Part shown: in pieces, positions 1 through 64,000 of the stretch
How positions within the stretch are numbered: the first letter of the stretch is position 1
Layout of the letters: every line of letters starts with the position of its first letter
NCBI GenBank assembly: GCA_045560945.1
Contig: JBJKYR010000053.1
Location: 7,605-71,604 of the forward strand
Direction: 5' to 3'
DNA: 64,000 nt
Origin: Alphaproteobacteria bacterium
Lineage (GTDB): Bacteria; Pseudomonadota; Alphaproteobacteria; HIMB59; GCA-002718135
Notes under the pieces: model-generated
The model's input: only the letters and a program-made list of their open reading frames with translations
Told to the model about the DNA's origin: nothing
The model's database searches: none
Position numbers and translations under genes: made by a program

Positions 1-493
1 TCCAATCATATAAAGATATTTTAGATGATGCAAAATGTATAGCATATCCTTTTGCTCCTGAATAAATTTTTTTATCTTTAAAGTGAGCATAACTTAATCC
101 AGTACCTATATTTATATATGCAAAATTTTTATAATTTTTAGCAACTCCAAAGTATTTTTCAGCTCTTAAATGACAGCGAACATCAGAGTCGACATTAACT
201 TTATAATTTTTTGGAAAATAATTTACTAAATTTTTATTATTCCAATTAAAGTTATAATTACCCTTAATAATACCTCTATTATTAATTAGCTCTGGTACAC
301 CAATTCCAATATGTTTTATTTTATTTTTGTCAGATAGATTTAAAATATTACTTATAATTAAATGTAAACTCTTTTTATCATTACCAAAACTTTTTGATGG
401 TATAATCAACTTTTCATAAACTTTACCATTATTATCATCAATAATACCTATTGCAGTTTTTGTTCCACCAATATCTACACCTATTACTTTCAT
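1..493 (-). CDS. ROK-family sugar kinase (glucokinase / N-acetylglucosamine kinase-like), 3' end cut by window edge
   Basis: My own translation of the minus strand from ATG at 493-491 stays open to position 2: MKVIGVDIGGTKTAIGIIDDNNGKVYEK...AYINIGTGLSYAHF... It has a DIGGT phosphate-binding motif and an INIGTG motif typical of ROK/glucokinase kinases. It is absent from the ORF track because it is truncated. Confidence 0.7.
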   Translation of the reverse strand, partial: MKVIGVDIGGTKTAIGIIDDNNGKVYEKLIIPSKSFGNDKKSLHLIISNILNLSDKNKIKHIGIGVPELINNRGIIKGNYNFNWNNKNLVNYFPKNYKVNVDSDVRCHLRAEKYFGVAKNYKNFAYINIGTGLSYAHFKDKKIYSGAKGYAIHFASSKISLYDW

Positions 494-495
494 AA

Positions 496-1260
496 TTAAA
501 TTTTAACTTTTTTATCAATATATATTTTACTATTTTTACAACTATAAATAATTGATGCTGGCCAGGATTTATCAAATTTCATTAAAGATGATATTTTTTT
601 AAATGCCTGTCTTTTTTCAATACCTGACAAAACTAAAATTGCACTTTTACTTAAAGATGAAATAGTTTTTAATCCTACTGTTAATCCAAATTTAGGAACT
701 TCATTTATTTTTTTAAAATTTGAAAATGTTTTTATGTTATCTCTTCTAGTACTTTCAGATAGTTTTGTAATATGTGTTCTTTGGTTTATTTTGGAAAAAG
801 CATTATTGAATGCAACATGACCATCAGAACTACCAGAAGCTAATAAAAATATATCTATACCTCCTAGACTTTTAATGATCTTATCATAGTTATTTGGTTT
901 TTTTACTGATGGGAATAAAATATTATAATCTTTAAGAGAATTTTTTTTATTTTTTTTATAATTTAGTAATTTTTTTATAACATTTTTAGAAAATCTAACA
1001 CAGCTGAAATGTAGTTTTGGATTTATTAATAAATATTCATTTTTTCTTTTAACTACATACTCATCCATCATAATAATAGTGAGTTTGTCTAAACTAATTT
1101 TGTATTTATATGATAAAGTTCCCAAATAATAATAAGTTTTTTTTAATGATCGACCTCCAGGACATCCTAAAACAAATGTCTTTTTATTTTTTAATTTCGT
1201 TAATATCTCTAGTGCAAGATTTTTAGATAAATTTTTTTCATTGTCAAAAGTCTTTATCAT
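496..1260 (-). CDS. Glucosamine-6-phosphate deaminase / 6-phosphogluconolactonase (NagB/Pgl) family protein
   Basis: 254 aa. The LGCPGGRS, MMDEYV and SGSSDGHVAFN motifs fit the NagB/Pgl fold, and DEY favours the NagB-like branch. Its start abuts the stop of the upstream permease at 1260. Confidence 0.6.
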   Translation of the reverse strand: MIKTFDNEKNLSKNLALEILTKLKNKKTFVLGCPGGRSLKKTYYYLGTLSYKYKISLDKLTIIMMDEYVVKRKNEYLLINPKLHFSCVRFSKNVIKKLLNYKKNKKNSLKDYNILFPSVKKPNNYDKIIKSLGGIDIFLLASGSSDGHVAFNNAFSKINQRTHITKLSESTRRDNIKTFSNFKKINEVPKFGLTVGLKTISSLSKSAILVLSGIEKRQAFKKISSLMKFDKSWPASIIYSCKNSKIYIDKKVKI

Positions 1261-2087
1261 TATTCTTTAACTGCACCTGTAACCATGCCTGAAATAAATC
1301 GTCGTTGAAGAAACACATACATTATTAATACTGGTAAGGCGACCCAGATTGCTGCTGCAGCTGTAATAGCAGGATCACCGTATCTTTTATTACCAGCAAA
1401 ATAGCTTAAAGCCAGTGGTGCAGTTCTCATATCTGCGTCTTGAATCATTATTAAGGCGAGTAAAAACTCGTTCCAAGTCCACATAAATAACAATACAGTT
1501 AATGTTAATATAGCTGGTATCATTTGAGGAATAAGGATTTTTATTAAAATTGTAAATCGACCTGCGCCTTCAATCATTGCAGCCTCAGATAAGCTTTTTG
1601 GTATAGCTTTAAAACTAGCTCTTAACCAAAATATACTAAATGGAATTGATAAACCTATTTGTGGAAGAATTAATGACCAATAAGTATTAGATAAATTATA
1701 ACTTTTCATAGTATAATATAATGAAATAACAATTGACTCATACGGCAAAACTAATCCTACTAACAATAGTGCAAATAATGGTGTGACGCCAAATATATCT
1801 AATTTTTCAAAAGCATAGGCAGCCAATGTACTGCAAAAAATAGTAACTGAAACAACGCCAAAGACCACAACAAAAGAGTTGAAAATTCCATTACTAAATC
1901 CACCGTCAGTCCACGCTTTAACAAAATTATCAAAATAAATTCCAGACGGAACTGTAAATCCAGAAATTCTCTTTCCTGGTTCACTTAAGGCTAAAAATAA
2001 TATTGAAAAGAAAGGATATAAAACAATAATGGATCCAATGATAAAAATAGAATGAGCTATCACTTTTTCACGATTTTGATAATTCAT
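1260..2087 (-). CDS. Carbohydrate ABC transporter permease (MalG/CUT1-type)
   Basis: 275 aa polytopic membrane protein with an EAA-like loop (SLSEAAMIEGAGRFTILIKILIP). It shares a 4-nt overlap with the upstream permease. Confidence 0.85.
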   Translation of the reverse strand: MNYQNREKVIAHSIFIIGSIIVLYPFFSILFLALSEPGKRISGFTVPSGIYFDNFVKAWTDGGFSNGIFNSFVVVFGVVSVTIFCSTLAAYAFEKLDIFGVTPLFALLLVGLVLPYESIVISLYYTMKSYNLSNTYWSLILPQIGLSIPFSIFWLRASFKAIPKSLSEAAMIEGAGRFTILIKILIPQMIPAILTLTVLLFMWTWNEFLLALIMIQDADMRTAPLALSYFAGNKRYGDPAITAAAAIWVALPVLIMYVFLQRRFISGMVTGAVKE

Positions 2088-2983
2088 TTTTTATCCTTAA
2101 AAATAAGTAAAATTATAGAGACGAGTGTAAAAATTAAAAAAGTTAACATTATACCAAGAGACGAAGCTGAACCGACTTGATTCATTTGAAAAGCTTTCTT
2201 ATAGATAAACATTGATGGAATCATAGTTGAAGTTCCTGGCCCACCTCCAGTGGTTATATAAATTAAATCAAAATTTCTTAATGCTAACGTTACAGTAAAT
2301 ACTAAAGCAACAACTATTTCGCCTTTTAAATTAGGTAGTGTTACATTGAAAAATTCTGATATTGCTCCTGCCCCATCTACTTTAGCTGCATCATAAAGTT
2401 CAGTAGGTATTTTTTGAACTCCAGCAATAAATAAAATCATCGTAAAACCAAACATAACCCATGTTCCAATTAAGCCTACAAAAGGTAGCGCATAGTCAAA
2501 AGAACCAAGCCATGCTCGTGATACTTCTTCAAGTCCAAAAAAATCTAAACCTGAATTTAATGGACCTTTAGGAGCATAAATCCATCTCCAAGCTATACCA
2601 ACAACAATCATTGATAAAATTTGAGGTAGAAAAAGTATAGCTCTATATGTTGACATACCGTGAACTTTAACTCTAATCATTAGACCTGCAATTAATAAAC
2701 CAATTATAATTGGTAAGATTGAGTAAAAAATTATTAAAATAAAAGAATGCTTTATAGATGAGGTAATTTTTTTATTTTGTAAATTTTTAGCATATTGTTC
2801 TAATCCAACCCATTTTTTTTCAGATATACCATTCCATTCAGTAAATGAATTATAAAAAGTATCAGCTAAAGGAAAAAAAACAAAAACTAAGTAAAAAATA
2901 AAGGCTGGTATTAAATAAAGATAAGATGAATAGTCAACTTTGTTTTGAGGCCTATAAATATATTTTGTACTCATAGACCTCAA
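2084..2983 (-). CDS. Carbohydrate ABC transporter permease (MalF/CUT1-type)
   Basis: 299 aa with six predicted hydrophobic spans and an EAA loop (ELYDAAKVDGAGAISEFFNVTLP). It lies directly downstream of the binding-protein gene. Confidence 0.85.
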   Translation of the reverse strand: MRSMSTKYIYRPQNKVDYSSYLYLIPAFIFYLVFVFFPLADTFYNSFTEWNGISEKKWVGLEQYAKNLQNKKITSSIKHSFILIIFYSILPIIIGLLIAGLMIRVKVHGMSTYRAILFLPQILSMIVVGIAWRWIYAPKGPLNSGLDFFGLEEVSRAWLGSFDYALPFVGLIGTWVMFGFTMILFIAGVQKIPTELYDAAKVDGAGAISEFFNVTLPNLKGEIVVALVFTVTLALRNFDLIYITTGGGPGTSTMIPSMFIYKKAFQMNQVGSASSLGIMLTFLIFTLVSIILLIFKDKK

Positions 2984-2993
2984 AGAGGAAGAA

Positions 2994-4232
2994 TTAATTT
3001 ACACTTTCAGCTGCCATTGCATCCATAAACTCTTGTGCAGATGCAGCACCACCAATAACTTTTTGTAATTCTTGTGTCACGGTGTCATACATACCAGGCG
3101 TAGCCCAGTCTGTATAGAAAGTTTTAGCGTTAGCTCCTACTAAAGCATTTGATGCCGCAATAACTTCCGCTTGAAGATTTGAAGTTGGATCAATTGTAGG
3201 AGATTGTGCTGGCACTCTCCCTACACCCATTAAATCATCAATGAACTCATTACTTAACAAATGATTAATAAATTTTGCTGCTAAGGCTGGATTAGCTGAT
3301 TTAGAACTAATGTGCCATGGTAATGCGAAAGAGCCACCACCGGCTACCCCCCCACTCGCTCTTGGCATAGCAAAAGCTCCAACATTATCACCCATACCTG
3401 AATTAAAATCAGCTGTCATCCATGTACCAGTTAAATTGAAAACACCTTGTCCATTCATAAACATTGCATTAGCATCATCATATCCAATTCCTAGAGAGTC
3501 AGAACCAAAATACCCTGCGCTAGCCATATCAGCAAGTTTTGCAGCTGCTCTCATTCTATCATCAGTCATAAAATCAGTATTTTTAGCATTGAAAATCCAA
3601 CTTCTTGTTTGATTTGGATCAACAAAAGCTCCTTCTACTAATCCCCATACGTGAATAATTGGCCATCCATCTGCTCCACCTAGTGCAATTGGTAATTCAC
3701 CAGCATCTTTTGATACTTGCAATGCATTTTCAAATTCAGCAAAATTTGATGGAACTGATAGTCCAAGGGATGCAAGCTTATCTTTGTTGTAATAAACAAT
3801 TACATCTTCTGCTACAGGACTGATGCCATAAAGATTTCCAGAGCCCCAAGTTGTTCCATCGTCACTCCACATAAATTCAGCTAATGCTCCATCTGCAAAA
3901 AGATTTTTCCAACCATATGCATCGGCATATTTTTCTAATGAAATAACCAATCCATTTTGAATAAGTGTTCCGTCAACAGTAAATCCTTGGTTACCATGAG
4001 CAAGATCAGGCGGATTATTATCTGCCATTTTTAATTTAATAGTAGACATGAAGTCGTCCCATCCAAGATAGCTTGCTTCAACAGTAACACCGGGATTAGC
4101 TTCTTCAAATTGTGCGATAGCAGCTGTTAGAGTAGCTTCATCTCCTGCTTCAGCCAGTATACGAAGATTATCAGCTTTACTTGCAAATGAAAAAGCAAGA
4201 ATAGCTGTGATAATCAAAAATATTTTTTTCAT
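2994..4232 (-). CDS. Extracellular sugar-binding protein of ABC transporter (family 1 SBP)
   Basis: 412 aa with an N-terminal signal peptide (MKKIFLIITAILAFSFASKA). Size and composition are typical of CUT1 solute-binding proteins, and it is the first gene of the SBP-permease-permease operon. Confidence 0.8.
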   Translation of the reverse strand: MKKIFLIITAILAFSFASKADNLRILAEAGDEATLTAAIAQFEEANPGVTVEASYLGWDDFMSTIKLKMADNNPPDLAHGNQGFTVDGTLIQNGLVISLEKYADAYGWKNLFADGALAEFMWSDDGTTWGSGNLYGISPVAEDVIVYYNKDKLASLGLSVPSNFAEFENALQVSKDAGELPIALGGADGWPIIHVWGLVEGAFVDPNQTRSWIFNAKNTDFMTDDRMRAAAKLADMASAGYFGSDSLGIGYDDANAMFMNGQGVFNLTGTWMTADFNSGMGDNVGAFAMPRASGGVAGGGSFALPWHISSKSANPALAAKFINHLLSNEFIDDLMGVGRVPAQSPTIDPTSNLQAEVIAASNALVGANAKTFYTDWATPGMYDTVTQELQKVIGGAASAQEFMDAMAAESVN

Positions 4233-4387
4233 TTAACCTCCCAGTTATTATGTAAGACATATAAGAATACAAAATTATCAAAAAATCAAAAAAAATTTCA
4301 CTTAATTATTAAGATTACTTTCTAAGTGTATAAAAAATTCTATGATTTAGTTGAAAATATAAGACTTTTGGTGTTAAATATTATTCA

Positions 4388-5713
4388 ATGACAGAAAAAA
4401 TAGTATTAATTGGTGCTGGTAGTGCAAATTTTGGCTTAGAGGCTGTATCTGATATTTATCGCTCTAAAATTCTTGAAGGGAGTGATATTGTACTACATGA
4501 TACTGATGCAAAGTCTCTTAAAGAAACTCAAGAAGTAGCAGATAAATACAAAGGAGAGTTCGGTGTTACTTTTAATGTTAAGTCTTCTATAGACCGAAAA
4601 GAAGCATTAAAGGGAGCTACAGTAATAGTAATATCAATTGAAGTTGCACCTCGATTTGGTTTATGGGATCAGGATTGGAAAATTCCTCAACAATATGGTA
4701 TGAAACAAATTTATGCAGAAAATGGTGGTCCTGGTGGTTTATTTCATTCGTTAAGAATAATCCCACCAATTTTAGAAATTTGTGAAGATATAAATAATAT
4801 ATGTCCTGAGGCCTATGTTTATAATTTTAGTAACCCCATGCAAAGAATTTGTCATGCAGTAACTGTAAAGTATCCAAATATGAAATTTATTGGATTATGT
4901 CATGCTATAGCGGAAATGGAAAGAGATTTACCTGAATTATTAAATACAGATTTTTCTAATATTGAATATCGTGCTGGAGGATTAAATCATATTAGTATTC
5001 TTACCGATGTAAAATATAAAGATACAAAAAAAGATGCATACCCTCTTATAAGAAAAAAGGCATTAGAATATTACAAGAACTATATTATTGATTTTGAAAA
5101 AATGAATGAACAATCTACTTCACCTGGAGCTGAAAGAGGAATATTTTTAAAATTATTTGAAACATATAATTATTTACCAATCACAACTGATAGTCATCTT
5201 GGTGAATATCTCCCTTGGGCTCATAGTATTGCTGATCATTATGCTATTCTAGAATTTTATAAAAATTATAAAGTAAATTGTCAGACTATCTATAGGTCAG
5301 AAAAAATGCACAGTTTTTATTTTGATCAAAATCGTCATTCTAAAGAAAGGCTTGTAGATTTAATGGAAGCTGTTGTAGAGGATCGAAATATGGAAGAAGC
5401 AGCCGTTAATATTCTAAATGAAGGATATATAAAACAACTTCCTAATGATATAGTTGTAGAAGTGCCAGCAATGGTAAACAAAAAAGGCATTAAGGGCATT
5501 AAATTAGATAATTATCCGGATAATTTTGCTTCAATTCTAGTTAATCAAGTTGGAACTATTCGTTTAACAACAACTGCTGTATTAGAGCAATCAAAAGAAG
5601 CTGCCTTTCATGCTTTATTAGCAGATCCAGTTGTGGATAATTTTGGTCAAGCTCAAAAATTATTAGATACTATGATAACTTTTCAAAAAGAACATTTAGG
5701 TTATTTAAAATAA
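4388..5713 (+). CDS. Glycoside hydrolase family 4 (NAD+/Mn2+-dependent glycosidase)
   Basis: 441 aa with an N-terminal Rossmann motif (KIVLIGAGSANFG) and the conserved FIGLCHA cysteine motif characteristic of GH4. Confidence 0.8.
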   Translation: MTEKIVLIGAGSANFGLEAVSDIYRSKILEGSDIVLHDTDAKSLKETQEVADKYKGEFGVTFNVKSSIDRKEALKGATVIVISIEVAPRFGLWDQDWKIPQQYGMKQIYAENGGPGGLFHSLRIIPPILEICEDINNICPEAYVYNFSNPMQRICHAVTVKYPNMKFIGLCHAIAEMERDLPELLNTDFSNIEYRAGGLNHISILTDVKYKDTKKDAYPLIRKKALEYYKNYIIDFEKMNEQSTSPGAERGIFLKLFETYNYLPITTDSHLGEYLPWAHSIADHYAILEFYKNYKVNCQTIYRSEKMHSFYFDQNRHSKERLVDLMEAVVEDRNMEEAAVNILNEGYIKQLPNDIVVEVPAMVNKKGIKGIKLDNYPDNFASILVNQVGTIRLTTTAVLEQSKEAAFHALLADPVVDNFGQAQKLLDTMITFQKEHLGYLK

Positions 5714-5714
5714 A

Positions 5715-6818
5715 TTGATACATTTAGGTATTATTGGATGTGGCTCAGTTATGCAGGGTCCTTACATGGAGTTAGTAAATAAACTTGCATTTAAAAATAT
5801 CATAAATTTAAAATCTATTTCTGATAAAAATGTAAAATTAGAGAGAGTTTTAAAAAAAAAATTTAAATTTCAATATTTTTATAATGATTATAAAAAAATT
5901 CTAAATGATAAACAAATTGATGTTGTACTTATTTTAACATCAATGAACGAACATGCATCTATTGCCAAAGAGGCTTTATTAAGTAAGAAACATGTTTTGG
6001 TTGAAAAACCTATGTCTACAAATATGGAAGATTTAAAAAAATTATTTTTACTTGCAAAAAAATCTAAAAATTTATTTGTGGCTGCTCCTTTCGTTATATT
6101 AAGTCCTACTTTTCAAGCAATTCATCAAGAAATAAATAATAACACTATAGGTAAGATATCTTTAGCAAGAGCTAGATATGGATGGTCCGGTCCGAACTGG
6201 GGTGAATGGTATTATAAAACAGGTGGTGGACCACTTTTTGATCTAGGAGTGTATAATATTACAACTTTAACAGGCCTTTTAGGGCCTGTTAAAAATATTA
6301 TAGCAAAATCATCAATTTCAAAACCATTTAGAAAAATAAATGGAAAAAAAATAAAAGTTATCACGGATGATAATTTTCAAATTTTATTAGAATTTCAAAA
6401 TAAATGTATATCAGTTGTTACAACTGGCTTCACTATGCAACAATATAGTTCACCAGCAGTTGAGCTTTACGGATCAGATGGAACTATTCAAATGCTTGGT
6501 GATGATTGGGAACCTAAAGGATATGAAATTTGGAACAATAAGAGATCTTCATGGGAATTATTTAAAACTCCATATGCTAATTGGCCTTGGGCATCGGGCT
6601 TTACACATCTTATTGATTGCATTATTAATAAAAAAAAACCTATGATATGCTTAGACCATGCGTACCATGTTAATGAAATTATGATTAAAATTTATGAGTC
6701 TTCTAAAAAAAATAAATCAATTTCTATTAATAGTTCTTTTAAACCTTTAAAATTTAATAAAAAAATTAAAATTAAAAAAAGCTATTTAGATCATGACAGG
6801 AATCATGATGACATATAA
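5715..6818 (+). CDS. Gfo/Idh/MocA family NAD(P)-dependent oxidoreductase
   Basis: 367 aa with a TTG start 1 nt after the GH4 stop. It has N-terminal GIIGCGSV and the EKPM motif (VLVEKPMS) typical of Gfo/Idh/MocA. Confidence 0.8.
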   Translation: MIHLGIIGCGSVMQGPYMELVNKLAFKNIINLKSISDKNVKLERVLKKKFKFQYFYNDYKKILNDKQIDVVLILTSMNEHASIAKEALLSKKHVLVEKPMSTNMEDLKKLFLLAKKSKNLFVAAPFVILSPTFQAIHQEINNNTIGKISLARARYGWSGPNWGEWYYKTGGGPLFDLGVYNITTLTGLLGPVKNIIAKSSISKPFRKINGKKIKVITDDNFQILLEFQNKCISVVTTGFTMQQYSSPAVELYGSDGTIQMLGDDWEPKGYEIWNNKRSSWELFKTPYANWPWASGFTHLIDCIINKKKPMICLDHAYHVNEIMIKIYESSKKNKSISINSSFKPLKFNKKIKIKKSYLDHDRNHDDI

Positions 6819-7629
6819 GTCCTCACCAAAACCAAATTATTTTAAACCAACTCTTATAAAATATGAATTAATGGAAACGTATATTTGGGGTGATGCTGAA
6901 GCAGGAAATGTTAAGGATTGGATCTATGTATCCAATGAAAGCTTACATCAGATAATATTTGGAATGGAGCCAGGTGCTAATTTCAAACATTCTAACCAAT
7001 ATAGGACAATATTTGGAGCTGATGAATTATTATATGTTCTTTCGGGAGTTTTAGTAATTAGTAATCCTGAAACTGGAGAAGTGCAAAAAATTAATAAGGG
7101 TGAGTCAGTTTTTTTCCGTAAAGATACATGGCATCATGCATTTAATTTTAGTAATGAATATTTGCAAGTTTTAGAGTTTTTTTCACCACCTCCAATCACC
7201 GGAACGTCAGGAGCTTATGGTAAAAAACAAAAGTTACTTACACATTCTATTTATAATTGCAATAAAGACAATACTAATGATGAATCATTTATTAAGGAGA
7301 GATCCTTTAAAACAATTAGAGAAAAAGATTATATTTGGTCAATTGATGGTCCAAATCAAGAAACATTAATAGGAACATTAATTAAAACAGAATTTTTAGA
7401 TGTTAGAATTATTACTTTAGGTGCGTTTAAAAAAAGTCATATATTTAAATATGATAAAAATACTTCTTACTTAAGTTTAGATGATAATTTGAGAGTAAAC
7501 ATTATTGAAGAAAAAAATTGTTATAATTTAAAAAAGAAAGATGGTTTATATATTCCGAGCTTAACTCAGTTTACACTTGAAAATTTAAATAATTATGAAG
7601 CAAGAATAATTATTTGTGTTGGTTTATAA
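6793..7629 (+). CDS. Cupin-domain protein (function unknown)
   Basis: 278 aa. The N-terminal half has a cupin-like G-x5-H...WHHAFN pattern. The C-terminal half is low-complexity and AT-driven. It overlaps the preceding gene by 26 nt, so the true start may be a downstream Met. Confidence 0.45.
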   Translation: MTGIMMTYKSSPKPNYFKPTLIKYELMETYIWGDAEAGNVKDWIYVSNESLHQIIFGMEPGANFKHSNQYRTIFGADELLYVLSGVLVISNPETGEVQKINKGESVFFRKDTWHHAFNFSNEYLQVLEFFSPPPITGTSGAYGKKQKLLTHSIYNCNKDNTNDESFIKERSFKTIREKDYIWSIDGPNQETLIGTLIKTEFLDVRIITLGAFKKSHIFKYDKNTSYLSLDDNLRVNIIEEKNCYNLKKKDGLYIPSLTQFTLENLNNYEARIIICVGL

Positions 7630-7823
7630 GATTACTTTTTATTAACTGATTCAAAAATTAATTGAAATAAATAGTGGCACCGACAAGGAGTAAATTCACA
7701 ACAAGTACAGTGCAAAATAAAAGAACTATTTTATCTATCAATGCCACAGTTATAATCTAAAGATCAAAATTGACATCAAAGAGGTCTAAATGTGTTGGTA
7801 ATAAGATATTAAAATAATAATCT

Positions 7824-7900
7824 TGGCGTGCCCGGCATGATTCGAACATACGACCCCCAGATTAGGAATCTGGTGCTCTATCCAACTGAGCTACGGGCAC
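7824..7900 (-). tRNA. tRNA-Arg (anticodon CCT), CCA encoded
   Basis: Hand-folded cloverleaf. The acceptor is GTGCCCG/CGGGCAC, the D-arm is GCTC-AGTTGGATA-GAGC, the anticodon stem is CCAGA/TCTGG with loop TTCCTAA, the T-loop is TTCGAAT, and the 3' end is CCA. Confidence 0.9.
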
Positions 7901-7927
7901 TTATTTATTTATAGTCGTTTTATCAAG

Positions 7928-8764
7928 TTAGTTATTAAAAGTAATAGCTTTAAATTTTTGCGTTTGAGTCATAAGCGCTTGTTCAACTGGTAAACGCTCC
8001 ATACTGCTAGCCCCATAAAAACCTTGAATATTTTTACAATTATTAAGAATAAAACTAGCATCATTTGGCATAGCTATTGGACCTCCATGACAAAGAACAA
8101 TAATGTCATCACGAATATTACGTGCAGCTTCTGCCCATTCATCAATAATAGGAATACAATCTTTTAAATTTAATACTGTTTCCGACCCGATGCTGCCACC
8201 AGAAGTTAAACCCATATGACAAACAATGATATCAGCGCCAGCTTTGGTCATTTTTTCAGCATCTTTTTTAGAAAAAACATAAGGTGTGGTGAGCATATCA
8301 TGCTTGTTTGCTTTTTTAATCATGTCAACTTCAAGGTTGTAACTCATTCCTGTCTCTTCTAAATTTTCTCTAAAAACACCATCAATAAGTCCAACTGTTG
8401 GAAAATTCTGAACACCTGAAAAACCTAATCGTTTTAATTCAGGTATGAAGACATCAAGGTCACAAAAGGGATCAGTGCCATTTATACCTGCTATAACAGG
8501 TGTTTTTTTAGTAACAGGTAAAATCTCTTTAGCCATATCAAGTAATATTTCATTAGCATTACCATATGCGAGTAAACCTGCTAGAGATCCCAGTCCAGCC
8601 ATACGGTAGCGACCTGAATTATAAATGACAATTAAATCAATACCTCCAGCCTCTTCCCATTTAGCTGAAAGACCTGTCCCTGCACCGCCTCCAATAATAG
8701 GTTCACGTCTTACAATCATACTTTTAAATTTTGCAAGTATCTGAGATCGTTCAATTATAGGCAT
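7928..8764 (-). CDS. Phosphoenolpyruvate-hydrolase-like TIM-barrel protein (Tm-1 C-terminal-domain-like), function unknown
   Basis: 278 aa. The N-terminus ([49 protein letters not shown]) matches the conserved start of the TIM-barrel family that is normally paired with UPF0261 proteins. Confidence 0.7.
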
Positions 8765-8773
8765 AAATATTCT

Positions 8774-9958
8774 TTATATGATTTTTTTAAATTGTTTAAC
8801 TAATTCCTTTGAAAATTCTGGATCGTTGATGTTGTGATTAAGTTTAATTAGTTTTCTTTTCTCTGTCTGCATTACGTTGTTCTCTATAGCGTCAAAAAGA
8901 GCTGCATCAGCTCTGGGATTATAAAATACTTGCCCTTCTGAGTCTAGTGAAGATAAGCCTTTTAAAGGTAATAAAAAACGTACCTCTCCTTTCATTTGAT
9001 TAAGTTTATCAGCAATCCATTGACCTATATATTTATTTTCTTCTATTGTAGTACGCATAAGAGTAACATTTGAATTATGAGAGTGTAACTTTCTTTCTTT
9101 GTATTTTTGGGGTACACTTTCTTTTGCTCCAAAGTTAACCATATCCAAAGCGCCACAAGAACCAACATAAGGAAGTTTGGTACGAATAATACTATTTAAA
9201 CGATCTTCACCAGCACTAAAAACACCACCCATTAGAAGATCACAAATTTCTGTTGTCGTTGCATCAATTAGCCCTTTAACAAATCCTGATTCAACTAATT
9301 TTTCCATTGATTGTCCTCCTGTTCCTGTGGCATGAAAAACAATACAATCAAAATCAGATTCGAGTTCTTTTACTACTGCTTGAATACAGGGTGTAGTAAC
9401 CCCAAACATACTCAGACCTATGGCAGGTTTATTTTTAACTTTTGGGATACAAGATTTGACCATACCAGCAATTGCATGAGCACCATTACCTAAAACTTTT
9501 CTAGAAATTCTATTTAAACCTTGAATATCTGTAATCGAATATATCATACAGATATCATTAGGTCCTACATAAGGTTGAACGTTACCAGAGGCTACCGTTG
9601 AAATCATAACCTTAGGTATTCCAACAGGTAAAGTTCGCATTGCTGCTGTGACCAATTCTGTTCCACCTGAACCACCTGCACTAATAATACCTTCAATATC
9701 AGTTCGTGAACTAATAAAATGTTTAAGTGCAATACTCATTTGCGTTATTGCTTTACCACGATCATCATCAAATACGTTTACTGCTCTGTTTGGATGATGA
9801 TTTGCAACAATCTGAGAATTTACATCTACATTTTTAGAATTAACTAATGTGCTTACATCAACGAGTAAAGTTGAAGTACCAGTACGTTTAATTAAATCAC
9901 TTATATAGTTTAATTCTAGTCCTTTGGTATCGAATGTGCCAATCACATATATAGTCAT
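8774..9958 (-). CDS. UPF0261 / Tm-1-like ATP-binding domain protein, function unknown
   Basis: 394 aa. The YVIGTFDTKGLEL start and SAGGSGGTELV motif are typical of UPF0261. It sits 9 nt upstream of its usual TIM-barrel partner. Confidence 0.7.
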   Translation of the reverse strand: MTIYVIGTFDTKGLELNYISDLIKRTGTSTLLVDVSTLVNSKNVDVNSQIVANHHPNRAVNVFDDDRGKAITQMSIALKHFISSRTDIEGIISAGGSGGTELVTAAMRTLPVGIPKVMISTVASGNVQPYVGPNDICMIYSITDIQGLNRISRKVLGNGAHAIAGMVKSCIPKVKNKPAIGLSMFGVTTPCIQAVVKELESDFDCIVFHATGTGGQSMEKLVESGFVKGLIDATTTEICDLLMGGVFSAGEDRLNSIIRTKLPYVGSCGALDMVNFGAKESVPQKYKERKLHSHNSNVTLMRTTIEENKYIGQWIADKLNQMKGEVRFLLPLKGLSSLDSEGQVFYNPRADAALFDAIENNVMQTEKRKLIKLNHNINDPEFSKELVKQFKKII

Positions 9959-9961
9959 AGC

Positions 9962-10396
9962 TTAGCTTTTATTAGACAAACTACCAGGAGGTAAAATATG
10001 TTTGGCCATGTCACGTAATAAATCCTCAGGTCCAGGAGGGGCATAAATAGCAATAAGTTTTAGTGTCTCCCATGATGTATTTATTGTTTCATGATAAATA
10101 TCTGCAGGAATATGAATAAGCATACCTGCTTTAATAAGTTTGCGTTCTTCTTTCATACCTCCATGATCATCAGAAATTTCTACCATTTGTTCACCTTCGC
10201 CAGAAATGACATATAAAATTTCTTCAACTCCAGGATGATTATGTCTAGTATGCCCTTTACCAGGTTCAAGTAAAACTACTCCTGATGTGAATTTTTTTGC
10301 ATCATTATGATTAGGTGTGCTCATCCATTTTATAGTGCCCCAATCAAAGACTTGTGTTTCAATATCTTCAGGTGAAATAAATCTCTTATTTGACAT
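9962..10396 (-). CDS. Small cupin-domain protein
   Basis: 144 aa with cupin motifs GHTRHNHPGVEEILYVISGEG and IPADIYHETIN. It is the first gene of the three-gene operon and ends 3 nt before the next start. Confidence 0.7.
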   Translation of the reverse strand: MSNKRFISPEDIETQVFDWGTIKWMSTPNHNDAKKFTSGVVLLEPGKGHTRHNHPGVEEILYVISGEGEQMVEISDDHGGMKEERKLIKAGMLIHIPADIYHETINTSWETLKLIAIYAPPGPEDLLRDMAKHILPPGSLSNKS

Positions 10397-10555
10397 ATGT
10401 CTTTACTTTCCCATCATGTATAAAAAAAACTAAATTAATTACAGAGATAATAATAAATGTTTAAATTAGCACAATGTAGTTATAAATTTATAAGATATTA
10501 TAAATTTTTCAGGATCTCAATAAAAAACAATATTGCTAAAAATCAGTTGTTGTCT

Positions 10556-10600
10556 ATTCGATTAGGAGTCTAATGCTCTATCCTACTGAGCTACGAGTAC
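10556..10600 (-). pseudogene. Degenerate 5'-half copy of tRNA-Arg(CCT) (acceptor 5' strand, D-arm, anticodon stem-loop only)
   Basis: The minus-strand read GTACTCGTAGCTCAGTAGGATAGAGCATTAGACTCCTAATCGAAT aligns to positions 1 to about 40 of the tRNA at 7824-7900. By hand alignment about 37 of 44 positions are identical. Similarity ends at the 3' side of the anticodon stem, and no T-arm or 3' acceptor strand follows. Confidence 0.7.
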
Positions 10601-10715
10601 AACTAACAAAACCTTAATTTTTTACCTAGTAGACTCTCTAAAAAATATAATCTATTGTTAATAAGTAAATTTAACTCATTGACAAATCAAATCTGAATTG
10701 TTTTAAATAATCAAC

Positions 10716-11054
10716 ATGAAAATATTACTATTTGTGATCTTTTTACTAACTTCATTTTGCAAATTTTCATTTTCAGATGAGCATTCAGATGAGCAAAAAA
10801 TTATTGAAATGGGTGATATAGAATATGGACAATATTTAGCTGCTGAATGTGCGTCATGCCATCAGCAGTCAGGAGCTAGTGAAGGCATTCCTTCAATACA
10901 CGGTATGGATGCAGAGGTTTTCGTTGCTTTAATGCTTGCTTACAGATCAAAAGAGATGGAAAATCCTGTTATGCAAATGATCGCTGGGAGACTTGATGAT
11001 GAACAAATTGGTTCATTGGCTCTTTATTTTAGTCAAGTAGAACCCTCAGAATGA
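10716..11054 (+). CDS. Monohaem c-type cytochrome (FccA/SoxE-like partner of the sulfide dehydrogenase flavoprotein)
   Basis: 112 aa with a signal peptide, a single CASCH haem-binding motif and a downstream Met-rich ligand region (NPVMQMIAG). It lies immediately upstream of the flavoprotein gene. Confidence 0.7.
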   Translation: MKILLFVIFLLTSFCKFSFSDEHSDEQKIIEMGDIEYGQYLAAECASCHQQSGASEGIPSIHGMDAEVFVALMLAYRSKEMENPVMQMIAGRLDDEQIGSLALYFSQVEPSE

Positions 11055-11126
11055 TCATATTTTCATTTACTTAAGGTTAAAATTTGATAACATCTTATCA
11101 TATTACAATTTTTTGGGGAGGACATA

Positions 11127-12395
11127 ATGTCAAAAATTTCAAGACGTCTTTTTAATACAGGTATTGCTGCTGCCTCAGCTGCAACACTTGCTTTTCCATC
11201 TGTATCACTTGGTGCTTTACCAAGAGTTGTAGTTATTGGAGGAGGAGCAGGTGGTGCAACCGCAGCAAGATATATTGCTAAAGACTCTGGTGGTGCAGTT
11301 CATGTAACACTTGTTGAGGCATCAAAGCGATATTATACATGCTTTTTTTCTAATATTTATTTAGGTGGATTTCGAAATTATGGTTCGATAGGCCATAATT
11401 ACTATGGTTTAGCTGTAAACCAAGGTGTGAATGTTGTTCATGAGTGGGCTGTTTCAGTTGATTCAGTTGCTAGAAAGGTCAAGCTAGGTTCTGGTGAACA
11501 TCTTTCATATGATAAACTTGTTATTTCACCCGGAATTGATCTTAAGTATGATAAAATCAATGGATATTCTGCTGCAGTTCAAGATAAAATGCCTCATGCA
11601 TGGAAGTCTGGTACTCAGGTACAGTTATTAAGAAATCAAGTAATGAATATGAAGCAAGGTGGAACTTTTGTAATGGTTCCTCCTCCAAATCCATATAGAT
11701 GTCCACCTGGACCATATGAAAGAGTGTCTATGATCGCTCATCAATTTAAACAATCTAATCCTACAGGAAAAATTGTTATTTTAGATCCTAAACCTAAATT
11801 TTCTAAACAAGGTTTATTTGAGGCAGGATGGCAAAAACATTATCCAGGAATGATAGAGTGGATTAGCTCAGAAGATCATGGTGGGCTTAAAAATGTAAAT
11901 GCTTCTACAATGGAGTTTGAAACAGATTTAGATACATTTAAAGCTGATGCTGCATGTGTTGTCCCAGCTCAAAGAGCTGGTGCTATTGCAATGGCAGCAG
12001 GTGTTAACAATGGTGACTGGTGTCCTATTGTTCCTACATCCATGCAATCTCAAGCAGATGAAAATATTTATGTTTTAGGTGATGCATCTGTTGCTAAATC
12101 AATGCCAAAGTCTGGTTTTTCAGCCAACAGTCAAGCCAAAGTAGCAGCTAATCATATCAGAGGTGCTTTAACAGGAAGTAAAGTATTTGATGCTCGTTAT
12201 TCAAATACCTGCTGGTCACTAATTGCGCCTGATGATGATGTTAAGGTTGGTGCGAGTTATGTTGGTGGCGCAGAAGCTATTGATGTTGAAAGTAAATTTA
12301 TTTCACAAGCTGATGACACTAGTGAAACGAGAGCAGCTAACTATCAAGAATCTATAGATTGGTATAATGGTATAACTGCTGATATGTTTTCTTAA
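11127..12395 (+). CDS. Flavocytochrome c sulfide dehydrogenase flavoprotein subunit (FccB/SoxF-like)
   Basis: 422 aa with a Tat signal (SRRLFNTGIAAASAATLAF) and an FAD Rossmann motif (VVVIGGGAGGATAARY). It has the paired cysteine pattern (YRCPPGPYER) typical of FCSD/SoxF. Confidence 0.8.
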   Translation: MSKISRRLFNTGIAAASAATLAFPSVSLGALPRVVVIGGGAGGATAARYIAKDSGGAVHVTLVEASKRYYTCFFSNIYLGGFRNYGSIGHNYYGLAVNQGVNVVHEWAVSVDSVARKVKLGSGEHLSYDKLVISPGIDLKYDKINGYSAAVQDKMPHAWKSGTQVQLLRNQVMNMKQGGTFVMVPPPNPYRCPPGPYERVSMIAHQFKQSNPTGKIVILDPKPKFSKQGLFEAGWQKHYPGMIEWISSEDHGGLKNVNASTMEFETDLDTFKADAACVVPAQRAGAIAMAAGVNNGDWCPIVPTSMQSQADENIYVLGDASVAKSMPKSGFSANSQAKVAANHIRGALTGSKVFDARYSNTCWSLIAPDDDVKVGASYVGGAEAIDVESKFISQADDTSETRAANYQESIDWYNGITADMFS

Positions 12396-12423
12396 AACTT
12401 TTTAATTAATAGAAACAGATAAA

Positions 12424-12446
12424 GGCGGCTAATAGCCGCCTTTTTT
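12424..12446. terminator. Bidirectional rho-independent terminator between convergent fccB-like and soxB
   Basis: A perfect 7-bp GC-rich stem GGCGGCT/AGCCGCC with a 3-nt loop, followed by T6 on the plus strand and preceded by an A-run. The T-tract overlaps the soxB stop codon. Confidence 0.6.
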
Positions 12447-14130
12447 AAACTCCCTTAATTTGTACTAGATTGTTATTTTTTGCTTTGATAATTTTTTCAT
12501 CAGAAATATAATCTTCTAATAGTTTATAAATAGGAGGTCCTTCCACTTCGGGATTTATTGATCCCCAACCACCAATAGTATAATTTTTTTGCGATTCAAT
12601 TTTTTCACCATTAGATAATTTTAGATCACTTATTCTATTTCCCATTGTGTTCTTAGGTTGACAAGTATATGTCATTCCTCCAACTCTAACCATATCACCA
12701 CCTTGCTGGAAAAAAGGATCTGGATTAAAAATATTATCACATACGTCTTCTAAAAGATTTTTTATAGTCTCACCATTCATTTCAGTTCTATATACTTCTG
12801 GATAATTCATTGAAGTTTGTGAATAAATATCGTCAATAGTTATCTTTTGACCTGGTAATAAGGTTGTTCCCCATCTAAAACCTGGGCTTAATGAAATTTC
12901 TGCATCCCTTTCCTGAATAATTGCGTCACAAATCACACTATCCCAAGGCCCACCAAAATTACCTCTTCTATAAAGCAAGGTTTCAGTTGCTCCGACAACA
13001 CGATTACATTCTTCCTCATATGGTGCTCTAATTTTATCAATTAAACTTGTCATTTCTGGATCAGGTTGAATTACATCTGAAAAAATAGGTATTAAATTTG
13101 ATGAGAAATCAACAACTTTACCATTGTCAACTTTCAGATCAATCCTGCCTAAATATTTGCCATGAGATCCAGATGAAAGAAGTAAAGTATTTTTTATCTT
13201 AATTGCTCTTGGAATTGCATCATGAGTATGGCCAGTTAGTATAACATCAACATTATCTAAAATAGCTGCTAATTTCTGATCTACATCGAACCCATTATGA
13301 GATAATATAACTACTACTTCAGCACCATTTTTTTTTGCTTTATTTATATTTTTTTGAATGATTTCTGGTCTTATTCCAAAAGACCAACCATCAACTAAGT
13401 AGCTTGGATTAGCAATAGGAGTGTATGGGAAGTGTTGACCAATAACTGCAATATTAACACCTCCTTTCTCAAAATAAGAAGTGCTTTCAAAGACAGGTTC
13501 ATCCCATTCAGTATCAAAAACATTTCCACCAAGAAATGGAAAATTTATTTTATCAATTAATTCACTAAGCCGATCTTGGCCAAGCGTAAACTCCCAATGC
13601 CCTACCATAGCATCTGGTTTTAAGAGGTTCATTGCTTCTAACATATCTTCCCCTTGAGTTTTTAAAGAAGTGTATGAACCTTGCCATGTGTCACCACCAT
13701 CTAATAAAAGTACTTTATCCTCTCCTCTTTCTCCCCTGATTTTTTTAATCAAAGCTGATGTTCTGTCTAATCCTCCGAGTTTGCCATACTCTCTAGCTAA
13801 TGGAACATAGTCAAGCATAGTATGTGCGTAAGCGAGTGGTGTGTTGGGCTCAATGCCAAAATAATCTAAAAAAACTTTTCCAACAAGATGAGGAGGAATG
13901 CCTTCGTATTTTCCAATTCCAAAATTTTCTGATGGTGGCCTAAAAAAAACAGGTTTAAGTTGGCCATGTATATCAGTTATATGCAGTAAAGTAATTTGAC
14001 CTTTTGAGTCAAATTCTAAAAGATCATTTTCAGAAATTTCTTGTTTAGCGGCAACAGCGCTCCAACTTTTGCTACCAACCAACATTGCTGTAATTGTAGC
14101 TAATTGAATAAATTCTCGCCTCGATTGCAT
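12445..14130 (-). CDS. soxB: Sulfur-oxidation thiosulfohydrolase SoxB (5'-nucleotidase/metallophosphatase family)
   Basis: 561 aa with a Tat signal (SRREFIQLATITAM). Metallophosphoesterase motifs are present (LLHITDIHG, DGGDTWQG, GHWEF, LSHNG, GHTHD), followed by a C-terminal 5'-nucleotidase-like domain. It sits in a sox operon context. Confidence 0.9.
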   Translation of the reverse strand: MQSRREFIQLATITAMLVGSKSWSAVAAKQEISENDLLEFDSKGQITLLHITDIHGQLKPVFFRPPSENFGIGKYEGIPPHLVGKVFLDYFGIEPNTPLAYAHTMLDYVPLAREYGKLGGLDRTSALIKKIRGERGEDKVLLLDGGDTWQGSYTSLKTQGEDMLEAMNLLKPDAMVGHWEFTLGQDRLSELIDKINFPFLGGNVFDTEWDEPVFESTSYFEKGGVNIAVIGQHFPYTPIANPSYLVDGWSFGIRPEIIQKNINKAKKNGAEVVVILSHNGFDVDQKLAAILDNVDVILTGHTHDAIPRAIKIKNTLLLSSGSHGKYLGRIDLKVDNGKVVDFSSNLIPIFSDVIQPDPEMTSLIDKIRAPYEEECNRVVGATETLLYRRGNFGGPWDSVICDAIIQERDAEISLSPGFRWGTTLLPGQKITIDDIYSQTSMNYPEVYRTEMNGETIKNLLEDVCDNIFNPDPFFQQGGDMVRVGGMTYTCQPKNTMGNRISDLKLSNGEKIESQKNYTIGGWGSINPEVEGPPIYKLLEDYISDEKIIKAKNNNLVQIKGV

Positions 14131-14171
14131 TATGTTACTCTAAATTATTATCTTATAATTAACTTTAATAA

Positions 14172-14825
14172 CTATTCGTCTTCTGGAGTTACATCAATAT
14201 CTCTAGCTTTTCCAATAATTTTTGTAGATACTTGACAATTACTCATACAAGGGTTTCCGTGCGTATTCATGGTGTCTGGTCTTGGATCAGGTAATAAAAA
14301 ACCATCTTTATTTGGCATCTCTATTTCACCAATATTTGTATCTGATAAAACAAAATCTTCTTCGATTATGTCACCCATATATAGAAGATAGGCTACAATT
14401 CCATAGGTTTCATCATACGATAAGGATTGCGAATCACCATATGGCATTGCTCTATAAATATAATCAAAGATTGTAGATGCGAAGGGCCAGTAACTTGTAG
14501 CAGTTTTTTCCGGATCATGTGAAGCTAAACTACCTTCACCTCCAACGAGTGGAGGCCACCTATCTGCTCCTTCACCAAAATCACCATGGCATGCTGCGCA
14601 TTGTTCAGAGTATATTTCTTCACCAAACAAAGCAGTTCCACTTCCAATTGGTGCACCCAAACCATCAGGTCTCACATCAATATCCCATCCTACAACTTCT
14701 TCTTTAGAAGCAATCTCCCCTAAATTAAATTTTCTGTCACTAGCAATTGTTGTACTTGTTAAAAATATTATACATGCAAAGCTTAGTATGCTTTTAACCA
14801 AGCCTGACATTGTCAACCTTTCCAT
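14172..14825 (-). CDS. soxD: SoxD-like monohaem cytochrome c subunit of sulfane dehydrogenase
   Basis: About 212-217 aa with a signal peptide and a single CAACH motif. It overlaps the 3' end of soxC. The true start is probably the Met at 14810 (MSGLVKS...). Confidence 0.7.
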   Translation of the reverse strand: MERLTMSGLVKSILSFACIIFLTSTTIASDRKFNLGEIASKEEVVGWDIDVRPDGLGAPIGSGTALFGEEIYSEQCAACHGDFGEGADRWPPLVGGEGSLASHDPEKTATSYWPFASTIFDYIYRAMPYGDSQSLSYDETYGIVAYLLYMGDIIEEDFVLSDTNIGEIEMPNKDGFLLPDPRPDTMNTHGNPCMSNCQVSTKIIGKARDIDVTPEDE

Positions 14826-16083
14826 TTTTAGAAACTAGCCAAGTTGCTATTGAATTATTATGATAAATTGAATTCACACCTCTAATTTTTTGAAGTTCAT
14901 CAATAGTAGGTTGGACATAATTTGTCTCATCAATTGCTCTTGATTGTAATAGTAATTCCTCACCTTTCCATTCAAATGGCAATGTAAATCTAGTTAATGA
15001 TTTACTTAGAACTGGTGAGTGAAGTTGGGCAGTTTTCCAATTCTTGCCACCATCAATCGAAACATCTACACGTTTAATTTTACCTCTACCTGACCAAGCA
15101 AGACCTCTTAATTGATGCAATCCTTTTGCAAGTATTGGTTTTTCGGGACTTGGAGAAGTTATGACAGATTTAGCATCCATAACCCAGGTAAACATTCTAG
15201 CTTTTCCACTTGTTAACAAATCTGTATATTTAGATGTTTCTTCTCTAGTCATGTAAGGTTTGTCACCAAACTCTAGTCTCCTGATCCATTTTACCCACAT
15301 ATTACCTTCCCAACCAGGAACTACGAGGCGCGCCGGATAACCTTGTTCAGGTCTTAATGCTTCTCCATTCATTGCCCAGGCAATGATACAATCATCTAAA
15401 ATTTTTTCTATAGGAATAGAGCGTGTCATTCCTGATGAATCGCTTCCTTCAGCTAAAACCCACTTGGCTTTTTCTTTTAAACCAGTCTCTAAAAGTAGAT
15501 CAGATAATTTAACACCTGTGTATTGAACATTATGCACCATTCCAAAGGTGTATTGGCATCCATTTAATTGAGATCCTCTCCATTCCATACCACCATTTGC
15601 AGCACATTCAAGAAAGTAAAATTTATTTGTTTGAGGAAAGCGTTTTAAGTCATCAAGAGTAAATATCATTTCGCGATCTACTAAACCATTGATCATCAAT
15701 CTAAAGTCTTGTGGATTAATAACTGAAACACCCCCATGATGTCTTTCAAAGCAAAGACCATTAGGTGTTACAATTCCTTCAAGATCTTGTAATGGAGTAA
15801 AATTGACTGAAGATTCAGCACTTGCTGTAAGCCACTCAACATTTCTTCTTATGACATGTCCCTCAAACTCAGAAGGCATACCGTAAGGATTTACATCAAC
15901 GCCGTCACCAAGGTATTGTGTCCACTCAGGAAGGTTTGGTGGTAAGTTTTCAGGATTTACTTCTTCTGATAAAAGGTTTTTTGGAGCCAATGAAAAAGCT
16001 CCAATACTTGAGGCGCCAATTATTAAGTCTCTACGATTAAATTTTTTAAAGTTAGACACTTCATTTTTTTTATTTTTTTTCAC
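14794..16083 (-). CDS. soxC: SoxC molybdopterin sulfane/sulfite dehydrogenase subunit
   Basis: 429 aa with a Tat signal (NRRDLIIGASS) and sulfite-oxidase-family Moco-domain motifs (FERHHGG, FLECAANG, ARLVVPGWEGNMWVKW). A C-terminal dimerisation domain follows. Confidence 0.85.
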   Translation of the reverse strand: MKKNKKNEVSNFKKFNRRDLIIGASSIGAFSLAPKNLLSEEVNPENLPPNLPEWTQYLGDGVDVNPYGMPSEFEGHVIRRNVEWLTASAESSVNFTPLQDLEGIVTPNGLCFERHHGGVSVINPQDFRLMINGLVDREMIFTLDDLKRFPQTNKFYFLECAANGGMEWRGSQLNGCQYTFGMVHNVQYTGVKLSDLLLETGLKEKAKWVLAEGSDSSGMTRSIPIEKILDDCIIAWAMNGEALRPEQGYPARLVVPGWEGNMWVKWIRRLEFGDKPYMTREETSKYTDLLTSGKARMFTWVMDAKSVITSPSPEKPILAKGLHQLRGLAWSGRGKIKRVDVSIDGGKNWKTAQLHSPVLSKSLTRFTLPFEWKGEELLLQSRAIDETNYVQPTIDELQKIRGVNSIYHNNSIATWLVSKNGKVDNVRLG

Positions 16084-16085
16084 TA

Positions 16086-16412
16086 TTAAGAAACAACCAT
16101 ATCTTTAGAGATTGAATATATTTCCCCATTATCGTCTATCCATTCAAAATCAAATTTACCACTTTCTTTCGCTTTAAATTGAAAAACAATATAAGGATTG
16201 GTTGATATTGACGGCTCAAGATCCATCTGAAAAACTTCTTTTCCATTAAATTTAGCACTAAATGAATTAATTATATGTCTTGGTATTGTTTGACCATCCA
16301 TATCTTTCATTCTACCACTATGCATAGGGTGTCTAATTAATGTTTTAATTTCAACAACCTCATCAATAGATACTTCTTTAGGTACTTTTACTCTTGGTTT
16401 AATTGAAGACAT
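16086..16412 (-). CDS. soxZ: SoxZ sulfur-carrier complex subunit
   Basis: 108 aa. Its size, its position directly after soxY, and the KTLIRHPMHSG segment are typical of SoxZ. Confidence 0.8.
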   Translation of the reverse strand: MSSIKPRVKVPKEVSIDEVVEIKTLIRHPMHSGRMKDMDGQTIPRHIINSFSAKFNGKEVFQMDLEPSISTNPYIVFQFKAKESGKFDFEWIDDNGEIYSISKDMVVS

Positions 16413-16426
16413 AATTACTCCTTATA

Positions 16427-16903
16427 TTATCCGCCACATCCACCAATTGTGACTTTTACTTGTGCATTGGTCATGAGAAATTGACCATTATTATTTTCAG
16501 CTAATAAATAAACATTTTGTGTTTTTGATAATCGTATTCTTGTTGTTGCAGAACATGATCCCATTTCTGGTGTGAAAGAGAATTTTGCAACATTTGGTGA
16601 AGGGTTTCCGTCTGCTAAAATATAAACAGTTTTAATATGATCAGAATCAGTCATAGGGGTATCCAATTCAAAACTAACTTTTACCTGATTGCCATTTTCT
16701 GCAATTTCTGGTAAATCCAGCCAAATATCACTTTCAGTTGCACCCAATCCATTTGTAATTTCATTTATTCTGTTTAAAGCTTGGTTAGATTGTGCAAATG
16801 ATATTGAAGGCAAAATTGCTGTTCCTGTAAAACCAGCAATAATTTGCAAGGCGTTTCTTCTTGAAATTTTTCTTAATTTTTTTAACCTCATTGATATCCT
16901 CAT
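16427..16903 (-). CDS. soxY: SoxY sulfur-carrier protein
   Basis: 158 aa with a Tat signal (SRRNALQIIAG) and the diagnostic C-terminal swinging-arm motif VTIGGCGG at the very end of the protein. Confidence 0.9.
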   Translation of the reverse strand: MRISMRLKKLRKISRRNALQIIAGFTGTAILPSISFAQSNQALNRINEITNGLGATESDIWLDLPEIAENGNQVKVSFELDTPMTDSDHIKTVYILADGNPSPNVAKFSFTPEMGSCSATTRIRLSKTQNVYLLAENNNGQFLMTNAQVKVTIGGCGG

Positions 16904-16970
16904 AGATTGTAAAGAAAGTAAATATTTAATATATTATGTAATAATAAATTTATTCAAATCAATCAAATAT

Positions 16971-17333
16971 TTAATCACGATCAAGAATTTCATCAACTTG
17001 CCACCAAAACATTTCTGCACTTGAATATCCTATAATGCGTCCAATTTCTTCTTTTTCCTTAAAAAAAACAAATGTTGGTGTAATTTTTGTTTCATTACTG
17101 TCTAAATCATTCCTTATTGAGTGTTCGTCAAGCTCAATTCTTTCCAAAGGGAAACTTTTGGCAATATCAGTCTTAGGGTAAATTTTACCAATTTCTTTTT
17201 CCCAAATTTGACAGTAAACACAATAATCAGCAGTTATCATGAGAAGCTTACTATCAGCAAAAGATGATTTTAATGATAATAAAAAAATTACTATTAAAAC
17301 TAATGTAAAATTGTACAATTTCTTAAACACCAT
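16971..17333 (-). CDS. Periplasmic thioredoxin-fold protein (SoxS/SoxW-like)
   Basis: 120 aa with a signal peptide and a single CVYC redox motif followed by W..EI....YP. It lies between the pseudoazurin gene and soxY. Confidence 0.55.
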   Translation of the reverse strand: MVFKKLYNFTLVLIVIFLLSLKSSFADSKLLMITADYCVYCQIWEKEIGKIYPKTDIAKSFPLERIELDEHSIRNDLDSNETKITPTFVFFKEKEEIGRIIGYSSAEMFWWQVDEILDRD

Positions 17334-17368
17334 AAGAAAATCTAATTTGTTAGGTCTTTCAAAAAAAA

Positions 17369-17791
17369 TTAAAGTTCTTTTAATAACTCTTTAAATATTT
17401 TTTTTGATTTACCTCCCATTTTTGCTTTTTTAATTTTATCTAAATTGCTTAGGTCATCTCCAACCACAACTAAACCAATCATGCCCATTGATTTATGAGG
17501 AGTACAAACGTATAAATAGATACCTGGAATTTCAAATTTATATTCTGCATCTTTACTTATTTTTGATTTGAATTTTTCAACTCCATTTGGCATCTCTACA
17601 AATTCAACATTATGCCCTTTATCTACTGATTTCCAAATAATAGAGTCACCAATATCTACTTTTGCAACTTTTATGGAATAAACCATTTTTTCTTTTCCAA
17701 GTTTATTCACCATGTCTATTTCGATAGTCTCAGCATAGCTATAAAAAGATATTGAGATGCATGAAATAATTAAAAAAAGATATTTAAACAT
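17369..17791 (-). CDS. Pseudoazurin (type-1 blue copper electron carrier)
   Basis: 140 aa with a signal peptide. The copper ligand pattern is DKGHNVE ... YLYVCTPHKSMGMIGLVVVGD, and the C-terminal helix region is NLDKIKKAKMGGKSKK. It tracks Paracoccus-type pseudoazurin closely, from memory of that sequence. Confidence 0.85.
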   Translation of the reverse strand: MFKYLFLIISCISISFYSYAETIEIDMVNKLGKEKMVYSIKVAKVDIGDSIIWKSVDKGHNVEFVEMPNGVEKFKSKISKDAEYKFEIPGIYLYVCTPHKSMGMIGLVVVGDDLSNLDKIKKAKMGGKSKKIFKELLKEL

Positions 17792-17976
17792 TTTGAATCC
17801 TTTAATTTTCCTATTTTTAAATAACTAAAGATTGAGTCAATAATAACATACACATAGGGTTTATTCTACAAACTTTTTAAGTGTTATGATAAGAAAGATT
17901 TTAGTTAATAGTAATCATGTGGTACTCAAACTTATTTATTAATTATATTAATTAAAAAAGTAAGGAAAACCAAGAA

Positions 17977-18053
17977 GCGCCCGTAGCTCAATTGGATAGA
18001 GCGCCAGACTACGGATCTGGAGGTTAGGAGTTCGACTCTTCTCGGGCGCGCCA
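17977..18053 (+). tRNA. tRNA-Arg (anticodon ACG), CCA encoded
   Basis: Hand-folded cloverleaf. The acceptor is GCGCCCG/CGGGCGC, the anticodon stem is CCAGA/TCTGG with loop CTACGGA, the T-loop is TTCGACT, and the 3' end is CCA. Confidence 0.9.
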
Positions 18054-18108
18054 GATAATTTATTTAACTATATATTTGTAACCTAAAAGTTTTGTAGTAT
18101 TAAGCATT

Positions 18109-19158
18109 ATGATTGAAAATATAAGTTTGTCTGATCTTCAAAATAATAAAGATCTAAATAAATATTTTTTAACTGCAAAATTAGAAAATATAAATCAAAA
18201 CTGTAATTATTATAAAGGTAATTTTTATTTAGATTCTTTTAACTACTATCCCATAACTGAAGATTATAAATCATTCGATGAACTTTTTGTAAGAGTAAAT
18301 AAAAATTCAATTTCACATTATCACACTGAAGCTTTTTATAAAAAACTTAAGGATAGACTAAATAAAATAAAGGTTTTTAAAGATATCTGTGTAATTGGAA
18401 GTAATCCAGGAAATAATTATTTTTCGAATTTAATTCATTTTTTACCAAGAATTTTTTTTGAAAATGAAAAACAAATCAAAATCGCAGTTCATAGAAATTT
18501 ATCAAATAAATTTCGATCATTTATTGAACATTTGTTAATTTTAAAAAATATAGACTTCACTTTTACTTATTTAGACGACGATTTTTATAAATTTGAAAAC
18601 TCCAAAATACCTCAATTTTTAAATACTTTAACTTCAATAAATATATTAAAATCAATTAAAGATTTTACTCCAAAAAAAAAATCAGAGTTTGAAAAAATAT
18701 ATATAAGAAGAGAAGATGTAAAATATAGAAATATTTTAAATGAAGCTGATATAATTGATAAATTAAAAAAAAATGGGTTTAAAATTGTTAGTACTAGTCA
18801 ATATGAGATATTAGATCAGATAAATTTTTTTGTTAATGCAAAGATTGTTGTATCACCATACGGTTCTGGTTTGGCAAATATAGTCTTTTGTAAACCTGGA
18901 ACAAAAGTCTTTGAAATTTCACCTAATTTTACTAACATAAACGATCAAAATCTCTCAAAAAGATATGAAATATTATGCAAACTTTGTAATTTAAATTTTC
19001 ATAGGTTTTTTGGAGACTCTGTTGATGTAAAAAAACATGATGAATTATCAAAAAAATATATTAATGAAACAATGCTAACAGAAAGTAATTATTACAAGGA
19101 CATGATAATAAAATTAAGTGAAGTAGATAAAATTATTCAGCAACCAATTGATGAATAA
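18109..19158 (+). CDS. Glycosyltransferase family 61 / DUF563-like protein
   Basis: 349 aa. The C-terminal motif VVSPYGSGLANIVFCKPGTKVFEI resembles the GT61/DUF563 HGAGLTN block. The gene is extremely AT-rich. Confidence 0.5.
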   Translation: MIENISLSDLQNNKDLNKYFLTAKLENINQNCNYYKGNFYLDSFNYYPITEDYKSFDELFVRVNKNSISHYHTEAFYKKLKDRLNKIKVFKDICVIGSNPGNNYFSNLIHFLPRIFFENEKQIKIAVHRNLSNKFRSFIEHLLILKNIDFTFTYLDDDFYKFENSKIPQFLNTLTSINILKSIKDFTPKKKSEFEKIYIRREDVKYRNILNEADIIDKLKKNGFKIVSTSQYEILDQINFFVNAKIVVSPYGSGLANIVFCKPGTKVFEISPNFTNINDQNLSKRYEILCKLCNLNFHRFFGDSVDVKKHDELSKKYINETMLTESNYYKDMIIKLSEVDKIIQQPIDE

Positions 19159-20168
19159 GATAATATACTGACTATATTTAATTTAATTCGATTGCATATA
19201 TTAATATATCTATCTTCAATATTCTGTTTTTTCATAAAATTAATAGAAATTAATTTATCAAATAAAAAATCTTTTTGTTTATGGTTTTTATAAATTTTAT
19301 AGTCTTGAAATTTATTTTCTTTTATTATTAAAGTTAATAATTCATTTAAACTAATTTCATCATCAATTAAAAATTTATTTTTAGCTTGAAAAGAGTTGAA
19401 AATTAATCCACCAATCTCATCTTTAATTATTTTTTTTTCTAACTTTCTATTCTTAGAAACTAACTGAATAAAATCTGCATTAATTTTTTCAACCATTGCA
19501 TTTAGATGATTTAACTCTTCATTTGTTGGTTTTCTAAATGAATTGAATAAATCTTTTGATTTACCAGCATTAGTTGAATAAACTTCTATTTCATTTTCGA
19601 CTTCTATTGTTTGCCCTAAAAAGCCAGATGAAATTAATTTTGGTTTATTGAAGTAAAACCAATCAGGTCCCTTTACACCAATACTTCCAATAATAGATCC
19701 ATAGCTTGCGTAAATTTTTTCTCCTGAAAGAGAAGACCAATATCCACCAGATGCTAATATTTCAGATGTATGAAAGATTATACTTGCATTAGATTTTTTC
19801 TTAAAAGCTAAAAAGGAATTGTATAATTCATTTGATGCGCTAACTGTCCCTCCCGGTGAATTTATTGAAACTATTAAAATTTTCGGATCAATTAGAAGAA
19901 TTTTTTCTAATTTTTTTTGAATTCTAGCCGGGGATATAAAGTTAAAGCCAACTAAATCATTAAGCGAATTATTACTTTCAATTATGGGCCCATTAATCTC
20001 CAAAATGACTATTGAATTCTTAGATTCTTCATTGCCTTTTATTAAATTAAACTCATTATTATTTTGACTATTTGTATAAGCGGAAATTCCTATAATTATT
20101 AAAAAAAATAGCAAAATTGCAAAAAAAAACCCTAAAGTCCTGAAAAAAACATTAAAAAAAATACTCAT
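19137..20168 (-). CDS. sppA: Signal peptide peptidase SppA (36K type)
   Basis: 343 aa with an N-terminal membrane anchor. It has the ClpP/crotonase-fold SPGG serine motif (INSPGGTVSASNELY) and the downstream GSIGV block. Confidence 0.75.
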   Translation of the reverse strand: MSIFFNVFFRTLGFFFAILLFFLIIIGISAYTNSQNNNEFNLIKGNEESKNSIVILEINGPIIESNNSLNDLVGFNFISPARIQKKLEKILLIDPKILIVSINSPGGTVSASNELYNSFLAFKKKSNASIIFHTSEILASGGYWSSLSGEKIYASYGSIIGSIGVKGPDWFYFNKPKLISSGFLGQTIEVENEIEVYSTNAGKSKDLFNSFRKPTNEELNHLNAMVEKINADFIQLVSKNRKLEKKIIKDEIGGLIFNSFQAKNKFLIDDEISLNELLTLIIKENKFQDYKIYKNHKQKDFLFDKLISINFMKKQNIEDRYINICNRIKLNIVSILSYSSIGC

Positions 20169-20254
20169 AAGTACTGTTTTTATATATTAAAATATAAAAA
20201 AAATGTTTTTTTTTCATATTTGGGCTTGATAAGAATTTTTTAATGCTTAAATGA

Positions 20255-20281
20255 TTAGCACTCTATTAGCAAGAGTGCTAA
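20255..20281 (+). promoter_or_regulatory. CIRCE operator (HrcA binding site) upstream of groES
   Basis: TTAGCACTC-TATTAGCAA-GAGTGCTAA is a perfect match to the CIRCE inverted repeat consensus TTAGCACTC-N9-GAGTGCTAA. It lies 42 nt before the groES ATG. A possible -35/-10 pair (TTGATA at 20226, TAAATG at 20248) sits just upstream; that pair is low confidence. Confidence 0.85.
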
Positions 20282-20322
20282 TAAAAAAATGTTAATTTTC
20301 AATAATTTAAATTGAGGAAAAT

Positions 20323-20631
20323 ATGAACTTTAAACCATTACATGACAGAGTGCTCGTTAGAAGAGTTGAATCTGATCAAAAAACAGCAGGTGGAATTATA
20401 ATTCCAGATACTGCCCAAGAAAAACCTATGGAAGGTGAAGTGCTTGAAACTGGTTCTGGCGCAAGAGATGAAGTAGGAAAATTAGTTCCATTAGACGTAA
20501 AAAAAGGAGATAAAATTCTTTTTGGTAAATGGTCAGGGACTGAAGTTAAAATGAATGGAGAAGATTATCTAATAATGAAAGAATCTGACATTATGGGAAT
20601 TATTACTCCAAATAAAAAGAAGAAAAAATAA
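20323..20631 (+). CDS. groES: Co-chaperonin GroES
   Basis: 102 aa. The [16 protein letters not shown]...[13 protein letters not shown] sequence is canonical GroES. Confidence 0.95.
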
Positions 20632-20648
20632 ATTAATTAAGAAATTAA

Positions 20649-22325
<1,677 letters not shown>

Positions 22326-22350
22326 TAACCCAAATATTTTGAATTTTATA

Positions 22351-22377
22351 AGCCCCCTTATAAGGGGGCTTTTTTTA
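22351..22377 (+). terminator. Rho-independent terminator after groEL
   Basis: The palindrome AGCCCCCTTA/TAAGGGGGCT forms a GC-rich hairpin and is followed by T7. The T-tract overlaps the stop of the convergent gpx gene. Confidence 0.7.
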
Positions 22378-22923
22378 TAACAAATTATTTATTTTACTTA
22401 ATATTTTAGAATTATCAGGTTTAGTCATAGAGGACCATGAGGAATTGAGTTTTCCACTTCTATCAAAAAGATATTTATAGAAGTTCCATTTAGGGCTTTT
22501 GTCATATTCCTTTACTAACCAACTAAATATTTCATGCGCATCATCACCTTTTACGCTTAATGGCGAGGAAGTAACAAATCCAACATCATAATTAACTAAA
22601 CATATTTTTTTAATATCTTCATTAGATGAATATTCTTGATTAAATGAGTTACTCGTTATTGCCAATATCGTTAAGTCTGTATTTTTGTAATGTATAAAAA
22701 GATTTTGAAGATTTTCATATTGAGGAGTAAAACCACATCTTGATGCTGTGTTGACCATAAATATTGGCTTACCTGCGAATTTATTTAAATCAACTGAGTT
22801 TCCATCAATATCTTCAAAGGAAAAATCATAAATTGTCATATTTTTTGTATATCCTGTGTTCCAATAAAAAAACATTAATAAAAAAGTGATTAATCTAATG
22901 GATTTCATGGTATTAATAGTCAT
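22375..22923 (-). CDS. Glutathione peroxidase (secreted/periplasmic)
   Basis: 182 aa with a signal peptide. It has the catalytic-Cys motif VNTASRCGFTPQY and a WNF block (PKWNFYKYL). Confidence 0.85.
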   Translation of the reverse strand: MTINTMKSIRLITFLLMFFYWNTGYTKNMTIYDFSFEDIDGNSVDLNKFAGKPIFMVNTASRCGFTPQYENLQNLFIHYKNTDLTILAITSNSFNQEYSSNEDIKKICLVNYDVGFVTSSPLSVKGDDAHEIFSWLVKEYDKSPKWNFYKYLFDRSGKLNSSWSSMTKPDNSKILSKINNLL

Positions 22924-22943
22924 AACTTATAAATAAATAGAAA

Positions 22944-24077
22944 ATGGAAGCTATCAATAGTTTTAAGAAACTTTTTTTAGAAGTGTGGAATGAAGGTATT
23001 TTTGGCCTAAATGCTTCTGAAATTATAATAGGTTTTATTATTTTTTTAGTATTTTATGTTTTACGAAGGTTATTTGCGAGATTTATTATAAGTAAATTAA
23101 ATAAGTTGGTTAGCAGAACTTCAACTAAAATCGACAACACTGTTGTAGAGGTAATTGAGGGACCTTTAAAGTTTCTACCTATTGTTTTAGGATTTTTTAT
23201 TGCAACTTCTTACATTGAACTATCGATAGAGGTGCAAGACTTTATAGATTTACTAAATAGAACCTTAATTACAATTTTTATTTTTTGGCTGCTTCATCAA
23301 CTAGTTATTCCATTTTCTTACATTGTTAAGAATTTTGAAGATAAAATATCTAAACCACTTGTTAACTGGACTTTAAAAGGATTAGAAATAATTATTATTG
23401 TTCTTGGAATTGTTGCTGTTTTAGAACTTTGGGGGATTAAAGTTGGGCCTGTTATAGCTGGATTAGGATTGTTCGGTGTTGCTGTAGCATTGGGAGCGCA
23501 AGATTTATTTAAAAATCTAATTAGCGGTATTATGATATTAATGGAAAAAAGATTTACTATAGGTGACGTGATTTTAGTATCTAATGAAGTTGAAGGTGTT
23601 GTAGAACAAATAGGTTTCAGATCAACTTTAGTTAGACGATTTGATTCAACACCAGTGATGATACCTAATTATAAATTTGCTGAACAATCTGTAACTAACT
23701 ACTCAAGAAGACATCATAGACGAATTCGATGGCTTATAGGCCTTGAATACAAAACTAATATTGATCAACTAAAAAAAATTAGAGATCAGATAAGTACATT
23801 AATTAAAGAGAATAAAGATTTTGCAAAGAATGAAAATAGTGGTTTTTTTGTTCGAATAGATAGTTTTTCTGACAGCTCAATAGATATGTTAGTTCAGGCA
23901 TTTACGGTTACAAATGATTGGTCAGAGTTTTTAAAAATTAAGGAAGAGTTAGCAGTTTCTATTATAGAAATAGTTGAATCAAATAAAGCTGGCTTTGCTT
24001 TTCCTAGTCAATCTTTATATGTTGAGTCTTTCCCAAATGAAAAAGCTGAGATATTCAATCCAAAATCCTCACAATGA
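22944..24077 (+). CDS. Mechanosensitive ion channel, MscS family
   Basis: 377 aa with N-terminal TM helices. The pore helix/beta-domain signature is GAQDLFKNLISGIMILMEKRFTIGDVI. Confidence 0.8.
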   Translation: MEAINSFKKLFLEVWNEGIFGLNASEIIIGFIIFLVFYVLRRLFARFIISKLNKLVSRTSTKIDNTVVEVIEGPLKFLPIVLGFFIATSYIELSIEVQDFIDLLNRTLITIFIFWLLHQLVIPFSYIVKNFEDKISKPLVNWTLKGLEIIIIVLGIVAVLELWGIKVGPVIAGLGLFGVAVALGAQDLFKNLISGIMILMEKRFTIGDVILVSNEVEGVVEQIGFRSTLVRRFDSTPVMIPNYKFAEQSVTNYSRRHHRRIRWLIGLEYKTNIDQLKKIRDQISTLIKENKDFAKNENSGFFVRIDSFSDSSIDMLVQAFTVTNDWSEFLKIKEELAVSIIEIVESNKAGFAFPSQSLYVESFPNEKAEIFNPKSSQ

Positions 24078-25084
24078 AACAAACTTTAGAAACAAATAGA
24101 ATTGTTACAGGCTCTCTTTTTATTATAGCTAGTATTGCTGTTGCATTTATTTTGAATTTTGCGTCACCTTTCTTAGTTCCTCTAGTAATAGCATTATTAA
24201 TTCGGATTTTAATTGATCCAATTATTGATTATCAAATTGATTATTTACATGTTCATAGAATAGTTGCAGTTTTTGTGAGTCTTTGTCTTATAGTTTTTTT
24301 ATTTATAATAATTGTCCCTTTTATAGGCTCTTCAGTCATCACCTTTTTACAATCAGCTGATGATTATAATAATAAAGTATTAATATTAATAGATATTGCA
24401 ATTTCTGAATTGAAAAAATTTAATATAGAAATAGATAGAGAAACAATAAGAAACTCCCTTAATACACTTCCTTTACTTGATTGGGCATCAGCAATTTTAA
24501 GTAATAGTGCCAATTTTATTTCAAAGTTAGTTTTAGTAATAATTATGACTCTTTTTTTATTATTAGGAAAAAAGTCTATCAATACATCTCCTGAATGGAA
24601 TGATATTATTAGTCATGTTAAAAAATATATTTTTACTAAATTTATTACTTCTTCTATAACAGGTGTAGTAGCTGGATTAATATATTGGTTTATGGGTTTG
24701 GAACTAGCATTTATTTTTGGATCATTGACTTTTCTACTTAACTTTATTCCGGTAGTTGGATCAATTATTGCTGTTTTACTTCCCATCCCTATTGCTATTT
24801 TACAATATAATGATTTATCTTCAGTCCTTTTAATAATTTTTTTACCAGCAATTATCCATCAGATTATTGGCAATGTAATAGAGCCAAAAATATTTGGAGA
24901 TGCTTTTGGGCTTCACCCAATTACTATAATACTATCTCTAATATTTTGGGGAATGATTTGGGGTATTATAGGTGTTCTTTTAGCAGCACCTCTTACAGCA
25001 ATTATCAGAGTTACTTTTGAGAGATTTGAGTCGACAAAGCAGATAGCAAGATTATTGGAAGGAAAAATTCATCTCAAAACCTAA
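24074..25084 (+). CDS. AI-2E family transporter (PerM-like permease)
   Basis: 336 aa polytopic membrane protein. The FIPVVGSIIAVLLPIP and EPKIFG motifs are typical of AI-2E/PerM. It has an ATGA overlap with mscS. Confidence 0.8.
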   Translation: MKQTLETNRIVTGSLFIIASIAVAFILNFASPFLVPLVIALLIRILIDPIIDYQIDYLHVHRIVAVFVSLCLIVFLFIIIVPFIGSSVITFLQSADDYNNKVLILIDIAISELKKFNIEIDRETIRNSLNTLPLLDWASAILSNSANFISKLVLVIIMTLFLLLGKKSINTSPEWNDIISHVKKYIFTKFITSSITGVVAGLIYWFMGLELAFIFGSLTFLLNFIPVVGSIIAVLLPIPIAILQYNDLSSVLLIIFLPAIIHQIIGNVIEPKIFGDAFGLHPITIILSLIFWGMIWGIIGVLLAAPLTAIIRVTFERFESTKQIARLLEGKIHLKT

Positions 25085-25085
25085 C

Positions 25086-25559
25086 TTATTTTAAGATCTC
25101 TTTGGATATTTCATAACTAAAACCTGCTCTTGCCATCTTAGCAAGTTTTTTTTCATAATCTTTTTTGTCATTAATTAAATTTCTTTTCTTTGCAAACTTT
25201 AATGCATTTTCTTTTTCTAAATTTTGATTATTTTCATAAAATAAAGAGAGCTGTTCATCTGCTACTTTGCTGCTAACACCTTTACGAATCAGATATAGCT
25301 TTATATAATTTTTCGATTTTACTTGATTTAATAGTGCGTTTATTTTTGATTCAGCATAATTTGCATCATTTATAAGTTTGAGTTGCTCTAATTTATCAAT
25401 AATGATTTTTATTTCTTTATATAGTTGAAATCTTATTTTTTTTTCATCACTTATTCGTCTAATTTTTTTTTTCAGAATGTATTCTAGATTTTTTTTGCTG
25501 GAAGAATATTTACTTAAATAATAAATTGCATATTTTAATAATTTTTCTTTATTATCCAT
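25086..25559 (-). CDS. recX: RecX-like regulatory protein
   Basis: 157 aa, all-helical and basic, with three repeat-like helical modules and a size typical of RecX. The call is made from pattern only. Confidence 0.55.
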   Translation of the reverse strand: MDNKEKLLKYAIYYLSKYSSSKKNLEYILKKKIRRISDEKKIRFQLYKEIKIIIDKLEQLKLINDANYAESKINALLNQVKSKNYIKLYLIRKGVSSKVADEQLSLFYENNQNLEKENALKFAKKRNLINDKKDYEKKLAKMARAGFSYEISKEILK

Positions 25560-25606
25560 TATTTATAATTATATCTTAAACTGTAATTTTAAATATATAT
25601 TAAAAC

Positions 25607-26377
25607 ATGTTCAGCTATAATTATTTGTGTATTTATACTTTGTTTAAAAAAGAAGTATTTAGATTTCTCAAGGTTGGTATTCAAACTGTTGTGGGCCCAG
25701 CAATTAGTTCACTTTTATTTTTAGCTGTTTTTTCATTAGCATTGGGTAGATCAGTGAATCAAATTAATAATGTTAATTTGTCAGAATTTATCGCACCAGG
25801 ACTAATAATGATGACAATGCTACAAAATTCATTTGCTAATGGAGCTTCCAGTATAGGTCAATCTAAATTTCAAGGCAACATAGTTGATGTTCTAATGGCC
25901 CCATTATCTGACTTTGAACTTGCGATAGGATATATATCTGGATCTATTGCTAGAGGCGTAATTTGTGGTTTAGTAACATTTTTTGGAATTTTGTTTTTTG
26001 TTCCACTCAGTATATATTCTTATTCTGCATTATTTTTTTACACTCTAATGGGCTGTTTTATGATGGGAAGTATGGGCGTTATGGTTGGTATATGGGCTGA
26101 TAAATGGGATCAACAACAAGGAATTACTAATTTTATTGTTTTGCCTCTAACATTTTTATCAGGAACATTCTATTCAATCTCTAGACTGCCAGAATTCTGG
26201 CAAAACTTTGCTTTAATAAATCCTTTTTTTTATAATATAGATGGTTTGCGATATTCTTTTATAGGTAAGTCTGATACTCATTTATTATCTGGTGCAGTAA
26301 TTCTTATGCTTTTAAATATTTGTTTATTTTTTTTATGCTATTTAATGTTTAAAAAGGGCTACAAATTAAAATCTTAA
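25607..26377 (+). CDS. ABC-2 type transporter permease (YadH-like)
   Basis: 256 aa with six hydrophobic spans and an N-terminal KKEVFRFLKVGIQTVVGP segment typical of ABC-2 permeases. No adjacent ATPase gene is present. Confidence 0.7.
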   Translation: MFSYNYLCIYTLFKKEVFRFLKVGIQTVVGPAISSLLFLAVFSLALGRSVNQINNVNLSEFIAPGLIMMTMLQNSFANGASSIGQSKFQGNIVDVLMAPLSDFELAIGYISGSIARGVICGLVTFFGILFFVPLSIYSYSALFFYTLMGCFMMGSMGVMVGIWADKWDQQQGITNFIVLPLTFLSGTFYSISRLPEFWQNFALINPFFYNIDGLRYSFIGKSDTHLLSGAVILMLLNICLFFLCYLMFKKGYKLKS

Positions 26378-26386
26378 ATTTTTAAA

Positions 26387-27562
26387 ATGAAAAGAAATAA
26401 TAAAAGCTATATCATGCCAACTTATGGTGAAAGAGATTTAATATTCGCAAAAGGCAAAGGTTGTTATTTATATACTCACTCTGGAAAAAAATATTTAGAT
26501 TTTGCAGGAGGTATAGCAGTAAACTCACTTGGTCATTGTCATCCAAAATTAGTAAGTATTTTAAAAAAACAATCAGAAATACTATGGCATACATCAAACT
26601 TATATAAAAACAACAATCAAGAATTATTTGCTAAAGAATTATGCAAAAAAACATTTGCTGATAAGGTTTTCTTTACAAACTCTGGTGCTGAAGCAATAGA
26701 ATGCGGTTTAAAAGTTGTTAAAAGTTATTGGAATTTAAAAAATAAACAAAAAAAAAATATTATCACCTTTAAAGGAGCTTTTCATGGAAGAACCTTTGCA
26801 GCTCTATCTGCTCAAAAAAACAAAATATATTCCGAAGGGTTCACACCTTTATTAAGTGGGTTTAAAAATATAGCTTTCAATGATGAAAAAGCTTTAACGA
26901 AAAATATAACTAAAGAAACTGCAGCAATTTTAATAGAGCCTATTCAAGGTGAGGGAGGTATTAGACCTGCATCAATTCAATTTTTAAAATTCATAAAGGA
27001 GGTTTGTAAAAAAAATGATATCCTTCTTTTTTTAGATGAAGTTCAGTGTGGTTTTGGAAGGTCTGGAAAACTTTATTCTCATGAATGGGCAAAAATTAAA
27101 CCAGATGTTTTAGCAACTGCAAAAGGAATAGGATCAGGTTTCCCCTTAGGTGCTTGCTTAGCAACAACAAAAGCAAGTATTGGTATGAGTAAAGGAAAAC
27201 ATGGATCTACTTATGGTGGAAACCCACTAGCTGTATCAGTTGGTAGAGAAGTTTTAAAAATTGTTTCTGATAAAAAATTTTTAAATAAAGTAGATGTAAT
27301 ATCTAGATATCTATGGAAAAACTTAAAAAATTTGGAAAGTCAATATGATGAAATTGTTGATGTTAGAGGGGCAGGACTGTTACTAGGTATAAAAACAAAA
27401 CAAAATAATATAATGATATCCAATAGATTAAAAAAAAATAAATTATTAAGTGTGCCAGCTGGAGATAACGTAATTAGATTAGCTCCTCCATTAATAATTA
27501 ATAAAAAGCATGTAGATGAAGCAATAAATATAATAGATGAAACTTTAAAAAATTTATCATGA
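26387..27562 (+). CDS. argD: Acetylornithine aminotransferase (class III PLP aminotransferase)
   Basis: 391 aa with FTNSGAEAIE and DEVQCGFGRSGK motifs and the PLP lysine region (ATAKGIGSGFP). It is immediately followed by argF with an ATGA overlap. Confidence 0.85.
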   Translation: MKRNNKSYIMPTYGERDLIFAKGKGCYLYTHSGKKYLDFAGGIAVNSLGHCHPKLVSILKKQSEILWHTSNLYKNNNQELFAKELCKKTFADKVFFTNSGAEAIECGLKVVKSYWNLKNKQKKNIITFKGAFHGRTFAALSAQKNKIYSEGFTPLLSGFKNIAFNDEKALTKNITKETAAILIEPIQGEGGIRPASIQFLKFIKEVCKKNDILLFLDEVQCGFGRSGKLYSHEWAKIKPDVLATAKGIGSGFPLGACLATTKASIGMSKGKHGSTYGGNPLAVSVGREVLKIVSDKKFLNKVDVISRYLWKNLKNLESQYDEIVDVRGAGLLLGIKTKQNNIMISNRLKKNKLLSVPAGDNVIRLAPPLIINKKHVDEAINIIDETLKNLS

Positions 27563-28444
27563 AACATTTTGTAGATATAGCAGATTTTAATACCAAAAAA
27601 CTAAATCTAATAATTAAAACTGCAAAACAAATTAAAAAAAATCCAAAGAAATTTGCTAATAAATGCAAAGATAAAACACTTGGAATGATATTTCAAAAAG
27701 AGTCAACAAGAACAAGAGTAAGTTTTAATGTTGGATTTAAAAAACTAGGCGGCCATTCTATTGAGCTTAATGCTGAATCAATTGGATTTGGAAAAAGAGA
27801 AAATTATCACGATATTGTTAGAACATTGTCACAATATATTGATATGCTTATGATTAGAAACGATGACCATAATATTATTAGAAATTTAAGTTCCTTGAAT
27901 GCTTTACCAATAATCAATGGTCTTTCAGACTTTAGTCACCCTTGTCAAATTTTATCTGATTTTCTTACAATTAATGAAAAGTTAGGAAACATTAAAAGTC
28001 AAAGTATTTGTTGGATAGGAGACTACAATAATGTTTTAAGATCTTTAATAGAATTACAAAGTTTATATAAATTTAAACTAAATGTAGTGCTACCAAAAGA
28101 AATTTTAAATAAAAATAAGTCAAAAATATTAAAAAAAAATAAAACAAATTTAATGGCTACTAATTCTATTAATGAAGGAATTAAACATGCGAATTGTGTA
28201 ATGACTGATGCTTGGATTTCAATGGGTGAAAAATCAATTAAAAAAAAAATACTTTAAAAATTATCAAGTAAATAGTGATATAATGAAACGCGCAAGTAAA
28301 GAGGCAATATTTATGCATTGTCTTCCTGCGCATCGAGATGAAGAAGTTTCTTCAGAATTACTTGATAGTAATAAATCAGTGGTTTGGGAACAAGCTCATA
28401 ATAGAATGTTTGTGCAGCAAGCTATTATTTTAGATTTATTATGA
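27559..28444 (+). pseudogene. argF: Ornithine carbamoyltransferase, reading frame broken by one extra A in an A10 run (28240-28249)
   Basis: ORF 27559-28257 carries the STRTRVSF carbamoyl-phosphate motif and HPCQ. ORF 28208-28444, in the +1 frame, carries the C-terminal FMHCLPA motif. Removing one A gives the continuous sequence ...SMGEKSIKKKYFKNYQVNSDIMK... Confidence 0.85.
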
Positions 28445-29007
28445 AAAAAATAATTATTTTATTTATTTCTTTTTTTATTTTCTCATGTCAACCAATAGAA
28501 AAGATAGAAAGAATAGTATTTGACAATAATCAGTTTTCTAAATTTGATATACTCTCTAATTCAATTGAAATTACTGAAATTTTTGAAAAAAAAATATCTA
28601 ATCCATATATAGGACATACTTTGGAAGTTGATCCCTCCCAAAGAATTATTAATTGGGTAAACGATAATTTTAAAGCAATAGGCAATGAAAATATATTTAC
28701 CGTTACTATCTTAGATGCTTCATTAACTCAAAATGAGATAGAAAATATTGAAGCAAAAAATTTTGATGAGAAAACTAATTATAAATATGAATTATTTTAT
28801 TTAATTGAATTTAATTTATATGATGATTCCAGAAATTTAGTTTCATCTACATTGGTAGAAAATTCAAGATCTACTACGTCAGGATTATTAATATCAATTC
28901 AGGAAAGAGAAAAAATTATAGATGATTTAGTTTATCAGGGCTTGGATGATATATCTAATGAATCAAAGCTGCTTCTCATAAAATATATGGGTGATTTTAT
29001 TTTATAA
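28441..29007 (+). CDS. Hypothetical lipoprotein
   Basis: 188 aa with a lipobox (LFISFFIFSC). I recognise no family. It has an ATGA overlap with the argF stop. Confidence 0.4.
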   Translation: MKKIIILFISFFIFSCQPIEKIERIVFDNNQFSKFDILSNSIEITEIFEKKISNPYIGHTLEVDPSQRIINWVNDNFKAIGNENIFTVTILDASLTQNEIENIEAKNFDEKTNYKYELFYLIEFNLYDDSRNLVSSTLVENSRSTTSGLLISIQEREKIIDDLVYQGLDDISNESKLLLIKYMGDFIL

Positions 29008-30456
29008 TTATTTTCTCCAGAAGTTTTTAGAAAATAATACTAGAATGGTAAAAATTTCTAATCTACCTACTAACATAGTAATCGCTAGAACCCATTTTGC
29101 AATATTATGTATTCCAGAATAGTTACCATTAGGACCTATTACATCTCCAATTCCGGGTCCTACATTAGAAATTGCAGACGCTGAGGCAGACAAAGCAGTT
29201 AAAAAGTCAATTTCTAGAAAGCTTAATATAACGGCAGATAATATAAATAACAAAACATAAATAAAGAAAAAACTAATGATAGAAGTATATGTATTTTCTG
29301 TAACCGTTTTTTTATTAAATTTCATTAAAAAAACAGCATGAGGCTGTGTTAACTTTTTAATTTGTAATCTAAAACCTCTAAATAAAATTTGAAATCTAAA
29401 AACTTTTATACCTCCTGTAGTTGATCCTGCACAACCACCTATAAACATAATCATTAGAATAATAATCAACCCAAAGCCTCCCCAATTATTATAATTTGCA
29501 GAAGTATAGCCAGTGCCTGTTAAAATTGATGTAATGTTAAATGATGCTAATCTTACTGCTTGAATTAAATCAATATTTAAATAGTTTTTTAACCATATCG
29601 ATGTAATAAAGATTATTGAAATTAATAAAAAAATAAAAAGTTTGACTTGGTCATCTTTGAAAATAGACTTTCTTTGACCGTGAATAAATTTAATAAATAT
29701 TACAAATGGTAAACTTCCTAAAATCATAAATAAAGTAGAGATATTTTCTAAAGAATAAGAGTCAAAATATCCAAAAGATAGACTTTTATTTGAAAATCCT
29801 CCAGTAGAAATAGTTGTCATGCAATGAATTAGTGAATCAAATGCATTCATTCCAAAAAAATAATACGAGAAAAAACAAAAGACTGTCAGGCTTATGTAGA
29901 GAATTGCAATTTCATAAATAAATTTATTAATTTTAGGAAGGGTTTTTTCATAAGGATCATCATGCTCCATGTGTAATAATTGCATTCCTCCAATCTGCAG
30001 GGTTGGGAGTATTGCAATTGCTAGTACAATTATTCCAATTCCTCCAAACCACTGTAATAATGATCTCCAAATAAGAATTCCTTCTGATAAATAATCTAAT
30101 TCAGATATAACAGTTGATCCAGTAGTTGTGATTCCACTAACTGATTCAAAAAAAGCATCTGTAAAGTTTAAGGATGAGCTTGAATATACAAAAGGTAATG
30201 AACCAAAAAAAGCTATTAGCAACCAAGATAAAATTGTTAATAAAAAAGCTTGGCGAAGATCAATCTTGATTTTTTCTTTTTTAAAACCAACATAAAGAAC
30301 GAAGCCAATTAAAAATGTAAGACTACTAATAAAAAAAAATTGTTTCCAATCCTGATTGTTATTTATCAAGTCAAAAAACATTGGAATTAATAAAGCTGCA
30401 GATTCAATGCATAAAAGTAATCCCAGTATATTAAGTATAGGGCGAAAATCTCGCAT
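29008..30456 (-). CDS. trkH: Trk-type potassium uptake protein TrkH
   Basis: 482 aa polytopic protein with repeated selectivity-filter-like motifs (TTTGST, STGGFS, TGTGYT, STTGG) typical of TrkH/KtrB. Confidence 0.85.
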   Translation of the reverse strand: MRDFRPILNILGLLLCIESAALLIPMFFDLINNNQDWKQFFFISSLTFLIGFVLYVGFKKEKIKIDLRQAFLLTILSWLLIAFFGSLPFVYSSSSLNFTDAFFESVSGITTTGSTVISELDYLSEGILIWRSLLQWFGGIGIIVLAIAILPTLQIGGMQLLHMEHDDPYEKTLPKINKFIYEIAILYISLTVFCFFSYYFFGMNAFDSLIHCMTTISTGGFSNKSLSFGYFDSYSLENISTLFMILGSLPFVIFIKFIHGQRKSIFKDDQVKLFIFLLISIIFITSIWLKNYLNIDLIQAVRLASFNITSILTGTGYTSANYNNWGGFGLIIILMIMFIGGCAGSTTGGIKVFRFQILFRGFRLQIKKLTQPHAVFLMKFNKKTVTENTYTSIISFFFIYVLLFILSAVILSFLEIDFLTALSASASAISNVGPGIGDVIGPNGNYSGIHNIAKWVLAITMLVGRLEIFTILVLFSKNFWRK

Positions 30457-30470
30457 TTATCAATAATATG

Positions 30471-30866
30471 CTAATTTAAATTATTTTTAATAAAAGGACT
30501 ATCAAGGGAAAATTGAGGTATAATTGCATCAAATTTTTTACCTTCATTTGTTTCCATTTCATAATGCCCTCCCATAAAACCGGATGGTGTTGATAAGGGA
30601 GTCCCACTTGTATATTCAAACTTTTCACCAGGATTTAGAATTGGTTGTTCTCCTACTACACCCTCTCCTTTTACTTCTTGCTCCGATCCATTAGAGTCAA
30701 TAATTTTTCCAATATCTATTTTTAAGCTGAACTTTTTCACTACTTTGATTATCTATCGTGACTTGATAAGCCCAAACAAAATGTTGATCGTCAGGCTCTG
30801 ACTGATCATCCAAAAAAATAAGGGTTGACTGTAATATTAATTTTCTTTGTTTTTTTTGGAATACAT
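30471..30866 (-). pseudogene. apaG: ApaG (DUF525) gene carrying three single-base homopolymer frameshifts
   Basis: The track ORF covers only the C-terminal 89 aa ([22 protein letters not shown]...). My translation upstream recovers [59 protein letters not shown]. This works only if one base is removed at each of 30850-30857, 30812-30818 and 30704-30708. Confidence 0.8.
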
Positions 30867-30917
30867 AAATTTTTTAATTTATGTCTTCCCCTTATACCAA
30901 AATAAATCAAATCCAAG

Positions 30918-31811
30918 TTAATTTAGTATTTTAATTTCAGCCCTTCTATTTGCTGGGTGCTTTGTATTATCGGGAGTATCAACTGCTAACTGATTCTCGC
31001 CTTTGCCCAATACTGAGACATTTTTTGCAGTGATTCCTAGACTTAATAAAATCTCTTTTATTGCCTCTGCACGTTTAATAGAAAGACTCATATTATATTT
31101 GATAGTACCTTTAGTATCTGTATGACCAAAAATAATGTACCTATTCAATTCTCTTTTATTTTTATTAATGAAGTTAATTAATTTATTTTTGCTAATTTGA
31201 CTAAGTTTGGAATTATCAAAGTCAAAATAAATAATTTGCATTACTTCTTTTTTTTCATTTTCTGTAACAACTGCAACTTGAGGTATGCTCTCTTCTTTAT
31301 TATTTTCTTTTACTTCTGCTTTTTTATTTAAATCAGTCAAAAATTTATAAATATCATGCATTGAAGTGTGAAAGTCATTTTTGCATTTTTCAATATCCCA
31401 TGTTTGCCATTTTTCTTCCTCTTGTTCTGCCCAGCAATCTAGGGAACTTATAGCTTTGGCAAGATTTTTAGGATCTTTGATAAAAGCTTCATCATAAATT
31501 GATAATAAATTATTATAAGCTGATTTAATATCCTGAGCCTTTTCAGAAGACAGTTTCCAATAATTGATTTTTTCTGGATATATTTTTTCACCATTTAGAG
31601 CCCTTAGTGCTTTTTCTGAATAGAGTTTTGCAGAATTCCAGTCATGCATTTTTTCAGCTTCAAAAGATGCATTCTCTTTATAATTATACAAAAGGTGTTG
31701 TTGAAAAGTTTTAGGATTCTTGATATCAATTTCTTTCACTTGTTCATAAGCAGCAGAACAAGCCATAAGAAAAAGCATAGTGAATATTAAAAACAGTTTA
31801 GATAATTTCAT
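30918..31811 (-). CDS. OmpA-family lipoprotein (peptidoglycan-associated C-terminal domain)
   Basis: The lipobox LFLMAC follows the Met at 31811, and the ORF-track start at 31841 is probably an upstream extension. The C-terminal OmpA_C block is GHTDTKGTIKYNMSLSIKRAEAI...NRRAEIKI. Confidence 0.75.
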   Translation of the reverse strand: MKLSKLFLIFTMLFLMACSAAYEQVKEIDIKNPKTFQQHLLYNYKENASFEAEKMHDWNSAKLYSEKALRALNGEKIYPEKINYWKLSSEKAQDIKSAYNNLLSIYDEAFIKDPKNLAKAISSLDCWAEQEEEKWQTWDIEKCKNDFHTSMHDIYKFLTDLNKKAEVKENNKEESIPQVAVVTENEKKEVMQIIYFDFDNSKLSQISKNKLINFINKNKRELNRYIIFGHTDTKGTIKYNMSLSIKRAEAIKEILLSLGITAKNVSVLGKGENQLAVDTPDNTKHPANRRAEIKILN

Positions 31812-31972
31812 AAGGATCTCTTTATTTATCCAAAATGGCAAAAGATAGGCTAAATTTAGTTCATTTTAAGATCAAGCTCCCCAGTTTTTTTTATTTATGA
31901 TGATTTTATGATTGCGTAGGAAAAGAAGTTTAGATACCGCAATGGAATTATTATTTATTTAAGGAGTTAAGC

Positions 31973-33327
31973 ATGATTAAACATGTTACATCAGTGGATC
32001 AATCAGATAGAAAGGTCCCATATAATCTAAGACAGAGTGGTTCAACACCTGTTAAAATGTTAATTTCAACACGTGTTAGAAAATCTCCATATTGGCATCT
32101 TTCTATGGAAGCTGGATGTTGGAGAGCTACTGTCTACAATCGTGTCTATCATCCAAGGGGTTATGTAAAACCTGAAGATGGTGGAGCAATGGTAGAATAT
32201 GAAGCAATAAAGAACCACGTTACAATGTGGAACGTTGCAGTTGAGAGACAAATTCAAGTAAAAGGCCAGATGCTGAAGCATTTACAGATTACGTTATTAC
32301 TCGTGACGCAACAAGAATACCAATCATGAAAGCAGACGGATCTGTTAGAGCAGCTAGATACGTTATTCTTTGTAATCATATGGGTGGGGTTTTAAATGAT
32401 CCAATTCTTTTAAGAGTTGCAAAAGATGAATTCTGGTTCTCATTATCCGATTCTGATATTGGATTATATTTACAAGGAGTCAATCACGACAAAAAATTTG
32501 ATGTTGAAATTGATGAAATTGATGTTTGTCCAGTGCAAATTCAAGGTCCAAAAGCTCATGCATTAATGAAAGACTTAATTGGAGATCAAGTAGACATAGA
32601 CGGTATGCCTTTTTATGGTTTGGCTGAAGCAAAAGTTGGAGGAAGAAAATGTGTAATTTCTCAAACAGGTTTTTCTGGAGCAGCAGGTTTTGAAATTTAC
32701 CTTTATGATGCTACTCTATATGCAGATGATATGTGGAATGCTGTTTTGGATGCAGGAAAAAAGCATAATTTAATGGTAATAGCCCCAGCTCACCATAGAA
32801 GAATTCAAGCTGGAATTTTGTCTTGGGGTCAGGATATGGATAACCAACATAATCCTTTTCAATGTAATTTAGGATATCAAGTATCTCTTTCTGGTGTAGG
32901 AGAATGGAATAAATCTAGTGACTATATTGGAAAAGAGGCTTTGGAGAAAATGAAAAAAGAAATTACTTCAGGGGATAAACCTTACAAACTTCAGTTAGTA
33001 GGAATGGTATTAGGAGGAAAACCAATTGAGGAATATGCTCCTGATTTTTGGTTAGTTTCTCCTGCTGAAGGAGGGGATCCTTGCGGCTATATTACTTCAC
33101 CATGGTACCATCCAGAACAAAAAAGAAATATTGCTATGGGTTATGTTCCATTTGATGGAACACTTAGCAGTAATGGTTTCCCAATTGGAAAAGTTGGCCA
33201 AAAATTCAAAGTTCATCTTCCAGATGAATATGCTGACTCACCAGGTGTTCCTGTAGATGCTGAAGTTGTTTCTATACCATTTACAGAATCTTACAACGCT
33301 AACACTAGAGAAGTTTCAAAAGCATAA
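31973..33327 (+). pseudogene. Aminomethyltransferase (GcvT/DmdA) family protein, frame broken by a missing C at 32266-32267
   Basis: ORF 31973-32329 ends ...VERQIQVKG and then runs out of frame. The frame of ORF 32326-33327 is already open from 32266 and reads PDAEAFTDYVITRDATRIPIMKADG... The joined sequence (RKSPYW...VYN..Y.P..Y...EY..I...V..W.V.VERQ..V.GPDA) follows the DmdA/GcvT N-terminal pattern. Confidence 0.8.
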
Positions 33328-33348
33328 GATTAATAGCTGAATTTTAAA

Positions 33349-33377
33349 AGCGCTTCTTAAATGAGGCGCTTTATTTT
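33349..33377. terminator. Possible bidirectional terminator between convergent GcvT-family gene and dsbA-like gene
   Basis: Stem AGCGC/GCGCT with a 12-nt loop, flanked by an A-run upstream and TTTATTTT downstream. The short stem gives only modest support. Confidence 0.4.
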
Positions 33378-33991
33378 AGAAATCTCTCAAGTTGATTTAC
33401 AGGAACATATCCCCCTAAGAATTCTTCATTAAAAAACAATGCAGGAGTTCCTCTTGAACCAGATCCCAAGGCGATAAATGAAGATAATTTAACTATATTT
33501 TTAGTTTCATCCTTGCCCATATCAATTCTAAGTTTTGTTATATTAATATCTAAATCTTTAATTAATTGATCAAGTTTTTCTTGTGTTATACTTCCTGAAA
33601 TTGAAAATAATCCATTATGTAATTCAGTGCCTTTATCTTGATAATTGGCAGCAACAACCATTTCTGCAATTATCTTTGAACTTTCACTAAGTATTGGATG
33701 CTGTAAAAAAACTACACGTGTATCATTTCTCCTTTGAGCAAGGTCTATCAATTCAGGATGAATTTTTTTGCAATATCCGCAAAAGTAGTCCATAAATTCA
33801 ATTACAGTATTTTCAGCATCATCAGGACCAACTTGTATAATTGCATGTTTTGGTAGAGCTTCTAAAATTTTAAGATGATAAGGTTCAGAGTCATCGAAAA
33901 ATAACTCATTAAGAGTCATATCTTTACTAAAAACATTGGTAGAAACGAATATAAAAATAAACACAGAAAAATTTCTAAGATTATAACGCAT
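33371..33991 (-). CDS. DsbA-family periplasmic thiol:disulfide oxidoreductase
   Basis: 206 aa with a signal peptide, the CGYC active site (FMDYFCGYCKKIHPEL) and a C-terminal GTPALFFN block. Confidence 0.75.
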   Translation of the reverse strand: MRYNLRNFSVFIFIFVSTNVFSKDMTLNELFFDDSEPYHLKILEALPKHAIIQVGPDDAENTVIEFMDYFCGYCKKIHPELIDLAQRRNDTRVVFLQHPILSESSKIIAEMVVAANYQDKGTELHNGLFSISGSITQEKLDQLIKDLDINITKLRIDMGKDETKNIVKLSSFIALGSGSRGTPALFFNEEFLGGYVPVNQLERFLK

Positions 33992-34049
33992 GATTGACCC
34001 AATGTATTTAATATGATTAAGAAAGTACAGAATTATTTTTGAGATATTT

Positions 34050-36485
34050 ATGAAAACAAAAACTAAAGTAGTTGTAGTAGGGGGTGGTGTTGTTGGAGTT
34101 AGTGTTCTTTACCATCTTGCTAAAAAAGGTTGGGACGATGTTGTTTTAGTAGAAAGAAAAGAGCTCACCTCAGGATCAACCTGGCATGCAGCAGGCCTCC
34201 TTCCTTTATTTAATATGAGTTATTCAGTTGGTCAACTTCATAAATATGCAGTTAATTTTTACAAAACTCTAGAAGAAGAAACAGGGCAAAATGTAGGCTT
34301 CAGTGTTGTAAGTAATATTCGTTTAGCAACAACTCAAGATCGTATGGATGAATATCATCAATACGCTGCAGTAGCTAAAACTATTGGAGTTAAAGTAAAT
34401 TTTTTATCTCCTGAAAAGGTTAAAGAGATTTGGCCACTATGTAATACTGAGGGTTTAATTGGAGCTATTCAACATCCAGAAGATGGATATATACAACCAG
34501 CAGATTTAACACAAGCTTTAGCAAAAGGTGCTAGAGATAAAGGGGCTGAGATTTATAGAAACACAAATGTAACTGATATCAAACAGTTAAAAAATGAAAT
34601 GTGGGTTGTTGAAACAGATAAGGGAAGTATAGAGTGTGAGCATGTTGTCTCTTGCACTGGAAATTTTGCAAGACAAACAGGAAAGATGGTTGGTTTAGAT
34701 ATTCCTGTAATACCTGTTGAACATCAATACATTGTAACTGAACCTCATCCTGAAATACAAAAAAGAAAAGAACAAGGCTTACCTGAGATGGGTGTTTTGC
34801 GAGATTCTGATAGTTCTTGGTATATGCGAGAGGAAAGAGGAGGTTTAATACTTGGACCTTATGAAAAAGGGGCTCCTGCCTGTTACGTAGACGGTCCAAG
34901 TCAAAATTCAGAGTTTGAATTATTTCAAGAAGATATTGAGAGAATTGAACCACACATAGAATCTGCAATTCATAGAGTTCCAGTATTTGGGGAAGTGGGT
35001 GTTAAAAAAGTTTACAATGGTGCTATCTGCTATACACCAGATGGAAGTCCTATAGTTGGCCCAGCTTGGGGTTTAAAAAATTTTTGGATAAATGAAGGTC
35101 ATAGTTTTGGAATAACAGCAGCGGGAGGCGCAGGTTGGCAACTAGCTGAGTGGATAGTTGATGGAGAACCTACCATTGATATGCTGGGAGTTGACCCAAG
35201 ACGTTTTGGAGATTATGTGACTAAATCTTTTCTAATTGAAAAAAATGAAGAAGCTTATGCAAATGTTTTCACAGTCCATTTTCCAGATGAAGAAAGAGAG
35301 GCAGGAAGACCTCTAAGACAAGCTCCTTGCTACGATCGTTTAAAAGATTTAGGTGCAGTATTTGGTCAAAAATTTGGATGGGAGAGAGCAAATTGGTTCG
35401 CCCCAAAAGATATTGAGCAAGCAGATGATTGGTCTTTTAGGAGATCAAATTGGTTTACTCATGTTGGTAATGAATGTTTAAATGTGCAAAATAATGTTGG
35501 CATACTTGATATGACTGCATTTGCAAAATGTCGAATATCTGGCCCAGGAGCAAAAGATTTTCTAGATAATTTAGTTGCTAATAAATTACCTCAAAAAAGA
35601 GGAAGAGTTAATTTGTGTCATGCCTTAAATACCAAAGGAGGAGTTCACTCTGAATTTACAATTGCAAAAGAATCTGATGAATCTTTTTATTTAGTTTCAG
35701 CTGGAGCTTTTCAAAGACTTGATCATGATTGGATAAAAAAATGGATGCCAAACGATAGATCAGTAACTTTTGAAAATCTAACAAATAGTATTGGTGTTCT
35801 TGTTGTGGCTGGACCAAGGTCAAGAGATTTACTTACCAAGATTTCTAATGCTGATTTTTCTAATAAAGCATTTCCATGGCTATCTGCCCAAAAAATAGAT
35901 GTTGGATTAGCCCCTTCAATTGCAATGAGAATGAACTTTGTTGGTGAATTAGGTTGGGAGCTTCATCATCCAATTGAATATCAAAATCATATATTTGATA
36001 ATTTAATGGAAGCTGGTAAAGAATTTGGAGTTAAGCCTTTTGGAATAAGAGCGATGGATAGCCTTAGAATTGAAAAGACTTATAAGCTTGTAGGCACTGA
36101 AATGTCAATTGAATATGCTGCTTATGAATCTGGGCTTGATAGATTTGTACATTTAAATAAAGGAAATTTCATTGGAAGAGATGCACTGGTTAAATGGCAA
36201 CAAGACGGATTTGATAATAAAATGATTACCTTAGAAGTTTTTGATATCAAAGATGCTGACGCATTAGGCAATAATGCTATTTATAGTAATGGAGAAGTGG
36301 TTGGGCGTGCGACAGGAGGTAACTACGGATTTAGAGTGAAAAAATCTCTTGCAATTGCTATGGTCAAACCTAAATATAGCAAAATTGGAACAGAACTAGA
36401 AATGGATATTTTAGATAAAAAACATAAAGTTGTTGTTATAGAGGATAGTCCATACGATCCAATGAATGAAAAAATTAGAGCTTAG
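34050..36485 (+). CDS. Dimethylglycine/sarcosine dehydrogenase family flavoprotein (FAD DAO domain + GcvT-fold folate-binding domain)
   Basis: 811 aa. An N-terminal VVVVGGGVVGVSVLYHLAK FAD motif is followed by STWHAAGL, the covalent-FAD His region. The C-terminal aminomethyltransferase-like domains have the architecture of DMGDH/SARDH. Confidence 0.85.
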   Translation: MKTKTKVVVVGGGVVGVSVLYHLAKKGWDDVVLVERKELTSGSTWHAAGLLPLFNMSYSVGQLHKYAVNFYKTLEEETGQNVGFSVVSNIRLATTQDRMDEYHQYAAVAKTIGVKVNFLSPEKVKEIWPLCNTEGLIGAIQHPEDGYIQPADLTQALAKGARDKGAEIYRNTNVTDIKQLKNEMWVVETDKGSIECEHVVSCTGNFARQTGKMVGLDIPVIPVEHQYIVTEPHPEIQKRKEQGLPEMGVLRDSDSSWYMREERGGLILGPYEKGAPACYVDGPSQNSEFELFQEDIERIEPHIESAIHRVPVFGEVGVKKVYNGAICYTPDGSPIVGPAWGLKNFWINEGHSFGITAAGGAGWQLAEWIVDGEPTIDMLGVDPRRFGDYVTKSFLIEKNEEAYANVFTVHFPDEEREAGRPLRQAPCYDRLKDLGAVFGQKFGWERANWFAPKDIEQADDWSFRRSNWFTHVGNECLNVQNNVGILDMTAFAKCRISGPGAKDFLDNLVANKLPQKRGRVNLCHALNTKGGVHSEFTIAKESDESFYLVSAGAFQRLDHDWIKKWMPNDRSVTFENLTNSIGVLVVAGPRSRDLLTKISNADFSNKAFPWLSAQKIDVGLAPSIAMRMNFVGELGWELHHPIEYQNHIFDNLMEAGKEFGVKPFGIRAMDSLRIEKTYKLVGTEMSIEYAAYESGLDRFVHLNKGNFIGRDALVKWQQDGFDNKMITLEVFDIKDADALGNNAIYSNGEVVGRATGGNYGFRVKKSLAIAMVKPKYSKIGTELEMDILDKKHKVVVIEDSPYDPMNEKIRA

Positions 36486-36488
36486 TAT

Positions 36489-37238
36489 ATGAAAATCTTA
36501 GTTACAGTAAAAAGAGTCATTGATTATAATGTTCAAGTTAGAGTTAAAGCAGATAATTCTGGTGTAGAAAAAGAAAATGTAAAAATGTCAATGAACCCTC
36601 CGGATGAAAATGCAGTAGAGGAAGCACTAAGAATAAAAGAAGCTGGAAAAGCTGATGAAATAATAATTTTATCAGTTGGAGAAGAAAAATGTCAGGAAAC
36701 TATTCGTACCGCACTTGCTATGGGTGCTGATAGAGGAATATTGATTAAAGCGAATGATAATGTGGAGCCTTTATCGGTATCAAAAATAGTTGCTAAAATT
36801 GTAGAAATTGAACAACCAGGTTTAATATTGATGGGTAAGCAGGCAATTGATGATGATTCAAATCAAACTGCTCAAATGACTAGCGCCTTGCTCAGTTGGC
36901 CACAGGCAACATTTGCTTCAAAAATTGAAATAGAAGAAAATACTGCAATTGTAACCAGAGAAATAGATGAGGGTCTTGAGAGAATAAAAGTTAAGATGCC
37001 TTTTATAGCATCTTGTGATTTAAGATTAAATGAGCCAAGATACGCTTCTTTACCAAATATTATGAAAGCAAAGAAAAAACCGATTGATATTAAATCAGCT
37101 GAAGAGCTTGGCATTGATGTCAAACCTAGGATTGAGAATATAAAAATATCTGAACCACCAACTAGACAAAAAGGAGTTATGGTCGCTGATGTTGCTGAGT
37201 TAGTTCAAAAATTAAAATATGAGGCAAAAGTTATATGA
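36489..37238 (+). CDS. etfB: Electron transfer flavoprotein beta subunit
   Basis: 249 aa. The [20 protein letters not shown] start and the [16 protein letters not shown] and [16 protein letters not shown] motifs are canonical EtfB. Confidence 0.9.
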
Positions 37239-38188
37239 ACATCTTAATCTTAGCAGAACATAATAATGAGGAAGTGAAGTCATCTACATTAAACACAATA
37301 AGTGCAGCTTCAAAATTAGGTAATGAAATTGAAGTTTTGGTAATAGGTAGTAATATAGAGAAAATTTCAAAAGAAATTGCAAATTATCAATATGTTACAA
37401 AAGTACTTTCATTAGATGATCAAAATTATGAAAATGCTATAGCTGAAAAAATAGATCCTGTTATTTTTTCTATTGCTGAGAATTATTCTCATATTTTTGC
37501 ACCTGCGACAACATTTGGAAAAAATGTTATGCCAAGGGTTGCTGTAAAATTAGATGTTGCCCAAATAAGTGATGTCATCAATATTGAGAGTGAAGATACT
37601 TTTATAAGACCAATTTATGCTGGTAATGCGCTTGCTACTGTTAAGTCAAATGACGCCAAGAAAGTTATTACAATTCGCCCAACTTCATTTGATGTTATTG
37701 CTAAAGAAGGTGGCTCAGGAGTTGTTGAAGCAATAAATTTTGATTCATCTGAAAATCACACAGAATTCGTTGATCGCGAAGAATCTAAATCAGATAGACC
37801 AGAACTAAGTACTGCAAGAATTGTTATTTCAGGAGGAAGAGGGTTGCAAAGTGCCGATAATTTTAAATTAATAAGTGATATTGCTGATAAATTAAATGCA
37901 GCTATAGGTGCTTCTAGAGCTGCAGTAGATGCAGGATATGTAAGTAATGATTATCAGGTAGGCCAAACAGGAAAAGTAGTAGTTCCAGACCTTTATATAG
38001 CGGTTGGTATATCTGGAGCCATTCAACATCTTGCTGGTATGAAGGAAAGTAAAATTATTGTTGCTATAAATAAAGATGATGAAGCACCTATCTTTAATGT
38101 TGCTGATTATGGGTTAAGTGCTGATTTATTTGAAGCACTACCTCAGCTTTCGTCTGAATTAGATAAATTAAACTCAATAGAAAAATAA
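37235..38188 (+). CDS. etfA: Electron transfer flavoprotein alpha subunit
   Basis: 317 aa with the C-terminal FAD-binding signature [45 protein letters not shown]. It has an ATGA overlap with etfB. Confidence 0.9.
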
Positions 38189-38228
38189 TTATTATTTTTA
38201 AATAAATAAAAAAGCTTTATTGTAGCTT

Positions 38229-39857
38229 ATGGAAATTAAAAGAGAGTCAATGGAATATGATGTTGTTATAGTTGGCGCTGGTCCAGCAGGTTTATCTACA
38301 TCCATAAAATTAAAACAAATTAATCCTGATTTAAATGTATGCATTTTAGAAAAAGGATCAGAAGTGGGCGCTCATATTTTAAGTGGTAACGTTTTTGAGA
38401 CAAGAGCTTTAGATGAATTAATCCCTGACTGGAAAGAAAAAAAAGCTCCAATAAAAACAAAGGTTAAAAAAGAAAAATTTTTATTTTTAGGAAAAAAAAA
38501 CTTTTTAAGTTGGCCAACATGGCTCCTCCCTGGTGTTCAAAAAAATCATAATAATTATATTATTAGTTTAGCTAATCTATGTAGATGGCTTGCTACTCAA
38601 GCAGAGGATTTAGGTGTTGAAATTTTTCCAGGATTTGCAGCTTCTAAAATAATCTATGATGATAAGAATAATGTTATAGGTGTTCAAACAGGAGATATGG
38701 GAATCGATAAGAATGGAAGTTCAAAGGATAGTTTTGAGCCTGGCTTAAATATTTTAGCAAAAGTTACTGTTTTTTCAGAAGGCTGTAGAGGTCACCTTGG
38801 AAAAGAGGTTATTAAAAAATATAAACTTGATGCTGATAAATCACCGCAACAATACGGAATAGGTTTTAAAGAAATTTGGGAAATTTCTGAAAAGGAGCAT
38901 GATGAGGGTATGGTTATGCATACTGCAGGATGGCCTTTAGATAACTCCACTTATGGTGGAAGTTTTTGTTATCACGCAGAAAAAAATCAAGTCTTTATTG
39001 GCTATGTGATTGGACTAGATTATCAAAACCCATACTTATCACCGTATGATGAGTTTCAACGATTTAAAACGCATCCTGTAATTGCTAAAATACTTAAGGA
39101 CGGAAAAAGAATTTCTTATGGAGCAAGAGCTTTAATTGAAGGGGGTTTTCAGAGTTTACCAACTATGCATATGCCTGGTGCATTAATTGTTGGTTGCGAT
39201 GCTGGAACACTTAATATGCCTAAAATTAAAGGCTCTCATACTGCAATGAAAAGTGGAATTATCGCTGCTGAAACTATTAATGAATATATAACTGCAAATA
39301 AACCTCTTTCAGAATATGAAAATAAATTTAAAACATCATGGGTCTACAAAGAGCTATATACTGCCCGTAATGTTAAACCTAGTTTTCAATGGAGTTTGAT
39401 ACCAGCAATAATATTCACTGGTATAGACCAAATTATTTTTAGAGGATATTTGCCTTTTACACTTAAACATTCTTATGCTGATCATGAAAGTTTAATTCCA
39501 GCTCATAAAGCTAAAAAAATTGACTACCCTAAGTATGATGGAAAACTTACTTTTGATAAAACTAGTTCAGTTTACTTAACTGGCACAAATCATGAAGCGG
39601 ATCAACCTGTCCATTTAAAATTAAATGATCCTGATTTACCAATTAATTATACTTTAAATGAATTTGACGAACCTGCTCAAAGATATTGTCCTGCAGGAGT
39701 GTATGAAGTTGATAGAACTAAGCAAAATGATCCTAAGTTTGTAATAAATGCTCAAAATTGCATACATTGTAAGACTTGTGATATTAAAGAGCCATCTCAA
39801 AACATAACATGGATTACACCTGAAGGAGCAGGTGGGCCCAATTATGCAAATATGTAA
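38229..39857 (+). CDS. Electron-transferring-flavoprotein:ubiquinone oxidoreductase (ETF-QO)
   Basis: 542 aa with an N-terminal DVVIVGAGPAGLS motif. The C-terminal 4Fe-4S cysteine cluster is YCPAGVYE...NCIHCKTCDIKEP. Confidence 0.9.
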   Translation: MEIKRESMEYDVVIVGAGPAGLSTSIKLKQINPDLNVCILEKGSEVGAHILSGNVFETRALDELIPDWKEKKAPIKTKVKKEKFLFLGKKNFLSWPTWLLPGVQKNHNNYIISLANLCRWLATQAEDLGVEIFPGFAASKIIYDDKNNVIGVQTGDMGIDKNGSSKDSFEPGLNILAKVTVFSEGCRGHLGKEVIKKYKLDADKSPQQYGIGFKEIWEISEKEHDEGMVMHTAGWPLDNSTYGGSFCYHAEKNQVFIGYVIGLDYQNPYLSPYDEFQRFKTHPVIAKILKDGKRISYGARALIEGGFQSLPTMHMPGALIVGCDAGTLNMPKIKGSHTAMKSGIIAAETINEYITANKPLSEYENKFKTSWVYKELYTARNVKPSFQWSLIPAIIFTGIDQIIFRGYLPFTLKHSYADHESLIPAHKAKKIDYPKYDGKLTFDKTSSVYLTGTNHEADQPVHLKLNDPDLPINYTLNEFDEPAQRYCPAGVYEVDRTKQNDPKFVINAQNCIHCKTCDIKEPSQNITWITPEGAGGPNYANM

Positions 39858-39864
39858 AAAAAAA

Positions 39865-39880
39865 GGAGCCCGAAGGCTCC
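39865..39880. terminator. GC hairpin after ETF-QO; canonical U-tract only in the minus orientation
   Basis: GGAGCC-CGAA-GGCTCC forms a 6-bp stem with a GNRA-like tetraloop. On the plus strand it is preceded by A9 and followed by TGAAGG. On the minus strand it is therefore followed by T9. Confidence 0.5.
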
Positions 39881-40067
39881 TGAAGGATTTAAATATTAAT
39901 TGGGAGGAAAAATATTAAATCATATCTGTAATTAATATATTTATGATGCAATTCCAGTATATTGAAATTATAATTAATATGCAAATACTGCATATACAAA
40001 AAATACTATATTAATTGCCATTTTAACAATAATTAAATAATAAAAATATAGATCAATCATTAATATA

Positions 40068-40913
40068 ATGCCAATTAAGCCCCATAGTAAGATTGCCTTT
40101 ACTTTTGCCTCATCAGAGGTAAATTTTTTAAGTCAGCAATTCATAAAAATAACAGAACTATTAACAGGTAAAATTAAATTAAAGAATTTGTATGATCAGT
40201 ATTTATTAGAAAACAATCCACCAGAAAATTTTTGGCATGATGCAGTTAAGAAATTAAAATTTAATTTACAAACATTTTATCGAGAAGGTAGCTTTATCCC
40301 CAAAAGTGGTCGATTAATTATTGTAGCCAATCATGCTTTTGGAGTAGCTGATGGAGTTTCATTATGTTCAGTTGTTTCAAGTATCAGGCAGGATTATAAA
40401 ATGATAACACATAAAGTATTAAGACAAGCAGATGCAGTTAAAGAAAAAATTATTCCAATTGATTTTTCTCCAAGCAGATCAGCTATTCTTGCAAATATTG
40501 ATGCAAGAAAGGAGGCAGAAAAAGTGCTTCAAAATGATGGAGTAATAGTAATTTTTCCTTCAGGACAAATAGCAACTAAAGAAGATTTAAAAATAAATAC
40601 AAAAGCAAATGATGGTGATTGGAAGCAATTTGTATCAAAATTAATTATTAAAACTAAAAGTCCAGTTTTGCCATCTTATTTTGAAGGACAAAATAGTCAA
40701 CTTTATCATATAGCTAATAAGCTAGGCCAAACATTCAGATATGCTTTGTTAATGCATGAATTAACAAGAAAAATAGGAGACACAATTAATCTTCATTTTG
40801 GAAGAATTATCCCCTTTTCAGATTTCGATAAAATAGGTAATTTAATTGAAATCACCAAGCACATAAGAAGTAAAACATACTCATTAGACCCTAAATCTGT
40901 GCATAATAAATAA
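40068..40913 (+). CDS. PlsC-like lysophospholipid acyltransferase family protein
   Basis: 281 aa. The VANHAFGVADG block resembles the ANHPFG..DG acyltransferase motif, and the FPSGQIAT block resembles the second PlsC-family motif. The substrate is unknown. Confidence 0.5.
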   Translation: MPIKPHSKIAFTFASSEVNFLSQQFIKITELLTGKIKLKNLYDQYLLENNPPENFWHDAVKKLKFNLQTFYREGSFIPKSGRLIIVANHAFGVADGVSLCSVVSSIRQDYKMITHKVLRQADAVKEKIIPIDFSPSRSAILANIDARKEAEKVLQNDGVIVIFPSGQIATKEDLKINTKANDGDWKQFVSKLIIKTKSPVLPSYFEGQNSQLYHIANKLGQTFRYALLMHELTRKIGDTINLHFGRIIPFSDFDKIGNLIEITKHIRSKTYSLDPKSVHNK

Positions 40914-40955
40914 TAAATCTTTGACAAGCTTAAAGAAGTAAATAAATTATAGATT

Positions 40956-41654
40956 ATGACAGGTTTTGTTGGATCAAATGCAAGAAAAAGAAAAAGAAAT
41001 TTTTTATTAAGTATAGTTGTTGTTATTATTATTGTAATTTTTTATTTAATTTATCCTAGACTAGAAAATATTAATAGAGAAATTGTTCCAAAAGACAATA
41101 TTATCCCAGATCCATCTGTTGACTTGACTAGCCTTGCAAGTAGTATTGAAGAACTTGAGTTAAGCTTGTTTCAAAAAGATCAAAAAATTAAATTTAGAGA
41201 TGGGCAAATTAAAAAACTTGAAATTGAATTAAAAGAAACAAAATTAAAATATGACTCTGCAATCCGTGAACTTAATCAAGTTAATGATGATTTAAATTTA
41301 TTATCATCAAATAATAAAAATCTTCTTGCAACATCTGATGAATTTAAATTCTTGCAAGAAGAATTTAATAAATTGAAAGGAAAAAATGATAATAATCTTT
41401 CAAAGATTAAAAGTCTTAATAAGCAAATTGATAAGCTAAACAATAATCTTCAATCAACTGATAATAACACAGAAGATATAATAAATGAAAATCAAAAACT
41501 AAAAATTGATAATAAAAGTTTTTTTTCTCAAAATATTAAACTAGAAAATAGTATTGCTGAACTTAAGCAAAAGATTAGTGAACAACAGATCGAAATAGAC
41601 TCTTATTTAGAAAAAATAAAAAAACTGAAAGATACGTCACATCATGGTGGTTAG
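40956..41654 (+). CDS. Membrane-anchored coiled-coil protein (hypothetical)
   Basis: 232 aa. A basic N-terminus and one TM helix (LLSIVVVIIIVIFYLIY) are followed by about 170 aa of heptad-rich, N/K/E/L-rich sequence. I recognise no family. Confidence 0.4.
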   Translation: MTGFVGSNARKRKRNFLLSIVVVIIIVIFYLIYPRLENINREIVPKDNIIPDPSVDLTSLASSIEELELSLFQKDQKIKFRDGQIKKLEIELKETKLKYDSAIRELNQVNDDLNLLSSNNKNLLATSDEFKFLQEEFNKLKGKNDNNLSKIKSLNKQIDKLNNNLQSTDNNTEDIINENQKLKIDNKSFFSQNIKLENSIAELKQKISEQQIEIDSYLEKIKKLKDTSHHGG

Positions 41655-41656
41655 GC

Positions 41657-42235
41657 TTAGTTTATAAACTGGGTACAACCATCTAATAACAAATCTCTTA
41701 AATATTTAGAATGAGATCTATTTACATGAATATCATAGCTTTGCTCTTCTTCATCATGATGGTTGCGAATTATTAATACAGGTATTTTAACAAAAATTGT
41801 TTGAGCAACTCTTAAATTACTATTGAGAGCATTATCAATGTCTAGGACTATGAATTTTCTAAGCAACTCTTTGGTGTTATTGCCCACAATCCTTATAACA
41901 GTTTTATTTTCTGAAATATCTGTAATACTTGTTTTTTCAGGATTTAGTTTATAGTTTAATTCTTCAAGTATTTTAATAAAATGATTATCATTCAAAAAAT
42001 TAAGAAGCCACTCATTAGGACTAAGCCAAATTACTTGTAAATCTTTATTTTGTATTTTTGTATTAGGCTCTGTTGGAATTAAAATATCAAGAACTGATCC
42101 CGCATTACTCATAAAATCCCTATCTTTTGTATCGCCCCGAAGATTAATCTTTTCAATAAAGGGTAACTCTTCAATAGATATGCCATTTTTTTCTATTTTT
42201 AGATCCTCAAATACTGCGTTTCTTTTTAAAGTCAT
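41657..42235 (-). CDS. soxG: Sarcosine oxidase gamma subunit
   Basis: 192 aa. It is the last gene of the B-D-A-G operon and has an ATGA overlap with the alpha subunit. Size and position are typical, but motifs are weak. Confidence 0.7.
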   Translation of the reverse strand: MTLKRNAVFEDLKIEKNGISIEELPFIEKINLRGDTKDRDFMSNAGSVLDILIPTEPNTKIQNKDLQVIWLSPNEWLLNFLNDNHFIKILEELNYKLNPEKTSITDISENKTVIRIVGNNTKELLRKFIVLDIDNALNSNLRVAQTIFVKIPVLIIRNHHDEEEQSYDIHVNRSHSKYLRDLLLDGCTQFIN

Positions 42236-45207
42236 GCAAACAATCTTTCATTTTCAGGATCTATAAAAACAGGATTTGTAATTTCAACTTCAATACTTTT
42301 ATTAACTGTAGGAACAATAAGCTTTACTCCTTTTTTCCTAGTCCCACTTTTAACTAGACCAAGAGCTATTGAGCGACCTAAATTTGGTGAGTAGTAACTT
42401 GATGTAATGTGACCAACCATAGGCATTGGTAGAGAAGTTTCAACTTCAACTAAATGAGATCCTTCTTCTAATACTATTGAAGGGTCAACAGTAAGAATGC
42501 CTACTAGTTGCTTTCTATCCTCTTTAACAGTATCACTTCTATTAAGCGCTCTTTTACCTATAAAGTCATATTTCTTTTTACTTACTATCCAATTCATATC
42601 TAAGTCAATTGGAGTCACTGATCCATCAGTCTCTTGTCCAACAATAATATAGCCTTTTTCTGCTCTTAGAACATGCATTGCCTCTGTTCCATATGGAGTA
42701 ATATTATAGTTTTCTCCTAAACTTATACATTTATTCCATAAACTAAGAGCATAACTTGCAGGAATATTAATTTCATAACAAATTTCACCAGTAAAACTAA
42801 TTCTCATAACTCTACATGAAACTTCATCTATTTTTAGTTCTTTGAAACTCATATGTGGAAAACTTTCACTAGAAAAATTTTGATTAGGAAAAAGCGACTC
42901 AACTATTTTTCTACTATTTGGACCATTTAAACTGATTGTCCCAAATTGTTCAGTTACAGATGTAAGATAAACTTCTAGTTCAGGCCACTCTGTTTGCAAC
43001 CAATCCTCAAGTTTACTCATTACACTTGCCGCATTACCAGTTGTTGTAGTCATTACGTAATGATAATCTCCCAAGCGGGTTGTCACTCCATCATCAATGA
43101 CCATACCATCGTCACCAAGCATTACTCCATAACGACATTTTCCAATCGCTAACTTAGACCATGCATTTGTATAAATACGATTTAAAAATTCACTTACATC
43201 TCGACCTTTTAAATCAATCTTTCCCAATGTTGACGCATCTAAAATTCCAAGGCTATCCCTTGTTGCTTTGACTTCTCGATTAACAGCTTCATCCATTGTT
43301 TCATTATTTTTTGGATAATACCAAGGTCTTTTCCATTGCCCAACATCTTCAAATAATGCTTTATTATTTGTATGCCAAGAGTGAATAGGTGTTGTTCTCT
43401 CAATGTCAAAAAATTCTTTTACAAATCTACCTGCCATCGCCCCAAATGTAACAGGTGTATAGGGTAATCTAAAAGTTGTAGTACCGAGATTGGAAATATC
43501 CTGTCCAGAAAGTTCACTGATTATTCCAAGCGCATTAACATTACTCGTTTTACCTTGATCTGTGGCCATTCCGTTAGTAGTGTATCTTTTTACATGCTCT
43601 ATTGATTTGAAACCCTCTGATAATGCTATTTTAATATCTTTTGCTGTTACATCATTCTGAAAATCAACAAACATTTTAGATTTGCTAATATTTTCTTTTT
43701 CAATTAACCAAGCATTTTCTTGCTTACCAGTTTTATTTAATTCAGCATTATATACCTGTCCATCAAAACTATTTTTATCATTCGTATTTAGAAAATTATT
43801 AACTGAATTATATGTTTCATTGAGAATATTTTTTAAATCAAAAACTCCATTACAGGAACCAATTGAAAGTGTTTTTTGGTGAGCTTGATGAGGTATAAAA
43901 CAAGAATCTTCATCTCTAAACTTTAATTTTCCTCTAGATTGAGTAAACAAATGGACAGTGGGAGACCATCCACCTGATATGCATAAAAGGTCACAGTTTA
44001 CAATTTCAGTATATTTTTGATTTATTTTTTTTATTTGAACATTTTTTAATTTTTTTCTACCTGAAGTGTTTGATATTATTGAGGCAGTATATATTTTAAT
44101 ACCTAATTTCTTAACTTTTAAGGGAAGCTCACCTTCTAAATTATTTCTTACATCAATTACTGCAACAACATTAATATTCTGATAATAACAATCTATTGCT
44201 GTTTGATAGGCACTATCATTATTTGTAAAAATAACAATTTTTTTCCCTAAATTAACACCATAGCCATTTAAATATTTACTTACACTATTAGCAAGCATGA
44301 TACCTGGTCTATCATTGTTTGGAAAAGTAAGTGGTCTCTCTATTGAACCAGTTGCTAAAATTACTTTTTTTGCTCTTATTTTCCACACAACTTGTCTTAT
44401 TGAATTTGCTTTATCTATACCCTCATTTGGTTGAAGGTCTTGAATTGCTAGTAAATAATTATAGTGCATGTAAGCAAACAGTGTAGTGTTTGTTATAATT
44501 TTTATATTATTTAATTTGCTTAACTCTTCTAAAATTTTATTTTTCCATTCAATTTGACTTTTACCACTAATTTTGTTGTCATAATTATTGGATGATAAAA
44601 TTGACCCACCAGTTTGACTCTCTTGCTCTATTAGTAAGACTTTTTGATTTTTTGCTGCTGCTATCTGTGCTGCATACAAACCACTAACGCCACTACCAAC
44701 GATTAATGTGTCACAATGATAATGATAATGTTCATATTTATGTGGATCTTCTTTTTTTGGAGAATAGCCTAATCCAGCAGCATGACGAATAAAGTGCTCA
44801 TAAGTTTTCCAAAATTTTGGAGGCCACATAAATGTTTTATAATAAAAACCAGCTGGAAAAAATGGTGCAAGTAAGTCATTAATTGCCCCAAAGTCAAATT
44901 TAACACTTGGCCATCTATTTTGAGATTTAGCTATCAATCCATCATATAAAATAACTTCTGTTGCCCTTCTATTAGGTTCTGTAAATTCATTAAGCTCTAA
45001 TTGAACTATACCATTAGGTTCTTCACATCCTGCCGAAATTATTCCTCGTGGTCTATGATATTTAAAACTTCTTCCAACAAGATGAACACCATTAGATAGT
45101 AAGGCTGATGCTAGTGAATCACCTTCATAGCCATAATATTTTTTTCCATCAAAGAAGAAACTTATTTTTTTTGTTTGATCAATATTTTTATTATTTTGTA
45201 AGCGCAT
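42232..45207 (-). CDS. soxA: Sarcosine oxidase alpha subunit
   Basis: About 992 aa starting from the Met at 45207 (MRLQNNKN...); the track ORF's 19 extra residues would overlap soxD. It has an N-terminal 2Fe-2S-like/NAD region, a dinucleotide motif (TLIVGSGVSGLYAA) and a C-terminal GcvT-like folate domain. Confidence 0.9.
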   Translation of the reverse strand: MRLQNNKNIDQTKKISFFFDGKKYYGYEGDSLASALLSNGVHLVGRSFKYHRPRGIISAGCEEPNGIVQLELNEFTEPNRRATEVILYDGLIAKSQNRWPSVKFDFGAINDLLAPFFPAGFYYKTFMWPPKFWKTYEHFIRHAAGLGYSPKKEDPHKYEHYHYHCDTLIVGSGVSGLYAAQIAAAKNQKVLLIEQESQTGGSILSSNNYDNKISGKSQIEWKNKILEELSKLNNIKIITNTTLFAYMHYNYLLAIQDLQPNEGIDKANSIRQVVWKIRAKKVILATGSIERPLTFPNNDRPGIMLANSVSKYLNGYGVNLGKKIVIFTNNDSAYQTAIDCYYQNINVVAVIDVRNNLEGELPLKVKKLGIKIYTASIISNTSGRKKLKNVQIKKINQKYTEIVNCDLLCISGGWSPTVHLFTQSRGKLKFRDEDSCFIPHQAHQKTLSIGSCNGVFDLKNILNETYNSVNNFLNTNDKNSFDGQVYNAELNKTGKQENAWLIEKENISKSKMFVDFQNDVTAKDIKIALSEGFKSIEHVKRYTTNGMATDQGKTSNVNALGIISELSGQDISNLGTTTFRLPYTPVTFGAMAGRFVKEFFDIERTTPIHSWHTNNKALFEDVGQWKRPWYYPKNNETMDEAVNREVKATRDSLGILDASTLGKIDLKGRDVSEFLNRIYTNAWSKLAIGKCRYGVMLGDDGMVIDDGVTTRLGDYHYVMTTTTGNAASVMSKLEDWLQTEWPELEVYLTSVTEQFGTISLNGPNSRKIVESLFPNQNFSSESFPHMSFKELKIDEVSCRVMRISFTGEICYEINIPASYALSLWNKCISLGENYNITPYGTEAMHVLRAEKGYIIVGQETDGSVTPIDLDMNWIVSKKKYDFIGKRALNRSDTVKEDRKQLVGILTVDPSIVLEEGSHLVEVETSLPMPMVGHITSSYYSPNLGRSIALGLVKSGTRKKGVKLIVPTVNKSIEVEITNPVFIDPENERLFA

Positions 45208-45212
45208 ATTAA

Positions 45213-45560
45213 TTATTTTTTTGATGTAGAAAAATTTCCTGAACCAATAGCAGGTTCGCCGCAAGGAGTTATAGGGTTGTTAGATTCAAGTTCTGGAGGT
45301 TTTTCACCCATTTTGTATACTGCAAGAATTTCATCAGAAGCAGTGTTTCTTGCTACATTGAACCATTGTCTACACCCAAAAGAATGATTCCACCTTTCAT
45401 ATTGCAATCCTTTTATATTTTGACGAAGGAACAAGTAATCAGCCCATTGATCATCATTTAAATCAGGTGGATTTTTTGGTCTTTCAATATGCGCCTCTCC
45501 ACCACATGAAAATTCTTCTTGTTCTCTCTCACCACAATAAGGACATTTAATTAGTAACAT
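45213..45560 (-). CDS. soxD: Sarcosine oxidase delta subunit
   Basis: 115 aa. The MLLIKCPYCGEREQEEFSCGGEAH zinc-ribbon start is canonical for the delta subunit. Confidence 0.9.
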   Translation of the reverse strand: MLLIKCPYCGEREQEEFSCGGEAHIERPKNPPDLNDDQWADYLFLRQNIKGLQYERWNHSFGCRQWFNVARNTASDEILAVYKMGEKPPELESNNPITPCGEPAIGSGNFSTSKK

Positions 45561-45561
45561 T

Positions 45562-46824
45562 TTAGTGAGCTACTGCAGCTGCGCCATGTTCATCAACTAA
45601 CTCACCGCTTGAAAATCGATTAATACTAAATGGTGCATTAAGGGCATGCGGCTGATCATTTGCAATTGTATGGGCAAATACCCAACCTGAGCCAGGAGTG
45701 GCTTTAAAACCACCAGTTCCCCAACCACAATTAAAGTATAGACCATTAATGTGAGTTTTGCTTATGATTGGACTTGCATCAGGGCATATATCAACAATCC
45801 CACCCCAATGACGAAGCATTTTCATTCTTGAAAAAAGAGGAAATAATTCAACAATTGCCATTATTGTATCCTCAACAATGTTAAAACCTCCTCGTTGCGA
45901 ATAAGAATTATAACCATCTGTACCAGCCCCAATTACTAACTCACCTTTATCTGATTGAGATACATATGCGTGTATAGTGTTTGACATTACAACAGTATCA
46001 ATGACTGGTTTTACTGGCTCAGATACAAGTGCCTGAAGAGGTCTGCTTTCAAGTGGCAGTTTGATACCTGCCATCTTTGCAATCACGCTACTATGACCTG
46101 CGGAAACAATACCAATTTTTTTGGAGTTGATTGTACCTCTAGTAGTTTCAATTCCAGTAACATTTCCATTATTTATGTTAATTCCCGTAACTTCACAATT
46201 TTGAATTATATCAACACCCATAGCATCAGCTCCTCTTGCATAACCCCATGCAACAGCATCATGTCTTGCAGTTCCAGCACGCCTTTGTAAAGTGGCACCC
46301 AAAACTGGATAACGAATATTGGGTGAGGTATTAATTACAGGACAGAATTTTTTAACTTCTTTTGTATTTAACCATTCACAATCGACTCCATTTAAGCGAT
46401 TTGCATGCCATCTTCTTTTTAATTCTCTAACATCATGTAAGTTATGGGCAACATTCATTACACCTCTTTGTGAAAACATTACATTATAATTAAGTTCTTG
46501 AGACATACTTTCCCATAATTTTAATGCGTGATCATATATAGCTGCACTTTGATCCCATAGATAATTTGACCTTATAATTGTTGTGTTTCTTCCAGTATTT
46601 CCTCCACCTATCCAACCTTTTTCAACAACGGCTATGTTTTTGATTCCATGGTTTTTTGCTAAATAATATGCTGTTGTTAGTCCATGCCCACCACCACCTA
46701 CGATAATAGCATCATATTCCTTTTTAATTTCAGGATTACGCCATGCTGGCTGCCAGTTTTCATGGTAACTTAGTGCATTTTTAACGAGTGAAAATACAGA
46801 ATATTTTTTTGATTTTTTAATCAT
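45562..46824 (-). CDS. soxB: Sarcosine oxidase beta subunit
   Basis: 420 aa with an FAD motif ([20 protein letters not shown]) and a C-terminal ...[10 protein letters not shown] typical of heterotetrameric sarcosine oxidase beta. Confidence 0.9.
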
Positions 46825-46854
46825 AGTAAATTTGAATTTTACTTCTTATCAGTT

Positions 46855-48513
46855 TTAAAAGAGACCTTCAATTTCTCCTTGAGAATTTAACCTGATCGAA
46901 TCTGCCGCAGGAACACTTGGTAAACCAGGCATTGTCATAATCTCACCGCAAATAACAACAATAAATTCAGCCCCACTTGATAAGCGAACCTCTCTGATTG
47001 GTATTGAATGATTCGTTGGAGCGCCTTTATTGTTAGGGTCAGTTGAAAAACTATATTGTGTTTTAGCAATACAAATAGGAAATTTGCCATATCCTGCTTC
47101 TTCAAACTGAGTTAATTGATCCATAATTTTTTTATCAGCTATTACATCATCTGCTCTATAAATTTCTTTTGCAATATTTCTAACTTTCTCAATAAGAGGA
47201 ATATCTTCTTCGTATATATATTTAAAATTATTATCTCGTTCAGCTAACTCAACTACTTTATTTGCTAAATCAATAGTTCCATCACCTCCTTTAGCCCAGT
47301 GTTCACAAGTTATTGCATCTATATTAAGTTTTTTACATTCATTTTTTAGAGCTTCTATTTCCATATCTGTATCCGCAACAAAATGGTTGACTGCTACAAC
47401 TACAGGAAGTCCAAACTTTTGTATATTTTCTATATGGCGTTTTAAGTTGGAAGTACCTTTAATAACAGCGTCTACATTTTCTGCTTGTAAATCTTTTTTA
47501 TTTACACCACCATGCATTTTTAATGCACGAATTGTTGCAACTAACACAACAGCACTTGGCACTAATTCACCTTTACGACATTTTATATCAAGAAATTTTT
47601 CAGCACCTAAATCTGCACCAAAACCAGCTTCTGTAACAACATAATCACTAAGCTGTAAACTTGTTTTAGTTGCTATAATACTATTGCAACCGTGTGCTAT
47701 ATTAGCAAAAGGACCTCCGTGAATTATTGCAGGATTGTTCTCTAATGTCTGTACTAAGTTTGGCATAAGTGCTTCTTTGAGCAGCACTGTCATAGGTCCA
47801 TGTGCATTTAAATCTTTCGCAAAAATAGGTTTTCTCTCTCTAGTGTATGCTACTGTTATATTTCCTAATCTTCTTTCCAAATCTTCTAAATTATTTGCTA
47901 AGCAAAATATTGCCATTACCTCGGATGCAACTGTAATATTAAATCCATCCGTTCGAGGATAACCATTTGCAACTCCTCCAAGGTTAGCAGTTATTTCTCT
48001 TAAAGCTCTATCATTAAGATCAACACATCTTTTCCAACTTACACGACGTGTATCAATTTGTAGTTTATTTCCCCAATAGATGTGATTATCAATTAATGAA
48101 GCTAATAAATTATTTGCAGAAGTGATTGCGTGGAAATCCCCTGTGAAGTGTAAATTAATATTTTCCATTGGAACCACTTGAGCGTATCCACCTCCAGCTG
48201 CTCCACCTTTCATACCAAAGCTTGGGCCAAGACTAGGTTCACGTAGACAAACAATGCTTTGCTTACCAATCTTGCATAGACCATCACTTAAACCAACAGA
48301 GGTAGTTGTTTTGCCTTCTCCAGCAGGAGTTGGGGTAATAGCCGTAACAAGAATTAATTTTGAATTTTCTTTTTTTTCTTTAATTTTATTAAAATCAATT
48401 TTTGCAGTATAGTGACCAAAGGGATGCAAATCATTTTGATCTAAGTTTAACTTTGATGCAATTTCTGAAATATTTTTCTTAGTCGCTTTACGTGCTATTT
48501 CAATGTCAGACAT
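46855..48513 (-). CDS. fhs: Formate--tetrahydrofolate ligase
   Basis: 552 aa. It starts [10 protein letters not shown], has the P-loop-like segment [15 protein letters not shown], and is canonical FTHFS throughout. Confidence 0.95.
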
Positions 48514-48615
48514 ACAACTCCTCTTATTTGTTAGGTTTTATAGATGATGTTTTTTTGGATCTAAATGCTTATTTCAAACTACGAAATAAAAATTGTTGAT
48601 ATATATAATTATTAA

Positions 48616-49500
48616 TTATTCGAATTTAATACCATTATAAGACAAATCAGGTTTATTTAGTGTTTTTAACCAGTCACTAGTTTTTTTAATTCCTCCAAAA
48701 GCATAAAAATGTATTTTTTTTAATTTTGTGTCTGGATTTTCTATTTGATAGCTAGCCAGGTCATATATTAATTTATCAGGGCTTCTAGTTGTTGCCAACT
48801 TAGTAATATTTAATGCCTGTTTTGATAAAAATCTAATAGAGTTACCAATACCACACGATGTAGCGTAACTAATCAATGTTTTTAAAGTAGCAGGCCCAGG
48901 TATACCTGCATGTATATCAAGTTTGTTATTTAATTTATTAAGATGTAGCTCCCATTCTTTTAAAGACTTTGCTTCAAAAAAAAACTGAGTAGCTAAATAC
49001 ATTTTAAAATCTGCTTTTTTTGAAAACTGATTTTTTTCTATAATAGCATTATCTAAATCATTTTGTTTGACATCTGGGTTTCCTTCAGGGTGGCCAGCAA
49101 CACCAACTTCTTTAAAATTATATTTTGATAACAAATCTGTTTCTAAAATTTCAATAGAACTTGCTATATTACCTTTTTGACTACCCCCGCCGCCTATCAC
49201 TAAAATTTTTGAACATCCACAATCTTCAGCAAGAGCTTGTATGTATTTTTTTAACTCTTCATGATTTGCAATTGTTCTTGCAGGTAGATGTGGGATCACA
49301 CTGTATCCTTCAAGTTTAAGTTTTTTAGCTGTATCAATAACCTTACCCATATCTTCATCAGGCAGATAAGTGATATAAATATTATTTTTTATAGAAACTA
49401 AATCAGTAAAACTTCCATATTTTGCATATACATTGGGTGTAGTCTCTATGGAGCAATTAGATAAAAGATCTTGAACATTCTCAATATTATTATTTATCAT
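48616..49500 (-). CDS. metF: Methylenetetrahydrofolate reductase family protein
   Basis: About 294 aa from the Met at 49500. The longer track ORF would overlap the divergent trhO-like gene. GHPEG and ATQFFFE motifs match MTHFR. Confidence 0.75.
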   Translation of the reverse strand: MINNNIENVQDLLSNCSIETTPNVYAKYGSFTDLVSIKNNIYITYLPDEDMGKVIDTAKKLKLEGYSVIPHLPARTIANHEELKKYIQALAEDCGCSKILVIGGGGSQKGNIASSIEILETDLLSKYNFKEVGVAGHPEGNPDVKQNDLDNAIIEKNQFSKKADFKMYLATQFFFEAKSLKEWELHLNKLNNKLDIHAGIPGPATLKTLISYATSCGIGNSIRFLSKQALNITKLATTRSPDKLIYDLASYQIENPDTKLKKIHFYAFGGIKKTSDWLKTLNKPDLSYNGIKFE

Positions 49501-49536
49501 AGAAATAATTATTAGGTTATTATAATAGATGAATAA

Positions 49537-50469
49537 ATGATAAATTCTAAATTTACCATCGTTACTTTTTATCAATTTAAAAAAATAGAAAATATTTTTA
49601 TTTTTAAAAATGAACTCTCTAATTTTTGTAAATTTAATAAAATAAAAGGTACAATAATTTTAGCAGATGAGGGAATTAACGGAACTATTGCTGGAAAATC
49701 TAATGATATTAGCATATTTGAATCCTGCATTCTGAAAATGGGATTTAATAATTACAATCCAAAATATTCGTATTCTAAATTTATGCCATTTTTTAGACTA
49801 AAAGTTAGGGAAAAAAAAGAAATAGTTACTTTAAGGACTAAGATTGCTGAACCTGAAAATATTACTGGAAAAAAAATCAAACCAGAGGAATGGAATGATT
49901 TTATCTCAGATAAAGAAACTATTTTAATTGATGTGAGAAATAACTTTGAGGTTGAGATGGGTACTTTTAAGAATTCAATTAACCCAAATACAAAAAGTTT
50001 TACAGAGTTTAAAAACTATTTAAAAAATGACTTAAAGGGAGCTAAAAATAAAAAAATTGCAATGTTTTGTACTGGTGGAATTAGGTGTGAGAAAATTTCA
50101 TCTTATATGATAAAAAAAGGCTTTAAAGATGTTAATCAGCTTCATGGTGGTATTTTGAGTTATTTGGAAAAAACAACTAATAAAAATTCATTATGGAATG
50201 GAGAATGCTTTGTTTTTGATAATAGGGTTTCAGTAAAAAATGAACTAAAAGATGGGACGTATGAACTTTGTCATGCATGTAGACATCCTTTATCTCGAGA
50301 TCAACTTAAATCTAAAAAATACATCAAGGGGTTTTCGTGCTCTAATTGCTACGGTAAAATAAGTGAGTCTAAGAAAAAAAGTTTAATGGATAGGAATAAA
50401 CAAATATCAATTGCAAAGAAAAAAGGTTTATACAACCCTTATATCAGGCAAACATTTAATGATTTCTAA
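49537..50469 (+). CDS. trhO: Rhodanese-domain protein UPF0176 / tRNA uridine(34) hydroxylase TrhO-like
   Basis: 310 aa with the rhodanese active-site loop FCTGGIRCEK and a C-terminal Cys cluster (CHAC...CSNC). Confidence 0.75.
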   Translation: MINSKFTIVTFYQFKKIENIFIFKNELSNFCKFNKIKGTIILADEGINGTIAGKSNDISIFESCILKMGFNNYNPKYSYSKFMPFFRLKVREKKEIVTLRTKIAEPENITGKKIKPEEWNDFISDKETILIDVRNNFEVEMGTFKNSINPNTKSFTEFKNYLKNDLKGAKNKKIAMFCTGGIRCEKISSYMIKKGFKDVNQLHGGILSYLEKTTNKNSLWNGECFVFDNRVSVKNELKDGTYELCHACRHPLSRDQLKSKKYIKGFSCSNCYGKISESKKKSLMDRNKQISIAKKKGLYNPYIRQTFNDF

Positions 50470-50510
50470 AAAATACTTTATTTAGATTTTTTTTAATATA
50501 TAGGATCGAC

Positions 50511-50705
50511 ATGGCAAAAAAAACCTCATACGCTTTAAAGCAGCTAATACCTGAAGAAAACCCCAAAACAGGAACAAAATATATTGTTAGAAAACCAACA
50601 AAAGGTATGAAAGTTGCAGATAAATTAAGATTGAAAAAATATGATCCAGTTCTTAAGAAGCATGTATGGTTTGTTGAAAAAAAAATGCCTCCACATAGTA
50701 AGTAA
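50511..50705 (+). CDS. rpmG: 50S ribosomal protein L33
   Basis: 64 aa. KLRLKKYDPVLKKHVWFVEKK matches the alphaproteobacterial L33 core (..KKYDPV.RKHV.F.E.K). There are no Zn-ribbon cysteines. Confidence 0.75.
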   Translation: MAKKTSYALKQLIPEENPKTGTKYIVRKPTKGMKVADKLRLKKYDPVLKKHVWFVEKKMPPHSK

Positions 50706-50747
50706 AATTCTCTTTCTTTATAAATTTTATAACCTACATTTACACCT

Positions 50748-52172
50748 ATGATGGATAGAGTAGGAATTCACTGGTTTAGATTAGATTTAAGATTAAATGA
50801 TAATCCTGCACTTTATCAACTCTCTAAGGAAGTTGATACAATTATACCTATTTATATATATGAAGAAAATATTCAAATAGGGGAGGCATCCAAATGTTGG
50901 CTAGAAAAATCATTAGAAAGTTTAGATAACGAATTATCTAAACTTGATAGTAAGCTTTATGTCTTTAAAGGGGATCCAAAAAAAATCATACATAAAATTA
51001 TTGAAGATAACAATATATTATGTTTCACTTGGAATAGACTGTACGATAAACATTCAGTTAAAAGAGATAAAGAAATAAAATCCTTTTTGAATAAAAAAGC
51101 CATCGTTTGCAATACTTATAATGGGTATTTATTATCCGAACCTTGGGAATTAAAAAATAAATCTGGAAATTTTTTTAAAGTTTTTACACCTTTTTGGAAG
51201 GCAAACTTTGAGGCATTATTAAATAAAGAAAAATTCATAAGTTTAACAAATCAATATAAGTTTTATAAAAAAAATATTAAGTCTGTTTTAAAAATAGATG
51301 AATTAAAATTAAATATACCTAAAAAAGAATGGATGAATAGAATACTATCTTATTGGGATATAGGTGAGAATGCAGCTAAATTAAAACTTACAAAATTTAT
51401 AAATAACAAATTATATAATTATAACACTGGTAGAGATAGACCGGATACTGACTTTACATCAAAAATCTCCCCCCATTTACATTTTGGAGAAATTGCTCCT
51501 TTAAGAATTTTTAATGAAGTTATGAAATCTAATATCGATGAAAAGAATAAAACCAAATATTTATCAGAAATAGGGTGGAGAGATTTTTCATATAATCTTT
51601 TGTTTAATTATCCAGAAATGACTGATCTTCCGATCCAATCAAAATTTGAAAAATTTCCATGGCAAAGAGACAAAAAAAATTTAATTACTTGGAAAGAAGG
51701 AAAAACTGGTATTCCGATTGTTGATGCAGGAATGAAAGAATTATATGAAATGGGCTGGATGCATAATAGAGTAAGAATGATTGTAGGCTCATTTTTAACA
51801 AAAAATCTTTTACTTCACTGGAAAGAAGGAGAGAGGTGGTTTTTTGATACTTTAGTTGATGCAGATATTGGATCAAATTCAGCAGGTTGGCAATGGATTG
51901 CAGGTAGTGGAGCAGATGCAAGTCCATATTTTAGAATTTTTAATCCAATATTACAGGGTAAAAAATTTGACCCCAAAGGAGAATATGTTAAACAATTCAT
52001 ACCCTCTCTAGATAAAATACCTGAAAAATTTATTCATTCTCCGTGGGAAATGACAGTTGAAGAACAAGAAAAATATAATTTTATATTAGGTCGAGATTAC
52101 CCAAAACCAATCGTTGATTTAAGTGATACGCGAAAAAGAGCCTTAGAGGCTTTTAAAAAAATAAGTGAATAA
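50748..52172 (+). CDS. phr: Deoxyribodipyrimidine photolyase (CPD class I type)
   Basis: 474 aa. It starts IHWFRLDLRLNDNPAL, and the FAD-binding C-terminal motifs are GWMHNRVRMIVGSFLTK and DADIGSNSAGWQW. Confidence 0.9.
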   Translation: MMDRVGIHWFRLDLRLNDNPALYQLSKEVDTIIPIYIYEENIQIGEASKCWLEKSLESLDNELSKLDSKLYVFKGDPKKIIHKIIEDNNILCFTWNRLYDKHSVKRDKEIKSFLNKKAIVCNTYNGYLLSEPWELKNKSGNFFKVFTPFWKANFEALLNKEKFISLTNQYKFYKKNIKSVLKIDELKLNIPKKEWMNRILSYWDIGENAAKLKLTKFINNKLYNYNTGRDRPDTDFTSKISPHLHFGEIAPLRIFNEVMKSNIDEKNKTKYLSEIGWRDFSYNLLFNYPEMTDLPIQSKFEKFPWQRDKKNLITWKEGKTGIPIVDAGMKELYEMGWMHNRVRMIVGSFLTKNLLLHWKEGERWFFDTLVDADIGSNSAGWQWIAGSGADASPYFRIFNPILQGKKFDPKGEYVKQFIPSLDKIPEKFIHSPWEMTVEEQEKYNFILGRDYPKPIVDLSDTRKRALEAFKKISE

Positions 52173-53460
52173 GATTTCTAAAAAGAAAATTGCTGTAATC
52201 GGGTCAGGTATTGCTGGTATTAGTGCTTCTTATTTTCTATCGTCAAAATATGATGTTCATCTTTTTGAAAAAAATAATTATTTAGGTGGTCACACTAGGA
52301 CTGTGAAAGTACCAACTGATAATAATATTTCTATAGATACAGGTTTTATAGTTTTTAATGACAAAAATTATCCAGATTTAGTTAAATTTTTCGAACATTT
52401 AAATATAAAAACAATGAATTCAGATATGTCATTTGCTGTTTCAGATATTAATTATAATATTGAGTATGGAGGTAAAAATCTTAAATCCTTATTTGGGCAA
52501 TATAAAAATATTTTTAATATTAGTTATTTAAAAATGATTTATGAAATTTTTCGTTTCTATAAAATATGTAAAAATTTAAAATTAGATAACATTAATAATA
52601 ATTTTACTATTGAAGACTTTCTTAATAGCAATAGTTTTTCATTATATTTAAAAAAACTTCATATTTATCCTTTAATATCATCAATTTGGTCGACAAATCA
52701 AAATGATGTAAAGAATTTTCCTCTAAAGTTGTTTTTAAACTTTTTTAATAATCATGACTTATTTAATATTAAAAACAGACCTCAGTGGAAATATGTTCAG
52801 GGTGGCAGTAATTCATATATAAAAAAAATCTTAGAACTGAAGAAATTCAATTATAACCTTAATGCAAAAATAAATAAGATAGTTAGATTTGATAATGGTT
52901 TAAAAATAATTAAAAATAATGAAGAGATTGCATTTGATTATCTTATTATTGCCACTCATGCAGATCAAGCTCTAAAAATAATAGATAATCCTACAGATGA
53001 TGAAAAAAAAATCTTATCAGAGTTTCAGTATACTAGCAATAGAGCATATCTCCATTCAGACAGATCAATGATGCCCAAAAATAAAAAAACATGGTCTAGT
53101 TGGAATTTTATTAAAAATAAAAAGGAAGATGTAAATTTCACATTAACTTATTGGATGAATAACCTTCAAAAATTACAAACTAAAAAAGAATATTTTGTAA
53201 CAATTAATCCTGAAAAGACTCCAGAAACTATACATAATGAGAAATCTTTTACACATCCAAAATTTAATTTACAAACGATGAAATCTCAAAGTAAACTAAA
53301 AGATTTGCAAGGAGTTAATAATACATTCTTTTGTGGTGCTTATCATGGTTATGGATTTCATGAAGATGGAATTCAATCAGCTGCTTACATTTCAAAAATG
53401 TTGAATGTTGATATCCCTTGGAAAAGAGATAATAACTTTTATAATAGACTTTTGTATTAA
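52165..53460 (+). CDS. FAD/NAD(P)-binding amine-oxidase/desaturase-like oxidoreductase
   Basis: 431 aa with the N-terminal KIAVIGSGIAGISASYFL dinucleotide motif. It overlaps the photolyase stop by 8 nt and is the first member of the conserved FAD-oxidoreductase/DUF1365/Cfa-like/DUF2878 set. Confidence 0.7.
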   Translation: MNKISKKKIAVIGSGIAGISASYFLSSKYDVHLFEKNNYLGGHTRTVKVPTDNNISIDTGFIVFNDKNYPDLVKFFEHLNIKTMNSDMSFAVSDINYNIEYGGKNLKSLFGQYKNIFNISYLKMIYEIFRFYKICKNLKLDNINNNFTIEDFLNSNSFSLYLKKLHIYPLISSIWSTNQNDVKNFPLKLFLNFFNNHDLFNIKNRPQWKYVQGGSNSYIKKILELKKFNYNLNAKINKIVRFDNGLKIIKNNEEIAFDYLIIATHADQALKIIDNPTDDEKKILSEFQYTSNRAYLHSDRSMMPKNKKTWSSWNFIKNKKEDVNFTLTYWMNNLQKLQTKKEYFVTINPEKTPETIHNEKSFTHPKFNLQTMKSQSKLKDLQGVNNTFFCGAYHGYGFHEDGIQSAAYISKMLNVDIPWKRDNNFYNRLLY

Positions 53461-53465
53461 ATCAA

Positions 53466-54239
53466 ATGAACACAAAGATTATAGTTTCTTCAATAGTTCA
53501 TAAACGTTATGGAAAAATTGAGCATTTTTTTAAATATAAAGTACCAAGTTTATTTATAGATCTTGATGAGCTAGAAATGATACAATCAAAATCAAAAATT
53601 TTTTCAGTAAATTCATTCAATATATTTTCTTTTAATGAAAAAGATCATGGATATAGAGATGAAAGATCGATTAAGGAATTTATAATTGAAATGTTACAAA
53701 ACTATGATGTAAACTATAGGAATTTAAAAATTAAAATACTTTGCTTTCCCAGAATTTTTGGATATGTTTTTAATCCTCTTTCAATTATTTATTGTTATGA
53801 TAAAGATAAATTAATCTCAATATTTTATGAAGTTAAAAATACCTCCAATGAACAACATACTTATATATTTGCAAGAGGACATAGTAAAATTTTAAAAGCC
53901 TTAACTCATGAATGTCAAAAAAATTTTTATGTTTCTCCTTTCATTGGAATGAAGGGTAAGTATTTATTTACAAATAAACTGACCAATGACTATATAAATA
54001 TTATTATAGACCTATATGATAATAATAATAAAAAAATACTTATGGCTTCACAATCAGGCAAATTTATAGATTTCAAAGTATCTAAATTATTAAAATATAA
54101 TCTTTTAAACCCTCTATTTGGTTTTAAAATAATGTCTGCCATTTTGCTTGAGGCTATAATAATTTTTTTTAAAGGTGGAAAATATTATGCTAGAAAGAAA
54201 AAACCAAAAGATACCATATCATTTGAAGGAAGTTTTTAA
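53466..54239 (+). CDS. DUF1365 family protein
   Basis: 257 aa. The start pattern (G.V.H.R......H.F.Y......IDLDEL) and PRIFGYVFNPLS block fit DUF1365. It occupies the canonical position between the FAD oxidoreductase and the Cfa-like methyltransferase. Confidence 0.65.
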   Translation: MNTKIIVSSIVHKRYGKIEHFFKYKVPSLFIDLDELEMIQSKSKIFSVNSFNIFSFNEKDHGYRDERSIKEFIIEMLQNYDVNYRNLKIKILCFPRIFGYVFNPLSIIYCYDKDKLISIFYEVKNTSNEQHTYIFARGHSKILKALTHECQKNFYVSPFIGMKGKYLFTNKLTNDYINIIIDLYDNNNKKILMASQSGKFIDFKVSKLLKYNLLNPLFGFKIMSAILLEAIIIFFKGGKYYARKKKPKDTISFEGSF

Positions 54240-55429
54240 TGCATTTATATAATAAATTTAAACCACCATTTGAAATTGTTTCGCAAAAATTTCTTTCAAA
54301 AATTAAATATGGAGAATTATCAGTAACTTTCCCGTCTGGCTCTATGCAATCATTTACAGGTATTAATAGTACACTTAAAGCAGATTTAACTATAAATAAT
54401 TACAAATTTATTTCTAAAATTTTAAAGAGAAAATCAGTTGGATTTGCAGAGTCATACATGGACGGTGATTTTAGTTCTTCAAATTTAACTAATTTATTAT
54501 TGCTAGCATTTAGAAATGAAAATCATTTCTTAGAAAATTTAAAATCAAATATTTTTTTTAACATTTATTCTAAATTTAAACATTTTCTTAATGAAAACAC
54601 AAAGTCTCAAAGTAAAAAAAATATTCAGTATCATTATGATCTAGGTAATAATTTTTATACAAAGTGGCTAGACAGAAGCATGACTTACTCTTCAGCATAT
54701 TTTGAAAAAGAAAATCAAAATTTATTTGATGCCCAATTAAATAAATATCATAAAATAGCAGAATCACTCAATTTAAATGAGAATTCTAAAGTCCTTGAAA
54801 TAGGTTGTGGCTGGGGGGGATTTTCCTCTTATGCCGCAAAACACTTTAAATCTAAAATTGATGCAATTACTATATCTAAGGAGCAATATGAATATGCATC
54901 AAATAAAATTCAAAAAGAGGGTTTGGGAGAAAAAGTATCAATTAAATTTAAGGATTATAGAGATATTGATACTCAATACTCCAATATAGCCTCTATAGAA
55001 ATGTTTGAAGCTGTAGGAAAAAAATATTGGGAAAAGTACTTTGATATTCTTAGAAACTCTTTATTAAATTCTGGCAAAGCAGTATTGCAAATCATTACAA
55101 TAGATGAAAAAAGATTTTTAAATTATCAAAATCAACCAGATTTTATTCAACAGTATATTTTCCCCGGTGGAATGCTTCCAACTAAAAAAGAACTTTTAGA
55201 AATAAATAACAAAGTAGGTCTTGATTTTAAAGAAATAAAAAGTTTTGGATTATCATACGCTAAAACTCTAAGTCTTTGGAATACACAATTTCAAAGTTCA
55301 TGGAATGATCTAGTTAAGCTTGGATTTAATGATAGGTTTAAAAGAATGTGGGAGTTTTATTTAGCTTATTGTGAAACAGGCTTCATAAGTCAGTCAACAG
55401 ATGTATCTCATTTTCTTATTACCAAATGA
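54239..55429 (+). CDS. Cyclopropane-fatty-acyl-phospholipid synthase family SAM-dependent methyltransferase
   Basis: 396 aa with the IQYHYDLGNNFY and SSAYF motifs and SAM motif I (VLEIGCGWGG). The C-terminal WEFYLAYCE is typical of the Cfa/mycolic acid methyltransferase family. Confidence 0.85.
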   Translation: MHLYNKFKPPFEIVSQKFLSKIKYGELSVTFPSGSMQSFTGINSTLKADLTINNYKFISKILKRKSVGFAESYMDGDFSSSNLTNLLLLAFRNENHFLENLKSNIFFNIYSKFKHFLNENTKSQSKKNIQYHYDLGNNFYTKWLDRSMTYSSAYFEKENQNLFDAQLNKYHKIAESLNLNENSKVLEIGCGWGGFSSYAAKHFKSKIDAITISKEQYEYASNKIQKEGLGEKVSIKFKDYRDIDTQYSNIASIEMFEAVGKKYWEKYFDILRNSLLNSGKAVLQIITIDEKRFLNYQNQPDFIQQYIFPGGMLPTKKELLEINNKVGLDFKEIKSFGLSYAKTLSLWNTQFQSSWNDLVKLGFNDRFKRMWEFYLAYCETGFISQSTDVSHFLITK

Positions 55430-55944
55430 GTAAAATAAAAATCTTTTTTATGCTCTCTGGCTATCAGTTAACATGGCTCATGTGTGTTTTTGGTGAAATT
55501 TTGTATAAAAGTTTTTTACTAGGCTTAATTTGTGGTCTAATTTTTTTATTTTTAGCTTTCACAAATTCACAAAATAAATGGAAATTTACCTTTATAGTAT
55601 TTTCAATTTCAGTGGTTGGATATTTATTTGACTCAATCTTAGTACATTTTAAAATATATAATTTTGAGTCATCTTTATCTTTTGGATGGTTGCCTATATG
55701 GATGATTGTTCTATGGCCAAGTTTTGCATCTTTATTTGATGAAGTATTTGTTTTTTTATCAAAATATAAATTAATAGCTCTTTTACTTAGTGCAGTTTTA
55801 GGTCCATTAACTTATTATTCAGGTAGTCCACTTGGCCTAATTGATATCAATCAATTATTGCTCTTTTTTATTTTAATGACGACTTTTTGGCTATTTTTAA
55901 TGTTTTTTTATTTAAATTATTTGTTGAAAGTAAAATTTAATTAG
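55426..55944 (+). CDS. DUF2878-like small membrane protein
   Basis: 172 aa with 4-5 hydrophobic spans. It has an ATGA overlap with the Cfa-like gene. The call rests mainly on conserved neighbourhood. Confidence 0.45.
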   Translation: MSKIKIFFMLSGYQLTWLMCVFGEILYKSFLLGLICGLIFLFLAFTNSQNKWKFTFIVFSISVVGYLFDSILVHFKIYNFESSLSFGWLPIWMIVLWPSFASLFDEVFVFLSKYKLIALLLSAVLGPLTYYSGSPLGLIDINQLLLFFILMTTFWLFLMFFYLNYLLKVKFN

Positions 55945-56521
55945 ATTCAGTTTCAGCTAATAATTTTGCTTTAGCCTCTGCAGCTTCTTGCCTATCTTTT
56001 TTATTTTTAGCACGGTTAAGGGCTTTTTCAAGATCTTGAAATGTGCAAAGGCCTGTGTCCATTGGGCTTTTTGCTTCAAGTATTGCTTCTCTAAAAGTTC
56101 CATTACGAATTGCTTCAACTGTATTTTTAGTAGATCCAGTTAGCTTTGCAATTTGTGAGCTACTTAATTCATCAGGATATCTTTTAATTAGCCAAAATAT
56201 TGCATATGGCTTTTCTTGCCTCAATGATAATGGGGTATATTTAGAGTCCTTTTTTCTTGGAGGAAGGGAGTCAATTACCTCTGAAGAAATTAAATTTAAT
56301 CTAGCTTTAGGATCACTTTCACATCTTACTATCTCTTCTTTTGTTAGTTGTTTATTATCAACTGGATCATAACCACGCATACCTACAGCAACCTCACCAT
56401 CTGCTATTCCTTGAACTTCTAATTCATGAAGCCCGCAAAATTCAGATATTTGATCAAAACTAAGTGAAGTATTGTCTATCAGCCATATTGCTGTTGCTTT
56501 TGGCATAAGTGGTAATTTCAT
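55937..56521 (-). CDS. DUF1013 protein (alphaproteobacterial cell-cycle regulator TrcR family)
   Basis: 194 aa. The N-terminus LMPKATAIWLIDNTSLSFDQISEFCGLHELEVQGIADGEVA is the conserved DUF1013 signature. Confidence 0.7.
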   Translation of the reverse strand: MKLPLMPKATAIWLIDNTSLSFDQISEFCGLHELEVQGIADGEVAVGMRGYDPVDNKQLTKEEIVRCESDPKARLNLISSEVIDSLPPRKKDSKYTPLSLRQEKPYAIFWLIKRYPDELSSSQIAKLTGSTKNTVEAIRNGTFREAILEAKSPMDTGLCTFQDLEKALNRAKNKKDRQEAAEAKAKLLAETESN

Positions 56522-56585
56522 ATTTTATCCTTTTATAAAAAAAAAACTCTTATAAATATATTCCTATCAATTTAATATAAAATAA

Positions 56586-56774
56586 TTGCTTATGATAGAT
56601 TTTTTAGAAATTAATGAAAAGGAAAAGACTATAAAAAGCCTTAATTTAGAGGATTTGAGTATAGATAATTTAAAACAATATATTTTTGAACTTCAGGAAG
56701 AGATTAAAAGAGTTAAAGAGGAAATTAGTCTAAAAGAAAGCTCTATAAATGAAGCCAAAAAATATTTTAAATAA
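56586..56774 (+). CDS. DUF1192-like small coiled-coil protein
   Basis: 62 aa. The LSIDNLKQYIFELQEEIKRVKEEI pattern is like DUF1192 (L...ELE.RI..L..EI.R...). Confidence 0.45.
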   Translation: MLMIDFLEINEKEKTIKSLNLEDLSIDNLKQYIFELQEEIKRVKEEISLKESSINEAKKYFK

Positions 56775-57002
56775 TTATTTAGATATTTTTACACCTTTAA
56801 AACGTTTCTGAAATCTTGCTACCTGTCCTTCAGCTTCGTTTAAATTTGCTTTTCCACCAGTCCAAGCAGGATGAGACTTTGGGTCAATATCCAACTTGAG
56901 TGTGTCGTTTTCTTTGCCCCATGTAGATTTTGTCTTAAATGTTGATCCATCAGTCATTACAACATTTATTTCATGATAATCTGGATGTATACTTTTTTTC
57001 AT
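56775..57002 (-). CDS. rpmE: 50S ribosomal protein L31
   Basis: 75 aa. [20 protein letters not shown]...HPAWTGG is canonical L31, in the Cys-less form. Confidence 0.9.
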
Positions 57003-57075
57003 TTGTGAAGTCTTATAGTCAAATATATTTTAAAGTAAAGTTAGATTTTCTGTCAATTTCTTATGAATTAAAGAG

Positions 57076-57810
57076 TTAGAAACAAGTATATCTCTTGAAT
57101 TTGTTGTCCATTTTTTTTCCATCTGGCTCTGTTATTTTCCCACCAGCCTCTTTTACAAGTAAGACACCGGAAGAGATATCCCATAAATTTAGATCTCTTT
57201 CCCAGAAACCATCAATTTTGCCAGAGGCAACATATGCTAAATCTAAGGCAGCAGCGCCTAATCTTCTTACTCCGGCAGAATTTTTAGACATATTATCTAG
57301 TTCTTTATAAAAGTTTTTATAAACCCTATTTCCAAAAGGAATCCCTGTTCCTATCAAGCAATTTGTTAAATCATGTCTTTTTGAAACTCTTAATCGTTTG
57401 TTGTTGCACCAAGAACCTTGCCCTAAAGATGCCCAATAAAATTCATTTAAAATAGGATTATAAACAACACCATCAGTTATTTCATTGTTTACTATTTTTG
57501 CAATTACGATGGCAACAAGAGGAATTCCATGAATAAAGTTTGTAGTTCCATCAATTGGATCAATAACTATCATCTCCCCTTCACCTTTAATATAACCTGA
57601 TTCTTCAGTTAAAAAATTAACTTTTGGATAATAATATCTTAAGGTTTCTAATAAAGATTTCTCAACTTTTAAATCAGCACTAGTAACAAAGTCACCAACA
57701 TTTTTTGACTGTATTTGTAAATTTTCTATTTCACCAAAATCACGTGTTAGTATTCTACCAGCTTTTCTTGCTGCTTTTTCAAAAATATTGATTGTCGATG
57801 GCAAGATCAT
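57076..57810 (-). CDS. suhB: Inositol monophosphatase family protein (SuhB-like); C-terminus apparently displaced by a homopolymer frameshift
   Basis: 244 aa with LTEESG, IDPIDGTTNF and WDISSG motifs. After the run at 57111-57118 the conserved C-terminal sequence (DILVSNSLIHKKLTENL) is encoded in another frame that ends at 57030. Confidence 0.8.
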   Translation of the reverse strand: MILPSTINIFEKAARKAGRILTRDFGEIENLQIQSKNVGDFVTSADLKVEKSLLETLRYYYPKVNFLTEESGYIKGEGEMIVIDPIDGTTNFIHGIPLVAIVIAKIVNNEITDGVVYNPILNEFYWASLGQGSWCNNKRLRVSKRHDLTNCLIGTGIPFGNRVYKNFYKELDNMSKNSAGVRRLGAAALDLAYVASGKIDGFWERDLNLWDISSGVLLVKEAGGKITEPDGKKMDNKFKRYTCF

Positions 57811-58376
57811 TTTTTTACTTTTTCAACATAACTTGCATTTGTGGTACTTATTACTATGTAGTCTTCAGTTGATATAAAGGGTGGCACAGAAGTTTTTATT
57901 CCTCCAGTTAATATGGCAGGCTTATATGATGACGCAGCAGTTTGACCTTTGACTACTGCTTCAGTCTCTTCAACTTTTAAAATTATATTATCAGGCAGCT
58001 CTAAACCAACAACTGACTCTTCATAAAATTGAAGATTAATATTATCGTTTTCAATTAAAAATTTAGATTGATTTTCTGTTATTATATCATCACCAACCTC
58101 AATTTGTTCGTATGTTGAATTATCCATGAAGACAAACTTATTATTTTCAGAGTATAAAAATTGACAAATTTTTTCATCCAGAATAGCCCTTTCTACACTT
58201 TCTGAGGATCTAAATCTTCCATTCATTTTTGTGCCTTCTCGAATTTCTTTCATCTCAACCTGTAAATAGGCACCTCCCTTACCTGGTTGCGTGTGTTGAG
58301 TTTTTAATACTCGCCACAATTTAGAATTAATTTCTAAAATGTTTCCAACCTTAATTTGATTACCATCAATTTTCAT
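57807..58376 (-). CDS. efp: Elongation factor P
   Basis: 189 aa. The QHTQPGKGGAYLQVEMKEIREG loop and overall pattern are canonical EF-P. Confidence 0.95.
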   Translation of the reverse strand: MKIDGNQIKVGNILEINSKLWRVLKTQHTQPGKGGAYLQVEMKEIREGTKMNGRFRSSESVERAILDEKICQFLYSENNKFVFMDNSTYEQIEVGDDIITENQSKFLIENDNINLQFYEESVVGLELPDNIILKVEETEAVVKGQTAASSYKPAILTGGIKTSVPPFISTEDYIVISTTNASYVEKVKK

Positions 58377-58788
58377 TTTTTTTCCTAGAGTATATTTTTT
58401 TAATTTTTAAATTAATATTTTTTATTTTTCTGCAGTCTACTATATTAAAAGAAGGATTTAATAAAACTCTATTTTTATCTGCTATCTCTCTAATTTTTTT
58501 TAAAATAATTGAATTACCCCTAAGTTTTATATATTCAATTTCTTTTATTGCCATTCTTATACTTAGGCTACTGTCAAAACCACAATCAATGAACAATTTA
58601 AAGCTTGATTTTCCAAATTTTGAAATTAACACTTTTTGAAAAATCAAAACATATTCAGGACCAAAGCCACTAAGAATATAATATTTAAAATGAAGTATGG
58701 GTTTGATTTTATGGATTTTAGACTCTAAAATAATGTCTTCAGCTTGATCAAGCTTACTTATTGTAAAAGCAAATAATTTCTTACTCAC
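58366..58788 (-). CDS. Hypothetical protein (GTG start, no recognisable family)
   Basis: 140-aa ORF filling the whole gap between the gap stop (58789) and the efp start, with an 11-nt overlap on efp. I recognise no motifs, and the composition is AT-driven. Confidence 0.3.
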   Translation of the reverse strand: MSKKLFAFTISKLDQAEDIILESKIHKIKPILHFKYYILSGFGPEYVLIFQKVLISKFGKSSFKLFIDCGFDSSLSIRMAIKEIEYIKLRGNSIILKKIREIADKNRVLLNPSFNIVDCRKIKNINLKIKKIYSRKKNEN

Positions 58789-59793
58789 CTATAATAATTT
58801 TTTTAAATCAAGCATCGTTTCAATCATTCGATTTGAGAAACCCCATTCATTATCATACCAGGACAAAACTCTGCAAAATCTACCATTAAGAACTTGAGTT
58901 TGAGTTAAATCAAACACAGAACTACTTGAGTTGTGATTAAAATCTATTGAAACTAATGGCAATTCATTGGTAGTTAAAATATTTTTTAACCCCTTAGTTT
59001 TACTTGCATTAATTGCTAGTTTGTTAATTTTTTCTACAGTAGTTTTTTTCTTAGAGGTAAATGTAAAATCAATTAGTGACACATTAGGTGTTGGAACTCT
59101 TATTGCTGTTCCATCAAGCTTTCCTTTCATTTTTGGCAAAACTAAACTAAGAGCTTTAGCTGCACCAGTAGAAGTAGGTATCATTGATATAGCCGCCCCT
59201 CTTGCCCTTCTTAGATCACTATGACTTTGATCGACAGTCCTTTGATCACCAGTATAACTATGTATAGTAGTCATAAAACCACTTTCAATACCAACTCCCT
59301 TATCAAGTACCATAGCAACTGGAGCTAAACAATTAGTAGTACAAGATCCATTTGATATAATGTTATGTTTTTTTGTTAATATTTGATTATTAACACCTTG
59401 AACAATTGTAGCATCAACATTTGAAGCTGGAGCAGAAATAATTACTTTTTTTGCTCCTGCACTAATGTGCGCGTTTGATTTTTCTTTACTAGAAAAAACT
59501 CCACTACATTCTAGAACTATATCAACCTTAAGTTTTTTCCATGGAAGATTAATTGGATTTCTTTCGCTAAAAAATTTAATTGTTTTATTTTTATACTTTA
59601 ATCCATCTTTGCTTTTTTTTATTTTAAAGGGAAGCTTTCCATGAATACTGTCAAATTGCATTAAATGCAAACTTGAGTCTAAGCTCCCAAGTTCATTTAT
59701 TGCAACTATTTCTGCACCTTTTAAGTTTTTTTCTAGAAAAGCTCTAAAAACTAATTTTCCAATTCTTCCAAATCCATTAATTGCTACTCTCAT
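58789..59793 (-). CDS. gap: Glyceraldehyde-3-phosphate dehydrogenase (type I)
   Basis: 334 aa with the MRVAINGFGRIGK start, the catalytic SNGSCTTNCLAP motif and WYDNEWGFS. Confidence 0.95.
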   Translation of the reverse strand: MRVAINGFGRIGKLVFRAFLEKNLKGAEIVAINELGSLDSSLHLMQFDSIHGKLPFKIKKSKDGLKYKNKTIKFFSERNPINLPWKKLKVDIVLECSGVFSSKEKSNAHISAGAKKVIISAPASNVDATIVQGVNNQILTKKHNIISNGSCTTNCLAPVAMVLDKGVGIESGFMTTIHSYTGDQRTVDQSHSDLRRARGAAISMIPTSTGAAKALSLVLPKMKGKLDGTAIRVPTPNVSLIDFTFTSKKKTTVEKINKLAINASKTKGLKNILTTNELPLVSIDFNHNSSSSVFDLTQTQVLNGRFCRVLSWYDNEWGFSNRMIETMLDLKKLL

Positions 59794-59816
59794 TCTCTTG
59801 CCTCTCTGTTATTTTA

Positions 59817-61841
59817 TTATATTAATTTTTCTTGAATTTTTTTACATATATTATCAGCTGTAATATTAAAATGTTTGTAAACATCATTGTATGGACCACT
59901 TGCACCAAAAGATCTCATACCAATGAAGTTTTCATAGTCTACATATTTTTCCCACCCATTAATTACTCCAGCCTCAACTGCAAATTTTGGTTTATTGCCA
60001 ATTATTTCTTTTTTATATTTTGCATTTTGCATTTCAAAAAGTTCCATAGATGGAAAAGATATAACTCTTAGATTAATATTTATTTCTTGTAATTTAATTG
60101 ATGCCTGAAGTGCAATTTCAACCTCAGAACCTGAAGCAAAAATTGAAGCATCATATTTGGAATAATTTTTTATTATATAAGCCCCTTTCCTAGCTAAGTT
60201 ATCTTCATAAGAATCTCTTTTATTAGTTGGCAAACCTTGTCTAGTTAATGCTAAAATAGTTGGCCCCTTAGTTTCTAGAGCTATTTCCCATGCTTCAATT
60301 GTTTCCAAAATATCACTAGGTCTTATCACATTTAAATTTGGAATAGCTCTTAAAGCAGCTAAATGTTCTACAGGCTGATGTGTCGGACCATCTTCTCCAA
60401 GACCTATGGAGTCATGTGTCATTACATATATAACAGGAAGTTTCATTAAAGCAGATAATCTTATTGATGGTCTACAGTAATCAGAAAAAACTAGAAATGT
60501 TCCTCCGTACGGTTTAATCCCTCCATGTAATGCTAAACCATTCATTACACTGGCCATAGCATGCTCTCTTATACCGTAATAAACATAGCTTCCTTTATAA
60601 TTTTCAGCATTAAAAATATCCATTCCTTTTGTTTTAGTATTATTAGATCCTGTTAAATCAGCAGACCCTCCCAGAAAGTTTACAATATGATTATTAAGGA
60701 GCTCTAGTGAACTTTCACTAGCCTTTCTTGTTGCATACTTTGCATCATCTTTAGCATATAATTTTTTAAAATTAATTATTTCAGCTTTAATATCGGAGTC
60801 TAGATTTTCATTAAAAAAATTATTGAATTTACTAGAATTTAAAAAATCTGCATTTTTATTTTCCCATTTTTTTTTAATTTCAGCGTTTCTATTTGCAAAG
60901 CCTCTCCATTCTGAGAGAAGATCATCAGGAATATAAAATTCTTCATGATTCCAATTCAAATTTTTTCTAGTAAGTTCTACCTCTTCTTTACCTAAAGGTG
61001 ACCCATGAGAAGAAGCGCTAGCTTCTTTATTAGGTGAACCAAATCCTATTTTAGTTTTACAGCAAATAATTGTTGGCTTATCAGAATTCTTAGCATTAAG
61101 TATAGCTTCATTAATTTCTTCATGATTATGACCATTAACATTTAACACATTCCAATCATATGATTTGAAACGCACTTGAATATTATCACTACTGCTTAAA
61201 GATATTTCTCCATCTATTGAAATTGAGTTATCATCAAAAAAAACTATTAGTTTATTTAATTTTAAATGACCTGCTAAACTACAGGCTTCATGACTTAATC
61301 CTTCCATCAAGCAACCGTCTCCAGCGAAAACATATGTATAATGGTTAATAAAGTCTTTGCCCAATGTAGAAGAAAGTTTACTTTCAGCCATTGCAAATCC
61401 AACAGCATTTGAAAGTCCTTGAGATAATGGACCAGTTGTTGTTTCAATACCCTCTAACTCGCCATACTCTGGATGCCCAGCTGTAGGAGAGCCTATTTGT
61501 CTAAAATTCTTAATATTATCAATACTGATATCTTTGTAGCCTGCTAAATATAAACATGCATACAGAAGCATTGAACCATGTCCGTTTGATAAAATAAACC
61601 TGTCTTTATCTATCCATTTTGGATCATTGGGATCAAATTTTAAATGATTTTTATATAAAACTGTAGCTATGTCAGCCATACCCATAGGCATGCCTGGATG
61701 TCCTGAATTTGCCTTTTGAACCGCATCAATTGATAAAAAACGTATACAATTAGCTAATTGAGATAGTTTTTCTGAGTTTATATTATTAGTTTTCAAATTC
61801 CCTCGGTATTTGTATTCTTTTACACTAATATTAATATGCAA
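59817..61841 (-). CDS. tkt: Transketolase
   Basis: 674 aa with the SGHPG and GDGCLMEG thiamine-diphosphate motifs and THDSIGLGEDGPTHQP. The exact start is uncertain. Confidence 0.95.
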   Translation of the reverse strand: MHINISVKEYKYRGNLKTNNINSEKLSQLANCIRFLSIDAVQKANSGHPGMPMGMADIATVLYKNHLKFDPNDPKWIDKDRFILSNGHGSMLLYACLYLAGYKDISIDNIKNFRQIGSPTAGHPEYGELEGIETTTGPLSQGLSNAVGFAMAESKLSSTLGKDFINHYTYVFAGDGCLMEGLSHEACSLAGHLKLNKLIVFFDDNSISIDGEISLSSSDNIQVRFKSYDWNVLNVNGHNHEEINEAILNAKNSDKPTIICCKTKIGFGSPNKEASASSHGSPLGKEEVELTRKNLNWNHEEFYIPDDLLSEWRGFANRNAEIKKKWENKNADFLNSSKFNNFFNENLDSDIKAEIINFKKLYAKDDAKYATRKASESSLELLNNHIVNFLGGSADLTGSNNTKTKGMDIFNAENYKGSYVYYGIREHAMASVMNGLALHGGIKPYGGTFLVFSDYCRPSIRLSALMKLPVIYVMTHDSIGLGEDGPTHQPVEHLAALRAIPNLNVIRPSDILETIEAWEIALETKGPTILALTRQGLPTNKRDSYEDNLARKGAYIIKNYSKYDASIFASGSEVEIALQASIKLQEININLRVISFPSMELFEMQNAKYKKEIIGNKPKFAVEAGVINGWEKYVDYENFIGMRSFGASGPYNDVYKHFNITADNICKKIQEKLI

Positions 61842-61880
61842 TAAAGTGACATTTTAAAATAATCGAATTATAAAATACAT

Positions 61881-62081
61881 ATGAAAATTGATGAAAAAAT
61901 ATCTCTTTTAAAAAAAATTATTCAAGAAATAAAAAATATTTCTGAGAATTTAGATAATGATAATAATTTTGAAAAAAAGATTGATGAATTAAATAAAGAG
62001 TTGTCAGGGTTAAAAAAAGGAATTAGAGAAAGCGTTGAAGAATTGGAAGAATTTCTTGAGGAAGAAAATGCCCGATCTTGA
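61881..62081 (+). CDS. Small coiled-coil protein upstream of zapA (DUF4164-like)
   Basis: 66 aa, entirely heptad-like and acidic. Its position directly upstream of zapA is as in other alphaproteobacteria. The call is weak. Confidence 0.35.
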   Translation: MKIDEKISLLKKIIQEIKNISENLDNDNNFEKKIDELNKELSGLKKGIRESVEELEEFLEEENARS

Positions 62082-62496
62082 GGTAAGCATATTTAATCAA
62101 AAATTAAAATTATCATATAAAGAAGATGAAAAACAAAGACTATTAAAGGCAGTAGAAACATTAAATAACAATTGGAATAAATTTTCTCACTTACATGGAA
62201 AAGTAAGCGACCTTAAGATTGCTACACTTATTAGTTTAGAACTGCAGGACTCAATTGGGGGTATTCAAGCATTAAAAGATAGGCTGAATATAAAAGAAAC
62301 TGATAATCAGTTATTAAAAAAAGAGATTAAGTTAACAAAAAAAGAGTCTGCAGAAAGTATTAATACAATAAAAAAAATCAAATCAGAACTAAATAATAAG
62401 ACTGATGAAGTATCAAAATTAGAATATGCTTTAGAAGAATTTCATAGTGAACTTACGCAAATTAAAAATAATATTTTAAAAAAAAATCATGAATGA
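62068..62496 (+). CDS. zapA: Cell division protein ZapA with extended C-terminal coiled coil
   Basis: 142 aa from the Met at 62068 (MPDLEVSIFNQKLKLSYKEDEKQRLLKAVETLN...), matching the ZapA N-terminal pattern (V.I.G..Y.L.C...E..RL..AA..L). The track ORF start at 62035 is probably an upstream extension. Confidence 0.6.
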   Translation: MPDLEVSIFNQKLKLSYKEDEKQRLLKAVETLNNNWNKFSHLHGKVSDLKIATLISLELQDSIGGIQALKDRLNIKETDNQLLKKEIKLTKKESAESINTIKKIKSELNNKTDEVSKLEYALEEFHSELTQIKNNILKKNHE

Positions 62497-63070
62497 ATTA
62501 CTTTCTCAAAAAATAAATTTGAGAAAAATTTTAACTCATAAAAGAGATTTAATAAAAAAAAATTCTACTATTGAATTTAATGTTAAGGTTTTTGAGAAAA
62601 TAAACAAATATATTAATTTTAAAGAGATTTTACATATTGCAAGTTTCATTTCAATTCGCTCAGAAATATCAACACATCAATTAAATAAAAAAATTATGGA
62701 TTTAGGTAAAACATTATCATTTCCTGTAATTAAAAGAGATTCAACAGAGCTTATTTTTATAAAAAGTAATCCAAATACTAATTTTAAATTAGGTAAATAT
62801 AATATTCCTGAACCAACAAATAAAAATGAGGAAACGCTCCCTCAATTATTTTTTGTTCCTTGCTTAGGTTTCGATTTGAATGGATATAGACTGGGATATG
62901 GAGGAGGTTTTTATGATAAAACTTTTGCAAAATTAAAAAAATTAAATTTAAAATTTTATACTGTAGGCTTTGCTTTTGATGAGCAAAAGCAAAATAAAAT
63001 ACCTATAGATGGTTTTGATTATAAATTAGATTTCGTTTTAACTGAAAAACAATTATACAAGTTTATATGA
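62489..63070 (+). CDS. 5-formyltetrahydrofolate cyclo-ligase
   Basis: 193 aa with the diagnostic GYRLGYGGGFYDKTF motif. It overlaps the zapA stop by 8 nt. Confidence 0.8.
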   Translation: MNELLSQKINLRKILTHKRDLIKKNSTIEFNVKVFEKINKYINFKEILHIASFISIRSEISTHQLNKKIMDLGKTLSFPVIKRDSTELIFIKSNPNTNFKLGKYNIPEPTNKNEETLPQLFFVPCLGFDLNGYRLGYGGGFYDKTFAKLKKLNLKFYTVGFAFDEQKQNKIPIDGFDYKLDFVLTEKQLYKFI

Positions 63071-63855
63071 AATTAGTATTTATTGGGGATATTGTCGGAA
63101 AAGAAGCTAGAGAAACATTTATTAAAAAAATTTCAGATATAAAGAATCAATATAAACCTGATGCACTGGTAGTTAATGCTGAAAATGCAGCTGCAGGTTA
63201 TGGGATCACAAAAAAAATTGCAGTTCAACTTATTGAAGCGGGTGTCGATGTAATAACGCTGGGAAATCACGCATGGGATCAAAGGGAAATGTTATCATAC
63301 ATTGAAGAATGTCCTAAAATTGTTAGGGCATTAAATTATCCAAGTGGAGTACCTGGAAAAGGCTATTATGAACTAAAACTTAATAATGATAAAAAGATTA
63401 TAATTGTGCAGGTTATGTTAAGGTTATTCATGGGTCTTTCTTTAGATGACCCGTTTAGCGTGACTAAGAATTTTTTACAAAAAGAAAAACTGGGATCAAC
63501 TTGTAGTGCCATATTCATTGATATGCATGGTGAGACAACATCAGAAAAAAATGCTTTTGGTCATTATTTTGATGGGAAAGTTTCAGCTATTCTTGGAACT
63601 CATACACATATTCCTACAGCAGATGCAAAGATACTTGATGGTGGTACTGCTTATCAAACAGACGTTGGAATGACGGGTGATTATAACTCGGTTATTGGTA
63701 TGGATAAAGAAAACCCTATTCATGGTTTTGTTAAAGGCTATAGATCAGAAAGCAGGTTTTTTCCTGCTGATAACAAAATAACTATTTGTGGAACATACAT
63801 TGAAATTGATGATAGCACTGGATTATCATTGAAAATTGTACCTTTTCAGATGTAA
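63067..63855 (+). CDS. YmdB-like metallophosphoesterase (2',3'-cyclic-nucleotide phosphodiesterase family)
   Basis: 262 aa with MKLVFIGDIVGK, NAENAAAGYGIT, GNHAWD and DMHGETTSEK motifs typical of the YmdB family. Confidence 0.8.
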   Translation: MKLVFIGDIVGKEARETFIKKISDIKNQYKPDALVVNAENAAAGYGITKKIAVQLIEAGVDVITLGNHAWDQREMLSYIEECPKIVRALNYPSGVPGKGYYELKLNNDKKIIIVQVMLRLFMGLSLDDPFSVTKNFLQKEKLGSTCSAIFIDMHGETTSEKNAFGHYFDGKVSAILGTHTHIPTADAKILDGGTAYQTDVGMTGDYNSVIGMDKENPIHGFVKGYRSESRFFPADNKITICGTYIEIDDSTGLSLKIVPFQM

Positions 63856-63933
63856 AAAATTACACATATTAGACACAATATTGATTTATTTAAATTACTT
63901 TACTGACAACGAACAAAATATTTATAGAGAGTT

Positions 63934-64000
63934 ATGGCAGGCCATTCTAAATTTAAAAATATTATGCATCGAAAAGGTGCTCAAGATAAAAAACGAGCAA
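63934..64000 (+). CDS. YebC/PmpR family DNA-binding regulatory protein, 5' end only (cut by window edge)
   Basis: My translation from the ATG at 63934 gives MAGHSKFKNIMHRKGAQDKKRA, the canonical YebC-family N-terminus. Confidence 0.75.
   Translation, partial: MAGHSKFKNIMHRKGAQDKKRA

Follow-up and report, generated by a model that had tools for sequence, protein, structure and literature searches.

Islands that integrate into tRNA genes usually leave a 3' fragment of the gene downstream of the intact copy. Islands with a 5' fragment are a minority class, 159 of 3919 in the Islander collection (PMC4383910), and upstream integration has also been documented at arg2 of Klebsiella pneumoniae. In the Islander 5'-fragment class and at arg2, an intact tDNA is paired with a cognate terminal fragment in direct orientation, the 5' fragment lying upstream; the anticodon loop forms the centre of the crossover region, and the insert restores the gene. 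Here, we describe a locus with the same arrangement, and the same presumed crossover, in a 64-kb window (the whole stretch of DNA that was analysed) from an alphaproteobacterium. Set beside the Islander definition (PMC4383910), the intact tDNA and its cognate fragment lie on the same replicon in the same orientation, the end fragment is in a correct configuration (5' upstream or 3' downstream), the length of 2.66 kb falls within 2-200 kb, and the fragment is intergenic and clear of conserved protein domains. No tyrosine integrase lies inside or overlaps the segment between the repeats, and this locus would therefore fail the integrase filter of Islander. The locus differs further from the Islander class in that its insert is just 2.66 kb of metabolic cargo, and in that its junction is ancient and clade-wide rather than strain-specific.

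The same isoacceptor is used by proviruses in IMG/VR (L126/L122, L128, L144, L146 and L151; L-numbers denote compared loci, and WIN the window's own locus). Their 5' halves have the same …CCTAATC end and, as in the window, the half lies at one end and the intact tRNA gene at the other. Among 37 IMG/VR stretches with a tRNA-Arg(CCT) 5' part, six are 5'-half-only and cut after CCTAATC, and in five of these six homologous tyrosine integrases lie 45-525 nt from the core and read toward it. In the complete prophage IMGVR_UViG_3300001728_000002, the half and the integrase are at one end (L126) and the intact tRNA gene at the other (L122). The window likewise has a 5' half ending …CCTAATC that is joined to non-tRNA DNA, but no homologous tyrosine integrase lies within ~0.5 kb of its core on the element side, where the leader and the cupin gene come next. 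The proviruses also differ in residing at loci of 55-60% GC, in measuring about 40 kb (known for L126/L122), in carrying an integrase at the distance given above, and in continuing past the core into sequence unrelated to the window's leader.

CIMEs are cis-mobilizable, att-flanked, integrase-less derivatives of integrative elements. The window cassette resembles them in being flanked by att-like repeats, which we infer to be att sites, and in lacking integrase, other recombination and transfer genes; by analogy, it could possibly be mobilized in trans by a related integrase, as CIMEs are. No complete cognate element was found for it in this genome. Tycheposon islands of marine oligotrophs, in the part of their description drawn on here, likewise occur in streamlined genomes with flexible metabolic cargo beside tRNA genes, have partial tRNAs that mark old integrations, vary most right beside the tRNA, and include cargo left without mobility genes (10.1101/2020.12.28.424599). 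The tycheposon host in that part of the source is Prochlorococcus, whereas ours is an alphaproteobacterium, and the tycheposon hallmarks, a deep-branching tyrosine recombinase and a replication module, were found neither within the repeats nor in ~10 kb on each side (Pfam, translations).

The tRNA gene, its 5' half and the cassette between them

The tRNA-Arg(CCT) gene is complete, as the first-pass annotation had it, and upstream on the same strand lies a 41-nt fragment corresponding to tRNA positions 1-41 (Table 1). This is a terminal rather than an internal piece, comprising the acceptor 5' strand, the D-arm, the 5' strand of the anticodon stem and the loop, plus TC, and the two repeats are 2.66 kb apart in direct orientation. 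The fragment is identical to the window's own tRNA at 35 of 41 positions and to the clade consensus at 36 of 41; in the best ungapped local alignment, against tRNA positions 6-41, 32 of 36 positions agree. A 36-nt degenerate pattern matches only the tRNA and fragment sites in the window, with no match in 100 shuffles. Local-alignment scores across the window single out the fragment (52), the sole other comparable score belonging to tRNA Arg-ACG and the remaining background reaching at most 24. Rfam sees a partial tRNA at 19.4 bits, which is sub-threshold (gathering score 29), and ARAGORN, run on the window, makes no tRNA call at the fragment. An exact 73-nt tRNA search of the contigs of GTDB species representatives gave no match.

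Table 1. Features of the tRNA-Arg(CCT) locus, in window coordinates
Feature	Position	Strand	Basis
Flank directly 3' of the tRNA	7653..7823	-	blastn breakpoints against L003/L004
Intact tRNA-Arg(CCT)	7824..7900	-	ARAGORN; Rfam tRNA, 67 bits
Core TCCTAATC in the intact tRNA (anticodon loop plus 2 nt)	7860..7867	-	Fragment/tRNA identity stops here
27-nt spacer, PEP_hydrolase-like stop codon to tRNA	7901..7927	-	Conserved along with the cassette
Cargo gene 3, PEP_hydrolase-like TIM barrel	7928..8764	-	Pfam PF09370, E=8e-128
Cargo gene 2, UPF0261 / Tm-1-like ATP-binding protein	8774..9958	-	Pfam PF06792 and PF23189
Cargo gene 1, small cupin (Cupin_2)	9962..10396	-	Pfam
Conserved cassette leader, beginning directly after the core	10397..10559	-	Homology across relatives
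Non-functional 5' half of tRNA-Arg(CCT)	10560..10600	-	Local alignment, Rfam, degenerate pattern
'Flank alpha', ~41 nt upstream of the 5' half	10601..10641	-	Common to WIN and L102

Homology between fragment and tRNA runs through …CTCCTAATC and stops before GAATAG, 2 nt beyond the 3' edge of the anticodon loop (…CCTAATC), and the 3' strand of the anticodon stem is absent from the fragment. We take as the breakpoint the position to the right of GGATAGAGCACCAGATTCCTAATC in the 5'-half copies. Identity ends at this same point of the core in all junctions and in the 5'-half-only sites of IMG/VR, and we presume the core to be the crossover region. The first-pass annotation had described a same-strand copy of about 45 nt in which similarity stops on the 3' side of the anticodon stem. 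The copy is real, as the local alignment it had called for bears out, whereas its extent and its end are those given here. The fragment is intergenic, between the cupin gene (starting at 10396) and fccA (starting at 10716). An exact look-up of FccB gave no match. Beyond it, homology between WIN and L102 begins at L102:789, equivalent to window position 10641, and to the left of that point L102 instead matches the CoA_binding_2 context of L116. On these alignments, flank alpha may be the native sequence that lay upstream of the targeted tRNA gene.

A single operon lies between the two copies, as had been noted, with gaps of 3 nt (cupin/UPF0261) and 9 nt (UPF0261/PEP_hydrolase-like). The first enzyme activity reported for the UPF0261 family is that of an ATP-dependent small-molecule kinase, MarK (PMC12624787). 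The absence of an integrase between the copies, also noted at first pass, held: Pfam assigns the genes there to cupin, UPF0261 and PEP_hydrolase-like families, we found neither an integrase nor an integrase remnant between the repeats, and tblastn with the L005 and L126 integrases detected no homologue in the 64-kb window. Searches of viral contigs for the L005 integrase and for the cassette gave no match, and a phage GenBank search with the tRNA returned full-length phage tRNA-Arg genes only, with no att-like partial from marine phages.

The leader shows homology all the way to the junction in WIN, L003, L005, L095, L102, L103 and L116. It contains a promoter-like TTGAGA-17-TATCTT at 10520-10492 (a consensus match only) and, near 10440-10476, an operator-like block that resembles GTGCCAACTCGAACGTTTGTTATGC; L097 (74% identity) also has GTGCCAACTCGAACGTTTGTTATGC upstream of its own cupin gene. 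The composition of the cassette, which the first-pass annotation had proposed comparing with its flanks, is native and in line with an old insertion: GC3 is 17-19%, like that of the neighbours, and the tetranucleotide distance falls within the window's range, 18% of same-size windows being equally or more distant. A foreign composition was rejected on both measures. A structured regulatory RNA in the region was also rejected, Rfam giving a partial tRNA only and conservation being erratic.

The junction and its surroundings in relatives

The junction, in which a 5' half ending in CCTAATC meets the leader, cassette, 27-nt spacer and tRNA, occupies an identical nucleotide position in all relatives with an available upstream region. 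It is shared by L003, L005, L095/L096, L102 and L103, with a vestige in L116, at 81-95% protein identity. Preservation of the 5' half ranges from 41/41 (L103) through 38/41 (L095), 36/41 (WIN), 25/41 and 21/41 to the vestige in L116, and the decayed halves of L003 and L005 are in register (13 of 27 matches against a null of 6.5±2.1, p about 0.004). Changes run from GC to AT at 4 of 5 positions in WIN (against the clade consensus), 12 of 16 in L005 and 15 of 20 in L003, a biased decay that fits neutral loss and not function. The relatives examined contain no full second tRNA at the position of the fragment, and none has the three genes at this place without even a decayed fragment; the synteny comparison proposed in the first-pass annotation thus turned up neither of the two arrangements that it had named as contrary to insertion.

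Around the tRNA itself, upstream flanks align as homologous among WIN, L003, L005, L095, L101 and L116, and the 5' 26 nt of the tRNA are common to WIN and its relatives, while the anticodon stem, variable loop and T-stem differ between WIN, L003/L004 and L005/L116. Up to the core, L101 matches L116 at 98.7% identity; beyond the core of L101, unrelated DNA (Metallophos, aminotransferases, a choline-kinase-like gene and an ABC transporter) replaces the 3' half of the tRNA; a second junction with an unrelated partner after CCTAATC lies at 15178-15211 of L116. In L003/L004, relatives at 95%, a 2.77-kb segment with GST and ABC-exporter genes sits exactly between the CCA end of the tRNA and the 3' flank, and these loci also carry a different 3' two-thirds of the tRNA; no tRNA 3' remnant is visible at the distal end of the L003 insertion. 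In L005, a tyrosine integrase (Pfam 6e-11) that is 29% identical to the IMG/VR integrase family (E=2e-12) begins ~48 nt after the tRNA. The tRNA-Arg(CCT) locus is a hot spot of integration and variation in this clade. On the other side of the cassette, L102 and L103 have cassettes that are 98.8% identical and left arms that differ, flank alpha in L102 and another flank after a potA-like gene in L103, a pairing to be read with the caution that the comparison loci are mostly short metagenome contigs, in which a mis-join at the 35-41-nt repeat could fake arm/cassette pairs, L103 especially.

At ~73% identity, the same three genes occur inside larger sugar operons of organisms with 42-46% GC, and these versions have no tRNA and no fragment. 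A tRNA-Arg adjoins the genes in none of the 80 more distant loci among the matches listed. The search of genome contigs gave relatives of at most 61% identity among the matches listed, which we used as an outgroup only. A UPF0261 protein search of metagenome contigs returned L006 as the sole close locus; its downstream region was considered as a decayed tRNA and rejected, with no significant alignment.

Origin of the junction

We propose that the fragment is an attL-type scar of an integrase-mediated insertion into tRNA-Arg(CCT), in the minority 5'-fragment configuration, a reading to which, judging from the sequence comparisons, we give a probability of roughly 0.6. A tyrosine integrase would have exchanged strands in or beside the anticodon loop (…TTCCTAATC), and the fragment would be the displaced 5' part of the tRNA gene, left when incoming DNA recombined there. 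The incoming DNA would have comprised the leader, the cupin, UPF0261 and PEP-hydrolase-like genes, the 27-nt spacer and its own tRNA 5' half, and would have separated the old 3' half from the old 5' half, which would persist today, with its original upstream flank, as a decaying scar. Old 3' half and incoming 5' half would together form a working tRNA, and in the model the intact gene is an attR-like junction of a cassette-borne 5' part and a resident 3' part joined at the anticodon loop. This tRNA is probably expressed on the cassette transcript or from a promoter inside the cassette. The arrangement would mirror that of the usual tRNA island, with a 5' fragment upstream in place of a 3' fragment downstream. 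From the comparisons we infer an integrase as the maker of this junction, as well as the direction of the event and the route of tRNA expression. That the cassette was inserted into the tRNA gene had been suggested at first pass, and the conserved junction, the recurrent breakpoint, the tRNA-free sugar operons and the IMG/VR elements all support it; the duplication of the 5' rather than the 3' half, listed there as odd, belongs to the known minority class. The event is of a known kind and involves no new mechanism.

The insertion is old, predating the split of lineages whose cassettes are 81-95% identical, because the composition is native, the junction predates the divergence of the clade and the decay of the fragment is GC→AT-biased. 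No integrase remains, and the cassette is therefore a cargo-only remnant today; its remaining mobility would at most be movement in trans or reshuffling through homologous recombination of the two repeats. Against integrase-mediated insertion, the IMG/VR integrase adjoins the core whereas the cargo leader of the window starts right at it, and a simple history in which the integrase was deleted therefore needs a deletion ending close to the core. Among the loci compared, no empty site, in which flank alpha would lead into an intact tRNA, and no circular junction turned up. Since the cassette is compositionally native, composition lends no support to a foreign origin. L116 also has relics of tRNA-Arg(CCT) downstream of the intact copy, at 14148-14190 and 15178-15211, which a purely one-directional mirror model does not predict. 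The first of these is a full-length relic minus 21 nt between two AATC repeats (one in the loop, one in the T-loop), and microhomology can therefore produce breaks after TAATC as well.

Other histories account for parts of these data. In L095/L096, the upstream 5' half follows ~35-45 nt that duplicate the spacer together with the last part of the PEP_hydrolase-like gene (alignment score 32, against 19.3±2.5 in shuffles), exactly the junction expected of a tandem cassette array, and a derived G19A change is common to the L095 fragment and its downstream pseudo-tRNA. This would follow if, in an ancestor with leader, cassette, spacer and tRNA, the segment from leader to anticodon loop had been doubled without an integrase, by slippage or unequal exchange at microhomology, and the first copy had later been mostly deleted to leave its terminal 5' half before the second copy. 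We consider such a tandem duplication unlikely. WIN (clade A) and L102 (clade B), which are 84% identical, both have flank alpha, which shows no similarity to the spacer, and the spacer-type arm therefore looks derived, not ancestral. Duplication also leaves unexplained the two unrelated DNAs at the same nucleotide (in L101 and at 15.2 kb in L116) and the same break of tRNA-Arg(CCT) in integrase-bearing elements, and a tandem array could equally have formed secondarily, by unequal exchange between two att repeats. The downstream copy in L095/L096 is, moreover, a pseudogene (27 of 77 positions changed, 22 of them GC→AT, with no ARAGORN call), which together with the deletion between AATCs in the L116 14148-14190 relic would suit a past in which two full tRNA-Arg(CCT) genes flanked the operon and the upstream one lost its 3' half, through microhomology-mediated deletion from the anticodon-loop AATC, and then went on decaying. 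That course is distinctly unlikely, given that none of the relatives examined has a full-length upstream copy, that all copies are cut at the same nucleotide despite divergence at 3 to 20 of 41 positions, and that the same cut with three independent partners is not readily expected from random deletions; the presence of a tRNA copy on each side of one operon would still need explaining. The first-pass annotation had offered either an old insertion or a decayed tandem tRNA for the divergence of the copy, and it is the former that agrees with the native composition and the GC→AT decay, while the latter lacks a full copy in relatives.

The fragment is always on the coding strand, ~160-200 nt ahead of the first gene, and is nearly perfect in L103 and L095, as it might be if it were retained for a function, such as that of a promoter or leader derived from the tRNA or of a small RNA that regulates the operon. 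We find such a function scarcely credible: preservation is erratic across copies with a GC→AT bias typical of neutral decay, the anticodon stem is unable to form in most copies, no Rfam family besides the partial tRNA occurs in the region, and the promoter-like hexamers are in the leader, downstream of the core and outside the fragment. A broader and doubtful idea is that tRNA-Arg(CCT) serves as a platform on which an integron-like cassette system operates in these AT-rich marine Alphaproteobacteria. Small integrase-less metabolic modules, with this kinase cassette, the FA_hydroxylase unit of L116 and the potA-linked unit of L103 as candidates, would each end in their own tRNA 5' half and anticodon-loop core, and they would be inserted, stacked and exchanged at the core by a tyrosine integrase whose gene lies elsewhere. 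If this were true, arrays of 5' halves would build up and near-identical cassettes would appear in different neighbourhoods.

On the preferred reading, a scar of integrase-mediated insertion, the locus would provide a nucleotide-resolved example of flexible metabolic genes fixed beside tRNA genes in streamlined marine heterotrophs, and would place the less common upstream (5'-fragment) integration at tRNA-Arg(CCT) in both prophages and a cargo-only remnant. The core, with its break directly after …GATAGAGCACCAGATTCCTAATC, may serve as a practical probe with which to catalogue, in ocean metagenomes, the flexible cargo of this locus and the turnover of its islands. As a separate observation, the integrase beside the same tRNA in L005 and the near-identical cassettes with different arms are circumstantial signs of movement in trans.

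A half copy of tRNA-Arg(CCT) and its three-gene cassette

An intact tRNA-Arg(CCT) and a copy of its 5' half had been described in the first-pass annotation as bracketing a three-gene operon, and ARAGORN, Rfam, alignment, a degenerate 36-mer search and the gene coordinates confirm this arrangement (table below). The fragment differs from the first 41 nt of the window's own tRNA at 6 positions and from the clade consensus at 5. The tRNA and the fragment are the sole matches to the 36-mer in the window, with none in shuffled sequence, and Rfam scores the fragment as a partial tRNA at a sub-threshold 19.4 bits. Similarity stops after …CCTAATC, the anticodon loop plus 2 nt, which we presume to be the crossover core; the fragment lacks the anticodon stem's 3' strand. 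The genes of the operon (the cassette) are separated by 3 and 9 nt, and 27 nt lie between the last stop codon and the tRNA start. An independent Logan contig is 100% identical to window 10682-7854.

Features of the tRNA-linked cassette and related loci
Feature	Position	Strand	Remarks
tRNA-Arg(CCT), intact	window 7824-7900	-	ARAGORN; Rfam 67 bits
5'-half fragment	window 10600-10560	-	same strand as tRNA; GTACTCGTAGCTCAGTAGGATAGAGCATTAGACTCCTAATC
Cupin gene	window 9962-10396	-	operon gene between tRNA copies
UPF0261 gene	window 8774-9958	-	operon gene between tRNA copies
PEP_hydrolase-like gene	window 7928-8764	-	operon gene between tRNA copies
Operator-like block	window about 10440-10476; L097 9480-9510		also in L006 and L116 leaders
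GST/ABC-exporter insertion, Zn_peptidase_2 gene and flank	window 7653-7823; L003 2787-5555 and 5727-6414		L004 equivalent

For the UPF0261 family, an ATP-dependent small-molecule kinase activity (MarK; PMC12624787) has recently been demonstrated, and the window's member is identical to an NCBI protein labelled marine "MAG: Alphaproteobacteria bacterium". No integrase lies between the repeats. The window has a GC content of 30%. With a GC3 of 17-19% and an unremarkable tetranucleotide distance, the cassette has either ameliorated or been native to the clade from the start. To the right of the fragment (10716-17791) is a sulfur-oxidation block with fccAB (flavocytochrome c), soxB, soxC/D-like, soxYZ-like and pseudoazurin-like genes, and to the left of the tRNA a sugar-utilisation block with a 278-aa cupin, a GFO/IDH/MocA oxidoreductase, GH4 and a sugar ABC transporter, so that the cassette sits at the seam of two accessory-looking modules.

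The junctions across related loci

Context look-ups of UPF0261 and cupin homologues sorted the relatives into three groups. Group 1 (81-95% protein identity; L003, L004, L005, L006, L095/L096, L101-L107 and L116) has 29-32% GC in longer contigs, rising to about 41% in short contigs with little besides the cassette, and shares the order leader (the stretch between core and cupin), cassette, spacer. Downstream, L003, L004, L005 and L116 have an intact tRNA-Arg(CCT); in L095/L096 it has become a pseudogene, L101 has it in truncated form, and none can be recognised in L006. In group 2 (about 73% identity, 42-46% GC; L097-L100 and L108-L115) the three genes lie within larger sugar/sulfatase operons, followed by a DUF6807 or methyltransferase gene, with neither tRNA nor fragment. 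For group 3 (at most 61% identity), no nearby tRNA-Arg was found in 80 genome loci among the matches listed.

We stacked all junction copies on the core and scored the halves against the consensus. In every copy the leader starts directly after …TAATC, within 1-2 nt. To its left, the window and L102 both have flank alpha (window 10601-10641) and a half matching at 36/41 positions; L103 has another flank, which follows a potA-like gene, and a perfect half (41/41); and L095/L096 have a stretch copied from the end of the PEP_hydrolase-like gene and the spacer (alignment score 32 vs 19.3±2.5 in shuffles) with a half at 38/41. Decayed halves in register remain in L005 (25/41) and L003 (21/41), whose first 27 positions show 13 matches where chance predicts 6.5±2.1 (p about 0.004), and L116 keeps only a vestige with indels. 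Most of the compared loci are metagenome contigs, and for L103 a chimeric join at the 35-41-nt repeat is possible. Flank alpha is common to the window and L102 despite cassettes only 84% identical, and its end in L102 is the exact start of homology to the CoA_binding_2 context of L116. Its presence in both main branches of group 1 makes it the likely ancestral left arm, and we infer that it may be the flank that natively lay upstream of the targeted tRNA.

Other DNA is joined at this breakpoint too. In L116 a further 5' half with the same cut point follows a fatty-acid-hydroxylase gene (15178-15211). L101, which lies on a 34-kb ENA metagenome contig, matches L116 at 98.7% identity between the cupin gene and the core of the downstream tRNA; after …CCTAATC, L116 continues with the tRNA 3' half and a terminator-like hairpin, and L101 with at least 9 kb of unrelated DNA (Metallophos, two aminotransferases, a choline-kinase-like gene, DAO and an ABC transporter). 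At L101 2485-2496 the opposite-strand Metallophos ORF ends in TAG, the reverse complement of the core CTA, and the junction therefore supplies that gene's stop.

Integrase precedents and the origin of the fragment

A scan of IMG/VR with a D-arm-to-core pattern returned 37 stretches, mostly intact tRNA-Arg(CCT) of high-GC hosts. Six are 5' halves only, with homology ending after CCTAATC(T/TGG) and no tRNA called by ARAGORN, and in five of these six the element side carries a homologous tyrosine integrase that reads toward the core from 45-525 nt away (42-68% identity among themselves; Pfam 5.7e-23 for the one scanned, L126). IMGVR_UViG_3300001728_000002 (39.9 kb) begins with such a half and integrase (L126); its other end (L122) holds lysis-type genes and, on the strand of the half, an intact tRNA-Arg(CCT). 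This contig is thus a complete prophage with the 5'-fragment arrangement. In L005, a tyrosine integrase gene (Pfam Phage_integrase 6e-11, plus Int_N) begins about 48 nt past the tRNA and shares the domain layout of the IMG/VR family at 29% identity (E=2e-12). The whole window holds no homologue of the L005 or L126 integrases. In the prophage precedent an integrase lies beside the core, whereas the window has cargo there. The retention of the 5' rather than the 3' half, flagged earlier as odd, is a documented minority mode that these viral integrases use at the same tRNA and position. The literature likewise shows the arrangement to be real but infrequent: 159 of the 3919 tDNA islands in Islander have 5' fragments, with "5' fragment upstream" as their sole accepted configuration (PMC4383910), and Klebsiella islands integrate upstream of arg2.

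Site-specific recombination at the tRNA-Arg(CCT) anticodon loop, by tyrosine integrases and with elements carrying the tRNA 5' part, is the simplest account of all junctions. The conserved junction, the recurring breakpoint and the integrase precedents support the original suggestion of insertion at this tRNA; the locus is an old, integrase-less, cargo-only tRNA islet of an already known kind, in the 5'-fragment configuration. On this account, insertion preceded the radiation of the 81-95% group and gave the order flank alpha, old 5' half, core, leader, cassette, spacer, incoming 5' half, core, resident 3' half. Neither an empty site nor a circular form was found among the loci compared, and no cognate integrase came to light in this genome.

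Integron-like shuffling of integrase-less cassettes, each with a tRNA 5' half, seems unlikely, as does tandem duplication followed by deletion. Microhomology deletion can also produce a TAATC end, as in a full-length tRNA-Arg(CCT) relic at L116 14148-14190 that has lost 21 nt between the anticodon-loop AATC and the T-loop AATC. This relic and the extra 5' half at L116 15178-15211 lie downstream of the intact tRNA, where a model with strictly one direction would not place them. That a second tRNA gene decayed, for which the first-pass annotation looked to relatives with two full tandem tRNA-Arg genes, is quite improbable, since none of the relatives examined has a full tRNA at the fragment position. 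It is hardly credible that the fragment has a function: changes in the fragments are strongly GC→AT, as expected of neutral decay where the genome is AT-rich, and this speaks against conserved function.

Under the recombination account, later events plausibly included renewed insertion at this core (L101, L116), classical island traffic on the 3' side (L005, L003/L004) and loss of the tRNA itself where dispensable (the L095/L096 pseudogene). A tandem array, formed by unequal exchange between the repeats and trimmed afterwards, is a further plausible step and would explain the spacer-type left arm of L095/L096.

Variation around the tRNA and in the leader

In the 95% relatives L003 and L004, a 2.77-kb GST_C_3 and ABC-exporter segment lies exactly between the tRNA CCA end and the window's tRNA-abutting flank, with no displaced 3' tRNA fragment visible at its distal end. 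Both also have a Zn_peptidase_2 gene (about 690 bp) with no counterpart in the window, and their tRNA differs from the window's from position 27 on (anticodon stem, variable loop, T-stem, discriminator base) despite cassettes closest to the window's. In the 84% lineage, the downstream pseudogene (L095 5033-5109, L096 2919-2995; no ARAGORN call) has 27 changes in 77 positions, of which 22 are GC→AT. Decay has gone much less far in the truncated upstream half; this suggests that tRNA-Arg(CCT) is dispensable there or duplicated elsewhere in the genome.

The leader holds an operator-like block, GTGCCAACTCG(A/G)ACGTTTGTTATGC, some 60-85 nt ahead of the cupin start. The tRNA-linked cassettes share this block with L097 (74% identity), in which a LacI-family gene overlaps it with its end; the window's copy is AT-decayed (TTGTGCTAATTTAAACATTTATTATTATC). 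The cassette seems to have been captured together with its own regulatory region and without the regulator.

UPF0261 homologues at 79-85% identity (P0003-P0035) are mostly on contigs of about 2.0-3.5 kb, roughly cassette-sized. This would fit assembly breaks at both cassette ends where flanks vary between strains, and could equally reflect the usual shortness of metagenome contigs. Finally, the motif CATGTGGTACTCAAA at window 17918-17935, about 45 nt upstream of the window's other tRNA, Arg(ACG) (17977-18053), has one full copy, with a partial one (GTGGTACTCA) ahead of it, downstream of the L006 cassette at the expected tRNA-Arg(CCT) site (2730-2765), and the two regions are 75% identical over 71 nt by blastn.

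What the first reader, a model, noticed from the sequence alone, without database searches (positions are those of the whole stretch)
7928..10396. Split Tm-1-like pair (UPF0261 + PEP-hydrolase-like TIM barrel) with a dedicated cupin: a compact operon of unknown function
Seen: three co-directional, almost abutting genes encode a 144-aa cupin, a 394-aa UPF0261 protein and a 278-aa TIM-barrel protein. The N-terminus of the TIM-barrel protein matches the family that habitually accompanies UPF0261.

Established: the two larger proteins correspond to the N- and C-terminal halves of the plant Tm-1 protein. To my knowledge the bacterial pair has no assigned biochemical function.

Inference: the constant pairing, the metal-binding cupin and the island-like context (see the tRNA finding) suggest a small self-contained enzymatic system. 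It could be an ATP-dependent transformation of a phosphorylated or enol-type small molecule, acquired as a unit.
Basis: partly seen in the sequence, partly recalled or inferred. Interest (0 to 1): 0.55.

Follow-up and report, generated by a model that had tools for sequence, protein, structure and literature searches.

The report
Portable three-gene Tm-1-like enzyme cassette
Three abutting genes (a metal-binding cupin, a homologue of an ATP-dependent kinase, and that protein's constant TIM-barrel partner) form a conserved module of unknown substrate that moves between genomes and occurs in marine bacteria, rhizobia and salt-loving archaea.

Summary
Three co-directional genes on the minus strand, 3 and 9 nt apart, encode a 144-aa cupin, a 394-aa UPF0261 protein and a 278-aa PF09370 TIM barrel.

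UPF0261 and TIM are adjacent in 75 of 80 surveyed genomes. The cupin is a real third partner, but only in some lineages. Searching from the cupin alone, 62 of 80 metagenome loci carry UPF0261 and/or TIM beside it, in three gene orders. The same cupin family sits with the pair in Sinorhizobium meliloti pSymA and Haloferax volcanii pHV3. Most other bacteria instead have an SRPBCC protein, usually a branched-chain-type ABC importer, and often the importer's ATPase fused to UPF0261.

In 2025 MarK, a standalone UPF0261 protein, was shown to be an ATP-to-ADP aromatic kinase. Its ATP-site and acceptor-site residues are conserved here, but several pocket residues differ. I found no reaction reported for the paired form.

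The triad is a portable cassette. It is bracketed by a tRNA-Arg gene and a 41-nt copy of that tRNA's 5' half, and relatives share only these about 2.7 kb.

Best reading: an ATP-dependent three-enzyme module acting on a hydroxyl or enol group of a small molecule. The substrate is unknown.

The parts
9962..10396 (-). Cupin gene (144 aa). It has the canonical metal site: H52, H54, E58/E59 and H102, all invariant in the family. H49, R51, N53 and N106 are also invariant.
   Evidence: ORF. Cupin_2 E = 2.6e-13. 25-sequence alignment with invariant columns. AlphaFold model with pLDDT 91. Foldseek best matches are generic 3His/1Glu metallocupins, at most 26% identical.
8774..9958 (-). UPF0261 (Tm-1-like ATP-binding) gene, 394 aa. 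Probable ATP-dependent kinase.
   Evidence: The alignment to MarK (PDB 9MPY) and Tm-1 gives these correspondences: MarK D14/T15/K16 = D10/T11/K12; G195 = G186; H219 = H209; H304 = H294. All of these are invariant in A1. MarK H348 corresponds to L338, F283 to M273, I285 to N275 and T196 to V187.
7928..8764 (-). PF09370 ('PEP_hydrolase'/TBST) TIM-barrel gene, 278 aa. Constant partner of UPF0261.
   Evidence: Homologues in other phyla are more than 70% identical. Model and fold search.
10397..10546 (-). Leader and promoter region of the cassette, conserved in close relatives. It holds promoter-like hexamers and a direct repeat TTGTAA-N4-TTGTAA (TTATAA-N4-TTATAA in the window itself).
   Evidence: The blastn homology of L089-L094 with the window ends at 10526-10546 (L095 and L001 at about 10410). 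Alignment A5. Promoter-like sites. No Rfam family.
7824..7900 (-). tRNA-Arg(CCT) gene, 27 nt downstream of the TIM stop codon. Its 5' half (7860-7900) is one arm of the flanking direct repeat.
   Evidence: ARAGORN. Rfam tRNA, 67 bits. Repeat D1.
10560..10600 (-). Partial copy of the tRNA-Arg 5' half, from the acceptor stem to the anticodon loop. It is 35/41 identical, and similarity stops right after the anticodon loop. This is the other arm of the direct repeat, 2,700 nt from the first.
   Evidence: Sequence, alignment A3, repeat D1. A 22-nt core pattern has 0.00 matches expected by chance.

Best explanation
The three genes are one transcription unit. They encode a self-contained three-component enzyme module that uses ATP, and the module travels as a roughly 2.7-kb cassette.

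Proposed mechanism:
1. The UPF0261 protein uses ATP, giving ADP, to phosphorylate a hydroxyl of a small organic substrate. The hydroxyl is most likely phenolic or enolic. This is inferred by homology to MarK.
2. The TIM barrel binds that phosphorylated or enolate-type intermediate and converts it, by C-O/P-O cleavage, C-C cleavage or isomerisation. This is inferred from the constant pairing, the fusion of the two proteins in plants, and the barrel's resemblance to phosphate-binding and enolate-stabilising barrels.
3. The cupin carries out a substrate-specific step that needs a metal, either before or after the other two. This is inferred from its invariant 3His/1Glu site.

In most other bacteria the third component is an SRPBCC ligand-binding protein instead, and the pair is tied to a HAAT-type ABC importer. 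This indicates that the substrate is imported.

Shown: gene structure, family membership, conservation of the triad, conservation of the MarK catalytic residues, and the cassette boundaries. Inferred: every catalytic step and the substrate class.
For: Operon:
- Gaps of 3 and 9 nt, and no terminator on the coding strand.

Pair:
- TIM directly follows UPF0261 in 75 of 80 GTDB genomes.
- The two co-occur and co-evolve (PMC5028733).

Cupin linkage:
- Of 80 loci retrieved with the cupin alone, 47 have UPF0261 directly downstream. Eight more have the pair nearby, and seven more have TIM directly upstream.
- Three gene orders occur.
- The same cupin family (44-50% identical) lies with the pair in S. 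meliloti pSymA, H. volcanii pHV3 and Haloarcula.

Kinase inference:
- MarK is an ATP-to-ADP aromatic kinase (PMC12624787).
- Its D-T-K ATP motif and its acceptor-site residues G195, H219 and H304 are invariant here.

Enzyme-like conservation:
- The cupin metal ligands are invariant.
- TIM is more than 70% identical across phyla, and its conserved loops are modelled as flexible.
- Fold neighbours of TIM are triosephosphate isomerase, 2-methylisocitrate lyase, KPHMT, ThiE and IGPS.

Imported substrate:
- The ABC ATPase is fused to UPF0261 in 55 of 80 genomes, inside a permease/ATPase operon.
- The importer is also present with the cupin-type triad in L085 and Haloferax.
- The importer's solute-binding proteins score best, after 4ZPJ, against entries I recall as aromatic-acid binders. 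RPA0668 and RPA0985 bind benzoate and 4-hydroxybenzoate.

Mobility.
Against: - No biochemical data exist for any UPF0261/TIM pair or for this cupin family.
- MarK works without a TIM partner, and its own mechanism is unresolved: its ATP site and substrate site are about 25 Angstrom apart.
- Four MarK pocket residues differ here (H348L, F283M, I285N, T196V), so the substrate is not acetovanillone-like.
- The window protein is closer to Tm-1 (3e-93) than to MarK (2e-53). Tm-1 is known only as an ATP-binding protein that binds a viral replicase.
- Fold searches give no specific enzyme relative for either the cupin or TIM.
- Neighbour genes point in different directions: sugar or cyclitol genes, molybdenum hydroxylases, peptidases and aminotransferases.
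- The S. meliloti operon (SMa1334-1329) was silent in rich medium and in nodules, and its polar mutant nodulated normally. That gives no substrate clue.
Confidence: 0.45

Rival explanations
1. An isomerase-kinase-aldolase shunt for a sugar, cyclitol or keto-acid. The cupin isomerises the substrate, UPF0261 phosphorylates it, and the TIM barrel cleaves the phosphorylated product as an aldolase or lyase. Known analogues, from my own knowledge, are IolB-IolC-IolJ, FucI-K-A and the 5-deoxyribose DrdI-K-A module.
For: - Carbohydrate genes recur near the window-type (cupin-UPF0261-TIM) clade.
  - Window: GH4, Gfo/Idh/MocA and a sugar-type solute-binding protein.
  - L001, L095 and L086: DUF6807 plus a 2-hydroxyacid dehydrogenase; L001 and L095 also have GH32.
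  - AP_endonuc_2 barrels, LacI, ROK and FGGY.
  - L087: Gfo/Idh/MocA plus an aldo-keto reductase.
  - Mesorhizobium pM0123a: a GntR regulator, a TIM-barrel protein and Gfo/Idh/MocA.
- Fold neighbours of TIM include class II FBP aldolase, methylisocitrate lyase, triosephosphate isomerase and RPE.
- Cupin neighbours include KdgF.
- A self-contained three-gene module with variable surroundings is typical of salvage shunts.
Against: - No neighbour family is conserved in more than 3 loci, and the cassette's flanks are unrelated between close relatives. Adjacency to sugar genes may therefore be accidental.
- In most bacteria the third partner is an SRPBCC protein, a fold that binds hydrophobic ligands and is not known in sugar isomerases.
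- The only known UPF0261 activity is on phenols.
- The linked importer is of the HAAT (amino acid/amide/aromatic acid) type, not a sugar type.
Confidence: 0.2
2. The pair is not a metabolic enzyme. It is a regulatory or coupling device that binds ATP and a ligand and controls an ABC importer or another protein. The cupin or the SRPBCC protein would be the ligand sensor. This resembles Tm-1, which acts by binding a protein through ATP.
For: - UPF0261 is fused to the LivF-type ATPase of an importer in 55 of 80 genomes.
- A flotillin-like gene lies in 52 of 87 loci.
- At the fringe of the cupin family there are cupin-PocR-histidine-kinase sensors and an ABC-ATPase-cupin fusion.
- The historical name of the TIM family is 'TIM-barrel signal transduction protein'.
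- Tm-1 binds its target through ATP.
Against: - MarK shows real catalysis in this family, and its catalytic residues are invariant here.
- The window cassette and many others have no importer nearby.
- The cupin keeps a full catalytic-type metal site across domains of life.
- More than 70% identity of TIM across phyla is typical of enzymes.
Confidence: 0.1
3. An ATP-driven ring opening or hydrolysis of a nitrogen-containing cyclic compound such as a lactam, hydantoin or N-heterocycle. UPF0261 would phosphorylate the lactim or enol oxygen, TIM would hydrolyse the activated intermediate, and the cupin would act as an amidohydrolase or decarboxylase. From my own knowledge, this is analogous in logic to 5-oxoprolinase.
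For: - Molybdenum hydroxylases (xanthine-dehydrogenase type) lie directly upstream of the triad in L003 and L004.
- An M24 creatinase/prolidase-type hydrolase is in the S. meliloti operon.
- M20 peptidase and aminotransferase neighbours occur.
- The importer is of the amino acid/amide (HAAT) type.
- There is a weak NCBIfam hit of the cupin to ureidoglycine aminohydrolase (E = 4e-4).
Against: - Each of these neighbours is seen in only one to three loci.
- The cupin hit is far below its cutoff (19.8 bits against 200).
- No such chemistry is known for UPF0261 or PF09370.
Confidence: 0.1

Closest known systems
MarK (Saro_1862) of Novosphingobium aromaticivorans, PDB 9MPY (PMC12624787)
   Same: Same two-domain UPF0261 fold family (E = 1.9e-53). 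The ATP-site D-T-K motif and acceptor-site G195/H219/H304 equivalents are conserved. It is the only family member with a demonstrated reaction: ATP-to-ADP phosphorylation of phenolic hydroxyls.
   Different: - MarK is a standalone homodimer with no TIM partner.
- It sits with a biotin carboxylase and a phosphatase (acvCDEF-like genes); none are present here.
- Pocket residues H348, F283, I285 and T196 differ here.
- The window protein is closer to Tm-1 than to MarK.
Tomato Tm-1 / plant Tm-1-like proteins (PDB 3WRV-3WRY; PMC5028733)
   Same: The window's UPF0261 and TIM proteins correspond to the N- and C-terminal parts of Tm-1 (E = 2.8e-93 for the N-terminal part). The ATP-contacting Lys20 of Tm-1 corresponds to K12.
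   Different: The plant protein is a single fused polypeptide. It is known only as an inhibitor of tobamovirus replicase, and its native function is unknown. It has no cupin partner. None of the three window proteins matches PADLOC defence models.
Mll9387 of Mesorhizobium loti (PDB 2P10, 'putative phosphonopyruvate hydrolase'; a structural-genomics entry)
   Same: 65-66% identical to the window TIM barrel, matched along the full length.
   Different: No activity has been shown. The name is a structural-genomics guess. The next-best folds are generic barrels with TM scores of about 0.5-0.57.
SRPBCC-type UPF0261/TIM operons with a HAAT ABC importer
   Same: Same UPF0261/TIM pair, 53-62% identical. 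Both have a third small protein of about 145 aa that could bind a ligand.
   Different: - The third protein is Polyketide_cyc2/SRPBCC, not a cupin, and lies downstream of TIM.
- UPF0261 is usually fused to the importer's LivF-type ATPase, and a flotillin-like gene is usually present.
- The cupin and the SRPBCC protein never co-occur in the 87 loci.
Cargo islands at tRNA genes flanked by partial tRNA copies (tycheposons and additive flexible genomic islands; bioRxiv 10.1101/2020.12.28.424599, PMC10872708)
   Same: A cargo-only gene set lies next to a tRNA gene and is bracketed by a partial copy of that tRNA. The same cassette occurs in different genomic surroundings in marine relatives.
   Different: - No integrase or replication gene lies within 5-10 kb or beside the cassette in L089, L094 or L095.
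- The repeated part is the 5' half of the tRNA, up to the anticodon loop. From my own knowledge, the 3' part is the one usually duplicated.
- The cassette is only 2.7 kb.
- It was not found on viral contigs.

Membership tests
UPF0261 (Pfam PF06792 + PF23189; NCBIfam NF002673) | Both domains matched along their full length, scoring above the curated cutoffs | tested here: met
   PF06792 209 bits and PF23189 307 bits (cutoff 27 each). NF002673 612.7 bits against 520.
MarK-type aromatic kinase | ATP-site motif D14-T15-K16 | tested here: met
   D10-T11-K12, invariant in 15 homologues.
MarK-type aromatic kinase | Phenol-binding residues G195, H219 and H304, conserved in more than 90% of MarK homologues | tested here: met
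   G186, H209 and H294 are aligned to them and invariant.
MarK-type aromatic kinase | Acetovanillone pocket: H348 (hydrogen bond to the ketone), F283, I285, T196 | tested here: not met
   These positions are L338, M273, N275 and V187 here.
MarK-type aromatic kinase | Standalone gene, co-located with acvCDEF/hpeCBAD carboxylase and phosphatase genes | tested here: not met
   Always paired with TIM. No carboxylase or phosphatase genes lie in the window or in the related loci examined.
MarK-type aromatic kinase | ATP-dependent phosphorylation of a phenolic substrate | not testable with these tools
   Needs an enzyme assay.
Tm-1-like (UPF0261 + TBST) system | A UPF0261 protein and a PF09370 TIM barrel encoded together, either adjacent or fused | tested here: met
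   Adjacent, 9 nt apart. Adjacent in 75 of 80 genomes.
PF09370 'PEP_hydrolase' family | Full-length profile match above the cutoff | tested here: met
   425.6 bits against 33.8, profile positions 1-267 of 267. 65% identical to 2P10.
PEP mutase / isocitrate lyase superfamily (origin of the name 'PEP hydrolase') | Specific structural similarity to superfamily members, beyond that of a generic TIM barrel | tested here: inconclusive
PEP mutase / isocitrate lyase superfamily (origin of the name 'PEP hydrolase') | PEP or phosphonopyruvate hydrolase activity | not testable with these tools
   No report was found in the literature.
Cupin superfamily (metal-binding) | Motif 1 G(X)5HXH(X)3-4E(X)6G and motif 2 G(X)5PXG(X)2H(X)3N (motifs as I recall them) | tested here: met
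   The sequence reads GHTRHNHPGVEEILYVISG ... GMLIHIPADIYHETIN. H52, H54, E58/E59, H102 and N106 are invariant. Cupin_2 E = 2.6e-13.
Oxalate decarboxylase, ureidoglycine aminohydrolase and WbuC cupin families | NCBIfam score above the curated cutoff | tested here: not met
   22.6 bits against 254; 19.8 against 200; 21 against 42. Best structural matches are at most 26% identical.
tRNA-targeting integrative cargo element (tycheposon-like) | Cargo next to a tRNA gene and flanked by a partial copy of that tRNA | tested here: met
   Repeats at 7860-7900 and 10560-10600, 85% identical. Flanking repeats also occur in L094 and L093.
tRNA-targeting integrative cargo element (tycheposon-like) | Own tyrosine or serine recombinase, with or without a replication module | tested here: not met
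   None among the genes annotated from 2994 to 22325, nor beside the cassette in L089, L094 and L095.
Known anti-phage defence systems | Match to a PADLOC model | tested here: not met
   No hits for any of the three proteins.

The most novel reading that the evidence does not exclude
The triad is a complete, so far undescribed catabolic device that activates its substrate with ATP. UPF0261 makes an aryl or enol phosphate of an enolisable cyclic compound, for example a phenolic acid or a diketone derived from a cyclitol. The TIM barrel, a new enzyme class, cleaves or rearranges that intermediate. The metallocupin completes the conversion; in other lineages an SRPBCC protein does so.

This would at last give the ancestral enzymatic function of plant Tm-1. 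In addition, the cassette would spread through attachment sites derived from a tRNA 5' half, using a recombinase supplied from elsewhere. That mode of cargo-only mobility has not been described.
Probability: 0.15. Interest if true: 0.8.

Novelty: new variant of a known kind. Interest (0 to 1): 0.55.

Why it matters
UPF0261 and its TIM-barrel partner occur in bacteria, archaea, fungi and plants, where they are fused as the antiviral protein Tm-1. Both searches here reached the 8,000-candidate limit. The pair still has no known reaction, and the first catalytic clue for the family dates only from 2025.

This work adds four things:
- A specific, highly conserved metallocupin is a third partner in several lineages.
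- An SRPBCC protein with an ABC importer is the alternative arrangement.
- The module moves as a unit.
- The same triad exists in organisms with good genetic tools: S. meliloti SMa1334-SMa1332-SMa1331 (mutant and reporter strains already published) and H. volcanii pHV3.

Together these make the function directly testable. The result would bear on marine and soil carbon turnover and on the origin of a plant virus-resistance gene.

Tried and rejected
- **Literature.** Searches for a characterised pair under many names (UPF0261, COG5441/COG5564, PF and IPR accessions, Mll9387, NCBI product names) found no reaction for the pair. Searching by PDB identifier for the ligands of the solute-binding proteins returned only noise.
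- **Fusions.** I looked for a cupin-UPF0261 fusion as evidence of physical coupling, using a profile search of 1.84 billion representatives. None was found. The long hits are cupin-PocR-histidine kinases, an ABC-ATPase-cupin fusion and a probable read-through.
- **Riboswitch.** No Rfam family matches the conserved leader.
- **Defence and viral contigs.** There are no PADLOC hits and no viral contigs.
- **Recombinase.** None was found beside the cassette.
- **Loci with TIM and cupin but no UPF0261 (L119, L164, L146).** Their neighbours are uninformative.
- **Neighbour clustering.** The first attempt, on raw longest ORFs, chained everything into one cluster because ORFs are over-extended in GC-rich DNA. 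I replaced it with a gene caller based on codon usage.
- **Rejected reading.** The cupin is not a chance neighbour. The linkage holds when searching from the cupin alone, and it holds across three gene orders and two domains of life.
Full report
**1. The observation**

The three ORFs exist exactly as described, on the minus strand: cupin 9962-10396 (144 aa), UPF0261 8774-9958 (394 aa) and TIM barrel 7928-8764 (278 aa). They are separated by 3 and 9 nt.

Profile searches confirm the families:
- Cupin_2 for the cupin.
- PF06792 plus PF23189 for the UPF0261 protein, and NCBIfam NF002673 above its cutoff.
- PF09370 along the whole profile for the TIM barrel.

The UPF0261 protein aligns end to end with the N-terminal region of tomato Tm-1 (E = 2.8e-93). 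The TIM barrel is 65% identical to Mll9387, PDB 2P10. No terminator-like site lies on the coding strand inside the operon. The window comes from a marine alphaproteobacterial MAG of about 30% G+C.

**2. What the literature says**

The co-occurrence and co-evolution of UPF0261 with the 'TIM-barrel signal transduction' (TBST) protein, and their fusion in plants, were described in 2016 (PMC5028733).

In 2025 a standalone UPF0261 protein, MarK of Novosphingobium aromaticivorans, was shown to phosphorylate acetovanillone and other phenolics, converting ATP to ADP. The authors call this the first catalytic activity for the domain. The crystal structure is 9MPY (PMC12624787).

Several further searches found no reaction for the paired form, for PF09370 or for this cupin.

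In the alignment to MarK, the following residues are conserved here and invariant among 15 homologues:
- The ATP-site D14-T15-K16, which is D10-T11-K12 here.
- The acceptor-site G195, H219 and H304, which are G186, H209 and H294 here.

H348, which hydrogen-bonds the ketone of acetovanillone, is L338 here. F283, I285 and T196 are M273, N275 and V187. The catalytic apparatus is therefore kept while the specificity pocket differs.

**3. The pair in other genomes**

A scan of GTDB species representatives returned 80 loci, 52-61% identical to the window protein. With a gene caller based on codon usage:
- TIM directly follows UPF0261 in 75 of 80 loci.
- In 55 of 80, the UPF0261 ORF is 705-826 aa long. 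Its N-terminal part is a LivF-type ABC ATPase fused in frame. It is preceded by a second ATPase and two BPD_transp_2 permeases.
- Within 6 kb on the same strand, 58 of 87 loci carry a Polyketide_cyc2/SRPBCC protein of about 145 aa (sometimes duplicated), and 52 carry a flotillin-like protein. Only 8 carry the cupin, and never together with the SRPBCC protein.

So the cupin is not a general companion of the pair.

**4. The cupin is nevertheless a dedicated partner**

The closest UPF0261 relatives (63-74% identical) all show cupin-UPF0261-TIM in otherwise different surroundings.

The cupin family is small and very conserved. Sequences about 60-70% identical occur in Chloroflexota and Latescibacteria. 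Only 33 cluster representatives score at or below 1e-30 among 1.84 billion. The residues H49, R51, H52, N53, H54, E58, E59, H102 and N106 are invariant.

I then searched from the cupin alone:
- Three of four long contigs again carry the pair.
- In a metagenome scan of 80 loci, 47 have UPF0261 directly downstream, 8 have the pair nearby and 7 have TIM directly upstream. Most of the remainder are contig ends.

Three gene orders occur: TIM-cupin-UPF0261 in 31 loci, cupin-UPF0261-TIM in 13, and UPF0261-TIM-cupin in 4. Adjacency that survives reshuffling is strong evidence of functional coupling.

The same cupin family lies with the pair in three further organisms:
- Haloferax volcanii pHV3: 50% identical, together with a HAAT importer.
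- Haloarcula: 49% identical.
- S. meliloti pSymA: 44% identical, in the order UPF0261-TIM-cupin-M24 peptidase.

A neighbour-joining tree places the cupin-linked UPF0261 proteins in at least two clades. The window's clade nests among SRPBCC-type sequences. No other neighbour family recurs in more than three loci, so the triad is the functional unit.

**5. A portable cassette**

tRNA-Arg(CCT) lies at 7824-7900, 27 nt downstream of TIM. A 41-nt copy of that tRNA's 5' half (35/41 identical) lies at 10560-10600, upstream of the cupin. Similarity ends just after the anticodon loop. Chance expectation for the 22-nt core is 0.00.

Marine relatives at 82-85% nucleotide identity align with the window only across roughly 10546 to 7936. 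Their flanks are unrelated to the window's and differ from one another: PEP carboxylase and a CoA ligase, dihydroxyacetone kinase, and DUF6807 with GH32.

In L094 and L093 the cassette is again flanked by direct repeats of 56 and 53 nt that contain the tRNA-half sequence, although no complete tRNA is present. Another sample yields a 2.8-kb contig holding only the triad.

Partial-tRNA repeats are the known signature of integrated cargo elements and additive islands in marine bacteria. Here, however, no recombinase is nearby, the 5' half rather than the 3' half is repeated, and the cassette is absent from viral contigs. 'Acquired as a unit' is therefore supported. The mechanism of movement is not established.

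**6. Structure-based inference**

The cupin model is confident (pLDDT 91). It resembles only generic 3His/1Glu metallocupins: quercetinase, KdgF, oxalate decarboxylase, TM1459 and ABP1. TM scores are at most 0.71 and identity at most 26%.

The TIM model has pLDDT 78. The low-confidence stretches coincide with the most conserved loops, residues 51-59, 187-195 and 253-258. It matches 2P10 closely. After that it matches triosephosphate isomerase, 2-methylisocitrate lyase, KPHMT, ThiE, IGPS, PdxS and class II aldolase about equally, with TM scores near 0.5-0.57.

The name 'PEP hydrolase' therefore has no specific support. The barrel is of a kind that often binds phosphate groups or stabilises enolates (my own knowledge of these families).

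**7. Substrate clues (weak and conflicting)**

For aromatic or enolic compounds:
- The MarK precedent.
- The SRPBCC alternative partner.
- Solute-binding proteins of the linked importers score best, after 4ZPJ (whose ligand I do not know), against 4EY3, 4EVQ, 4EVS and 4F06. I recall these as the Rhodopseudomonas benzoate and hydroxybenzoate binders.
- The literature confirms that RPA0668 and RPA0985 bind these ligands. The mapping of PDB codes to proteins rests on my memory.
- A fungal UPF0261 gene is induced late in wood decay.

For sugars or cyclitols:
- Glycoside hydrolases, Gfo/Idh/MocA, AP_endonuc_2, DUF6807, 2-hydroxyacid dehydrogenase, LacI and GntR genes lie near the window-type clade.

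For nitrogen compounds:
- Molybdenum hydroxylases, M24 and M20 hydrolases, aminotransferases and the HAAT importer.

In S. meliloti the operon SMa1334-1332-1331-1329 was silent in rich medium and in nodules, and a polar insertion nodulated normally. I inferred this mapping from the 398-aa length, the operon structure and the M24 annotation. The result fits an inducible catabolic function. A Brucella UPF0261 mutant was attenuated in a signature-tagged mutagenesis screen.

**8. Verdict**

The finding is real, and its description is accurate.
- The family now has one characterised kinase.
- The cupin is specific to certain lineages, with the SRPBCC protein as the alternative.
- The 'PEP hydrolase' label carries no information.

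The most likely mechanism is a three-step conversion. UPF0261 phosphorylates a hydroxyl or enol of a small molecule using ATP. The TIM barrel processes the activated intermediate. The metallocupin supplies a substrate-specific step. My confidence is about 0.45.

The main rivals are an isomerase-kinase-aldolase shunt (0.2), a regulatory or transport-coupling role (0.1) and ATP-driven opening of an N-heterocycle (0.1).

I rate it a new variant of a known but uncharacterised kind. Interest is moderate to high because the triad is widespread and mobile, and because it can now be tested in model organisms.

Noticed in passing
L022:9020-11236, L005:8852-11248, L048:9029-11200, L058:8939-11224, L014:8882-11209 (55 of the 80 loci L005-L084): UPF0261 is fused in frame to an N-terminal LivF-type ABC ATPase, giving proteins of 705-826 aa. 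The gene sits inside a permease-permease-ATPase operon. TIM follows, then usually a flotillin-like protein and an SRPBCC protein. This suggests that transport and the UPF0261 reaction are physically coupled. I did not find it described in the literature I searched.
   Followed up: partly
L022:15011-15448, L009:12064-12492, L031:12324-12776, L070:12045-12959: A conserved Polyketide_cyc2/SRPBCC protein of about 145 aa (motif RDFNxLPxWHPAI; duplicated in some loci) lies downstream of TIM in 58 of 87 loci. It never occurs together with the cupin, so it appears to be an alternative third component.
   Followed up: partly
window 10716-17791: A sulfur-oxidation cluster lies next to the cassette: cytochrome c and the flavocytochrome c sulfide dehydrogenase flavoprotein (10716-12395), a SoxB-like protein (12445-14130), a cytochrome c (14172-14825), a SoxC-like molybdoprotein (14794-16083), SoxZ, SoxY, a thioredoxin and a blue copper protein.
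   Followed up: partly
window 2994-7629: A sugar cluster lies on the other side of the tRNA: a solute-binding protein (SBP_bac_1), a GH4 glycosidase, a Gfo/Idh/MocA oxidoreductase and a 278-aa protein with a cupin domain. The last ORF overlaps the oxidoreductase ORF by 26 nt. It is unclear whether this cluster relates to the triad. The cassette's flanks differ in close relatives, so the adjacency may be accidental.
   Followed up: partly
window 17977-18053: A second tRNA-Arg gene (anticodon ACG) lies on the plus strand. It is followed by a GT61 glycosyltransferase (18109-19158) and an S49 peptidase (19137-20168). No integrase lies next to it.
   Followed up: partly
L089:6008-6097 and 6227-6284: In a close relative the cassette lies about 0.9 kb from a tRNA-Ser(GGA) gene, which has a 58-nt partial copy (91% identical) 193 nt further on. 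This is another tRNA-associated repeat beside the same cassette.
   Followed up: no
L093:1-53 and 3263-3315; L094:7097-7152 and 9959-10014: Contig L093 begins and ends with an 85%-identical 53-nt repeat made of tRNA-half sequence plus 29 further bases. In L094 the 56-nt repeat includes the 28 nt that follow the TIM stop codon. This suggests tandem arrays of cassettes, or attachment sites longer than the tRNA part.
   Followed up: partly
window 10397-10546 (alignment A5): The leader is conserved, with a direct repeat TTGTAA-N4-TTGTAA (TTATAA-N4-TTATAA in the window itself) next to promoter-like hexamers. This could be a regulator-binding site, but the cassette carries no regulator gene. The 3' half of the leader is much more AT-rich in the window than in its relatives.
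   Followed up: no
P0497, P0470, P0500, P0502: At the fringe of the cupin family there is an ABC-ATPase-cupin fusion (P0497) and cupin-PocR-histidine-kinase sensors (P0470, P0500). P0502 joins the C-terminal end of a PF09370 barrel to the cupin; it is either a read-through or a real fusion.
   Followed up: partly
L171:8992-12782 (S. meliloti pSymA; strain 1021 NC_003037.1 726446-730234): The rhizobial operon is UPF0261-TIM-cupin-M24 peptidase, beside a divergent HTH regulator gene and followed by an MFS transporter, next to the virB/T4SS region. It corresponds to SMa1334-SMa1332-SMa1331-SMa1329, for which an insertion mutant and a GUS fusion already exist (PMC3462710).
   Followed up: partly
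L003:1632-5334 and L004:3483-7394: Three-subunit molybdenum hydroxylases (xanthine/CO dehydrogenase type) lie upstream of the cupin-type triad in two unrelated genomes, immediately upstream in L004 and separated by an HD-domain gene and a LacI gene in L003. In L004 a CoxG/SRPBCC gene is also present.
   Followed up: no

Follow-up and report, generated by a model that had tools for sequence, protein, structure and literature searches.

Loci of Thalassospira, Hoeflea and Rhizobiaceae (L066-L080) stand here for the complete Sox system of the Paracoccus pantotrophus type (soxRSVWXYZABCDEFGH). This system contains the cytochrome complex SoxXA, which couples thiosulfate to SoxY. In the reconstituted Paracoccus system, SoxXA was reportedly needed for sulfide oxidation as well. 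The truncated systems of Allochromatium, green sulfur bacteria, SUP05 and Acidithiobacillus are incomplete sets with SoxYZ and SoxB; they keep SoxXA and lose SoxCD, and therefore load thiosulfate and accumulate sulfane.

A third arrangement was described in marine SAR116. Lanclos et al. (ISME J 2025, PMC12262181) reported soxCDBYZ together with fccAB, and without soxAX, in subclade II, subclade III and some of subclade I, and proposed that these genes convert sulfide via sulfane to sulfate. Their survey covered 349 genomes, with the SAR116 evidence coming largely from incomplete SAGs and MAGs; according to their Table S2, SoxB and fccB are present in 86 genomes each, SoxA in 19 and SoxX in 17.

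The locus considered here consists of nine genes at positions 10716-17791 of a 64-kb window, that is, the whole stretch of DNA that was analysed. It resembles the SAR116 cassette in having the same genes, no soxAX, adjacent fccAB and the gene order trx-Y-Z-C-D-B. It differs in its host, HIMB59/AEGEAN-169, which is a different order, in its unrelated genomic context with tRNA genes at the borders, and in the pseudoazurin gene at the head of the operon, pseudoazurin being unmentioned in PMC12262181. The likeness to the Paracoccus-type system extends to homologous SoxYZ with GGCGG, SoxB, SoxCD, a SoxS-like thioredoxin and SoxEF/FCSD (40-67% identity), all periplasmic. However, SoxX, SoxA, SoxV and SoxW are missing, SoxD is monohaem (SoxD1 only) rather than dihaem, the order is Y-Z-C-D-B rather than X-Y-Z-A-B-C-D, and no SoxR regulator is seen. 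Compared to the truncated systems, the truncation is the opposite one, as SoxCD is kept and the loader is lost.

The preliminary description of this locus considered the module unexpected. The XA-less block is real, but the SAR116 precedent (PMC12262181) weakens its unexpectedness: the cassette type is already published and is not new as a kind. What goes beyond that paper is the HIMB59/AEGEAN-169 host, the likely transfer between orders, and pseudoazurin as a putative accessory carrier.

Genes of the cassette and its borders

All nine genes were confirmed. The minus-strand operon encodes, in this order, pseudoazurin, the SoxS-like thioredoxin, SoxY, SoxZ, SoxC, monohaem SoxD and SoxB, and is convergent with the plus-strand genes of a monohaem cytochrome c and FccB. 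The respective NCBIfam equivalog cut-off is exceeded by each of SoxB, SoxC, SoxY and SoxZ, and the initial assignment of a sox operon is correct.

The soxY gene (16427-16903, minus strand) encodes the carrier protein with a Tat signal (SRRNAL) and the C-terminus GGCGG. It matches Pfam SoxY, and its TIGR04488 (SoxY_true_GGCGG) score is 129.6 bits at a cut-off of 125. SoxZ (16086-16412, minus strand; Pfam SoxZ) scores 106.9 bits with TIGR04490 (cut-off 76). SoxC (14794-16083, minus strand), the molybdoprotein that is a subunit of sulfane dehydrogenase, has a Tat signal (NRRDLI) and scores 623 bits with TIGR04555 (cut-off 420), as opposed to only 144 and 137 bits with the SorA and SorT models. 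SoxD (14172-14825, minus strand) has a single haem motif, CAACH, and yields a full-length match to 2XTS_B, the chain for SoxD1 in the SoxCD structure from Paracoccus (E = 2e-56, residues 32-216). The thiosulfohydrolase SoxB (12445-14130, minus strand), also with a Tat signal (SRREFI), scores 805.7 bits with TIGR04486 (cut-off 550).

FccB/SoxF, the flavoprotein of flavocytochrome c sulfide dehydrogenase (FCSD), is encoded at 11127-12395 on the plus strand. It has a Tat signal (SRRLF) and the Pfam domains FCSD_central (PF21706, 153 bits) and FCSD-flav_bind (PF09242), and aligns end to end with FCSD of Thioalkalivibrio paradoxus (5N1T_A, E = 6e-108) and Allochromatium vinosum (1FCD_A, E = 3e-97). 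In the alignment with 5N1T_A the cysteine motifs YTC, RCPPGPYER and TCWS/TCYS retain the FAD-linking cysteine and the redox pair. The FccB partner, the monohaem cytochrome c FccA/SoxE (10716-11054, plus strand), has a single haem motif, CASCH, and its best solved match is the cytochrome subunit from the FCSD crystal that also provides 5N1T_A, namely 5N1T_B (E = 1.8e-10). Unlike the enzymes of T. paradoxus and A. vinosum, this FccAB is genetically tied to SoxYZ, SoxCD and SoxB, in the soxEF position. The pairing with FCSD, initially singled out as special, is in fact the retained soxEF of the Paracoccus-type clusters, and it is present in XA-containing relatives too.

The periplasmic SoxS-like thioredoxin (16971-17333, minus strand; Pfam Thioredoxin_2) has a CVYC motif, aligned with CLYC in its best solved match, 3D4T/3DML (E = 1.5e-11). 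The latter is labelled as uncharacterised in the PDB, and we take it to be Paracoccus SoxS. Signal peptides of the Sec type are seen in the thioredoxin, pseudoazurin and both cytochromes.

The first gene of the operon (17369-17791, minus strand) encodes pseudoazurin, a periplasmic blue-copper electron carrier that matches Pfam Copper-bind. TIGR02375 is its best family by far, at 100.6 bits against a cut-off of 109.85, and the solved pseudoazurins 5X31/1PAZ are matched at E = 1e-24. The copper-ligand motifs DKGHNVE and CTPHxxMGM (His, Cys, His, Met), aligned with 5X31 and 1PAZ, are kept. The cassette lacks this gene in five of the twelve congeneric loci (L004, L006, L007, L009, L011). In other relatives the soxD-soxB interval holds the gene of either pseudoazurin or cytochrome c550, and SoxD of Thalassospira carries a fused c550-like domain. 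Since pseudoazurin may be absent and its position is interchangeable with that of c550, we regard it, on the strength of this distribution, as an accessory, optional electron carrier and not a substitute loader.

Between the convergent stop codons of fccB and soxB there is a GC-rich hairpin (12421-12443), likely a terminator common to both genes. One edge of the cassette is marked by what is left of a tRNA-Arg(cct) gene, a remnant of its 5' half (10560-10600, minus strand; 85% identity to positions 7860-7900); in locus L001 this tRNA gene is intact and directly adjoins the cytochrome c gene. The other edge is tRNA-Arg(acg) (17977-18053, plus strand), where homology to relatives outside the cassette starts again. 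The intergenic gaps, previously given as 2-67 nt, require correction, as the distance between the cytochrome c gene and fccB is 72 nt and soxC overlaps soxD by 32 nt. Even so, additional genes would not fit into the block. Shuffled sequence contains promoter-like sites at least as often as this region does.

Absence of SoxXA and conservation of the cassette

The six-frame scan of the 64 kb yields only two CxxCH motifs, those of the two cytochromes named above, and the SoxX and SoxA queries, both validated, give no tblastn match in the window better than E = 0.26. Thus, as stated in the preliminary description, SoxXA is missing from the block, and it is missing from the window as well. Neither the window nor any of the XA-less loci has a tblastn match to SoxV or SoxW. 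The relatives were compared through 20-kb neighbourhoods, and there the order trx-Y-Z-C-D-B, headed by the thioredoxin gene and with adjacent fccB-cytc, is found without XA, V and W in about 60 loci ranging from 29 to 60% GC. SoxX, SoxA, SoxV or SoxW occur only in L050, L055, L057 and the canonical L066-L080, the XA-containing relatives carrying soxX, soxA, soxV and soxW all inside the operon.

Purifying selection acts on all genes of the cassette. The omega values are 0.03-0.3 for every gene, including thioredoxin and pseudoazurin (0.06-0.11 for the latter, 0.03-0.08 for SoxC), the soxY comparisons for L007, L013 and L014 and the soxD comparison for L014, at about 30% nucleotide identity, being disregarded as threading artefacts.

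Host lineage and origin of the cassette

The flanks of the window are 92-94% identical at the nucleotide level to the single-amplified genomes AG-414-M20 and AG-447-P14, and GroEL is 99% identical in amino acids. The supplement of the HIMB59 paper places both genomes in o__HIMB59; f__GCA-002718135; g__AG-337-I02, and neither is in the genome list of PMC12262181. Exact-sequence look-ups with SoxB and GroEL of the window gave no match, and the GroEL homology search produced no Pelagibacter-named match at 78% identity or above. From the flank matches we assign the host to HIMB59/AEGEAN-169 (GTDB genus AG-337-I02), and not to SAR11 proper or SAR116/Puniceispirillales. The initial inference about the host lineage was therefore imprecise: HIMB59/AEGEAN-169, formerly "SAR11 subclade V", is now treated as an order separate from SAR11. 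Strain HIMB59 lacks sat; for the genus AG-337-I02, the dependence on reduced sulfur assumed initially is putative.

AEGEAN-169/HIMB59 is an abundant surface-ocean lineage, and its published genome analyses cover how sugars, trace metals and vitamins are used. Sulfur oxidation is unmentioned in the main HIMB59/AEGEAN-169 genomics papers, and the HIMB59 paper supplements contain no sox terms. The literature search found no relevant paper joining HIMB59, AEGEAN-169 or AG-337-I02 to sox or sulfur oxidation, and sox goes unmentioned in a study of how marine prokaryoplankton exchange genes laterally.

The cassette shares common descent with those of SAR116, its proteins being 75-95% identical to their SAR116 counterparts. 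In the tree of SoxB, SoxC and FccB it nests within the SAR116 cassette diversity: HIMB59 is joined successively by L013 (SAR116 Ib.III), L014 and SAR116 II, each bipartition having 100 of 100 bootstraps. Since dS relative to the SAR116 copy L013 is unsaturated (0.45-0.9) and the flanks of the cassette are unrelated to the SAR116 flanks, horizontal transfer between the orders, from a SAR116 lineage into HIMB59/AEGEAN-169, is likely; as to SAR116 Ib.III and HIMB59, the direction depends on two outgroup genomes labelled as SAR116.

Proposed function and alternatives

We consider it probable that this locus is a functional periplasmic cassette for sulfur oxidation without SoxXA, of the SAR116 kind, and most likely received by HIMB59/AEGEAN-169 from SAR116. 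FccAB would oxidise sulfide to an enzyme-bound persulfide or polysulfide, and the sulfane sulfur would then be handed to the C-terminal cysteine of SoxY, either enzymatically or by thiol exchange. SoxCD would convert SoxY-S-S(-) to SoxY-S-SO3(-) in a six-electron step, and SoxB would hydrolyse sulfate off, regenerating SoxY, whose thiol may be kept reduced by the SoxS-like thioredoxin. The electrons would pass from the haems of FccA and SoxD via pseudoazurin or a soluble cytochrome c to a terminal oxidase. Without SoxXA, thiosulfate should not be used. Action on sulfane was one of the possibilities named in the preliminary description; with FCSD as the probable source of that sulfane from sulfide, it is the best-supported mechanism and coincides with the published hypothesis for the SAR116 cassette (PMC12262181). 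More tentatively, and with somewhat less than even confidence, the cassette may be seen as a self-contained mobile periplasmic module that oxidises sulfide to sulfate (eight electrons) and that spread from SAR116 to HIMB59/AEGEAN-169 as a lithoheterotrophic supplement from trace sulfide; SoxXA would be dispensable because flavocytochrome c would persulfidate SoxY directly.

Split sox loci occur in other bacteria, e.g. in Allochromatium, and of the genome, about 1.7 Mb in size, the window covers 64 kb. Hence soxXA, perhaps with soxVW, could reside elsewhere and provide for canonical thiosulfate oxidation. We find this unlikely, given that in the 349-genome survey (PMC12262181) soxAX is missing genome-wide from SAR116 genomes of the donor type and that soxX, soxA, soxV and soxW are jointly missing in the 60 or so loci, whereas the XA-containing relatives hold all four in the operon. 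A scan of metagenomes with a SoxA profile, although a weak test, points the same way: among the best 80 of more than 591 SoxA loci none is below 42% GC, compared with about 30% for the host lineage. Less probable still is a non-homologous loader, either pseudoazurin acting as the oxidant or an unrecognised protein, with thiosulfate remaining the substrate. Pseudoazurin, suggested in this role earlier, is indeed co-transcribed, is under purifying selection and accompanies XA-less cassettes at either of two places in the operon. However, besides the five congeneric cassettes it is absent from all SAR116 subclade II cassettes, its soxD-soxB slot alternates with c550, a cupredoxin would have no site for thiosulfate-cysteine coupling, and no other conserved unassigned gene accompanies the cassette.

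The main role could also be disposal of sulfite or organic persulfides from organosulfur catabolism rather than sulfide oxidation. A dmdA-like gene and genes of C1/methyl oxidation are present in the same window, and soxCDBYZ "may also oxidize sulfite" (PMC12262181). On the other hand, the dmdA-like gene is frameshifted, and the model scores place SoxC with the SoxC equivalogs rather than with SorA or SorT. Paracoccus SoxCD is not known to have free-sulfite dehydrogenase activity, and in Paracoccus biochemistry the loading of sulfite onto SoxY requires SoxXA. Accordingly, free sulfite, another substrate proposed at the outset, is not retained, and we rate this role as improbable, about as much as a split system. 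Finally, the loss of the initiating enzyme might indicate that the block is what remains of a complete Sox operon in decay and has no present function. But all reading frames are intact, the signal peptides and active-site motifs are present, and the arrangement is kept across the wide GC range of the loci; the selection analysis, with its low omega across species, effectively refutes decay, to which we give hardly any credence.

If the SoxXA-less cassette works as proposed, a part of AEGEAN-169/HIMB59 could draw energy from sulfide or sulfane sulfur, as proposed for SAR116, and the trait would pass as a whole from one order to another. Surveys based on the soxB marker would then overcount thiosulfate oxidisers, because such SoxB comes without SoxXA. 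If the more tentative reading as a mobile module is true, the cassette would be a lithoheterotrophic energy supplement for some of the most abundant heterotrophs of the surface ocean, fed by trace sulfide from the turnover of DMSP, methanethiol or cysteine, and it would have spread between unrelated streamlined oligotrophs, from SAR116 to HIMB59/AEGEAN-169.

Gene content of the cassette and absence of SoxXA from the window

The window has a GC content of about 30%, and its positions 10716–17791 hold nine closely packed genes. Those on the minus strand encode a pseudoazurin (17369–17791), a secreted CxxC thioredoxin, here trx (16971–17333), SoxY (16427–16903), SoxZ (16086–16412), SoxC (14794–16083), SoxD (14172–14825) and SoxB (12445–14130). 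SoxY, SoxZ, SoxC and SoxB exceed the NCBIfam equivalog cut-offs. The pseudoazurin scores slightly below its cut-off; when it is aligned to pseudoazurins of solved structure (E = 1e-24), all four of its copper ligands are kept. The best solved match of trx is 3D4T/3DML (E = 1.5e-11), which we take to be Paracoccus SoxS. SoxD consists solely of a SoxD1 haem domain, as matched by 2XTS_B of the Paracoccus SoxCD crystal (E = 2e-56). The two plus-strand genes encode a monohaem cytochrome c, cytc (10716–11054), and FccB (11127–12395). Their best solved matches are the two chains of a single crystal of flavocytochrome c sulfide dehydrogenase (FCSD), 5N1T, to which FccB aligns in its FAD-linking and its redox cysteine motifs. 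A GC-rich hairpin (12421–12443) lies between the convergent fccB and soxB stop codons. The Pfam assignments are consistent for all nine genes, and the Sox/FCSD block of the preliminary description is real. Its tight packing also stands, and its gaps of 2–67 nt need a trivial correction, as there is a 32-nt overlap of soxC with soxD and a gap of 72 nt between cytc and fccB. An ORF of 111 aa that runs antisense to soxY and trx (16689–17024, plus strand) is almost certainly spurious.

Across the HIMB59 species and against the SAR116 copies, the pairwise dN/dS is 0.03–0.3 in each of the nine genes, which argues for a functional cassette; SoxC is the most constrained (0.03–0.08), and the values for the pseudoazurin are 0.06–0.11.

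The block had been described as devoid of SoxXA (XA), and this holds for the entire window. A six-frame scan of the 64 kb yields only two CxxCH motifs, those of the two cassette cytochromes. The SoxX and SoxA queries, taken from related loci, score 83 bits with TIGR04485 and 230 bits with TIGR04484, both above the NCBIfam cut-off, and find no match in the 64 kb better than E = 0.26. As to SoxXA outside the 64 kb, a profile scan of metagenome contigs for low-GC SoxA is a weak proxy of low power, as it covers just the 80 top-scoring of more than 591 loci; since all of these 80 have GC of at least 42%, none of them resembles a streamlined genome of 30% GC. Sarcosine oxidase subunits, encoded at 41657–46824 (minus strand), are also named soxBDAG in annotations, which could mislead keyword searches for soxA; dimethylglycine dehydrogenase, ETF/ETF-QO and formate-THF ligase are encoded in the window as well.

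Operon architectures, proposed sulfur loading and putative electron carrier

A SoxB scan of species-representative genomes produced 80 loci, onto which the nine cassette proteins were mapped and in which SoxX, SoxA, SoxV and SoxW were searched. Three architectures were found. The canonical one (L066–L080; Thalassospira, Hoeflea, Rhizobiaceae) is X-Y-Z-A-B-C-D-E-F with soxV and soxW upstream and soxS divergent. The complete SAR116 form (L050, L055, L057) is trx-X-Y-Z-A-V-W-C-D-c550-soxH-B. The form without XA, V and W, trx-Y-Z-C-D-B with adjacent fccB-cytc, comprises the window and about 60 loci with GC from 29% to 60%. All three contain the FCSD pair, which is a retained soxEF and not a special companion of XA loss. 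In one SAR116 subclade IIb single-amplified genome (SAG), a gene for a 96-aa CsoR/RcnR-like regulator lies directly upstream of the cassette (L037, 6419–6709, minus strand); the protein may act as a repressor that responds to sulfane sulfur. Beside the window cassette, no regulator gene was seen.

The XA-less cassette is of the kind described in 2025 for SAR116, so that the central idea is already in print for a sister group. In a survey of 349 SAR116 genomes, Lanclos et al. (ISME J 2025, PMC12262181) described a soxCDBYZ suite with co-occurring fccAB, reported subclades II and III to be devoid of soxAX, and proposed that the suite oxidises sulfide-derived sulfur to sulfate; their Table S2 lists 19 genomes with SoxA, 17 with SoxX, 86 with SoxB, 84 with SoxC, 77 with SoxY and 86 with fccB. 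In standard Sox chemistry (PMC9959259), SoxXA attaches thiosulfate to SoxY, SoxCD converts the SoxY-persulfide to the S-sulfonate with the release of six electrons, and SoxB hydrolyses sulfate off. Beyond the identity of the genes, we infer that without SoxXA the SoxYZ, SoxCD and SoxB proteins would be limited to sulfane sulfur already on SoxY. The obvious source would be the linked FCSD, which would oxidise sulfide to an enzyme persulfide or polysulfide, and this in turn could yield SoxY-S-S(-). The reconstituted Paracoccus Sox system reportedly requires SoxXA even with sulfide. Of the substrates suggested initially, sulfane sulfur or sulfide is retained, and free sulfite is disfavoured, because SoxC scores 623 bits as SoxC versus about 140 bits as SorA or SorT.

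Another proposal was that the pseudoazurin could be an alternative loader. Its gene is present in the window and in six of the twelve HIMB59 loci (L001, L002, L003, L005, L010, L038), and is absent within 10 kb of the cassette in five (L004, L006, L007, L009, L011); the remaining locus, L008, is cut short and gives no information. The gene is missing from all SAR116 subclade II cassettes. The slot between soxD and soxB in SAR116 relatives of higher GC is occupied either by a gene for cytochrome c550 (L043, L060 and the complete forms L050, L055, L057) or by a pseudoazurin gene (L045–L047, L054, L064). SoxD of Thalassospira carries a fused c550-like domain; the window SoxD is the SoxD1 domain alone. 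This position after soxD is 9583–9948 in L043, 9547–9915 in L045, 8638–9018 in L050 and 13069–14169 in the canonical L067. Hence haem and copper carriers are swapped after soxD within one operon family, and copper may replace haem iron in the carrier slot. The distribution is consistent with interchangeable soluble carriers that accept electrons from SoxCD and FccA, and speaks against the pseudoazurin substituting for SoxXA.

Host lineage and probable horizontal transfer

The region 17977–23220 (tRNA-Arg, a 349-aa ORF, sppA, groES, groEL) is 92% identical at the nucleotide level to SAG AG-414-M20, with 99% amino-acid identity of GroEL, and 5460–7817 is 94% identical to SAG AG-447-P14. These and the other closest SAGs, with 29–30% GC and an estimated size of 1.6–1.9 Mb, are classified as o__HIMB59; f__GCA-002718135; g__AG-337-I02 (PMC10734472 supplement). 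None of them is in the SAR116 genome list of PMC12262181, and the GroEL search gave no Pelagibacter-named match at 78% identity or above. The host is neither SAR116 nor SAR11 proper, and the SAR11-type host implied earlier is not supported; the HIMB59/AEGEAN-169 lineage, once called 'SAR11 subclade V', is treated as separate in the title of PMC10308909. Sulfur, sulfide, thiosulfate and sox go unmentioned both there and in the HIMB59 genomic-islands paper (PMC10734472), and no published link between this lineage and Sox was found in the literature. In bottle incubations with hydrothermal fluid of the Tagoro volcano, SAR116 and AEGEAN-169 ASVs were both significantly associated with treated bottles (PMC11807932), a circumstantial observation compatible with, but no proof of, shared reduced-sulfur oxidation.

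Neighbour-joining trees of SoxB+SoxC+FccB (57 taxa, 1394 columns, 100 bootstraps) contain four nested bipartitions, each at 100/100, which unite the window with the HIMB59 SAGs and then add, in turn, L013 (AG-422-K21, SAR116 subclade Ib.III per PMC12262181), L014 (a Puniceispirillales MAG) and SAR116 subclade II; the XA-containing SAR116 forms and canonical clusters fall outside. At synonymous sites, the window has diverged from L013 by just 0.45–0.9, and vertical inheritance across two orders would be expected to give saturated values. The flanking genes of the HIMB59 and SAR116 loci have nothing in common. The simplest reading of these comparisons is transfer from a SAR116 lineage to HIMB59, the direction being suggested by the two SAR116-labelled outgroups.

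Within genus AG-337-I02, the cassette occurs in at least four contexts upstream of trx (L001, L004, L006, L007, L009, L011), the neighbours being branched-chain ABC transporter permeases, a mutY-like gene, the tRNA/groESL region, a DmdA-like gene and others; thus it behaves as flexible-genome content. In the window, one cassette edge is bordered by tRNA-Arg(acg) and the other by a 41-nt remnant of the 5' half of tRNA-Arg(cct) (10560–10600), 85% identical to the intact copy at 7824–7900. Between the remnant and the intact copy is a 2.7-kb insert that relatives lack, with three genes (TIM-barrel, Tm-1/UPF0261-like, cupin); tRNA-Arg(cct) of L001 directly adjoins cytc and is followed by a different 5-kb insert. 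The arrangement resembles a tRNA-associated insertion hotspot beside the sox cassette. Elsewhere in the window, a single-base frameshift near 32265 (...QVKG/PDAEAF..., one C absent from 'GGCCCAGAT') breaks a dmdA-like gene (GcvT-family, DMSP demethylase-like; 31973–33327, plus strand) into two ORFs; this reflects either a pseudogene or an error in sequencing.

Relative to the SAR116 precedent, what is new is the HIMB59/AEGEAN-169 host, the inter-order transfer suggested by these comparisons, and the alternation of c550 and pseudoazurin genes in the slot between soxD and soxB.
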